From positions 62,806,001 to 62,870,000 of the forward strand of contig OZ241830.1 of NCBI GenBank assembly GCA_965202585.1: a DNA stretch of 64,000 nucleotides, in the 5' to 3' direction. The position numbers and the translations under genes were made by a program. Below are positions 1 through 64,000 of the stretch, one piece after another; the stretch's first letter is position 1, and each line of letters begins with the position of its first letter. The notes under the pieces were generated by a model that was not told the origin of the DNA, searched no databases, and worked only from the letters and a program-made list of their open reading frames with translations. The DNA is from Thalia democratica (taxonomy: Eukaryota).

Positions 1-772
1 CAATAAAAAAAAAACATTTTGCAACAGTTATAGATTATATGAATGTGTAACTGTTCATTTAGCAATTTTTTTTTAATAAGCAGCATAAATTCTAAAGCTA
101 AGTTAGTCTATGACAAACTATTAAAAAAGACAAACTTGATTTTAGTCTAACGTTGAGAAACTATATCTATAATTTTTATTTCACACTACCAAGTTTTATT
201 TAATTTTTTTTTTGTTTAAAAAATTATAAGTATTAAGATTATTGTAAACGTGTTCTTTTGTTCATTCTAATTTTTAAACAAACATATGTCGAGTACAAAA
301 AAGGCTTGGCTACTTAGTTTTTATAAATATTTATCATTATTGCTGAATATACTAAGTTAACAATAATATTTTACTGACAGAATATGAACAAACGAAAACA
401 ACTCAATAGTTTTTATAAAGCTATTTTATCATTATAAAGTGAAAGTAAACTAGATTAAAAATTAAATAATATACTTAGTAGTTTATAGTTTAAATGTAAG
501 ATTTCTATTTTTACTGAATATAACATTACTTACCTTAGTTCGGGATTTTCCACAAGTTGTTTCTGTAAAATAATATAAATTTTAAACAAAAGCACCAATT
601 GGTACGTAAGCTATTCTCCTTAATTATAAAACAGTTTTTTTTCAAATTTTTACCAATAATTTGTTTAGATGTTTGTTCTTTAATTTTCTATTGATTTTTT
701 TTAGATTTCAGTTTGTTACTACTAGCTTTAGAAAATATCTTAAAGTTATAAGTTAAAAACAAAAAGTTTTTA

Positions 773-2150
<1,378 letters not shown>

Positions 2151-3322
2151 CTAAATTGAGTATAAAGTTGAAATTAACTTGTTGAAATTAAATAGCAAAC
2201 TAGTTTTTAAAGTAATTACGAGTTGCTAATTATGGCACACTGTGAGCCGTAGCAGTTCAAATTTTTTTTTTTCAAAAACCTTTGTCAATATAGCCGAGAT
2301 TCTTGTGCATTTTAAGCTTAAAATCTAATTTACAAACTCTATTTTGACAAAAGTTGGCGCAAGATGATTAAAATGGTAATAGTTTAACCAAATTTTGTTA
2401 TTTTGAAAGATTGAAAATTAACTGTCAACAAAAAGAAATTTTAAAGCATATCATTGCAAAATACAACTTTATGGTCGAGAATTACTATTTTTTACTTTAT
2501 TTATGCTAGATACGTAGTGTTTGGTTGTATTACTTTATTAAATCTATTTCTACTTCAATAAAAAAAGCATTGTCCAAAATTTGTAGATTATATAAATGTG
2601 TAATTGTTCATTTAGAAATAATTTTTTAATAAGCAGCATAAATTCTGAAGTTAAGTTTGTCTATGACAAACTCTTAAAAAAGACAAACTTGATTTTAGTC
2701 TAACGTTGAGAAACTATATCTATAATTTTTATTTTACATTACCAAGTTTCATTTAATTTTTTTTTTGTTCAAATATTATAAAAATTAAGATATATGTAAG
2801 CTTGTTCTTTCAATCATTCTAATTTATAAACAAACATATTTCAAGTACAAAAATGGCTTGGTTACTTAGTTTTTATAAATATCTATCTTTATTGCTGATT
2901 CTACTAAGTTATCAATAGTATTTACTGACAGAATATGAACAAACGAAAACAATTAAATAGTTTTTACAAAGCTATTTTATCATTATAAAGTGAAAGTAAA
3001 CTAATTTTAAGAATAAAAAGTATACTTAGTTGTTTGAAGTTTGAACCTAAGTTTTTTTTTTTACTGAGTATAACATTACTTACCTTAGTTCGGGATTTTC
3101 CACAAGTTGTTTCTGTAAAATAATATAAATTTTAAACAAAAGCACCAATTGGTACGTAAGCTATTCTCCTTAAATATAAAACAGCATTTTATCAAACTTT
3201 TACCAATAATTTGTTTAAATGTTCGTTTTTTAATATTCTACTGAATTTTTTTAGTTTTCAGTTTATTACTACTAACTTTAGAAAATATCCTAAAGTAATA
3301 AATTAAGAATAAAAAGTTTTTA

Positions 3323-5191
<1,869 letters not shown>

Positions 5192-8100
5192 TTTATTTTT
5201 GATATAAGTAGTCTGTCAAATACTACAGTTATTTAATAAAAAGTTCTGTAATAATTATGTTTAAACTTTACAACAAGTTAAAGCAAAATATTTTGTAAAA
5301 TATTATATGTTTTAAATTCAACAACATGTTTAACTTGAGAAAACCTAAAGTATTAAAACCTTTCGTCGATTGATTGCATTCGATTAAATTCAAATCTGCT
5401 TAGCAATTGCGGTTTTAATTTAGTAGTGTCAATAGCAATTTCAAGTCTTATATACTTCAAAATATGATTCATCCTTGTCGTTTCTAGCATGTTCATTTAC
5501 GTGCAAACACGCTTGCACTACAATAACGAAATGATTAATTCTAGTTTAAATATAAGTAAAATGAAAAATTTAACTTAACTAACTTTGGTGTAATTTAAAA
5601 GTATTATTGAGTTAAGCTTGTTGTGAGAAACACATCAATGTTTTTGTGAGCTTCTTAACTATGAAGGTTATGTATAAACCAAAAAGCATTTTCTTAAGTA
5701 ACCTTCTTAACTACATAAACCAAAAAGCATTTTCTTGTAGTTAACCATCTGTACTTTATTTTCCTTTTTATTAAGTTACCAAAGTTGCGTTAAAGTTAAA
5801 GTTAAAGTTGAATGCTCCAAACCTGTAGTTTAACTTTGTCTACTTTATAATAATTAAAAACACGATTAAAAAAGTGATTAGCAAATAGTACTTTTAATTA
5901 AAACAAACTGTTTCCGTTCAAGGCATTTTATCTAAAATTTTTGTTGCTCGTGAGGCAAACATAAAAAAATCAGAATATTAACCACTAAGATAGTAAAAAA
6001 CATATACTAAAAGCAAAATTGAGATGAAGTTGAACAACTTTCTGCATATTGTTGTATACAAACTTATTCTTAAGTCATACAAAAAGTACATACTCTTTAC
6101 TTTTAATTATTTTTTCACATTTCATAAATATATAATTTGTAGTTAACATTTTAATGAATTAAAAACCATAAAATATGTTGAAACAAAATGTTAGTAAAAT
6201 CTCTAGCTTTTCTTAAACCAGATTATTGTCCTTTGCATAGAAGTTTTCACATCTGTCTTGAGTGATATACTGGGAAAAACTATTTTAGATTTTTAACTGT
6301 ACTCTTCTTAAAAACTTTATACTCAAAAGATAACAGTTGTTAAGAAATGATTTGGATTATTTAGTTAGACTGTAAAACAGTTAATCATACGTCACATTAA
6401 CAAGTTAAAGCTTACTGTTGATTTTCAATCTAAAATGACAACAAATAAGTAGTTTTTTTGCTTATAAAATTGGCAAAAAATGTACAGAGTACTCATAAAT
6501 AATTCACACTATAGTTTTTTAAGGATCTTTCTAACCATGTAGGGTTTTTCATATCAAATTTGATATACACTTTCAACTTCCATAACAGTTGTTATTTTTC
6601 CAAACGAAGTTGAAAACCATACTTAAATGACTTAATAGTTCGTAAGAAACAAATTTAATGGGTGTGTGAGCTTTTGAAAGAATATAAAAATTATGTTCCC
6701 ACTTGCATAGATTTAATATCTATATAAACATTTATTGTTTTTTTTAGTATTGACAAACGTAGCTAAGTTCAAGCTTAATTCTACCATAAGTTCACACATG
6801 TTGTATACATCAAAAAATTAACAGCTTTTTTTGTTTTTCAATGAAATTAGAAATATTTAATATGCTAGTTTACTTAAATAACAAAAATATGAAAATAAGC
6901 TAGTTTTTTACAAAATCTTCAAATCAACTTGTTTTAGGAGAGAAGAAACAACATGGTAACAATAGAGTGCATAATTGAAATTTTAATTATTAAGTCTAAG
7001 GTTTTTTCTTGACAAAATCAAATAAATATCTTACTAATTTCTTAGATACCTAAAAGCTGTGTAGTATAGAGGTTAGCAACGTGTATTGAATTTCATCACG
7101 ACTCGTGCAAGTCTAAGAATTTAGGTTTTCAATAAAATACATTTTAAATTTGTTCTTCAGTGTAAGTAATGATTTGGCCTTTAAAAGTTTGCTTTTAATA
7201 GATTTTAACTTATTTTAGTAAAACCGATACGCAAAAAAACTTTCTGGTAAATTTTGCACCCTAACTAGAGAAGGTGCTTACGGCTTATTAGCACGTTGTA
7301 AACTTTATACAAAACAGTAATTAAAAACAAAACTGAGTTTTACTAAAACAACCATTATTAAAGAGATACTTTCAAAGTAGCATAACATAACAATATGTTT
7401 TTTTAGAATACCATTTTAATGTAAAAAGGAGTAGGATAGTCGAAAACTAATATTCAGTAGACGTTTCTACAAAATTGATTAGAAACTGTTTAAATTTAAT
7501 TAATTTAACAGCCACTTAATAGCTTAAAAGTTGGTATTAAAGACATTTAAGTCATTTAAGATATTCTAGTTATTGTTTTGCATTTTTTAATAATACTTTT
7601 GCTGTTATTTACTTAACACATGGTAATACTTTTGTTACATTTTCAGGTTTATTCCTCAGCTTTATATATTTTTTTGCCTTTTACATTCTTTAGCACAAAA
7701 AAACAAAACTTTTGTTAAATTTGTTATAACTTGATAAGTATGTATTTGCTGTGCTTTATTTCGTAACAAATCCTTACGTGTCAGTAAAAGCGTAAACAGA
7801 TTAAATCATTTCCTCAACGTGTACCAATACGTTACTTTTGTTACGAAAAGTTGTTAAGTAACATGTATGTAAAACATACAAACTTTGACATAGTAACCAT
7901 TTGCATATAAGATTTAGAAAAATAACATTCACAAGTTTTTTTCAAATAACTAAACTTTGAGTCTTACTAAAACAACCATTTTTTAGATTTTTTACATTAA
8001 GGTGCAACCCATTTTAATAGTAAGTACTTTTTTAAATTGTACACAGCATAAATTAAAAGTTTCCATTTATTTGAAATATTTGCTTTTCTACATAGTTCAG

Positions 8101-10127
8101 CAAACTTTATCGAAAAACCTTGAATAACTTTTATTAATTAGGATTCGAGAGTTTTTTAAGTTTCTAAAAAATGATTTGAAAACAAAGCAAATTACTAGTA
8201 TTTGAAAATCTTTATTAGTATAAAAATTTGCTTTAGTAATTAAAGCTTAGAAAAATTAAACTAGTTTCAAAAATGTTTTTGCTAAATAAAATAAATAGAA
8301 AAAAGATACATTAATAAGTTAGAAATTATAAAAGTCCTCAGTTAAAACAATAAAACAAACAGATCTTTTAACTTATGGACAACTTATTATGGACAAAAAG
8401 ATATATATTTTTTTAGACAAATTATCAAAGTTATAATTTTATTGTCCCAAAAAATTTATGTGTGCATTAATGTAATGATTTTAGACAATATATGACATAC
8501 TACATGGTATATTTTTAGTTTATATATTTAAACATTTTATTTTGAAAAATTTAAGTATGTGCTTTTATTTTATAAACTATAACTGTTTTTTTTAGAAAGT
8601 TGTTTCGTTAATCACTGAAGCTTAAACTTAAGCTCTAAAAGCTCTGAAGTACAAAGGAACTTTGAATTGTAAGTTAACAACATTTTTTTTATGATCAAAA
8701 AGATCTTTAAAAAGTAACAAGTAAAAAAAAACTTAAAAAATTAACTTATTGCTGATTTTTTTTTTAATTTATTAAATAAACATTAACAAAACAAAGTCTA
8801 CTGTTTGTGTGTTTAAAACTATTGCATTAATTAACTGTTATGCCGTAACCTTATTTTTTTAACGTTATCTATTAAACATAGCAAACAGTCAAAAAGTTTA
8901 CCGTTTTATATTGCTTCTCAGAAAAAACAATACAGTATTTCCTTATAAAAACTATTTTTAATAATAAACTAGATTTCGTTTTTGTTGAAAAACTTCAATT
9001 GAAAAAACTGCTAATACAGTCTTTGTTTATATATATTATACTTGAGTTGTAAAATCAACTTACAGTTTCATTTGTTTAAAATAATTGTTCAATGTTATAA
9101 GTATACTTATTACGGAACTGACAGTGTGGAGAGGTGGTATAGTTTTAAAAGTAACAAAATTAATTAAGTTTAAGCGATTTCGGAAATTATTAAGAAAGTA
9201 TCCAAGTATTGTCAAATAAAATGTAAAAGTATATGAAGCTCTTTTTTTTGACGTTTTATGTATATAAGCTGGTTAAGTTTAAATTGTGGTTTTTGTATTA
9301 TTTAAAAATTAGCCATAAATGTTTTAATACAAACTTTTAAAACAAGATTTTATAGTCCAGTAACATTGTTTTCCTAAGTGTAAAGTTTTTGATTAGTATG
9401 AAAGCTTTAGAGAAAAACATAACCTGAAGTTAGTTAGTACATCGGTAAATTGAAACTAACTCTTATGTAATCATGTAAATAAAAGTTAGATACTAAATAC
9501 AGTTACAAATCTTTAAAACGTTTATTTTCAACTTTTGTGTTTAAAGTTTATAACCTATAACTTTATTGAGATTTAGGACAACTTTTACGTTACTAACTTT
9601 AATTAAATTAATAACGATTACAAAACAAAAAAATAAAAGTTCAGCTAAATACTGTATTTTAAAACGTTTAAAAAGGTAACAAAAAATTTGTATATTTAGA
9701 ACCGTTCAAAGTGTTTTAAAATTAAACAATTAATTAAAAGTTTAGCTATTCAAACATGTTTTACGCATAGTTATAAAAAAACATAAAAAACTAAAATAAT
9801 GAGTAATCTTTGTTAATGCAATATTGAAATAAACTTTTATATGCTGCTAAAAATCGTCAAGAGTTGAAATTTATATATTTTGAAAAGCTTATGTAAAATA
9901 TAAACAGCTGCAGTCAAAGAAAGTGGAAATAAGCTTGTTATAATGTATTGATTTTTTTTACTTGTCATGTTCAATTTATGCTACTACGGCAAAATAGTTT
10001 TTAATACAAAAAAAAAAAATCAAAAGCAAAACTTGGTATTAAACAAAACTGTTATCAAACAAACTTGAATATTGTAGATCAACAAAAAGCTGTTAAAAGA
10101 TTGCAAGTTAACTTAGTTACAGTTATT

Positions 10128-12681
10128 TTATATTTTTTCTTCTGTCGTTGAACTTTCTCCTTCACATTTCTCGAACAACGAGTCGAAATACTGTTCCTGA
10201 ATTCTCATACTATGAATATGCTCCAACTGTTTTCTTCGTTTTCTTAATTTAATAAGTTTATTTTTTCCTATGTTATCATATATATTAGGTAAAATTCGAT
10301 ATAAAAAGCAATTCCATTAGTTTATTAATAGCTTCCAAATGTAATTTATATGTGAAAAAAAGGAACGTTTTAAAACCATTATAGTTTTGTTTTCAGCTTC
10401 TTTGCTATAAGTGCTAAGTGTGCTAACGTGCAGAACTTAAAATATCAACAAACAAACTTCAGGTCAGTGGCAAGCATAGAAGTTTCGTATCTGGGGGTTT
10501 TCCCACAATCGTGCAACGCGCAAGTTTCAGGGAGGGGACAGTTGTCTGGCAGGCTGCTGTACCTCTTGTTGAGTTTGGGAGGTCGCCTCCTGGGTTCCTC
10601 GGCAACCGTGGCTGTGAATAGGGTTTGTGAAAATATAATGATACAGTTGCACCACCGCTGAACTATTAATGTAATTAAAGTTGTTTGTGTATTTGAATAT
10701 TTTTTTAATGTCGAAATAGGTGTGTATTTACAAAACAATTTTATGTTTTTTTGTATTAAAAAGCGTGATTAAACCACAAAATATTTATTTTCGTCATATT
10801 ATTTTTTTTTTAGCTACTATGAATAATTAAAAACTAACTAAATCATACAAGCAGTTGTGTATTTTTTACACCAAATACTAAAACTCTAAGATTACACAAA
10901 TAAAACTACTTATGCACTTACAAAAAAATATCATGAAAATATATAAACTTGCTTAATCCTGAAAGTGTTTGTTGAATTTATAAAAGTTATTTTAGTAATA
11001 TCGTTTTCTTATTATAACTAGATTAAAGCTGCATATTAAAAAAGTTCAGTATAGTTAACGCTTAAAAAAATTGCTTTTGTTTAGTGGTTTGTTAACACCA
11101 CACAAAATAATTTTGTAAACACCATTTTAAATTGTATTAGTAAAATTTTTCTTAATAGGTTTAACGTTTTAAAAAAACATTGTACAAAGTTTTTGTAAAG
11201 GTTAAAAGCTTTAAACAGAAAATATCAATCTTACATCAAGAAACAATCTTTGAAAAGTTATTAAAGAATTTTATATTGACTAGATACAACTCATTGTTTA
11301 TTAATGTTGATAAAACCAATTAAAGTCAACGCGTTCTAAAACGTAGCTAGATGCCAGCAACAATTTTACAGATAAAAACATATATAAATATTTAATAATT
11401 TGTTTTTAAGTTTAACTTTTACCTTTAATTGAAGCTTGTTAAAGACTTGAACACTTTCCAGCTTACAAAATTCAAAATATTAATGAATTTAGAATGTTCC
11501 AGACAAAAAAAAACTTTGGAAAATTGTTAATTTTAAACAAAACTGTTATAAACCATAGAAACATAAAAAAAAAATCCTAGCAATGGTTTTTGATAACATA
11601 TCCATAACGTTTTGTATATTTTAGCCTAAATTAGGTTGAAGTTAGACCAATACACAGTAATATTGCAAAACAAAACTAAAAAAGTATTTTAAACTATTAT
11701 TGCTTTAGTTAACTAAAAGGTTTAGGTACCTTATTTCAAAGGCTTCTTAGGTACCTTGCCAAAAGTTTTACTAATTAAAAGAAATTAACTAACAAGCCTT
11801 TAAATTTGTTTTTTTATTCCGATGAGTTTTCAAACAACTTAAATCATAATGTACTTTCCTTACGTTAAAACACATTTAAAACTTGGGTTAATGCCATAAG
11901 ATGTTTTATCGAACTAAAAATAAAATTATGACATCGCATGTTTATGGTTTGAACTTAACTTTAAAGATAAAAAACTCCAGTTTTTAAATTACAACGCATT
12001 ACTTCATTAAAAAAGCCAATAAAACTACAAATAAAATTCAATTTCTATAATTTTTAGGAATACATAATGAGTTACAAATAATAAAATACATCCAATTTTT
12101 TTGCATATGTGTAATCTAGTTTTACAAAATAAAACTTTTTTTCTGAGTAAGATTTATTTAAAGTAATTAAAAGTTGGTCAGCTTTTGCCTTCACACTGCT
12201 GGCGAGCAAACATAACTGGCTCATCTATGAATTATTTATTTCTGATAGGGTTTAAAAATCCATTACGACAACTTTTTAGCTTTGTTCACTCCAACGGGGC
12301 ATGTATTATTTTTTGCGTTTAAAGTTTTTTGACAAAATAAATACAATTTCAATCATTGTGTGTAACAACTGATTTTTTTTTTACCGAACTCAATTTTGAA
12401 ATTTAATGAAAATATTTTATTTCATATATACGTAAAAAAATATTTTAAAGCAAACTAATTTTATTAACACTTATTAACTGTCAAGTTTTTTTTTCCGAAA
12501 TTCTATGTTCACATATTTTTTACATACTTTCTAGTAGCACTAGTAACAACAAAATTACCTAGAGGAGAATCTGACATGAGGGACATGTGGAAAGGGGAGG
12601 CACCTTTTCTGAAATCGGATTCAGATTGGGATCCGGATTCGATCCAGCAACTCAGGGACGTCACCTCTCCGTCGTCTTCTT
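10128..12681 (-). CDS. 3' part of an unidentified gene (at least 3 exons; low-complexity Ser/Pro/Glu/Arg-rich protein)
   Basis: GC-elevated exons 12681-12559 (EEDDGEVTSLSCWIESGSQSESDFRKG...SDSPL), 10611-10458 (ATVAEEPRRRPPKLNKRYSSLPDNCPLPETCALHDCGK...) and 10242-10128 (KRRKQLEHIHSMRIQEQYFDSLFEKCEGESSTTEEKI-stop) join in phase with canonical splice sites. A possible upstream exon lies at about 13283-13241 (FYLHGIGSRITKAS). Start not found; no family recognised. Confidence 0.7.
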
Positions 12682-15600
12682 CTGTTTACGGATGAAAAAA
12701 ATAAGTGTTAATTTTATTTTTAATTTTAAAACAAATCATTATATTAAAACTTGAATTTTTTAGTTAACTTAAAGTCCAATAATTAGTTTATTGTTAAATT
12801 AAAAATAAATCAACTTGAATTTCACTGAAAAAAACGATCTGTTTGATTACTTTTAGATTTTTTTAGCATGACGTTTTTAAACCTAGAAATAAAATTTGAT
12901 CAAAACCAAACTAACCGATGTAATTATTTTCTATGGTTTGTGTGTCTTGGTAAAATGTAGTTAAAAATTGTTTTGATTCAGTGCTTAAGTGCAGTTTCTG
13001 CGTGTTGTCAATGCTAAAAAAACAACAGATAATATTTTAGTTTTATTCAAATAAAAAATGCCATTAACAAGAATTTAAAAGTTAAAAAGATGAATACTTT
13101 TACGTCAGTGTAATAGTAAAATTGTTTGGTTTTAATAAGTATAAACAGTATAGTAAGACTTTTTCTAACTTGAAGGTTTTTGTTAATATTTTTACAGTAT
13201 AGTAGTAGGAAAAACTTTTAGCTTTAATGAAAAAAAACCTGACGCTTTTGTTATTCTTGAACCAATTCCGTGCAGGTAGAACTGAAAAAATAGTCTAGTG
13301 GTTAATCATACAATCTTAACGTTAATATTTCTAATTATGATTACTAAAAATTGAAAAGAGGTTTTTTTAAGTTATAACATAAAAATTAAAGTGAAATAAA
13401 ACAAAGATTAGCTCATTAGAGACTCAAGAGTATAAACGTCGGTTTAATGTTTTAAGTTATTGTCAAGGGACCAATACTTTCAAAGTGTGTCAACTTAAAT
13501 CTACTTTACTAAAAATCCTCTTACTACCTTTACTACCTCTTAGTTGTTAATTCTATAACGTTATGTTCTACATTTAAAAGTTTGACATCTTTAAAAAAGA
13601 ACTCTCTAGTTGAACTTATGAACACAAATGTTAAATATTTTAGATGTTAACATTTTGTCAAATGTTAGACTTAAATCGCAATACGAATGTGTAATACGCA
13701 ATACCATCTAACATCGAATCAGATATAAAACAAACCGATTATATGCGTATTGGACCAACAATACGCAAATTAGAACATTTATACACATTTTGTCATATTT
13801 GTGCTATTTTTAGGTGAAGTTCATCTACTGTCAATCAAACTCATGCAGAAATGACAAACAAGCAGAACCTTTCTTTATTAATTAAGTCGGCTGCAAGTTT
13901 CACCGCGACTTAAAAGCTTGCTAATCAATTAAACAAATTAAAATACCAACTTTGCAAAACACGCTGGTTCAGCGATTTAAATCTTTGTAATATTTAGAAA
14001 TATCGCAGGTATTGTGATCATAAATTTTGTTTATTAATTTACATTTTTTTGATCGTATAACTGTTCTATCGCCTTTTAAAGTTTACTACTAAGTTATACT
14101 ACATGCAACCTTATATTTAAATAGCAGTAAATATTTTAAACTGTTTTGTTTTTACAGTTTAATTTTAATCTAAAACGTAAGTGTAGAAAATTATCTAAAA
14201 ATTACTGGTTTGCTTACAGATACAACACAAAAATATACTTTCTTTATTTTTAGGTGTACAAACTACAATAACTTTTGCTATAGTTGTGTGGCGCATATGT
14301 TTTTTTTACTTATTTACTTTTAATACAAGTGACTTTTTGTAAGCTTTAAACTTTTGGTGACTTACTTTATAAAAGAAAACCATATATATTATAATATTTT
14401 GGTCCTTAGCACTAATTAAATTTAGTTAAACTAGAAATTATCTAATATGTAAAAAACTAACTTAGTATGACTTACGAAAACAGTTCAAATGAAAAAACAG
14501 TTTTAAATTATGCTTTAAATACTAAGTAGATAATTTCTAAAAACAAAAATAAAACCTTTCGTCATAGTTCAAGTCGAGTTTTATTTGTGCGAGACAGCTG
14601 TTTTTCCCTGTTTTATTTAAACTTTTGACACCATGCGTTGCTAGGTTAAATTGTAATCTTATTTTTACGTGCCTCTAAAGTAAACCTACAAGTAAAGATT
14701 TGAAGCGCATGATAAAGTTTAAAACTACATAGACAAGTTTACCTTTTTTAAACAAAGTAGTAATTAGTTTTATTTTCTAAACAGTTTATGCGAACTATTA
14801 GTTTTAAAATATTTAATAAAACAATGATTGAAAAGTGCAAACATCAAACTAATAATACTTACAAAGCATCTTTTTTGTCAAAAATTAAAAAAAAAAAGTT
14901 AAACAGATAGAAATCAAGCATTCTTTTACGAATAAATCAATTTTTTGTATTTTTAATTTAATGAAATAAGAGCCATAACTATCAACATAATCAAATAGAC
15001 TTGGCTATAACAACGTTTTCTTTATTACTAACAAATCAAAACTTATTTCAAACTAGTTTGTATCACAAAGAAAGTTTGTACAAATTTATGCCTAATGCAA
15101 TTTAGTGCTCTGCTTTCTCTGCCGCTAGTGAAATTACATGGAAAAAAGGAAAGACGTAACTTTTATTTTTTCTTTCTCTTATGTGTAGTCAACTATTTTT
15201 CTTTGTTAAAATGCGCAGTTTTAAAACTAAAGTTTTGAATAGTTTAAACAAAGTATATGTAAAGCTCATGAATAAAATTTTAAACACGTTATACTTAGTA
15301 CTGTTTATAATTTTATGTTTTCTTCGACGTTCGAGGTACTTATACAATTTGTTGATGAGATTATTTAGATTCTACTGAAAAAATGAAGGAGTTTAAAAAA
15401 ATCAAAGCAACATTTATTTTGAAAAGATGTACAAGTCTTTGTATTCTCATACTATTATAGTTATCTTTATTATATAAAAAATTAGTTATTAAAAACACAA
15501 ATATGACTTAATACTTTATAAAACATATTAAAAGGAATAGAAAACTTAGAGTTTAGTTCAGATTTTGTGAAAACGTTTCAATTTTGTGCACCATTAGCAA

Positions 15601-17335
15601 CTTATAAGAAAAATTAACGTAAAAAAAAACACTAACAATGCATGTTTTACCTTCAAGTTTGTAACAAACTAAAAAATAACTTTAGGTAAATTTTAAATAC
15701 AAGCAAACTTGTTTCGCAAATTTAAAGTCATTCGAATATTTTTTTCTAATGGTTTCAGTTTAAGCTTGGAGTTATTTTGTAGAAGTTTTGTAATTATACC
15801 AAGTTTTAGTTAAAGTTTTATGCATTTTATGTTTATTCTAGTTACGGTGTACGAATGATAGGTAGGATAGCTTCAGGTTCTTCGGAGTGCATCTGACTTT
15901 TTTAACTATATTCTAAATTGAACCATCAACTTGTTAAAATAACGAAATTCAAGGTTAAAAATAATAAAAAAGGTTTAGGAAATAGAATCCTATTTTATTT
16001 CTCACTAAAGATTTTGCTTAAATAGTTTTAAAATTATCTTTGTTACTTATTAAATACTTCAAAAAAATAAATGCATTGTTAATTTGATAAGAAAAGTGTA
16101 GAAACAAATATAACTTTGTTATTTGCAAAAAGATTTAAAAAAATATTTTACAGCAGTAAAACATTAAACTTTAATAAAAAGTTAAACAAATTTATTATCT
16201 GCAATGTTAGAAAGGTTAAGTAGAAACTGTACTTTTGAAACTTTGATGTTTCGGACAACAAAACTTCTACTTTTCTTTACAACATTGTGAGAAATTTTTT
16301 GTAACTTATCTGCTTTTGTTTTTAAAAGTTTTCTTTTTATTTATTTTTTTTTCTTATTTTATTTTTAAAATAATCTAAGTGTGAAGTTTTATTTTTTCGC
16401 TAAAAACTAACAGAATATAACATAGTTTCATACTATAAGTAGCATTTACAATAATAATCGATATTTTCCGAAAACTATACAACTAAATTTTTAACCGCTT
16501 TTTTTAAGAACATTTTTTTAACTGTTTGTCTTACTTATAACGAATATTAGATAATAAATATCAAAACAACAGTATCTTATATCTAAGATAAAAAATAGTT
16601 AAAAGTTGTTAGAAATAAAGAAAACTTTAAGTATTAAAAATGATAAAACTATCAAGTTACTAAAATTATTTGTGAGTAACTTTAGTTTATCATTAATTTT
16701 AAGGGAACAAATAAAAATATTTTAATTAAAAAAATCTAAACACATTAAATAATCAAACTTTAATGTTTAATATATTTGAATAAAGCTTTAGAAAACTACT
16801 GTTTCGTATGGTTGTCTGTTTTTAATCAAATAAATAGCATAAAAATGAAAAAGTGTCTAAAGAAAAATTTTATAGAACCAAAAAAGGAATGTTAAAAACT
16901 AAAGCTTTCTTATCTTTGAAAAAAAACCTATTTAATAGTTAGAAACTAATATTTGCACACAGTTTTTTCTTTGTCTTTTTTCATTAAAAAAAAAAAAGAA
17001 ATAACAAACTACCAGTAAAAAAAACTTATTTTTAATGAGTTAATTCTATTTAGCAACTTACTTAAAATATACTCCTAAACTGCTTAGTAATCTATTCAGT
17101 AAAGACTAAAATTCTGTTAAAAGAAATATCAGTAATTAAAATAGAATATAATGAAAACACAAAAGCAGCTAGTTTTCATCTGAAAATATAAAGATAAAAC
17201 AAGGAGACTGAGTTATAAACTGTTAATACAATTTTGAAATAAAAGTTCTGTTGCTAACATAAAATTTTGATAAAAATTATAAAAGTAGATGTCAAGTAAA
17301 ATCGTCCAATGATATTTCAAAGCGTATTATGTCCG

Positions 17336-20300
17336 TCACCAGACTCCCACAGTTTTTTCAGGATACATCGGGTCTCCTTTCTTGCACTCCCACGCCTTAC
17401 CAAACTCATCAAAGTTTTTCAACGTCATCATTACGCTTAGAAAAAAATTAATAAGAACTAAAGTTGATAAAGTTTTTAATGTGTTTGTAGCATTAAATTA
17501 GATTTATCTGAAAAGTTTTTTCAATACATTTTTATAAAAGCTACGATTTTATTTATTTAAACAATTAAGGGCTCGCGTTAGAAAAAAATATTAATAGAAA
17601 TCTACATAACACATCAGTGCTAACTAAATTGAGTCGATTTTATTAAAAATACTAATTTTAATTTACCGCAGTCTTGGAGGCATATGTACATCTGACATTA
17701 ATTCTTCTAAATCATTCGGGTCTGATCCTTCTTTGGTGCACCAATCCTGAAAAAAAAGACTTTTTCTGCTTTTATAGTGTTTTTCAAAAGAAAAAACATG
17801 AATAAACTTAATTTCACTAATTGGCTGCACAACAATTAAAGTTTTTTAAACCTTGCGAATATTTTAAACAACACAAATCTAGGTTTTGTAAAATAAATTT
17901 TGATACTTAATATTAACATTGTCTATTCACATTATGATCTTTTTCATGATAAACTTAAAAAGTAAAAAAAATATTTAACCTACATTTGTATTTATTGTAA
18001 CTAACCTTACAACTATTTTTAGAACAAGTTTGAAATTTAACAGTATCGTAATCATACCTGAGCGAAGCTCAAAAAGAACATTTTTTCCTCGCTCCATTTG
18101 TTTAAGCCATCTATACGTTTTGATCGTCTCATTTTCATTGAATTTTGCCATTTCTTAAGTCCCTAAATATTAGTTTTTAAATGTTTTTATTTTTTTTATT
18201 AAAAAGGCATTTTTTGTTGTATAGCCCTTTTTTATAAAAAAGAACATTTAAAATAAATTAATTTTTAGTTAGTCGGTAACATAAGATTTTCTAATAAAAT
18301 AAAGAAAATCAGTGATCATAATATGATTGAAGTATTTAATTTTAAATTTACTATTTTTAATGCAAAGTAAAAATGTTTATAAAATATTTATATACTATTT
18401 TTTAAATTTTACATTACCCATCAGCTACTATTTTAATTTTAGTAAGGTTTAACAAATTTATGATTTTATTAAAAATAGAAGAATTTGTATCGTACTAGCT
18501 AAACAAAAAAATTAAGATGGCTAAAATATTTTGTTTTTAGAAAACTTATAGGATACTATGCTTTTTATATGTTCACTTTGTAGAATAATATCACTCAAAA
18601 TAATTCGTTTGTTAAACTAGTATACTAGACTATGTGCTAAGTATAAGCAAATAGTAGATACTAATGTAAGATGTACTTTTATTTTGATAGTTTTTAATTT
18701 TTTTTTATACTTTTTTTAAACTGTAGTAGTAAATAAATGTAATGTATGTATTACTAATTATAAACTATTGTACGGAAGCAAATAAAACAGGCGAGTCATT
18801 AACTTTAACTAACAGCGAACACTATTTTAAAAATGGTATGCCATGTCTTAAAGTAAAGTTTTGGTTTTACTTGGAAACTTATCAACTTACTTTGTATGCA
18901 AATTTCAAACCTCCAAGATCTGCAATGTTTTCGCCTAAGGTAGCTTTTCCATCTATCTAAACATAAAAAAGAAAACCTTTATTTACATAGTTTTCAGGAT
19001 ACTCAAGCAATTGATAAAATCATTTACAAATTGGAAGAAAAGTGTATAAAAGTTTAAAATTAGAAAGCGTTTTTATTCTATGCTTACAAGATAAAATTTT
19101 GCTTTGAACTGTTAATGTAGGGATTGATAAACTACGGATGTAACTTAGTTTTATTTTTTATCATAGTAAATATTTTATATTAGGCATTAAGTAACATACC
19201 GCTTGGCTCTGAATATGATTTTACTATTTTTTGATAAATTAAATAGTGTAACAGGTTTTAAATAAAAATGATTCGATGCCTCTTTGATAACTCTTTAAGT
19301 CATAAAAACTAGTTTTAAAAAACATTAAAACTAAGTATATTTCATAATAACATAAGTCTTGACTTTTATAAGACATAAGAAGCATATGAACACAATTTTT
19401 AATTGAATACAAATTAAAATAAAGTTTTCTAACATTTCGACCATGGTAGACCAGTTTCGAATATTCTTTTATCATTTCATCAGACTTTTTCTTAAAATGC
19501 TCTGCAGAGTGCTCACTCCACCAGTTTATTTTGTTACCAATTTTGTCGTATTTGCCACCCAGGTTATCAACACTGTGGGTAATCTTTGCGAAATTGATTC
19601 AATATTAGCGGTAGTTTAACGTCACTTGTTTGAGTTTGATATTATGGTAAAAATGAGTGTTAAACTATGCGCTTTACAAACAAAACTGATTTAAAAAAAA
19701 TTCTTACCCTGTTAGCTTTAGCTTGAAGTTATTTTTCTTAGCAACAAAATAAACCAGAAACAATTTTTAAAAACTCACTTCATGTCCGACAACGAACCCA
19801 ATAGCGCCGTAGTTCATAAACTCAGCTCTTTTACCCGAAAACCAAGGGAGATGGAAATGGCCAAGTTGCACAGACAAACCGTTTTTGATCGGTACATAAA
19901 ACGCAACTGCCTTAGTCATTTGGAAGGTGCTGTAAAAAGTATTCATTAATTTTTGTTTGCAAAAGTAAGCGTTTTTAATTAGTCGATTGTACAGAGAGTT
20001 TATTGGGTATTTATTCACCGATTTCACCATGTTCATCGCTATTTTTTTTAAGTTTTCTCTCAACCTAAACTGCATGAATATTTTCAAGCGTTTAGTTGCC
20101 CGCACAGCTGCTTCAAAACAAAACTCACGACAATCTGTCGACCGGCTTGTAAATTTTCTCAACATCCCTCCTTCTCTCGTTCATGGCCAGGCCTTCCACG
20201 TTTCTGATGAAAGCCTCCATCCTCTGGTCTTCGTCGTCATAGCTACCGGGGTCGATGCTAACCTCCTCGAAGTACCGGTCAATTTCCGTCATGTTCTGAT

Positions 20301-23300
20301 GCTTCCGCGGAGTTTCGTCCAGATAACTCGGATATCCGATCAGGGCCATTATGTTGTTGATTTTTTCCACGGCCACCTCTCTCGTGCCGCGGCTCGTCCA
20401 ATGGGATACTTCCATTGATTCGACGAACGAATTGCGAATGTTCGTGTACATTTCTCTAACCTGTAAAGGAAAACTAATAACGTTGGAATAATTTGGTTGA
20501 AAATTTTTTATCGAATCAATAAGTTTACCCACCTTAGTTATAAAGTCTTTAAAATAATAAATAAGTTATACATTCAGTATTCAATTCTTTTTCTTTAAGA
20601 TTTAAACGAAAACAAATAGCTTTTACACTGTTATGAAATTTTGTGCTAAGATATACCTCACAGAAATATCAGTTCTTATACATGTATATTATCTCTTACG
20701 TAAGTTATCAAACTGAAACAAAAAATTAATAGACTTTGGTTAAAGAGCATTGTATTCAAACACAAATCTTTTTAAACACTTAAAAACGTTTTTTATTAGG
20801 TATAATTAATAGCACAACACTTTTTGACTGGAAAACTCGTACAAGCACAATACTAAGTTGCGCAACTAACTCGTCTCGCGGCTCTTCTGATTCTATGATG
20901 CTGCTTCTTGATTAACATTGCAGCTAGCGGAAGACCCATGAGATTTTCTGTCTGATCCAAACAGAAGTGGTCACTGTCGGTCTTGATGTTGCACAAACTA
21001 CCCCTATGGTTCTGACAAATATGAATACAAGCCTCCGTATTACCAATTACATCCGAGCTGAAAAATTTGGTAGATTTTAAAAGAAACATTATTAGTATTT
21101 GTTTAAGCTTAACTCAATTTTTTGGTAGTCTTTTATTTAATATTTATAAGTAAAAGTTATTTTTTTTAAGAGCATATATACAAAAACCTAATTAGTCTTT
21201 AACAAATAAAAACTTTAAAAATACCTATCAACCGTTTTTCCGACAATAATTAAACAGAAAAATATTATAAATGCAACTTAAGACTGTTACAACTTTTGTA
21301 GTTCGGTAAAACCCTATAAACTAACAAAACTTCTTTATTGTTTCTCATGTCTCTCAAAAAGCTCGCAAGCGTTGCAGATGCGTTGTATTTGTCAGTAAAA
21401 ATTATCTCGTCATCAGGTTTTACTGTCACGCTGCCATTGGTAATTTTACTGAGAATTATTTCCACGTATTTTGTCAAGTTAAAATCTCTCATCATGTTGT
21501 CGGCTTCTCTTAACGTCATCTGTCGCTCTGCTGTGTTTCCAGGCAGTTTTTTTGGGTATTTTTTTAAAATAAGTTGCTCTCTATACTGAATTTTCCCTAA
21601 TACCTGCAAAGCATGTTGTATTTAATATTAAATGACTTATATATCAACAAAGTTCAATTTAGACATTAATACTTTTACCCTAATATGTTTCCAAAAAAAA
21701 AACACAGCTTTGAAAAGCGAAAATTAAGAAACATCTCGAACTATTATCGTGTTATTTAACCAATATGTAAAATCTAGAAATAGCTACAATATTTCGTTTC
21801 AGCTAACAAACAATTACCCCTTTTGTTTTTTCCTCATTTGAATCTGAAGTTAGATTCATTTTGTCCTGTTCCATCTTGTCTCTTACATAAAGCAGCTTGA
21901 CCTGATTTAATTTGTGCTTTTCCAGTTTATTTTGCTTAACAAAATAGTTACTTTACATTTGTTTTAACTTTAGTAATTACATCTTCTGTTTAAAAAAAAA
22001 AACATCAGGTAGTAAAAGAAAAAAAAGTACGTATAAATACACATTGAGGTTCTTAATTTTCGGAGAAGAATGTTTAGATTGATATTTTTGTTTTTACATC
22101 GTAAAAAAGTATTATAGCATAATTTTAACATCAGAAAACTCAATTGAATATATATTACTGCTAAAATGTGCTTGGTAGCGTCAAGAGGATTGATCGTCAT
22201 CCCAGTGGCGATATATTGGTTCAATCCAATAAACTCGTAGTTGGCAAGTCGCTCTTCCAGGCTGTGGTTCATTTTGTCCGACGTATTACGCACGACATCG
22301 ATTTTATTAATTAGGTGTCCAGCATTTTTCAGAAAATAAGTAAATTCGTGTGTGTCTAAATTTGTAATTTGTTGTTTTTTAAAAACTTAAATACAACTTG
22401 GTCAATAAGTATTTGAAGTTCTTACTTTTGCTATTTGCAGTTTCAACTTTGTTAAAATTATTTAAAGTTTCATAAAAAAATGCATTTTAGTTACAAAATT
22501 AAATTAAATTACACGTAACTAAGTTCCAATAATTGTTGTTGGACTTTTCTAAACTATTTCTATTTATAACAAAAATAGAAGCTATGTAATTGTTAGCAAA
22601 CTATATTTAGCTTTGTCGTATAAACATTTTAACAATTTTACCAGCAGTTAGCTTTTTGCAAGACTTGTAAAACTTCTTTGCTTTTTTAACTGAAGAAGAG
22701 TCGCTTTCAAGAATTGTTGAATTCAGTATGTCTAGTATAATTTTTAAGTGTTATTGGTGTATAAACTATTTTTTAAAATCATCATTTAAGTACTAAGTGC
22801 TAAAGTCAAAAATTAATTTATGCTTTAAGAAAAAAATAGTAATCGATATGTAAAAAATACAATTTTGTATCTTTATTTTAAAGGTAGAGAAATTATAAAA
22901 AGTAAGAAAAGTTTTTTGTTGTACTAAAAATTTTCTATACTGACCGTTACAAATAAAAACACACAGATATATTTTTCTACGTTTATCAAAAAAAACTTTG
23001 CAATTTTTTAGTTCTATGTGTTAAAAAAAACTGGCTAGCTACTCCACGTAATCCTTATTAAAGCTATATATTTTGTAAGTACGTAAAGAATATACTTTGC
23101 CCAAGTCGTTGCTCAGCTTTAAAAAAATAACTAAAAATTTCAAAAGAGTTTTACCTTCAAATTTTTTTCTTTGCTTCTCCTTGCCTTCGTCCATCCACAT
23201 TTCTAGAGACTGGCTTGAATTTTTTCTGGAAATGTATCCCCCGCAAGCAAACTGGTAGAAGTTATTGCACGGATTTGTACTTTCATCTAGCATTGACAAT

Positions 23301-24673
23301 GAGGCGGAAACTGAAAATACAAGTAAGTTTGCAAAGTGAAAGATTATGATATTACAATTTTCTACTTATAAAGTTTTGCTTTTGTCTTTGCTAGTTATAA
23401 ACAGTCCTCTGGTGTTTATTTTAATATCTACAAATTTTTACTATCGTTTGAAGTTTTGTCAATAAATGATAATTCATTTAAAACTTGAAACACAATTCAA
23501 ACTTTCCTGTAGGAGCTTTATACTTTAAAACAAGTTCTATTGATTATGAAGTCTAAAACGTTGAACTAGCGTGTGAAAGTTTTGACCAAGTTTTATCAGA
23601 TACAAAACTAAATTGAGAAAATCTCCGGTTTATAAGCATATCACTAAACTAGTAAGTTATTTCGACGCTGCAACAACTTAATAGCATACATAGTTTTACA
23701 AAACATTTTAAAATTAAAAACATACTTAAAGTTCTATAGTTTTTATTTTAAGTGAATAAAGCCCTCTAACAGTCGAAAAGAGATTTTTTTTTGTGCCAGA
23801 GATTTTTACAATACTTTTTAAAGTAATATGGTATATTACAATAGTAATTTACATAAAACAAATACCGCTATTATTTAGCTAATTAATTTTCCTCAACAAA
23901 AATTATATGGTTTATTAATTTTAATTTTTATATTTTAAAACACTAATCTGTATTTGAAGTGTACCTATAACTTTTAAAAACAACGTATATCAAACTGTTT
24001 AAATTTTACATAAAAATACTTATGTTTTTAAACAGAAAATATTGTAAGCTGTGTTGAATATTAGTACAGTTTTACAACACACTTAATAAAAAATAACACT
24101 TATTATCTTAATTAAGTTTGAAGCTTTAAAACTAATCAAAGTATTAAGTCTTAGTTATATAAAACAAGCGTTGATACTTTTTACAGTAAGAAAAAACATT
24201 TGTTCTAAACCTTTAGTTTACTACATAGTGTAATAAAAGTTGAAAGTTAACAAAAATACGAAAAATTTATGAAATGTGGTTGCTTTATTTTTACAAATAA
24301 TTAAAATAAATTACATAATAAGAGCTAAACTTACCCCATCTTGGGCACTTATGTCCTGGAGAGTTGCAAACTTCATGATAAGTTTTTTGCTTGAAGTGCG
24401 TACCTGTAAAAACATTATGTAAAGTTTTGTGCCTTGACGAGACTAGAAAAAGTTTAAATATATACCTTTGATTATTAATACATTACATAGAATAAAAATA
24501 TTGTAGTCTTAGTTATGCTATTCTTAGGAGTTAAATGTGTTTTGCTTTGAATTTTTTTTTTTGCAAAATTGTTAACTACGTTTAATACAGAACAAAATCT
24601 TACCTTTAGCGTAGTTTATACCATAAATAAGTATAATTGCATATAATAATGTAAAGCATAAATGCTCTTTCAT
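17336..24673 (-). CDS. M13 family (neprilysin/ECE-like) zinc metalloendopeptidase, about 15 exons, N-terminal signal peptide or short anchor
   Basis: First coding exon 24673-24604 (MKEHLCFTLLYAIILIYGINYAK), then EVCNSPGHKC (24403-24335), NPCNNFYQFACGG (about 23311-23150), KAKKFYKSC, NYGAIGFVVGHE|ITHSVD (HExxH split by intron 19778-19584), GENIADLGG (about 18954-18889), FFLSFAQ|DWC, DVHMLPRLR, and terminal ...PEKTVGVW-TGA at 17336. Phases consistent throughout. Confidence 0.95.
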
Positions 24674-27600
24674 ATTTATAATATTCGATCTGCTATAATA
24701 CAACTTAAAAGAAGGAAATATGATTTATAAAATCAATACAGTATTTTAAAACAATACAGAATCAATAAAATTAAACAACACACGACAATTTTTTTTTTTA
24801 TTTACCAAAACTTTTAAGATATAATTTAAAAAACACAGCTTAAAAGCAACTACTAAACTAAGAATAGAAGTTTTGTTAAGCAACTGTTCTAAAAATATTG
24901 TGAAGGCTAATTTGGAACTACGTAGTATTTATACGGAATAGCATAAACTCAAAAAAGTAAAAAGTTTTACATTGGTTTACACAAATTTGTTAAGTAGTAA
25001 ACGAACTTAGTCTTATGACTTAACAAAAAAATACCAACAACGAAAGGAGTTTGAGCAAATTAAGTACACTGTTTGTAGTTTTTCGTATGAAACATTATAT
25101 AAATAACAATGATGAAACTATAGATATAGATATTACAAAAGTGATTTTCTAGTACATTGTAAGTTTAAATAATTTTTAAGCTAAATGATAAAAAAGATAT
25201 AAAAGTAAATAAACCATCCACGTAAAAACAAACTGAAAAATAAAAAGTTAAAACTTTTTTATATACTTACCTCAGTTGCCTTAAGTACAAACATTTAAAC
25301 TAATAAGAAAAAAAGTAAAAGTTTTACAAAATTAACGTTTTTTTTTTCAAAACACTTTTTGATACTTCTAATTGAAAATAGGGTAAAATTTTTATAGTTA
25401 TAAAACTATTAGCTAAATGGTATATTTTTTTAGAAGTTTATATATAACGGTAAATTTTTGAGAAACGTGTCTTATTATTCTTTTACTATATTGAATTATC
25501 TCTTGATAGTTATGTTTAAAAGTCATTAAAAGTATTATTAGTCAGTTTAAGAAATAAAATGTTTTATTCGGTCATATAAACAACGAAGTCTTATGATATG
25601 CATTAATTAAATTATATAAACAACTGTAAAGTTAGTTTAAAGGTTGTTTGTAAAAACAGTTTTTTACACGTAAAAATAACACATCAAGTTAATTGCATCA
25701 TTATTAAACAAATATTTATACTTTTTTCCTAATCCATAATACCTGAAGGTAATTTCATATTTATTAAGTTTACTTCTTAAATGAAATCATTCACATCAAA
25801 CAAATGGCAAAAATAGAAAGAATTAACATAAGTTTACATGTTTTTATAGTTGAAAAGAAAATGATATATTTAATAAAGTAAATAACTTTTAGACAAAAAA
25901 TTTCACAGTTTTGTAATTTTCAAAACTAGACTAAATCTTATAATGTTATGAAAATTAAATATTTTATCCTGATAAAAGTGCCAGTTTTTCAACATTAATT
26001 GAAACATAAACTATTTAACTGAATGAATTTTGTAATGTTCAAACAAAATCATTTGACTATTGTTGTAATGTTTAAAACTAGATTGATCGTATTTTTTTAA
26101 ACAGTTAAGCAAGCTTGTTTGTCAAAGATATACTTATTTTATTACATTAGCTTATAAAATAAAATATACTACCGACCTACTTAAACTAAATAAAAGTTGA
26201 AATGAAAATACTGCTATTTTTTAATAAGATTTCTACCGTTTATAATACCTATGCAACGTAAATAATTATAAAGTATTCACAACATAGAGGTGTATACAGA
26301 GTCTTTAAAAAACTAAGTTACATAATAGGTTTGTAATTTATTACTCAAAACATTTTTTTTCCGATAACTAGATTAATATCTACAGTTATAATCGTAACAT
26401 CGCTTATCAAATTAAGATTAATAGGTAGTGACAGCACTTTTATACGCAGTAAATTTTTACACACGTACATTGGCGAAACTTTCAAGCGAAACTACAAGCT
26501 TATCGAATAACACTTCAAAGTATCGATGCGGATACGAAATGTTTGCTCGAAGACGAATTACAGTTTGATTTGAAATAAGAACATACTATTGCTGACCTAT
26601 TAAGTTCAAGTTGTGTTGAATATAATACCATGTACTGTAAACGGAATACTTATATTTCGCATCCTATAACGTACTTCAATTGTTTACTTGGAGATAAGAT
26701 TTCAAAAGAAATAAAAGTTAATAAAACAAAAAGTATTTAAGATATTTATGTGTTTTATTTCATAAAGTTTTGCGTTTATCTATGTGAGATAATTAAGTAG
26801 AAAATAGATAAATTATTATCTATTTTTTTTAAAGACATATTAACAAAGTTAAAGCATATATCTAAACTTCTGATTCTAAAATTCTAAAATTGAATTTATT
26901 AGAAAAAACTAAAAATATGCTAACTTATTTAAAGTTATCAAGTTATACTTTTACCAAATTTCTACTAAATTATGCAGGGTTTAATAAAAACTATCTATTT
27001 GGAAACTATATATCTTTCAAGACTCTTATGATGCCAAAACGTTACGAAATATTCAAACATAAGTACTTAAAACAAATCGGTGGCTTTTTACTAAGAGTTT
27101 ACTTTAAAAGTTTTATATTTTTATACAAAAAAAAATATAGAAATAAAAAGATCTGACTTAAATTCTTTTCTTTTCTTACACAATTTTATTTTAAACTCGT
27201 GTGTAAATGTACGTGGTACTTTTTTATCAAAAAATTGTTTATAACTTTTGAAGTTTTGGTTTTATATACAATAAAAACTAAAACATTGTTTTTGAAAGTT
27301 AGTTTAAATTTTTTTACTGTTTAAAATCTAGTTTAAAGTCATTTAACCTAACTTTCATAATCTCTAATTAGGCAGAAGTTTAACGTAGTCGCCACTCATC
27401 TTATATAAAGCCTTTTTACTAAGTAGCCCCTTTGTTTTATCGCTGCCTTACTAATATTGCTCCTAACAGTCAAAATAGTTCTAAAGTAACCAATATCTTT
27501 ACTTTAAAGAACTAAGATTTAATTGCTTAACAAAAGTTGTTTTTTTCTATTGATTGTTAAAAATTTGAGTAGATATTATTTTCTATTGCTACTTTTCTTA

Positions 27601-30600
27601 AACTTTAATGGAATATTTTTAATCCTATTTCTACATTATTAAAGCTAATTAAATTTATCCTTGTATTACTACTTAACACTTCTTTTTGTATTACATAAGT
27701 CATTTTTTTTTATTCAAACTTTTATGAGTAGTATAAAAGTTTTGACTGTCTTGATATTTAATCAAAAACTTTTTTAAATTTTGAATCTGAGTCAAACTCG
27801 AAATGTTCGTTGCAAAAAGCTTATTTTTACAAAACGAAATAATTAAAGTGAATTGATTTATTTAAATTAACGTTCATTTAAATAGACCTTTCTATCAAAA
27901 AATTACAATAAACTTTCATAAAACTATCTTTATAGTATATAACTCAGTTTTGCTTACTATTTTTATTGGTAGGTTATGAATATTAGCACTTGTTATATTT
28001 TTGGAAACTTATCAAAACACATCAATTTTATTCGTCTAAACGACTAAATTTCATTCACTTACAGAAGTAATAAAAATATTTATGAAATTACTGAAACGAT
28101 ACTTACAAATAACAAAAAAAAAATAGTAGTACACATAGAGAAAATTGTTATCTTTACAAGATGTATTTTAAGTGTTATATGTAGGTTAACTAAAAATGAG
28201 TAAAGTTAAAAATAAGCCATTAAAAATGGTTTAAATTATGTGTTATGGTTTGAAAAAAGAAGTGATCTAGTCAGGTGTTATAGATAATTACTTCATTGAC
28301 CATTGACTAGTTAAAGCAGAGCTATATTTTAAACACAAAATAAGTACATAACACACTCTAATAAATATATAGATAACCGCACATTTATGGTATATACTTT
28401 TTATAATTTTTGTTAATACAATTTAAATAAAACTAAGTAAAGTAACTTTATAGTAGTTAAATATTGTTGTTTAAATACATCATGATGCATTAAAATAATT
28501 CATTTTGTCTATTATAAGTCTTTTATTCTCTTTAATTTTAAGTATGCTAAAAAATGTTAGGCATTTTTAACTTTAAGCTTTCCGCTTAGGTATATAAAAT
28601 ACTTTTCACAAGTGTCTAGTAAGAACAAAGTATAAACAATTGTATAAAAATCAACAACCGTTCGGAACAGTACTTAAACGAACAAAACACTTTACTAAAA
28701 CAAAACTTATAGAAAATTAAAACAAAAACATCTGCAGAAACTATATATACTACAATTTTTTACTGTACTCAAAACATATTTTTAAGGCAGTTAATGAATC
28801 TAAGATATTTTCTATGCAAAAACCTCAGTATTTCGGTTGTTCGTACTAAAATAATCTTCAAAGCATCTTTAATATAACTCCAATAATTATAATACCTTAC
28901 TATCTAACAGTAACTGATGAAAAAAACTACATACTTTTATAGACACTTACAAAATTAGACTTTAAAATCAAATATTATTGAAAATTTACTACTTTTTAAA
29001 GTATCTATAAATAAAATTCACAAAATACTTAAACAAAATTTTCTTTTAAGCTTGCACTTTAAAGACTAACAAAAGTACCAGCACAAAATCGTTTATACTT
29101 AGTTCTCTTACGTGTTTCAACTAAACCTAGTAACGAGTTTAAAAAATGATATTTTACTTTTTACATGCAAATTTTAACCAAAAAAGAAAATATAATTACA
29201 TTTTTCTTTCTCCATTATTTTGATTAAATACTGTCGTTTCTAGCTTTGTTCAAAAAAATTAACTTCTTATTTGTTAGTTGATCATAAGTATTCTTTATTT
29301 ATTTTAATTCAATATAAATTAATTAGAGCTCGATTAGTTTCAAAAAAAAGTTTAAAAGCTTGAAATAAATGTTAAACAATAGTTCTGTTATAATGACTTC
29401 AAATAATCGCATTTCTATTATAGAATACCTTAGATTTTTTGTTCAAAAATTATAAATAGTATAAATCAAAAATACTTAAAGTTTCTTATTTAAATAAACG
29501 ATATCTATTATGTTACTGAATAGTTCTTTTATAGTTTAAAATAATCGGTTTAGATTTTAGAAATTATTTTAATTTAGTTAGTAAAATAATATAAATGCGA
29601 ATCATGATACTCTAGTTTTATTTGAAAAGGCTGGTGATGTAAACTGTAAAATAAAAGGTTTGTTATGTTCATAAAACAAAAGTTTGCAAACAATGTGATC
29701 ATTTTGAAAAATAAATTGAAAGTTAAAACTTTTTTTCTTTATACTCGTACTTCAAAATTTCAATCAATTGCAAAGTTTCTATAGTATAATCCAAAATGAG
29801 TAAGGTTTTTAATGCTCAATGAAAAAGTTTAAATTAAAAGAATATTTACGTATACTAAAAACATCTAAGCTTTTTTAACTATATCAGACACTCAGACACT
29901 TTTTTTCATTGTTACAGATGCTTATATGCTTTACCAAATAGTTGTAAAGTTTTTTAAAAATGTATAAACTTATACTTTAACAAGTTAATAATGTTTTATA
30001 CCTTTGATATGTAATATTAGTAATAAAAAGAAATACTATTTAGATAAGAAAAAAATTAATTAAAATTATTAGAGTTAAAGTATTACTTATTGCGTAGAAT
30101 TTCAGCAACAGTTTACCATAATGACATAGCTTATATCATTTAAAGTAAACTAGCATAATCATTTAGAAAACTTAAAACACTGTTAACACATTATGAGTAA
30201 AATTAAGAATATTAGTTGGCCGACAAAGACCAGCTACATAAAAACAAAATAAACAAACTAAAGGCAGAAAAATCTCAGAGTTTTTGTTGATAAAAAATCT
30301 TCAATTCAAAATATGATCAAAAAATAAGTATAAATAAAATTAAAAAATAAAACAAATTAGTCAAAGTAACAAAGGTTTACTTAACCTTAAACACAAAAAA
30401 AAATATTTTAAGTAAGGTTTAAGTATAAAGCAATTAATATAATATATTTAATATATTTTAAGTTGTTATGTCGAGTAATTAAATACTTCATAAAATGTTT
30501 GACTAGTATACAGACAATTTTTTTACGCAAACTTATTTGCTTTTAAACAAATAAAGCCACACTGCCAAAAAACAAAATAATATCTTATAGCCGAGGGAAA

Positions 30601-33600
30601 AGTTTGCACAGCATTTATACCGTTTTATTTGAGATTCAGTAAAAATTTCTCACGCCTAACTTCGTAATATAATAATAATCGTGTGTATTACAAACCTTTA
30701 GATGAACTATTAAAAACGTTGATACGTACATTAAATACTTAAGCAGTTGGTTTGATATTATTTTTTGATATAAAAACATAAGTCTCAAACACTACCCCTT
30801 GCAACGACAAATGTTTTCTGGCGGTGTATACCTAAAGGTGTTTAATTTCACTATCAATAGAATTATAATATACAAATTTTGGCAGCTTTAAAGCTGTTCT
30901 TAAATTAAATAACTTAGTTGTGTAAAGCTGTTTGTGTTAATAAAGTATGTGTTAACTTTTGAAACATTTCTTCGGTTAGTAATATGTTTCTAAAACGTTC
31001 GTGATGGAATTTGTAAATAATTTAATACTGCAAAAGCTATAAACAAAATACTGTATTTTTTTCTTGAATACCTTTAAACCTTTGAGTTTGAAATTGATAT
31101 ATAAAGCCGATTACACTTAATAAATGAAGTTGATACAAAAACGGCTATAAGTATTTCTTATGTGCCTATTTAACATAAAAGTTTTTTATGCTGATTTATT
31201 TAAAAAAAAAAAAATAATGAAATAATATTTTTTATAATGTTGTCTTTTTAACATATAAAAAATAGTGTTTTATTATTAAACATTTAAGGCTTTTTAGTTT
31301 TAAAAAAGTCCATAAGAATTTTTTTCTAAAAAGCTTAAAGTTACTAAAGTTACTTATTTTCTAAATAGGTAGAAAAAATTAAAGCGTGTTCGAAAAATTC
31401 TAGTTAAAGTGTATATATACTTTAAATTAACTTAATTCCAACTTCAATTTTCTATAAATGAACATATTAACAACAATTTTACTTTTAACCTTAAGTTTAA
31501 TTAAACTTTTTATCATGATAAAAGTCTTTTAAAAAATACATTTTTTTTCTATTATTATCTTAATTTCAATTAACAATTTTTAATTTTACTAACAATACAA
31601 TGTTTCACTCGTTTAAAACTAAACGAGATCTTCAGTTGTTTAAAATCTTATTCAAATAGAATTAACTTAATTTAACAGACTTGGTCTAAAGTTTATGAGT
31701 ATTTTAGTAAAGTTGAAATTATTTTTATACTACTACAATTTTGAAATGAAAACACTTCAAAATTAATCTAAGAGTTAAACAATTTTTACATAAACCTTAT
31801 TGTTTATATAGCTTTTTGTTAAAAACAACAATATTTGTCAATATTTGTAAATAAACTTTAAATGTTGATTGACTACTGCGGTGTGTAAGCTGTTAGCTAA
31901 CTAAAAACTTTTAAACAGTAAGCAACAACTGAGCTGTATTTACCACAACTAGTTTCAACAACAATAATAAGTAAATGTGGTGTTGTTAGAAAGAGTTAAC
32001 TAACATTTGAAATGCATGTATAAGTTTTTCTAGCTTGTAGAATTTTTTTGTTTTGAAAATATAAAGTCACCAGTAAAAGTAAAACTTTAGTAAATATAAA
32101 TTTAATTAAAGTAGTAAAAAAAAAACAAGTTTTATTTTCTTTTTCAAATTTTTCATTACCATTTACCAAAAAACATAAAATTATATTTATTTGAAACGTA
32201 ATTACCTTATAACTTTTTAAACTTAACTCTAAACAAGTTTGTTTTTTACTACGTAGTAACCGAAAACATGTTTTAAAAAATATGTTTTAAATTTTGTTTC
32301 ATATTTGTTTGTGAGGTTCAGATAAAATAGTTTGTTTTCAAATTATTATGTCAATAAAGAAACTATTTTACTAAACTCTCTCCAACAAGAAAGTTTAAAT
32401 TTCCTGTAATTTTTAATTAACTTGACGTAAGCTTAATCGATTGACGTACTTTTTTTCCTGTTTGAAACTTTAAAAAGTGTATTTTTAATAAATAAAATTT
32501 AATTCAAAGTAAAGTTCATTTGATACTTGATAATAACAAATTCTAAATTTTTCGAAGTTTTTATGAAACTTTATAAATTAAAAGTTTGTTTAACACAGTT
32601 ATAACAGTAGTACAACGTTATAAGGTTTCTTGTTTTATATTAAGTCAGTTTCAAAACTTAATGACTGGTTAACAAATTTTTGAAAAGCAATTTATTATTT
32701 CATTATATGTTTTATTTTGAACGCTTATGTTTGACAAAACTAATTAAAAAAATTTACTTAAAGCAAATTAACTTTGCATTCCTAAAACAATAACAGCAAT
32801 AAATGGTTGCGTAAAAACCAAAATAATTTAAGTAAATAATTGTATTAAGTAACGGATGCTTATTATTTAAAACTAGCAGTTTTGTTTTGTTTTAGTAGGC
32901 ATTAAATACTAGTTTAGCAAATTTAATTGTATATGATGTCTTGTGTAACATACGGTTACATTAAGCAAAAACTACTATTTTTTTTTTCATCAAAACAAAA
33001 AATTAATCGGAGTATTTTTTTTTAATATGATAGTTGAAATTTAAGAACAATTGTGGATACTTTTAAACTAAGCAATAAGAAAATATGTTTCTTAACCAAC
33101 TCGACTGACAAAATAACAATAAAAACTTTATGTTTTTTTTTTTTCATTTTGTTTGAGTTTAACCAGAATGATTTTTTTATATACTTGTTCTATTTTTTTC
33201 TTAAATACGTGGTCTTTAAGTACTTATGAACTGACTGCTTTACACACGAGTAGCTTACAGTACTAAAGTTAATAGATATTGGTCTTACTTAAAATCACTT
33301 ATTCCTAAGTTATGAATAAAACACATTTTAAATTTATGTTTATTATAAAATAGTTGTTATCAACAATCAAGAAAGAAACTATAATACTTAATAAATAAAT
33401 GATACACAATAATATAATTTATGCAAAATACTTACAACCTTAACAAAGTGTAATTTATTCATGACTAAAAATCGTATACTTTCTTCAGTGTAGATTATGT
33501 TTCATGTGCTTGAAGTTAGATTGTTGATGCGAACGCTTGCAGCACAAATAGAAGTAACGCGTATTTGAAAGACCAATGCCGATATATTAGCATTGGAATG

Positions 33601-34716
33601 AAATTAACTTCTTCGAATAAACAATTTTGTTTTGGGAATTGAGAAAATTGATTTTAAGAAAGCTTATCGATTTTTTTTATTGTTACTGAAAATTCCGTAT
33701 TTATTCACACACTTTAAAATTATAAAATGAAATGTTGATTTCATTACGCTAATTCACTTGAACTTTTCAAATTAGTGAATAAAGCCTGGTTTAAACTCTT
33801 TAAATCCTACTTAACTTTAAACTTTTACACAAAAGTTAAAATTAAAAGCCCGGATAAAAAAAAGTAAAAACATAAACTGTATTACTTATTATATCAAAAA
33901 TTACACCGTTTACGAAAATTAAGATAGAATGTAACACAAAAACTAAGTATAAATGATCAAGTTATTGAGTTGTCTTTAATCATTCTCCGGCCTTCTTATT
34001 TTCCGGCTTCTTGTCCTCAGACTGCTTCTTACCGGCTTCTTTCTTCTGCTGCTTTATTTACGGTGGTTAAGTGCGGGCAGTAACAAATTGTTTCAAATTT
34101 ATTGTTCTTCGCTAAACTATAAATTTAAAATTTCATCCAGTACACTTGTTGATATAGAAAATATTCATCTTTTCATTGTCCATCATTGTAGTATTAATTG
34201 AAAAAACTCATTGTACACTCTACCCGCGGCTCAAAAAATAAAGTTAAGATATTCTTTCAAGAAACTTTAGTACAAACTATTATGTTACTATGCCACACAA
34301 AATAAAAAAACATCTAAGCAATTAAAGATACATTGAAAATAATTTATTAGTTTAAAAATTTTCTAAAAACCGCATAAAACATTCTAATTTTATTTTCAAC
34401 CAAAAAAAAACACAATTTTTCAATACTTAAAACTCAAAGTTTTAAACAAAATATATGGTATTTACTTTAATAATGTTTTTAAACAACTAGTATTGTAATA
34501 TAGTTTTTGATTAATTGGACAATTTCAGATTGAGAGTCTTTATTCAACACGGTGTTTCGTGCAAACGCAATGATCACGATTTAAACTCTATTTAGTACTC
34601 TATAAAGTAAGACAAACAAAACAATATATACTACTATTAGATACTACTAATCAACACTAATCAATACTAACTATATTTTTATTAAAATTCGTTAATTAAA
34701 TTAGCTTGCTAAAATG

Positions 34717-35560
34717 AGCAACGTTCAAAAAGAATCATAGAAAAGACAAGAAAGGATATTAGAGCAGTTTTCTCGGAACAAAACTTAAGAATTAAGATTG
34801 AATTAGATAGCAGCAATATAGACTTTCTGGATGTTTCACTTGATCTAAAAAATGATATATACCATCCCCACAGAAAATCCAACTCGAAAGAAAAATACAT
34901 AAATATAACTCTAATTATCCACTAAGCGTCAAAAGAGAACTACCTTATATGATACAATATATATAGATTATTTGCTCTGTCAAAAAACAAATATATGTTT
35001 AACAAATAGAAAGAACCGTACGAGGAAGCGTTAAAAACCAGTGGCTTTAATAAAGTTCTAGAATACTCAAACCAAAAAGATGGCATAGCCGGTAAAAAAA
35101 ACAAAAAGAAGAAGAAAAAAGAAAGTACTATATTACAACCCTCCATTTAGCTCAACTCTAAAAAGCAACTTAGGAAAAGAATTTCTAAACTTAGTAGACA
35201 AACACTTTCCTAAAAACGGACCCCTTAATAAAATCCTGAATAGAAACACAATCAAAATTAGTTACTCATGTATGCCCAACATAGAATCCAAAATTAATAA
35301 ATAAAATCTTAAAATCATAGAAGAAAGTAAAACCCAGGAGAAAAATGAAACAACTTGCAATTGCAGAGTTAAAACCTTATGTCCAGTGGAAGGCAAATGC
35401 CTTTCCAGAAGTGTTATATACAAAGCCACAGTCACACACAATAACAAAGAACACCATTATATTGGATCCACCGCAAGAAACTTTAAAACAAGATACAACG
35501 AGCATATGCATAGCTTCAGAAATAAAAATCTGAGAGAATCGACGAAACTGAGCTTTATAA
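34717..35560 (+). mobile_element. Decayed Penelope-like retroelement fragment: RT C-terminus/thumb, linker and GIY-YIG endonuclease
   Basis: Frameshifted translation gives IDFLDVSLDL...YHPHRKSN...(S)NYPLSVKRELP...YEEALKTSG...FLNLVDKHFPK..LNKILNRNTIKISYSCMPNI...CNCRVKTLCPVEGKCLSRSVIYKATVTHNNKEHHYIGSTARNFKTRYNEHMHSF. This is the typical PLE RT-to-C-terminal GIY-YIG architecture. Truncated at both ends. Confidence 0.85.
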
Positions 35561-35806
35561 TTCAGGCCGTCTAGTTCAACAAAGAGATGATCAAGAAAAA
35601 CGTCAAGTGAAAGACAATGCATAAAATTAATCAATGCAAACCGAGCTTAAATACCTAACTAGAACATCAAAATTATAAAAAAGTACAAAATATGTAACTA
35701 GACTAGAACAAAATTGTAACTATTAAACTACAATAAAGTCATAAAAACTATTCAGAATACTCAAAGATTTATCCAAAGTATTTTAACTAGAAATTTTGAA
35801 TTTTTC

Positions 35807-36000
35807 AAAAGTGACCCTCCGTGCTAAACTTACGCCATGCAAAAGTCACCCTCCTTGCAAAAGTGACGACGTGCAAAGGTGACCCACCGTGCTAAAAGGA
35901 CACTTTGTGATAAAGCGACGATATGTATAAGTAATGCAGCATCCTAAAATGAGGCTTCGTGCTAAAGTGACCTACCGTGCTAAAGTGACGCACCGTGCAG
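35807..36000. repeat. Degenerate ~18-bp tandem repeat (gtgc[t/a]aaagtgac[c/g]cacc), probably a minisatellite or transposon subterminal array
   Basis: About 8 imperfect units, e.g. gtgctaaagtgacctacc-gtgctaaagtgacgcacc-gtgca; GC-rich island in AT-rich DNA. Confidence 0.7.
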
Positions 36001-38496
36001 TATTGATTTGACTCCCGTGTTTTTATGTTTAAAATTAATCAGAATAGTTTTAAATTTAAGATCTATATACAAAAAATTAAGTTTCGAGGTATCAAAAAAG
36101 TAAGCAGAAATAAGCGAATTTATCTAAAAAATTAAAAGTTTATTTGTATTTTACTTAACAAACTTATATAACTATTCTAAAAATTTTAAGTTTTTAAGTG
36201 TTTAAAAGTGTAAAAAGTCTTATTTTTACTTAGAATAAGCCAATTCAAAGGTTTATCAATAAAATCATTTTCAATATTTGTCTAAGCAACATTATTCTAA
36301 CCAAAAGTTTTACAAGTCTTGTTTGAACAAACATTTTTCAATAAAATAAAACTTATAGGCTTAGTTTTCCTTTAGCAATTAATAAGTATAACACGGTTAA
36401 AATAAATAGAACAACCAAAAAGTGTTTAGTGTAGAAGCAGACAGTAATTTTTTAAATACTTTATTATATACTACGTATAATTATATTTTTTAAATTAATT
36501 AAACTTTTTATTGTAAACATTTTGGTCTGCACTGTACAGAAATTCATTTTTAACGTGCATATCTTTTAAAAATTAGGCGATCCGCTGCTTTTTAAAGTAT
36601 CAACATAAAACTAAGTTTATTTACTTTTAAAACAAACAAAGTAATCAAGCCGCACTTATTGTTTAGAATGCTTAATAACTTTACGCCTACCTACTTGCTC
36701 ATTACCAAGCAGCAAATAAGCAGGAAGTTTTTATGAAGTCAACAGTTAGTCACAACAAGCTTTCTACTTATTTATTACGCTTGTGTGTTGTGAGCAGCCT
36801 TACCAGTTTGTAAATTCTGTAAAGAATAAATGATATATTGAGTTTTGTAGATCAGCTGCACGATAATCTTTTTTTTTGTGTTTATAGTTCAAAATTTCAT
36901 TGCTAAAAATAATGATTTAAAATGTGTTTTCAGACAGGAAGGTTTACAGGATTTGTTTGTTTTGCAGCTCGTAAGGCAAGTGTTTTAGAATAGTTTATTA
37001 AATCATTCGTAAAAGATAAATATAAATAAAAACTAATGTTAAAACTTTAAGCAGCCTGTTTATAATATTAAGAACTAAATACAAATAAAATATATGAAGT
37101 TTGTCTTATTGGCAACTACTCTTTATTCTACACTAGAAGTCGGTAGACAATTGGTTCTCACGGGCCAAATTTCAAGTTTCAAAATTTTTGACCGGTTTTA
37201 GTCACATTTAGCTACTTATAAGGGTCTGGCCTGGCCTTTTTAAAATGTATTTTTGTTTTTGAGTATAAAATTAATACTTAATATAATACTTATGTCCTAA
37301 TATTATTTTTATCATGACTTATATATTTATTTAAATAAAATAACAATTTTGTTCTTTTCATTACCACCTAACTGTTTGAAATGAAATAAGCAATCTATCA
37401 GACGTTTTGTGTTTGAAAAAAAATACACGATACACTACCATAAAACATCAACTACAAACACAGTGATGCAGTAAAACAATTTATGAAGTTTGATATCCAT
37501 TTCCTCTTCTAGTTCGGCTTCATATAGTATTGTTTTCATTTAGTGTTTTTTCTCTTTCTTCCAGTCTTTTGCATGTTGTAGGTAGATAACCATTACAAGA
37601 AGTCATTTACAAGCAACTCTCACTGACATCTGTAAAAAACTAAACTCAAAAAACAGATCTGAATTACTTCGTACACTTTTTATATAATCTACTTCTACCA
37701 TTTAGTTATTATTTTATTTTAAGTTGTTGAAAATAATCTTTATATATTCAATACATGGCACATCACATTTTAAAGTTTTAGTTATTTTTGTTTAGGTAAA
37801 TAATATACAAACAAAACTTATATTATTAGTTTCACTTAAACAGCGTTAGTTTTTCTTTTGAAACCCTTAAATACTTTACTAATCTTTTTGAAACAAAAAA
37901 GTAACAATCAATTACATTAAACTAGTCTGTTTTTTTAAAAGTTAAAAAAATGTAGAAAAATCAAGTTTGAAAGATTTTGCAATTTCAACAAAATAATTTA
38001 CAAAAAAAAATTGGTTTTAGTAAATAGATTTTGATTTCTTCAAAATGTTTTTCTGAAATTTTCAATACAGTGATAAAATAGTTATAAAACAGACATTTTT
38101 ATAATCACAAGCCAAAGCAAAGACCTAAATTATAAAGAATTAATATATTAGTAAAACACTGTAATGTTTGCACAGTGTTTGTACATATAAAAAGTAAAAA
38201 CATTTATACTAAATAAAATTACTTATTGCATTGTCAACTTGCTGAATCTAATAAATTTTTCAATCCAAGTACGTAAGATTTTGTATACACTCCAAGATGT
38301 TGTTGTTTGAAAGGAAAATCAAAGTCTAAACTTTAAATAAAAACTACTAGGACTACTTCTGTCTTTTTTCACATACTTAAGCTTAAGCAGTGAAGATAAT
38401 AAACGGTTTTTTAGTGAGATCTAGGTACTTAAAAAGAAAACTAATAAAAATACTGTTTTTTGTTCAAAAAACTCAATTTGAAATATAGTTTTGTTT

Positions 38497-38673
38497 AGCA
38501 GGCCAAATTTATATGTTCGAGGGCTACATATACATGCAAATTTTTTATTTGCGGGCCGCAGATTTTTCTTTCACGGGCCGCATTCCATTAAAAGAAAAAA
38601 ACATGCTCGTGGGCCGTAGATTTACACTTCGAGGGCCGAAGTTGGCCCGCGGGCCGCAGTTTGCCGACCCCTG
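38497..38673 (-). mobile_element. hAT (Charlie-type) transposon end; a degenerate partner end may lie near 37133
   Basis: Ends in gtttgccgacccctg (reverse complement caggggtcggcaaac) with clustered gggccg(c/t)a subterminal motifs. 37133-37170 (tagaagtcggtagac...cacgggccaaa) resembles an opposite end, but no TSD matches. Confidence 0.65.
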
Positions 38674-40104
38674 CTTTAAAGTATGCTGATTTATAGGCTT
38701 TAAGTACTGAAAAAGTTAAGATTTTATTAAAAAAATCTTATTTCTAAAAAAAGTATTTCTATGTAATTTTTTGGTAAAACAATATAAATTAAACTTAAAA
38801 ACTGAGTGTTTATTCATTATCACATAGTTTTCGACTAAACATTATGTACAAAGTCAATATTAAGTTTTCAGGAAACCTCACTTCTTAAACTTCAAGTGTA
38901 CACAAACAAAAAACTAGTTCCAAATATAATAAAAATTACAATAGGTTTTATAGAATAAAAAGCATGTTATCACAGTAATAATGTTTTAGAAATGAAAATG
39001 TTTATAAAAAATTGTACTCTTAATTTAAGTAGAAATATTTGTGAAATGTATAACACTATTTTTAAACAGCTTTAGTTTATTAACGTTATAGTTTATGATT
39101 GACAAAAAAACGACGTTCAATATGCTTAGTCCTAGAACCTGGTGCACAAAGAACTTTTAGTTATCGAGTCGCACACAACGGATTACTTTTAATGTCTTGT
39201 CCGGGACAAATATTAAAGGACTTAGGTTAAATAAATACTGGTTGTTTTATGAATGAATTTTATAAAAGCTTTTTTTATTTTTTTTTTTAGAGATACGCCT
39301 AATACTATGTCCATAGAATAAGAGTAAGTAATCAAAACATATACAAAATAATAGATTGCCTTAATAATGCATGCTCTTACTTTGAAAAGAAAAATGAATA
39401 ACCGGAAATAGTGACAAAGTACATAAAAGCATGCGTTGTAATTTTGTAATTTAAAAGGTATTACTTTCAATATTAGAATATTAGTAAGCTAAGCTAGCCC
39501 ATGTGCTCTGACATCAAAGTATTAAGATTATTAAATTTGTTAAACTCAGAAAAAAAGATTAGTATAGTGTTGTACGTAGACATGTTTATTATTAAAATAA
39601 CTTCTAATCTACTAATTAGCTTGTTTAAACTTCAAAGTTTTTAAATAAACCTTTAGGACAGTTGTTTAGAACTATAACTTTTTTAAACTATTGTTTTTAT
39701 GCAAAATCGAATTCGGTCGGTACAAAATTATTTCGAGTCTCGGTTATTTGGTTAAAATCAGTATATAAAAGTGAAATTTTTGATCTGAACGCTCTTGATA
39801 TTTAAAACAATGTTCATGTAAATTTATTTTCGTACATAGAAACTGTTAAGTTATTTTTTACACAAACTTTGAACAAATAATAAAATTAGAACATTTTTAA
39901 CAAAATAAAGTTTGTAAAGCTTTTAATAGTTCATAACTTTGTACTAGATAAAACTTGTTAACTTTGAAGTGCATATTTTTTTCACTGTTTAAAACATAAT
40001 GTGTACACATGAAAACTCAAAAAACTGTATAAATGCAACAAACAATTTATTTTTTTCAAATATCCTACCACAGGTATTTTAAACTAAAATTGCCATCACC
40101 TAAC

Positions 40105-43100
40105 ATGGATTTCGTAGAAAAACAACTTTCTTCAAAAAGTAAGGAAAATAAATTTAAAAAAATTGATTTAAAAAAAAAAGGAAGTCTAACCTAAATAAAG
40201 TTATATTTTTATAACATATAGAATGGTAGAATGGTATTAAAGAAGTTTTGTTACAGTTGCACAAACAAAGTTAAATATACTGTTTATTAAAATAAGTAAA
40301 AAGTATCTACCAGTTTTTCAAGCTTTAAAGGTAAAGGAAATATATTAACACAAGTATAATTTTTTAACTTTTTTACGTAATTATACGGTAATTTTATATT
40401 AAATAAATATGTAAAAAGAGGCAATAACCCCGTATTACTATTATTATTTACAGCTGATGGAGTTTCGTCGTTTAAGGTAATTTTTTTTTTGTTTAAAAAG
40501 TATGTGTTACGTATGCTTTAACTATTTGTTATATTATTTTGTTTTTAGTTGATTTATACAGTTTTATACCATTTACTAACATAACATATATTTTAGTTTA
40601 TTGGGATATTTTCTTGGTTTTAGAACAACTCTAAAAACTATGACTAAAAAAAGGTAAATCTGCGCGGGTTGCTTAATTTTTTTGTTTTTAAATCATTAGT
40701 GTTTGTTTAACAACTATCCTAAATTTTCAAGTTTTTAGCAAACAAACAAAACGGTTTTGTTTGTATGAAAAACCGACTAAAATATTTTGATAAAAATTAA
40801 ACAATTTATGTCTTTTAAAACTAATTAAATTAGTCATCATTACTTTTGTGTTAATTTTATTGAGAGTAACAAAAGTAACTTACAGTTTACAAAAGTTTCA
40901 GTAAATTTAGAGTGTTTTCTATCATACTAAGTGATGGAAGTTTAATTATTCCTTTTATTTTGAAGACATTACACCTTTGTGATCATTTAGAAGTAACTGT
41001 TGTTGAGGGGAGAAATATTACGAATGGATGTTTTAGCGACAAAAGTTAGTTGATTTTGATAATAATTTGGTTTAACAAGTAGAGTATTATAAATATTTTC
41101 AAACTCATTTTTGTAACATTTTTATCTTTTAAAAATATTTTAGAGATTTTGTTTTTTTTAAAGGTATTAAAATGGAATATTGTTTCAGACTTTAAAGTAA
41201 TAAAACAAGCACTAATTTGATATTTAAATAGTACTTAGTTTTATTCTTAAGTCCCGTTAAATAAAATATTTTAGGGGCAAAAAATTGTTTAACAAAATCC
41301 AGATTAACTTAATATTTATTAAGCTTTATCGAACCAAGAATATTCTTAAAGTTTATTTAAATTTTTATTCTAACTTAATTATATTTAAAAAAATAATAGT
41401 ATGTACCAAAAGCTGTTTTTTAAAAGTCTTATTTTTAAGCAAAAACCAAGTAAATATAATTGCTTTTATATGAATAACTATCACTAAAATATTACTCAAA
41501 GTATATAGTCAAAAAAGCATTTACTCAGTTTGAAAAATACGTTATGCTTAATAACAGTAATTTTAAGGAAGTTTAAAAAGTAAACGTAAAATACTTGTCA
41601 TAATTACACATTTTAGCATATCATATTAAATATGAATTTAAGGTACGAGCTCTACTGAAATTAATTATAAAGTTTACAGTTTAATTATTTATAGTGCTGT
41701 TTTAAAACTGTACATTTAAATCGTCAAAAATATATTTCACCCATAGTATTTTAGTGATACGCTTCAACAATAGTTTACAACAAACTGTTTTAAAAATTTT
41801 CCTATTTAATTTTAAAATTTTAAAAATTATCATATTCGTTTAACTTAATTCGTTTAATTAACTACAAAGTTTATAAAAATGTTAATTTATCATTTTTGTT
41901 TGTTGTTACTCTACTAAATTTATAAAGCTTTCAAGGTTTGAACAAACGTTAGTTTTATTTAACTGCGAGAAAAAAGCTTAAAAAATAAATATTAGAAATA
42001 TTTTGTATTAAAACTTTACATAAACTTTTTCTATAACTTTTACTATTTTTCAGTTGATACACCAGATCCTTACGTTAAAATCGAAGTATTGGACGTTCCT
42101 GATTCTAAAAAAAGAACTAAAAGAATTAAGAACGACCCAAATCCTAAGTGGTTTGAAAAATTTGACTACTACATTCATCCTAACCCTACAAAGCCTACCA
42201 TATGCAAGGTTCTTGATACAAATAAAAACTCTTTTTAAGCTATTTATATGCAAAACATAAAAATAGTTTCAACCAATTTAATTTTTTTATTAAAATTAAG
42301 TTCAATTGTAAGTTTTTTTTTTCTGTCAGCATGTATTTCTTTTATATATTTACTATACACATTTCAATTTGTCAAAAAATACTTAAAATAAAATTCCTAA
42401 AACGACAAAAACGATGTAGATTAGGATTTTAGACTCGGATTGGTTTGTCGACGATGAAATAGGCACAGTTAAGTTTGACTTGAACGAAATAAAAAACGGT
42501 GATGAAACTGTAAAAACTTTTAAGTTTCCAAAGGTGCGTACATTCATTTTGAAAAAATGTCATTCCTAATCATAAATTAAAAAATAAAAATAAATGGTGT
42601 TTTAATAGTTTTAAAGTTGAATTATTTTTTCAGGGTACAGAACTGGACGTTAGATTTAAACGTCAAGTTAAGTTAGTAACGTTTATTTTAATTAGTTTTT
42701 GGTAAAACTGTTTAGTCAATGATTTATGAATTTGAAAATATAAAAAGTATTATTCTTTTTAATTAATAACTTACTGCAATGTTTCTTTTATTTATTTACA
42801 CTGGTTTAACAACAAAAAAGCAAACTATACTTATGAACTTAAAAAGAATTAACACTCATTTAAATATTTTATGCAAAACAATCAACTATTAATAAAAAAG
42901 CTGATTAAAAATCATGCGTAAAGACCAAAAAGTGTTTTTCTTAATATTTTAAAATACAAATAGAAAAGAAAATGATGTCAGGGTTGGTTCGAGTTTGTGT
43001 GAGGAAGAAAATAAATTCAGAAAGCTGCGCTTAAAAATCGCCACTGACAATCTCAGGAAGTTGCTAGGCAGCGAAAAGGGTCCAAGAAATGAACACGAGA

Positions 43101-46100
43101 CCCCGTGCATCGCTGTTTTGGGCTCCGGGGGCGGCTACCGGGCTCTTTGTGGTTTTACTGGTGGCCTGAAAGCTTTGGAAGAGCTTGGAATTTTGGATTG
43201 TTCCATGTACTTGGCTGGATTGTCAGGATCTACTTGGTATCCCTACTTTCTTTAAGAACATTTTTTTAGCGAAATGAACAAAATAAATTTTGTATTTTGA
43301 TTAAATTTTCTAAAAGAAAACTCAATGTATTACTTTTGTTGCTTGATTAAAAACAAAAAAAAAATTATTAGTTGATTAAAAATTCACCAAAAGAGCAGTT
43401 ATTTAAACTTTTATGAGATCTTGTACAAACTTTATGGTGTAAATACTTTAGCTGCAAACTTTTTAAATTGCTGAAAGTTTAAAATATACATACATTCTAA
43501 TTTTAATTATTTATTTAAGGTGTTTATCATCGTTGTATACAAATTCATCATTTCCTGAATTTGGTGTTGATTCTGCCATTGAAGACATGAAAACTAGAAT
43601 CAGCAAAAGTTTCTACTCATTAGCGACACCCTACAACTTATACACAATAATGTTATTTTTTACTTAAATTAAAGAACAGTTTCATAATTAAAAAACACTA
43701 TTACTGTAGTCAGTTTTTTTAAATTAGTAATTTTATATTAGTTAAATTAGCTTATTCTAAATAAAAAACGCTAAAACTGATCTTATAAGATATAACTGAC
43801 AAATAATTTTGATAAATTATAAACAAAACATTAGCATAGTTCTTATTAAAACACCGAAATTTTGTGCATCGTTTTAAAGTTGCTCCAATATACTTATTAA
43901 TTTTTTTTTGTAAAAAAAAAAACTTGAGTACGGTAATAAATAAAAGTATAAATACTTTAGTATATCATGTAAAACAAAAAGAAATACTATCTATATAGAA
44001 AAAGAACAATGATAAAAGCCAAAAAGGGACAACCAGTCTCTTATACAGATATTTTTGCCTAAATGCTTGGGGAACATTTGCTTGGAGAAAAAGTTAGTCT
44101 TTTAATCTGTATCAACCTAATTAATGCCACATAATATTCTGCCTAAAGCACATAGCATTTTTGTAAAACTTAAAAAATATTTGTATAACGTTAAAGGTTT
44201 TGTTCCGTGTTTTAGTTTACTAAAACGTATAACAAAATATTAAATCTAAAAATTAGTTTACTAAATATTTCTTAAACTGAAATGAGTTGTAAACAGTTAG
44301 TTGCCTCGATCTTGTTTTATAAAACCTAACAAAAAAAAAGTCAGAAACAGCAAAACTTTCCGACTTTCATGAAAAGGTAGACAAGGGGCAAGCTCCATTA
44401 CCCATGATGTCTTCTATTTTGCTCAGATTAAATGAAGTATCTTCAGTGTACAACGGTAGGTAATAAAAAAAATATATATTTTGTAGAAGCTAAAGTATCA
44501 ATAAAATTACTGGAACACATTTTACCACTAAAACTTTATTAGTAGGTTAACATGTGTTTTTGCATTTGTTCGTCTAATAGTTATAAAATCTTTAAACAAC
44601 GTTTTAAAATTTACGAGTCTTTTATAAAAGAATAAAATTATCTAGACTGGTTTGAATTCACTCCATACGAAGTTGGAATATCAAAACACCAAACGTTTGC
44701 TCGCACCAAAGATTTCAACTGCCTATATTTTCTAGGAAATATTATAAAGAAATATGAAGAAGCACCACTACAATACCTCATGGTTTGTTGTAACATTTCA
44801 ACCATAACAATCTTAAATCGGTTCTACAAAATAACTCCTTATCTACTTACTTAACTTTTATATCTTGCAATTATTTTTTTTATTTTCAAAGCTTATTATA
44901 TAATGTTTTTGGTCATCTGCCGTTTTGAAATTTTTGTGGTATTATACAAATGTGTAGTAAACATTAGACAAAAAAACTACTTAACTGTGTTCTGTATTTC
45001 TATAAAGATATTAGGAAGATAAAATTGTGTTACAAGATTTCTATTTTTTGTTGTAAATATCCGTTTGTAAGTTTTTCTATGAAGTATACATATGTTTTAA
45101 AAATAGTATATTTTTAATGGTAATTTTTGACTTGTAATAGTAAGCTAAAAACATACTTAACAATTTATGAAAAAACCATATTTAGCGTTACATTTGCTTA
45201 ATTAAAACGTAGAGAATAAAAAAACAAATAGTTATGTACTTATACTTTTGATATAAAGGTTTTCCTTATTTTATCTTTGAGTTATATTATCAATCTACTA
45301 TGATAAATAATATTGCAAATTTGTTAAATAATAAGACCCATTTCGTAAAAATATACTTACTATGTTTTCGATCTTTAATTTTACACTATAATACTTAATT
45401 AAATTACAATAAGTTGTTTTTAAGTTAAAACAAAGTTCCATAACTATTAATAGATGAAACTTTAAAAAAGAAAACTTATATAAAAATTCACACTTAAGGT
45501 TTCTTTAACTTTTACTACATTTAAAAAAACAAATTTTTGAACCAGAACTTAGAAATAGAAATAGTTTTTCGAAGTAAATAAAATAATTTTAGGCTGTTTG
45601 GGGTAGCGCTTATGCAATAGACCTGAAAAGACAACTGTCCTTATACTGCGGGTATGAAAATAACGATATCGAATGCTTAGACGTCAAAAACCCAACAACT
45701 GGCGAGAATAACACAAGTGCTAAAACTTTGCATTTGATTTGTAAAGCAAAAGTCATAGTTGATCTTCTTGTATTTTTTGTCACGGAGTATTTCAAATACA
45801 AAGCTTTGTAATCAATAAACATACTCTAATTTTTGTTATCGTTTTAAGAACACAATTTCACAACCATCAAGTTTTAGTGTTTAAAAGAAAGGTTTCTGCT
45901 TGAGATGTTTTTTATGCTAACTAGTAATTTACACAGGTAGCAATAAACGAAACGATTCTACTAAAAATGTACTAGGAGGTCAGAATGAGCTAGAACAAAA
46001 GTAATTTTATAGTTTATTTTAACTATAGTTTAAAATAGATACTTGACACTTGTATATTTGTTTTTTAAGTTTTATTAAAATGCATGAAGTATTTCTACAC

Positions 46101-49100
46101 AAGTTAACTAATAACGTTTTTTTATTTTATATTCAATTTTTTTATTACAAACTTTTATAATTATTTGTGTTAACATCAAGTAAAACTTTTGATTTGGTCT
46201 AAATTTTTTCCTACTAAAACCTGGTTTTAAATAAAATAATTAATAAGCACTTTTGTTGATAATCAAAAGCTTATAATAAGTATTTATTTACATAATGAAA
46301 CTATTATTACGATTCATTCTTATCCTCCAATAAAACTTCTTGTACATGCTCTAAATTTGAACAAAAAAGTTTTTTTTTTGTTTAATGACCAACAACAAAA
46401 AAAAAATTGTTATTATTTTTTAAGTATAATTTAGTTTTTTTTTTTTCCAAAATTACATCTTTTTAAACTAGATTACTGAAGATCAAGACAAAACTGCATA
46501 AGTTTTATTACAAAAAAAAAACAGTAAATTTCTTTCTTTATACGTTATTGCATGATAATAGTGATTTCAAAGTAATATAATAAAAAATAAATGTAATATT
46601 TCCAGAGAAACTTTTTCGAAGTACATATGCCAAGCCTGTAACACAGATAACGAAAAGAACGAAGAAGGAAAAGAAGACTCAACTATATTAGATGATTTGA
46701 TAAACTTTCTGCTGAAAATTGACTTTTTCAAAGTATTTTTTTATTTTTGTTTGTTAAACATTTTACTAACTTTTACCAAATAATATTTTTAAATGATTAC
46801 AATGACTGTGTTTAGTAAAATATTTTTTTAATTATAAATAAATACAAATTTTACTTATAGTCTGTTACAAATTATTAATAGTATATATACTTATAAAGCT
46901 TTTTATTTATTATCTCAGATAAAACCTACAAGACATAAGAAAGCTAGTTATAATCTGATATTTTATCTTTAGTATTAATTTTTCTTACAAGTAATGTATA
47001 AAGATTGTTCTTAAAGCATTTTTGCTGGTTTATAGCGACGTTCAAAGTTTAAATGACATTTGTATAAAACATGAGAACTTTTACACACTATTAACTAGTT
47101 TGTTTTTGTTAGTAAAAAATAAATATCGATTTTCTTTCAAATGTTTTTAAAGTATATTCTGTTTAAATTAAGATTAATGAAAAAGTTAAAAGTTTTCAAA
47201 ATTACAATCTGTTGCGTTTCAAAAGTTTTAACTATGTTATAATACTGTTTTTGTGTTATAGTTTTCTGCGTCTAGCGCTTAAATTCAACTTCAGCCACTG
47301 ATTTTACAAGATTCTGCTAATACATTTATAATGAAAAATAAAATATGTATTAGTTGTGAATTAAAATAAACTTTATGTAAATTGAAAAAAATTAAACACT
47401 TGAAGTTTTTTTTAATGTAAAAGATGTTGCAACCGTAGAAAATGTATGTAATTAAGTAACTAACTATAGTTTTTTTTAGAACATGAGCCAAAAACTTGGA
47501 GGATTTGTATTTAATTTTTTCAGAGGTCTGGATGTTTTGATGAACGAAAGCTCTTTTCATAAAAAAGAAAATTTGGAAGGTTTTTTAATTGCATATTACT
47601 AAAATAAGCATTAGTTATTGGATAGAATAGTTCGAACAAATAAAGGCTTAGTACAAGTATACAAAGTTTTTGTGTTTTTTAATAAAAGTTATTATAATGA
47701 GAAAGATTGAGCAAACTAAAATGCTTATGAAAATTAAAAGAAAAAAAGTGGTATATTAAATATATTTTCAAAATCTTGATATATTTTTTATGTTAGAAAT
47801 ATAAAGCTTGATACTTCAACACTTTTGATTGTAACAAGAACTATTAAATAATAAAAACATTATCATTTTAAATTAAAAACATATTTTTTAATTCTTAAAA
47901 TAGGTCGTTCTATTGACCGTTGATTTTATTAAGTAAATCAAAAATAAAATAAGTAATTAAAAATAAAACAAATATTCCGAAAAAAAGATTGAAATTAAAC
48001 TTTATAGATTAAAAATTAAAACTAAAACAGACGTAGATGTGGAGAAAGAAAAGTTTTGTGAAAGTGTACTAAAGGATGAAGAAAAAATTTATCTATGTGA
48101 TGCTGCACTTGCATTTAACTCACCTTATCCAGTTATTTTGAGACCGGAACGAAATTGTGACGTAATAATATCTTACGACTTTAGCGCGAGAGATGAAGAA
48201 GACACGATGCCTTTTAAGGTTTACTGGTGTATTTATGTCTTATAGTAGTTTTTATAAAAGCATTTAGGATAACTACACTATACAGTTGTTTACAGAATGT
48301 TTGTTAAAAGTTAAATAAATAAAGAATATGTTGTAAAACTATGCATTTAGATTTGTTCATTTAAATTGCACTTAACGTTTTTTAGTTTTTGTTTTTATTT
48401 TTCACTCATACATTAAGCTTTTACTTACTTTTTTTTTCTTTATGAAATTGTTCGGTTTTCAGAGCTACCTAAATTTTATTCAAAATTAAGTTTTTGATTA
48501 AAAATCAAATTTCAGAACCTCCTACTTGCGGAAAAGTGGGCACAGTTGAATGGCATACCGTTCCCTCGAATTGATGCTTCTGTATACGACAGAGAAGGAC
48601 TAAAAGAAATGTATGTTTTCAAAGACACTGACCCCAAATGCCCTGTTGTCATTCATTTTTGCTTGTGCAATGTCATGTTCAGAAAGTTCAGTAAACCAGG
48701 TACAGTGATCTAAAATAAAAGTGTTAAGGATAGAAAATAAAAACTATAGCACTAACTTGGTCACTGCAATGACTTTTTAATGCGTTTGCTTTATGAAAAG
48801 TTTGATTTTCTAGTATATTACAACAGTTGGTAAATTTTAAAAACAACTCCACTTATATTACATGTATTTCGAAGTCAGGATTTAAGTTCTTTCTAGTAAA
48901 AACCGTATGTAGTGTTTAAAAGGTATTTTAGTTTTTTACTAGTTTTAAATTTTTTAGAGAAATATGTACTAATTTTCAGGAGTAATGAGGGATCCAGAAG
49001 ATAAGGAAGGAAATTTTGATATATTTCCAAAAAATTCACCATACGCTACATTCGACTTGCAATATAAAACAGAAGAATTTGAAAAATTGCATAAACTTGT

Positions 49101-49629
49101 TAAATTTAACACTGAAATTAACAAACAAGTTAGTTTTTGTTAGACCTTTTTATTTTAAATGTACTATTGTTTGTTTTGATGTTCACATTTATTAAGAAAA
49201 TCTTTATTAGTAGACAATTTTTATTATTTTCAGTTTAATAGATAACTTTAGACTTAAATCATTTATATCGCTTATAATTAATATGTAAAGACAAGTTTTA
49301 AATTAGATTAACAACACAAAAACCATTAATTTAAACTTTGAGTCTAGAACAAAACTTCTATTGTTTTCAATGTTTATAGTTACAAATATTCTTATTTTCT
49401 AGGAAAGTATTTTTAAAGTGCATAAAAAGTATATAATGAAAGTTATTAGTTTAACTCTATGTTGTTTTATAAAAAGCTTAACATAAAACTAGCAATAAAA
49501 AAACTTTGTGAGAGGTAATAAAATAATTTTAAAATAAATCTTATGTTTAGTAAGAATAATAATTTGTTCAATATCATACAGAAAATACTTGATATTCTTG
49601 CGGAATGCGTTAAATCGCGAAGAAGCTAA
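40105..49629 (+). pseudogene. Cytosolic phospholipase A2 (group IV, PLA2G4-like; C2 plus lysophospholipase catalytic domain), copy 1, 19 exons, with one in-frame TAA at 44060-44062 (null allele, young pseudogene or base error)
   Basis: Exons 40105-40138, 40454-40476, 40966-41044, 42054-42208 (DTPDPYV), 42420-42533 (ILDSDWFVDDEIG), 42634-42671, 42964-43236 (GSGGGYR...GLSGSTW), 43520-43651, 43999-44092 (GQPVSYTDIFA*MLGE), 44341-44455, 44646-44782 (DWFEFTPYEVG), 45593 to about 45716/45739 (VWGSA; donor uncertain), 45937-46000, 46606-46732, 47480-47579, 48031-48218 (YLCDAALAFNSPYP..LRPER), 48516-48699 (LLAEKWA), 48980-49128, 49582-49629 (TAA). Motif order matches human cPLA2-alpha. Confidence 0.9.
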
Positions 49630-52600
49630 GTTCTGCAAAAAACCACTTCAAATGAGTATATATCAGAACAAGATTTTTTTTTCTAAAAATTATGCTTTAC
49701 TTTAATGAAATTTTATCCTGAGATTCAGAAAAGTTAAAATATGTCGTAATTTTGAAAAAATTATACTTAAAATAGTTATTTTGTAACTTTTACATTGACA
49801 CCTCAAAAAAAAAAAAAAGAAATCTGAAAATTAATTTGCTTTAGTTGTTTTAATGTTGACTTTTTTTTAATTTAAGACTTGGAAAATTCCAAGTAAATTA
49901 ATTTTGAAAATTCGAAAAAAAATATAATTAAATTATGTAAACTGTTTATACAATTCTTGCTTAAAACTAAAGGCTTAAACTTTTTTACCTAAAACGCTAC
50001 TTCAATTGTAATATATTTTTGTAACAAAACTTTTTTACAGTTTTTTTATTTAATAACGGTATCATAAAAATACAATAGTTAACATCAATTTAAAGTTGAT
50101 AAAAGTACACATAAGTCTGTAAATATGTATGTGTATTGTATAAAAATAAATTAAAATATACAAAGTTTCTTGTCACAATTTGTATTTTTCAAGTTTATTT
50201 AATCTTGTCTTTGAACAAGTTTATTTAGCCTAAATTCGGTTTATCAATCTAGATTGATATAAAACAAACTTTATATAAATTCATCAGATTAGTATAAATT
50301 TTATTCAACTGTATTAATGTAATAACAAGGAATTAAAACACAAACGCTTTAAAATATAAAATATTTTATTAGAGGTAAAAAAAAAAACTAAGTTATCTAG
50401 TTGGTCAAGAAAAAATTCATTTTATAATTATGTTTTATACAATAAGTTTACTTTTTAAACTAACATAATGATTTTTTTTGATAAATAATGATACGAAAGG
50501 CAAAAAAGCGCGTCACTTTACTTTACGTTTTCAGATTTACAATTTGTAAAATTTTTATTGATGATTTAATTCTTAACGAGATAAAGTATTTTCAAGTATA
50601 CTTCTAAAGAATATTAATTTAGAGAGCTACTAGTAAGTAAAAAGTAAAAAAATAATTAGATTAGTAATATTATAATGTTTTACGTACTATACTTTGAAAA
50701 TAACCAAACGTTTAAGCTTTTTATTTATTTTATATACAAGTATAACATAACTACCTACTACCACTGTTTCAAAAATACGAATAAATAAAGGTCTTTTAGT
50801 AGTACACTTTCAATGTATGTGAGAGGTATAGTAAGTTAAGATATTTTGTAGGAAGTATATCTCGAAAATCCTTGTGCTTCAAGGAAATCCAAATCTACTT
50901 ACTAACATATATTAATTTGTTAAATATATTTAAACAAATTTATTTCAAATTTATATTAATTTTTTGAGATATGCTACAAAAACTAAAAAATCCAAAAACT
51001 GCCAATATCCCTTAAAATTAGTTAGTTTCTATAAAATGTTATTTAACTGACCAATAAAGTATTAAACGTAAAAAAAAATTGAGAATATTAATAAGAAAAC
51101 ATTTATTGTATATTTTATAAATGCAACGTAGACTCAAAAAAGCCATAATGTCCCACTTTTTCTATGAGCTCTAGCACCAACCAACCTGTTTATAAAAACA
51201 ACATAAATTGTTATAATTCAATAATAAGCAATAAAATGCTTTATAAAACATGCTCTACTAACAAGTAACAAAGGTTCAGTTATGTTTTGAACTAGTTAAG
51301 TTAAGAAGAAAATTACAAACTTTCTTTAATTTAGAGTGATTAAATTTTGAACAACTGGCTCAATTCAATGTGACTGTAATGGCCGACGGCAGTCGGCGTT
51401 TTTCATTCGATCTCTTCTCTCAAATTTTTTTTATGTTTATAAACACTTAATAATCACTTAATTCGCTTAAGTGTGGTTGTTCTTGTTCACGAGCATCCCT
51501 GCACGTTTTAGCAGTTTGTTGCAGTACTAATCGTTATTTGAGCACAATGATGTATGCTTTATATTAGACCTTTGAGCCGTGATGTTATTTGTGGTACTTT
51601 ATTTAGTTAAAGTTTGTGATATTAGTTTTGTATTATACTTGTCAGTTTTTAATCGTCATTGTTATTCGCACTTCATTTCAGTTTAAATAATAGTTTAAGT
51701 CCAGTAAACCCTTAGCAAACCTATTAGATTAAATAACGAAGTTAGCTCAAGGACTAACTTAGCATTATATATAAGAGCGTTATTGTCAGTTAACCACAAG
51801 GCCCGTGTTATACATATAAGTAACCAAGCACATACCCTCGTTAGTTTTATGACGCTTATTTTTCAGATTATTACTATTACTTATCTCTTTCTAAAACAAT
51901 TAGCAATGTGTGCAATTTTATTTTGCTTATCACTTTATGTATTTGTTCTGCTAGCAATGTATAGCTGAGTTGCAACTCCATACTTAACTTATTTATTTAA
52001 TACGGTTATCAATTTTGTAACCTTTAGTAGATTGAAATCTAATGAGCAAGGGGAATTCAGGTAATACTAGTAAGATAGTTCCAGGTTTTAAACAGGTTTT
52101 CACGCCTTACCTTTAACGTTCGGCTGCAAAGCGAAAAACAGGAAGGTCTGATAACACCACACCCATAGGTAGCAATTGTAACGAGCAAACCCCTCTAATA
52201 AGTAACTGTTGTACGGTACTACAGTCCCCTAAAAACTACAATAGGTGTACCCCTTACTACATATAAATATAAAAACAAACGTGTAGAAAACATAGTAATT
52301 GTAAAACTAAACTAAGGTTATTTAAAAATAACAAAGATAAACATATTTATAAATTTTATTTTATTTATTGTGCTTTATGAAGAAAACGTACTTATTCAAA
52401 TTAGTTTTAACAGAGAAACACCGTTAGTTTTAATGTTACTTATAACGTATTTTGCAATAATTCCTACTTTATATACAATCTAATTATTTCTTTATGAAAT
52501 TTAACTACAAAATATCACTAATGACTACTATTTTACAGTTTTATATCTACCATCGAAATTATAAAGTGTTTAATTTAAGCAAAAATTGTTTTTTTGTACT

Positions 52601-53304
52601 TTATACACTCGCGCTTTTTTTTTTGTAAGCAAGATGTTTTTTATTTATATTTCTGATATTAAAAACATATGTATTAAAAAAGGAAGAATAAAAATGTACT
52701 TTGCAATAAAAAACATCGTGTTCTGTTTAAAATTTAGCATCTTTGAGTTTTAACCAATCATAACTTAGTGCAGAGTTAAAAAATAATAATACTACATGTT
52801 AAAATTGTATTTTAAATCTGCTACAATTTATTCAATTGACTTACAACAACCCTAGTATGCTTTTAATATCAACAGTTAATGGTTTAAAAACGAAGCTTAT
52901 AAATCTTGCAAGTATATTTTACAGTTTATACATCAGTTAAAAAAAAATTGTTAGTTGCATACTTTTTTAACTTATACGTCTCTAAAACTTCAAATTACCA
53001 GTTTAGTTGCATGTTACAAAGTACAGTTCATTTGTAAAGACGACTTTTGTTTTGTATGTACTACAGTTGTAAAAATTATAGTTTGTTGCAAAAGTCTTTT
53101 GCTTGAAACAACCGAAGTACAATTCAATTAATATTTTTGCACTCTTAGGCTGTTTTATTTGTAATTTGTTATAAAGTTTTTTTTAGAGATTTAGAATAAA
53201 TAATTACGTCATAATAAAAATATTTCAGTAAAACTAAATCTTTTATAAAGTACTGTAATCAATTTTGACTTGAATGATAATGTGTCAACACTAAAAACTA
53301 AAAA

Positions 53305-56025
53305 ATGAGACTGTTTACATTATCAAGGAGGTGCATAGTAATGTTTTTAATCATATTTATGTCTTTTACATGGATGGTTGAAAGCACTGAGCTTCAGCTT
53401 TTGGAAACCAAAGAACCTGCACCTTACCAAGTAATTTTGTTGGCCAACGACAAAATAAACGAGCAAGGAAAGCTTGTATGGGACTTTGCGGCAACAGGAG
53501 TTATTTTAAACGAGCAATGGGTTTTGACTACTATGGGCTTTAATAGATTAAGAGACTATTATGCAAAAAATTTAACTAAAACCACAGTCATTGCCGGTGA
53601 TACAAATTTTTTAGAAAACGTAGAAGATACTTCGAGCAGATACAGGCAGACGTTATTGGCTTGCGATATTAAAGTAGTTAAGAAATTCATGTTGCTTAAA
53701 GTCAACGGCAAGTTTCATATAGACGGTAAAAACATCCAGAGAGTCCAGTTGCCAAAGACCTACGTGAGTGGAGCACATACTTTGGAGAACGGTTTTCCGT
53801 CGAAATCTGACAAGTGCCAGGTGTGGGGATGGAAGAAAGGTTCAATGGAACCAATCGGAGAAGTCCAGAATGTCGGTAAAGTTAAGATAACTGAACTTGA
53901 ATTTATGAACTCGAACCAGTATATAGGAGTTAAACGTTCGTTAACTACCATGAGAAAAATTATGAAGTCATTCCAAAACAACCGATGCCATGCTGGAGAA
54001 TGCACCGAGATGAAAATTGTTGGTATGCCCCTAATGTGCAGGCGCCAAGATGACAAGCCTTGGATACTAATGGGTGTAGGAGACTGGGATCCGAACTGGC
54101 AGTGGACGGACGTAAACCATGCCTTTGTCAGGGTTTCCACCTATATTTACGAGTTGCGACAACAGATGCAGGCATCAACTCCGGATCTCTATTTGTACCA
54201 AGGAGTTGAAGGGCAGCCGTCGAAGTTTGCCTTCCAAGCAATAGTGAAGGTGACGCACCAAGGAAGCGAGCAAAAGTATGTGCACCAGTGCCAGGGAGCG
54301 ATCGTTTCCCACAACAAAGTGCTGACGGCGGCGAGCTGCTTCGACAACAACCTTCAGGGCCAAAGTGTGACTCAGGTCACGGTCGTAGTGGGAGTGACGG
54401 ACTTAAGAATTGGGGGGACCGAAATAATCGCTCGCAGTTGGTGGCAGTATGACGAAACAGATTTGGAGGGTGGATCAAGGCCACAACAGCAGGAAAAATA
54501 CGACCAGTATGACGACTTTGATTTTTACAACATCGGCATCATCGAGTTGAGTAAAGATCTCACCTTTGACGACAACGTCAAAACAGTCAACTTGGCCAGG
54601 ACAACCGAAGGTTTGGAGGGATGCACCGTATCGAGTTGGGAAAAAAAAGGTCTTAGCTACTACCCCATGATCAGGTACGATATATTATTTTTGTATAACT
54701 AGTAAATTGGTAAATTTTTAGGAGAATTTTCAAGTTGTTTAAACTCTTTTTCCATGCTTAAAGATTAAATAAAAGAAGTTTAATGTATTTTTGTTAACAT
54801 TGCACTTGTTTTTAAGAAGTCAAATTGATAAACTAAAGTTTATAAATGATCTACTAGACCAGTTTTTTTATTATTTGATACATTTTTTTCTACTTCTTTA
54901 ATAAAATACAATAGTTTTCAAAAAAAAAAAAACTTTAGATATTTTATCTAACATATTCTAACTGCAAAACAACTTTTGCCCTGTAGGGATCTTCAGTTTA
55001 AGATTGATTTAATCTGTCAATCTAAATTAAGCAAATAGTTGGAACATAATATAAAACTAAAAAAAAGTTAAAAGTAGTTTTATTTTACTGTTTGTAATTA
55101 ATAAAAATTTATTTAAATTTTGTGTTTTATACTTTTTTAAAGTACTTAATAATGCGACAACAATAACTGCAATTTAGTTTAATTTAAGTTTAAACTATAT
55201 TCAACACTTAATAAAAATTTTAATACTTCATAAAAACGAACTTAAATAAATTTTGGTTTGTTTTAATGTGTAAAGTTAAGAACTTTTAGCCTCTTGTTTT
55301 GTTTTTGGTATTAAATATTTTCCACCTACAGGGCGAAAAAGGTGTTTTGTAACTAAAGTCTGACAAATATAATCTTGGTAACTCTTTTATCTAAGAGTAA
55401 GAGTTTGTTCTGTTATAAGTGGACTTTCACTTAAACTAGAGTATTATTGTGTTTATAGTTGTTTTTAGTTGATTGTTAGTTAATTCAAATGCGACTTTGT
55501 TTTAATACAGCTGTTTTTCACCACGATATTGAACACTCGTAAGGCAAAAATTACTTTTGTTTAGTTTGTATGACTTAATAACATATGTTATAGTTATAAA
55601 AATAGTTAGCATTAAAAATCCTTCTAATTGGCACACTTAAGTTAACTTAACTATTTTGTAGATCTATAACTTGTTTACCGTTTAAAAGTCACATAACCGA
55701 CAAACCTTTTTTCAGGTACCGACACGTGTCGGTGTTGGAGTCGAAGAGGTGCAACTCGCCCATGCTGAAGCCGAACGTGCTGGAGAAGTTCTTCGACGAG
55801 CACCTGTGTGTGAAGGAACGGGAGGAAGGCCAGTACCCCAGCATAGAGGAGGGAGCGCCCATGACCTGTTACGTCAACGGTAGAGTTTACTTGGTGGGAA
55901 TTGCCAGTTTCGCGGCGAACTTCGGCGAACTTTCGCTGGAACGGTTCGGAGGCGAGCAGGGACCGAAAATATTCACCAGCATCCCCGCGCACGTTCGGTG
56001 GATCGACGCAAAGGTGCAGGCGTAA
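53305..56025 (+). CDS. Secreted tandem serine-protease homologue: two trypsin-fold domains, both lacking the catalytic triad (~559 aa, 2 exons)
   Basis: Exon 1 53305-54674 (hydrophobic N-terminus; domain 1 GVILNEQWVLTTMGF...CQVWGW...GMPLMC...WILMGVG; domain 2 CQGAIVSHNKVLTAASC...YNIGIIEL...CTVSSW). Phase-2 intron 54675-55715. Exon 2 55716-56025 (HLCVK...SIEEGAPMTC...YLVGIASF...IFTSIPAHVRWI, TAA). Confidence 0.9.
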
Positions 56026-56365
56026 GGAACGGAAACAAGAAGATATTATGAATGTGCATGCGAATAAAAAGGCAATAAAAATGTAAATAAGTTACTTTGT
56101 GAGTTTTGTATGCAGGTTTAACTAATTCAAGTAAACAAATTAAAAAAGAAATTGTAAAGAAGCTTATTTAATACAAAGAGTTTAGCAGTTTAACTTGTCG
56201 TAGTTTTATGATAAAACTAAGTTTTAGTTTTATTATCAGATCAGTTAATTTTTTAATGTTTTGTCTTATTCTGTTAATACAAAGCTTAAACAAAAAGGTT
56301 CATTATTAGTGCATTTTTTGTACTCAACAACAGTGGTATCCTATATTCAGTTCAAATTTTATTAT

Positions 56366-56531
56366 TTTTACTAAAACAATGTTTCACTCGCTTGAATAAA
56401 ATGAAACGATATCGTCAGTTGAATAAAAACTTATTCAAATAGTATAAAATTCTACTTGAATAATGTTTCATTCAACTGATGATCTCGTTTGATTTGGTTC
56501 AAGCGATTGAAACATTGTTTTGTTAGTAAAA
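56366..56531. mobile_element. Fold-back/MITE-like element with ~60-bp imperfect terminal inverted arms; a second partial copy lies at 31584-31659
   Basis: Left arm ttttactaaaacaatgtttcactcgcttgaataaaatgaaacgatatcgtcagttgaat matches the reverse complement of 56470-56531 (6 mismatches and a 3-nt indel by hand). 31584-31659 matches the left arm plus part of the spacer (cttattcaaatag). Confidence 0.7.
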
Positions 56532-57120
56532 CTTAAAATGTTGAACTGATCATTCTCTTCATAATTAAGTGGAGGACTTTTATTGTTATGTATAAAGTAA
56601 AAAGTACACAGTATTCTATATTTAGACTAGAATCAAGTAGATGAATGAATAAATTACAAGACTAGCGTTTACACTGACACCTAAACAAAGTACTTTACAA
56701 ATGAATGCAGCATTTTAAAAATTCCAATAATCAAAACTTCGTTATATATTACAAAGTAATATAACTCTTATAGGCAAGTCGCGGAGTTGCTTGAAACTAA
56801 AATTTTTAACTCTGAAGAATAAACTCGTTAGAAAAACACCAATACTACTTGATACTAATAAGTCTTAAACTATATAGATATATACTAGAAAATTAAAATA
56901 GAAGTTTACGAATACTTTGTTTGAACCAACTGTTGCTAACTTTATCGTTATTTAAAAATCAGTTGTTATTCAATTTTTACCGCTTGTAAGTTCATATAAC
57001 CCGAATAACTCCTACATAACTGAAATATTTTTTGGCTTCTTAATCTTAAAGTTAACTTTGGAATTTTTGACATTTTTCAACTTTACTGCACAGTTTAGAA
57101 GGTTCACTAGACCCTTAAAC

Positions 57121-57180
57121 CAGCGGCGAGCAAGCACTTGGTGGTCGCGGGCGCCAAATTGAAATAGAAATCTTTGCGGG
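57121..57180 (+). mobile_element. Possible degenerate hAT-like left end
   Basis: cagcggcgagcaagcacttggtggtcgcgggcgcc resembles the end at 59929; short GC island only. Confidence 0.35.
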
Positions 57181-58054
57181 CTTTTTAGTTTTAGAAATCT
57201 TTTTAGTTAATAGTTATGACGTCACTTTTTTTTACAGACCCTCAAAATAATCTGAAGTAAATGTATTTGGTAAATCATCTCTTACCTAAAGTGTTGTACA
57301 ATTAAACTTTATTCAAATTCATGAAGTCAAACGCTTCTAATCAAATAGCTATTGAGACAAGTACTTTTATAATAATCTACAATTTTTATATAAAGTTTAA
57401 TAAATAAATACAAAACTATAGGTTTTAAAACTTTTATTAAAAAAGCTTAAAGTTAGTTTATAGACTTTTGTGCCGTATTGCCTAAATCGTTCTTTCTACT
57501 TAAATAACTTTCAATATTAGTATATTAATTGATATAACAAATTTGTACATTGTTATATATCAAATTTTTTGTTAGTTGTTTGAAAAATTATAACTAAATA
57601 AAATAGTCTCCCGCGTAGTATTTTGTACTCAGGTCGAAAATACGTGATAGTACGGAAAGTGCGTAGTTATAGACAGCTTCGAACTTTAGCTTAAAAATTA
57701 AGACTTTCTGGCTTAGTTGTCAATTAATGTAAACTTGATAAATAAAAACTAAAACTTTATTAGTTAAGGATTTGCATTGGTAAAAATTTATTATTTCAGA
57801 TAGTAACAAAAAAAGTTTTTAAATAGCTTTTATTAAACAAACGAATCAACACGATAAGTACTAATCAAAAAATATCATTTTGGTAGACATCAACAAAAAA
57901 GTACAGTCAGAAAAACAAAAAAAATCTGAATAATTCTGAAATGCATTTAAAAATTAGTATTAAGATAGTGCTTTGTAAGAAAACTAAAGATTACAAGTAT
58001 TATTATCTAGCAATTTGTATAAGGTTTGATCATACCAAATCGGTCATCAAACCA

Positions 58055-58110
58055 CAAGCCTTCGGTAGACTGGGACCGGTTTCGTCTTTATTAGGACTCA
58101 TCAGTCAGCC
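58055..58110 (-). ncRNA. Minimal type I hammerhead ribozyme motif (Penelope/retrozyme type)
   Basis: Minus strand reads GGCUGA-CUGAUGA-GUC cuaauaaa GAC-GAAA-C CG G-UC-CCAGUC. Full catalytic core; 3-bp stem II; palindromic ACCGGU stem III; GUC cleavage triplet; stem I GGCUG/CAGUC with an A-C mismatch next to the core. Confidence 0.8.
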
Positions 58111-58201
58111 ACAACCGAAAAACATCATCAACCAAAGTCAACAATCTACAAACAGTTTCTACATACAAGAACATAATAAAAACGTTTGCTAGTATTGATC
58201 A

Positions 58202-58289
58202 CTGCCTGATGAGTCCTATTACGGACGAATCTGACCTCAGTCTATCGAAGGCTTGTAGTCTGATGGTCGAAATGGTATGAACAAACTTT
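58202..58289 (+). ncRNA. Second, degenerate hammerhead copy in inverted orientation
   Basis: CTGATGA-GTCC tattac GGAC-GAAT-CTGACC-TCAGTC: perfect stem II, but GAAA changed to GAAT and the GUC triplet lost. Gapless 70/88 identity (hand count) to the reverse complement of 58021-58108. Confidence 0.7.
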
Positions 58290-58443
58290 ATCTTAAGTCG
58301 AGCGTTTCTCACGGCATACGAAGTCCAGGTTAGGTTTTGTTGACTTTCGTCTATGTTTTCGTTAATAATTTAAAGACATAAAATTATTAGAAATAAAAAG
58401 TTTAATTTTTTTGCATTTAGCTTTAAATGGTGTTCTTTAAAAT

Positions 58444-61400
58444 TTATCTTCTTTTTGAATCCACGCATTCCGCAACAATATGAAGTATTTTCTGCGTGAA
58501 GTTTAATAAATTAATACTTTTGCAAAAACATGAAATATTGGTTTTATTTATCGCATTTAAATAGTTTCTTTTGTTAGTTTTAAGTAAAATATATATAATA
58601 AAACAATATAAAGTTAAACTGTTAATCTTTTTATTTTTTCTTTGAAATAATCCTTAAAACTTAAGTACAATAAAAATTACTTGAACTAGTCAAAAAGCGT
58701 TACTACAAATGAGTACAAAAGCGAATAAAAAAACAAACTTGTTTGTTAATTTCAGTGTTAAACTTGACGAGGTCATGCAATCTTTCGAACTCTTCTTTCT
58801 CGTAGTGCAAGTCAAACGTGCTGTTGTATGGAGTATCTTTTGCAAATATATCAAAATCTCCTTCCATGTCTTCTGGATCCCTCATAATTCCTAAAAATTT
58901 AAACACATTAGTCACGAACTTGAAAAGTAGTGACATTTATTTGTTGTTCAAACATTTATAAAGCTATATAAAGCATATGAAATATGTTATAGAATAAACT
59001 TTATAACAGTAATACAATTACTTATACAAATATAAACTGCTAGATATGACATATAATAGGGGTGGGCAACGTACGGCCCGCGAGCAAAGTGACAGGCCCG
59101 CACAGGGTCAATATTACAAACTTTTCATAAAACTTTTTATAATACTTTTACAAAACAAAACTGTAAGAATTCGTCTTTAAAAAAATGCTAAAAAATTACT
59201 TTATGAACTAATGTGTGCTAATAAATACACTATTTTGTCATAATATTTTCCGTTGTTCTAACTTATTTGGAATATCTTTTTGCCAAATTACCCCATGCAA
59301 AGTGTTTCTTTAAGTACGATATTTGTCAATATCAATTTGTAGGCATTATTTAAACATCTGACTTGTCTCAATCCTCATCTTAAGTTGTCAGACTTGAGAA
59401 AGTTTTGTGAATTTGAAGAATTCAAAAAAGGATCAACTGTATTCATAAAATTAGAATCCGGCCTGATCCAAAACTTTTTTCAAAATTAATATCCGACCGG
59501 ATCCGCATCTCGACTTAAAATTATTAGTCAGATTCGGACCTAACAATTTATATTTCGGCTGGATCCAGCCACTGGTTTATCATGTTTATTATTTATATGA
59601 AAGTTATACTTTAGTTTATTTTATTTCATCGTTACAAAAAACTACAGCATTGACCAAGATACTAATAAACATAAATTGCAGACTGTTTAATTTTGAAATA
59701 CATAAAAATAAATTGTATTAATTACTCAAAAAAAGTATCTGCAATCTACATAGATATTTATTTCGAAATTGAACTTCAAGTAAAAGTCACAGCAGCAGTG
59801 TTACTATTTTTTAAGGATACAATACTGTTAGATAGAACACATAAAAATTTAACTAGAGCATTTTGTATAGTATGTTATAAAAACTTATAACAATAACGAA
59901 CTCTGTAAGTTACTTATATTGCATACACCAGGGATCGACAAACATTTTGTGGTCGTGGACCAAGCTTTAAAAAAATACATGTGGGCCGCAGTTGTAGTTT
60001 GCACCGTTAATGATAGACCACAAAATATCTAATGTAAGTTTCTAATCTAAAGTGATTATAACTAAGACCTTTTTTACTATAAGTTTGAAACCCAAAAAAA
60101 CTAGTGTAACTTTTATTTTCTGGGCCATATATGCATGATCGTCGGTCGTATTTCATTTATTTTAAACTATTGCTTACAGGCCACACTTTTACCCTTCGCG
60201 GCCGCAGTTTGTTTAGCCCTGGCATATACAATGCTTGTATAAAATAAACTTTAAACTTTGTTCAATGTACCTGGTTTACTGAACTTTCTGAACATGACAT
60301 TGCACAAGCAAAAATGAATAACAATAGGGCATTTAGGGTCAGTGTCTTTGAACACATACATTTCTTTTAGTCCTTCTCTGTCGTATACAGAAGCATCAAT
60401 TCGAGGGAACGGTATGTCATTCAACTGTGCCCACTTTTCCGCAAGTAGTAGGTTCTAAATTTGTTACTTAAAACCTTTATCAGCAAACAACTTATCTAAG
60501 TAGCTATAAGAAAAAACTTAGTAATCAAAAAATACTAAATAAATTTTATAGGTTTTAGTCAATTTTATTTGAAGTGTTAGTAGAAATTAGTAAATGAAGG
60601 TTTTATGGAGAAAAAACTATATTGTAAAGTTTAAGTTATAAAATTCTATCTATAAACAAAGGTTTCACAGAACTTTACCTTTATTCTAAGAATAAAACAA
60701 GTTTTTACATAAATAATTCGTATCAAAAATTAAAGTGAAGTAAATTTGTCATAGCAACTTCAAAAGCTTAAAATATATCTTTAATTTATTCAAAACATTT
60801 TACTTACCCTAAATGGCATCATGTCGTCTTTTTCTCTCTTGCTAAAGTCGTAGGATATTATTACGTCACATTTTCGTTCCGGTCTAAGTATAGTTGGGTA
60901 AGGAGAATTGATTGAAAGTGCAGCATCACCTATATAAATTTCAGCTTTCTCACTTAAATCTTTTTCGTTGAACTTTTCTTTTTCAACTCCTACGTCTGCT
61001 TTAATATTATTTGTTGATATATGAAACTTGATTTAAACATCTTTTTATTATGATTGTTTTAAGTATCATCGAAAAAATAATAATTTTAGAGAAACATTAA
61101 CACTACTTATTGAACAATAAAAAAAGCGCTCAGAAATTTGGTCTTAGGACAAAAAACCTTTTCGGCTATCAACGATGCACAACGAAAATCGAAATAAAAC
61201 ATATAACAAAGTTCATGGCTTAAATAAAAAATAAATTGAAAGAATTTGCTTTCAATTTCAAAAAAAAAGTTACATTTTTGATTAAAAAACAAGTATTTAG
61301 TTTACATCGATACTAAAATTTAAAACGTTGCAGTATTCTAATGTGAGCAAGTACTTATTTAATATATTTCTTTAATAAATAAACTTAATATGTTTAAATT

Positions 61401-64000
61401 TAGTAACTTAAGCTATTTTTCGAACTTTCACAAGCATTAGGTTTGCTGTATGAAGTCTGTCTGATTGTCAATTACATTAAAATATAAAACAAACTACAGA
61501 TCTAAATTCCATTACTCTATTAACTTGAGCTATTAAAAAAAACAATACTATTGAAAAACAGTGTAACTCAATTGAACAACCCCCAATAGTAATCAAATTT
61601 ATTTTGTAAATTGTTAACCTTCAAGATTCATACTTTTGTCAAATGAATTTTCGGTTTTCCGGCATAAAAAATTCAGACCTCTGAAAAAATTAAAAACTAG
61701 TCCTCCTCTTTTCTGACTTCTTGACTGGAAATAAATTGTTTTCAGATGTTTTTTAGTTCCCATATATTGTTTTAAGATCTTTATTTTACTAAAACTTGAA
61801 ACGTAGATATTTTGTAAATTTAAAACATTACTCAAACTTACTTAAATTTCTACTTATTTCAGTAAAAAAATTGCTTGTTTTAGTGATGTACTAACAGAAT
61901 CTTAATTATACAGCAGATTGCTTACATAAAAGGCATAGTAACAATGTTTTAAAAATAAAAACACAAAAACTAAAATAAAAACAACACTTTTTGTATGTAT
62001 CTTATATTAAAAATCTTAAAACAAATTTACAGAAGTTCTCAATGACTACTAAGATAGTTTTTCACGGTTTTCTAAAATTTAATTACGTTTATATGGCAAA
62101 ATGTACTGTGTTGTATACACAATAAACAAAAATACAAATAAATTGGCTAAACCAGTAAAAAGTTTAATTACATTTGATAAAAGAAGTATAATTTGCTTTT
62201 AACTAGTTTTATATACCCTATAATTTTAAACTTGGGGATATTTTTGGTCTAATTTATTTTTAATAACTAAACCCAAGGTTTTAACAGTCGTATTGAAATT
62301 AGTCTTACAAATGAAAATAACTTTAACTTATTTTTATCTTTTTTATAAATTTATAGAATATGTTTTAAATCAAAAGCTAAGCAATTGTTGCAATATTTGC
62401 AAAGCATTTGTTGCAAACCTTCAAAAAACTTTATTTTGAAAATAATATTTTTGAAACTTACTTTGAAAAAATCAATCTTCATCAGAAAATTTATAATTCC
62501 GTCTGTTAAACTCATATTCTTATTTTCATTCCCATTTTCAACTGTCAGGTTTTTTTCGTTTTCTGTTTTTTCAAGCTCGGGCTCAACAGCTTGGTTCATG
62601 TAATCCAAAAATGACTCTCTAAAAGTATAAACAAGTTTATTTGAATTATATCTCGTAAAAAGTCATTTTCATCAAGCAAAACTATGCATTGAGAGAATTT
62701 AACTGTCCTTATTGTATTTTTACAAAGTTTGATGTTAGTTTACTTTTTATTATTTTTGTTAATTTTATTATAGACGAAAAGTTATACAAATATGTGATGA
62801 TATTTATCAACCAAAAAACATTGAACTATTTAAAAATTAAAAAAAATTTGTTGGTAATAAAACATTTTTTTTTAATTTACTTAATGTTCTCACATAACAA
62901 AAACTAAAATAACTACATATATATGTAATAAACACGATTAGTACTTTAGATGTATTGTTACAAAAACAAAAATGTCGTGTAGATGATTGTAAATAAACCG
63001 TTTAAGTTTAAGTTTAATGAAATCGTTATATCTTAAGCTTTTTATTAAAAACATTAAAAAGTTAGCGTATAACTTAATAGTTGAAATTAACTACAAAATA
63101 ACTTTAGTTCTAGTTCATTCTGGTCTCCTACCACATCCTTAACTGAGCTGTTTCGGTTATCGCTACCTGTGTAAATTTATTATGTGTAGAACTTTAATAA
63201 AGTTGCAATTATTCAAAAAATATAAATTTTGTTTTAGAGCATACGAAGTTTGATAGTATAAAGTTCTGTTTTGCTGTAACCACAACTTAAATGAATATAA
63301 TTATATTAACGACAGAAATTTGAAGCATAAAGCGTGACAAAAATTAAAAAAAAACATCAATCATGAATTTAGCTTTATTGAGTTTATACAACCTTTTTTC
63401 ATGCTTTCTTTTATCTCGTCAGTTCTTTGATTTTTATCTTCTGAATTTTTGATATCGTTATTTTCATACCGGCAATATGTAGACAGTTGCCTGGACAGAT
63501 TAACTGCGTAAGCGCTACCCCACACAGCCTAAAATTGTTTCAACTCTAAATTAACTGTTAAAGTGCTAAAAATTTGTTTCAATTTATTTTTTTTATTACA
63601 AAACTAAATAAAAAAAAAGTTGTCTATACATTATAAAAAAGAGTATGTAATACATCTACTACCTATTGTGTTAGAACGCGTCATGACATAAACAATAGTA
63701 TTTTTTTCTCTACATACAATACCATATTTAACTTTTATTTTAAATTCGTGCCAAGTATTGCTCTAACTTATTTTTTCAATGCATAAACTAACTTTTAAGT
63801 CGTTTAAATTTTGTAAGATAAGAAATATATGGTACTACTTTCAGTTAAAATGCATTTATTTGACATCGTTATGGTTGAAATGCTACAACAAACCATGAGG
63901 TATTGTAATGGTGCTTCTTCATACTTCTTCATAATATTTCCTAGAAAAAATTTGCTGTTAAAATCGTTGATGCGAGCAAACGTTTGGTGTTTTGATATTC
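58444..64000 (-). CDS. Cytosolic phospholipase A2 (PLA2G4-like) copy 2, 3' half; gene continues beyond the window
   Basis: Exons >64000-63894, 63528-63393 (AVWGSAYA), 63166-63103, 62618-62462, 61724-61619 (GGLVFNFFRGL), a probable micro-exon near 61460-61430, 61026-60808 (YIGDAALSINSPYPTILRPER), 60454-60271 (LLLAEKWA), 58890-58739, 58491-58444 (TAA). All visible exons are open and orthologous to copy 1 exons. Confidence 0.92.
59066..59110 (+). mobile_element. Isolated hAT-like left end
   Basis: taggggtgggcaacgtacggcccgcg...ggcccgca resembles Charlie-type termini; no matching right end found. Confidence 0.5.
59929..60221 (+). mobile_element. ~293-bp hAT-type MITE in a cPLA2-2 intron
   Basis: TIRs cagggatcgacaaac and (reverse complement) cagggctaaacaaac; 8-bp target-site duplication gcatacac / gcatatac (7/8); internal gggccgca motifs. 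Confidence 0.8.

Follow-up and report, generated by a model that had tools for sequence, protein, structure and literature searches.

The cPLA2-2 gene and its 3' untranslated region

The window (the whole stretch of 64 kb of Thalia democratica DNA analysed here) carries on its minus strand a phospholipase gene whose last exon holds a long hairpin with a hammerhead ribozyme motif. The structure of this gene was derived from read data in the form of Logan contigs, which show presence only and in which a minor cleaved fraction is invisible. Runs X1-X3 are DNA-like, with contigs that cross introns and a single-copy depth of ~60-80. In a further run (X4), a 3,139-nt contig (record 25) aligns in five pieces, the last of which covers 58491-57816 without a break, and once the boundaries are shifted by 1-4 nt all four gaps prove to be GT..AG introns. 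Since this contig is spliced, X4 can be regarded as cDNA-like. Its joined exons form an open frame of 240 codons up to the stop codon at 58446-58444, and the transcript-supported exons upstream of the last one span 58739..61767 on the minus strand:

61619-61767, minus strand: upstream exon of the cPLA2 gene (X4 contig)
60808-60995, minus strand: upstream exon of the cPLA2 gene (X4 contig)
~60271-60454, minus strand: upstream exon of the cPLA2 gene (X4 contig)
58739-~58890, minus strand: upstream exon of the cPLA2 gene (X4 contig)
57816..58491, minus strand: last exon of the cPLA2 gene, holding the entire hairpin (X4 record 25)
58443->57816, minus strand: 3' UTR of the cPLA2 gene, 628 nt (X4 record 25, stop codon)
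57829..57834, minus strand: AATAAA poly(A) signal, 13 nt ahead of the contig end at 57816 (X4 contig, sequence)

The exon at ~60271-60454 passes the cutoff of the Pfam family PLA2_B (25.7 bits vs a cutoff of 23) and matches human cytosolic PLA2 (1CJY) with an E-value of 1.7e-19, which identifies the host gene as a cPLA2 (cPLA2-2 in the following). A second cPLA2 paralogue on the plus strand, ending at ~49629 (49579-49629), has a similar last exon (...KILDILAECVKSRRS in the plus-strand paralogue vs ...KILHIVAECVDSKRR), and no hammerhead was found downstream of it. Between the 3' ends of these two convergent genes lies a trypsin-fold gene at 53305-56025 on the plus strand (Pfam Trypsin, E 8e-14 on a 465-aa ORF).

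A hammerhead motif in one arm of an inverted repeat

On the minus strand, 58112..58068 reads GGCUGA-CUGAUGA-GUCC-UAAUAA-AGAC-GAA-ACCGGU-C|CCAGUC. The invariant core of a hammerhead is complete in this copy (58105-58074), comprising C3-A9, G12-A14, A15.1/U16.1 and a C as H17, with C17 at 58074. Helix I begins with an A2.1·C1.1 mismatch followed by five pairs (GGCUG/CAGUC), to which the alignment with the Rfam model HH9 adds an outer helix UUCGG/CCGAA; helix II consists of 3 bp (GUC/GAC) and a C10.4·A11.4 mismatch, and helix III is a single A-U pair closing a palindromic CCGG loop (ACCGGU). By definition, helix III of metazoan type I hammerheads is short (1-2 bp) and is capped by a small palindromic loop (PMC4209133). 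The minus-strand motif agrees with this type in its core (N7 any nucleotide, H17 not G) and in its helix III (A-[CCGG]-U); it lacks a helix I of ~6 bp opening with a paired 1.1-2.1, and the 4-bp helix II. A helix III of 1 bp with a palindromic loop makes the motif dimer-dependent.

Two matches to the pattern CTGATGAGTC..GACGAA were counted in the 64-kb window vs 0.00 expected from 100 shuffles, the second one lying on the plus strand at 58206-58229. The two motifs form the arms of a head-to-head inverted repeat (58019-58108 / 58202-58291), which are 90 nt long and 80% complementary:

58051..58126, minus strand: type I hammerhead motif, sense to the cPLA2 mRNA (sequence, full HH9 model, pattern count)
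58073..58074, minus strand: predicted scissile bond, after C17 (58074) and before C1.1 (58073) (motif sequence)
58019..58108, minus strand: arm A, the hammerhead plus a tail of ~55 nt (self-comparison; 90 nt, 80% identity to arm B)
58109..58201, no strand: 93-nt spacer between the arms (self-comparison, loose-end consensus)
58202..58291, plus strand: arm B, an inverted 5'-truncated copy (self-comparison, Hammerhead_1 match)

The first-pass annotation had described a near-intact hammerhead of type I layout on the minus strand, with a tiny palindromic stem III of the Penelope or retrozyme kind and an A2.1-C1.1 mismatch, just downstream of the cPLA2 stop codon on the same strand. Strand, layout and mismatch are as it stated, and the motif starts 332 nt after the stop. 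It had also supposed that the 3' UTR might reach this far, and the last exon in X4 (58491->57816) indeed spans the whole hairpin. Helix II, however, has only 3 bp, the motif does not stand by itself, being one arm of the 90-nt inverted repeat, and the cleavage point that it placed at ~58071 has to be moved to 58074|58073. In the search with Rfam hammerhead models that it proposed, Hammerhead_HH9 in sensitive mode aligns over its full length to 58051-58123 (-) with 27.0 bits (E 2.4e-4), which is below the gathering score of this family (52 bits), and at the gathering threshold zero families were found in the whole 64-kb window.

As a reference for this score, metagenome contigs were scanned for the core combined with an ACCGGTC helix III, which yielded 79 loci (L001-L079). 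None of them is similar to the window copy beyond the ~33-nt core, so that they serve only as a reference for the ribozyme class; as copies of the window's family they were rejected, being unrelated elements of Penelope/Athena type, and behind many of them there are telomere-like CCCTCA repeats, a feature of Athena-type Penelope-like elements. Intact tandem ACCGGU-class hammerheads among these loci likewise remain below gathering (24.8-30.8 bits), and the 27-bit score is therefore a property of the class and has no bearing on decay. The Rfam gathering score discriminates poorly for ACCGGU-class hammerheads, and the Rfam type I and HH9 models at gathering under-report intact Penelope-type members, as seen across many of the 79 loci. 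The same reference set puts the two mismatches into perspective. Its 38 distinct motifs contain 28 helix I variants; 2.1-1.1 is paired in 33 of them, as U-A, A-U, G-C or C-G (covariation), and C10.4-G11.4 is present in 36. Since the window copy fails at 2.1-1.1 and at 10.4-11.4, both of its lesions affect positions that are kept paired in the class.

The sub-gathering score could be taken to suggest that the motif resembles the hammerhead consensus by chance, as might happen in AT-rich DNA. The probability of this is practically nil, considering that two matches were observed where none was expected, that the full HH9 model is covered including the outer helix I, and that there is a homologous inverted copy as well as thousands of similar genomic pieces (see below); the pattern count, the repeat depth and the inverted copy refute it. 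A similarity at 19414-19483 (34 nt, 85%; CTGATGA..CGAAA), by comparison, was dismissed as a chance resemblance, lacking both helices and a GUC context.

The hammerhead of arm B (58200-58252, +) is core-broken, with 15.1 changed from A to U and 16.1 from U to C, and obtained 16 bits with the Rfam model Hammerhead_1 in sensitive mode (E 1.4). Past 58123 the consensus of the loose contig ends resembles the spacer of the window, which assigns the spacer, at least from 58124 to 58165, to the 5' portion of the copy in minus orientation; the truncation at the 5' end consequently affects the plus copy. Penelope-type insertions typically have an inverted copy, shortened at its 5' end, next to their 5' end (PMC8557442). 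Each arm bears lesions of its own, and their comparison points to a putative canonical ancestor in which helix I (GxCUGA/UCAGUC) had 6 bp and helix II (GUCC/GGAC) had 4 bp. In a search for a target-site duplication no exact word of at least 7 nt was common to both flanks, and no recognisable tail was seen; erosion of a duplication is expected given that the arms have diverged by 20%. Direct tandem units are absent from the 64 kb, which hold one sense and one inverted motif, and no notable ORF was found in the element. We also considered a circularly permuted monomer of ~170 nt, but the underlying match between 58337-58362 and the spacer was equalled in 177 of 500 shuffles and the reciprocal flank match in 148 of 500, leaving it without statistical support.

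A head-to-head pair of hammerheads was also found in one of the reference loci (L056:1486-1743), where 91-nt arms with 98% complementarity flank a spacer of 76 nt. It is a young form of the same geometry. The contig concerned (34% GC, from an unrelated organism) contains a third, partial hammerhead motif at 1570-1599. The core of another locus (L016:193-224, on a contig of 27% GC) is identical to that of the inferred ancestor of the window copy (GUCC/GGAC, UAAUAA, ACCGGUC) and its flanks are unrelated; it may derive from a related AT-rich organism or represent a cleavage-site junction.

Folding of the hairpin and continuity of the mRNA contig

The 291-nt minus-strand RNA 58300-58010 folds into a single long hairpin of -128.3 kcal/mol (z = -12.4), and in the mRNA arm B is an antisense blocker of arm A. 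The hammerhead motif in isolation has a z-score of -0.74, and in its MFE structure, which is a misfold, bases of the core are paired to the region of helix III. Within the 628-nt UTR the pairing probability of the ribozyme stems falls to 4e-10 for helix II and 3e-16 for helix I, and enforcing these stems costs +25.7 kcal/mol. An RNA that ends directly after the hammerhead already folds into the full hairpin, since transcription passes the antisense arm before it reaches arm A. In the folding computation the active fold was not attainable in the mRNA context, MFE thermodynamics leaving aside helicases, proteins and co-transcriptional kinetics. Competing sequences upstream have been found to disrupt cleavage by a Schistosoma hammerhead in a 3' UTR, both in cells and in embryos (PMC7192461).

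The mRNA contig of X4 (record 25) crosses the predicted cleavage site uncut, with the putative site lying 257 nt ahead of the poly(A) site. This bears on the main proposal of the first-pass annotation, namely that self-cleavage would remove the poly(A) tail and bring the cPLA2-2 mRNA under ribozyme control. An active cis-acting hammerhead that down-regulates this mRNA in the manner of Clec2 could draw on the complete core and on the position of the motif, which is sense to the mature mRNA and lies within its 3' UTR, upstream of its poly(A) site, as well as on the precedent of 3'-UTR hammerheads that reduce expression (PMC2950038); those of Clec2 lower reporter expression by 80% according to the account given there (Martick et al., 2008, via PMC2950038). 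Such control would make cPLA2-2, a lipid-signalling enzyme, the second natural case of an mRNA governed by a 3'-UTR hammerhead after mammalian Clec2. We consider it very unlikely, given the uncut transcript contig, the masking by the hairpin with its penalty of +25.7 kcal/mol, a helix III that is monomer-incompetent (PMC4209133), the lack of a tandem partner, the two helix lesions, the absence of the element from the cPLA2 paralogue and the membership of the motif in a very abundant repeat family. As far as the same account describes them, the discontinuous Clec2 hammerheads of mammals resemble the motif in lying sense to a coding mRNA, in its 3' UTR and upstream of the poly(A) site, but they are single-copy, conserved across mammals and built on stable helices, whereas we find a masked, monomer-incompetent repeat copy in an mRNA that assembles uncut.

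The dependence on a partner has been described for hammerheads of this kind. Where helix III has 1-2 bp and a palindromic loop, cleavage as a monomer is hampered and a second copy becomes necessary; with a single minimal motif cleavage was undetectable, and dimers had low activity (PMC4209133). Monomers of axolotl retrozymes cleave at 6-22% per hour and dimers much more, and most or at least many hammerheads of invertebrate retrozymes are efficient cleavers (PMC7229834). In RNA-seq data on a Penelope element of a lizard, none of the reads terminated at its hammerhead (PMC11167929). The hammerheads of newt satellite 2 and Schistosoma Sm-alpha, as they are summarised in PMC4209133 (Forster et al., 1988), share with the motif the type I fold, helices I and II capable of loop-loop contacts and a dimer-dependent activity through a palindromic helix III; unlike there, where direct tandem partners are at hand, the neighbour at our locus lies on the opposite strand and is antisense.

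The hairpin itself, ~270 nt of imperfect dsRNA, might instead be the functional unit, a target of Dicer/Drosha-type processing, of ADAR editing or of dsRNA-binding proteins, with the ribozyme sequence being incidental. We regard this as unlikely, and equally so that the hairpin modulates the stability or localisation of the cPLA2-2 mRNA. Its great stability (-128 kcal/mol, z -12.4), its presence within the mature mRNA contig and its retention in two organisms would all be in line with such a role. However, the sequence variants of X4 (at 58167, 58205, 58287 and elsewhere) also occur in the DNA-like runs and are thus alleles and not the result of editing, and the mechanism of insertion alone accounts for a hairpin (PMC8557442). 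Nor does the top match of the Rfam sensitive mode, the plant miRNA precursor MIR841 (58032-58277, +; E 1.3e-10), lend weight to processing: with 55.8 bits vs a gathering score of 200 it was rejected, as it is driven by the generic shape of a long imperfect hairpin.

Abundance, transcription and origin of the repeat

Over 58076-58272 the summed contig depth reaches ~200,000 in runs X1-X3, as compared to ~60-80 for single-copy sequence and ~100 in neighbouring bins, with ~2,900 contigs aligned per run. The summed depth is not a copy number; it shows that there are thousands of pieces that are at least 90% alike. Single-copy contigs stop at the motif (at 58080/58094 and 58069/58122). These features are those of a multi-copy, dispersed, non-coding family as is characteristic of retrozymes, the membership of the window copy resting on depth and on the loose ends of contigs. 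In X4 the summed depth over the motif bin is ~178 vs 18 for the mRNA contig, which indicates that other members of the family are transcribed. Further short motif-bearing contigs are found in this run (records 26 and 27).

Transcripts of other family members could in principle serve as partners in trans. One might therefore imagine a conditional ribozyme that is off until the hairpin opens, or that dimerises in trans with family RNAs through the palindromic ACCGGU, resulting in regulated cleavage. Over the motif, other hammerhead-bearing family transcripts in X4 have ~10x the summed depth found for the mRNA contig, a palindromic helix III permits intermolecular pairing in principle (PMC4209133), and engineered competing strands have been used to tune 3'-UTR ribozymes (PMC7192461). 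Nevertheless, the masking is extreme, the lesions at 1.1 and 11.4 would persist in any such complex, and the head-to-head arrangement recurs as a by-product of insertion (L056), and we hold regulated cleavage of this sort to be hardly credible. The notion of a natural 'caged' ribozyme, silenced by its antisense arm until a helicase, editing or a dsRNA-binding protein opens the hairpin or until family RNAs dimerise in trans, is in our view highly improbable; if it were true, host mRNAs with solo copies of the repeat, such as that of cPLA2-2, would be under conditional ribozyme control.

The insertion is present in organisms A and B, with contigs breaking within the motif. In organism B (X2) some contigs enter arm A from the unique flank and extend to 58069, others lead from the spacer across arm B into the gene, and since both arms are in this way joined to their flanks the insertion is common to the two organisms. 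Its flanks have diverged by 2-4.5% between the organisms and its two arms from each other by 20%, a pattern that fits an old insertion.

We consider it probable that the locus represents a decayed head-to-head insertion of the Penelope or retrozyme type that resides passively in the 3' UTR of cPLA2-2, with its ribozyme masked and catalytically silent; both the lack of catalysis and the insertion mechanism behind the inversion are what we infer from the combined observations. According to this scenario, a hammerhead-bearing non-coding retroelement, of the 'non-LTR retrozyme' kind that is mobilised by Penelope elements, would have inserted head-to-head long ago, the motif being the better-preserved of its two arms, and would have landed in, or become part of, the 3' UTR of one of the two cPLA2 paralogues. 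During transcription the antisense arm would emerge first and arm A, as it emerges, would pair with it to an imperfect hairpin of ~90 bp, preventing the ribozyme fold. Even if unmasked, a 1-bp helix III with a CCGG loop would need a second sense copy, of which none is present, and the copy in the window would have lost the 1.1-2.1 pair and one pair of helix II. With the hammerhead masked, partnerless and lesioned, transcription of the mRNA would continue across the site, with polyadenylation 257 nt farther on, and any residual effect on the host mRNA would be exerted through the long dsRNA hairpin, not through self-cleavage. Counting against this reading are the core of arm A, which is wholly intact despite the 20% divergence of the arms, and the persistence of the insertion in two organisms. 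The intact core could hint at constraint, with the qualification that arm A is short and the sample tiny.

The decayed insertion can be compared with two kinds of mobile elements. Like animal non-LTR retrozymes (PMC7229834; bioRxiv 10.64898/2026.07.22.740005), it is an AT-rich non-coding repeat with a type I hammerhead and a palindromic helix III, and its family is transcribed. Copies in 3' UTRs are already known from Xenopus, where the few retrozymes that overlap with exons are mostly located in 3' UTRs (bioRxiv 10.64898/2026.07.22.740005, Li et al., 2026). Unlike those elements, which are direct tandem repeats of 150-450 bp that each bear a type I hammerhead, the window holds a sense copy and an inverted truncated one, and the insertion is old and mutated. 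With the hammerheads of Penelope pLTRs (PMC4209133, PMC8557442) it shares the core and the ACCGGUC helix III, which are identical to those of the 79 reference loci, and with Penelope-type insertions (PMC8557442) the head-to-head inverted 5'-truncated copy, seen at L056 too. It differs from Penelope-like elements in that it has neither an attached ORF for reverse transcriptase/GIY-YIG nor a recognisable 30-40-bp tail or target-site duplication. Because Penelope-type repeats insert head-to-head, a hammerhead that lands in a UTR brings its own antisense blocker along, and the hairpin in the cPLA2 3' UTR provides a concrete natural example for antisense masking of a ribozyme. For genome-wide ribozyme screens this calls for caution, as cleavage does not follow from the presence of a complete core in a UTR that is transcribed.

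Other repeats are found in and around the same gene. ARAGORN detected no tRNA-like head in a repeat at 59061-59651, which is located in a 1,380-nt intron of cPLA2 and reaches a summed depth of ~30,000-54,000 vs a background of ~100. This repeat is GC-rich at its start (GGGGTGGGCAACGTACGGCCCGC...) and includes several pieces resembling GGATCCGGCC, and contig joints and loose ends cluster at 59074-59083. Two further repeated segments, 61031-61227 and 56500-56696, have summed depths of ~13,000-20,000 and ~6,000-12,000; one of them lies in an upstream cPLA2 intron and the other ~1.1 kb past the poly(A) site.
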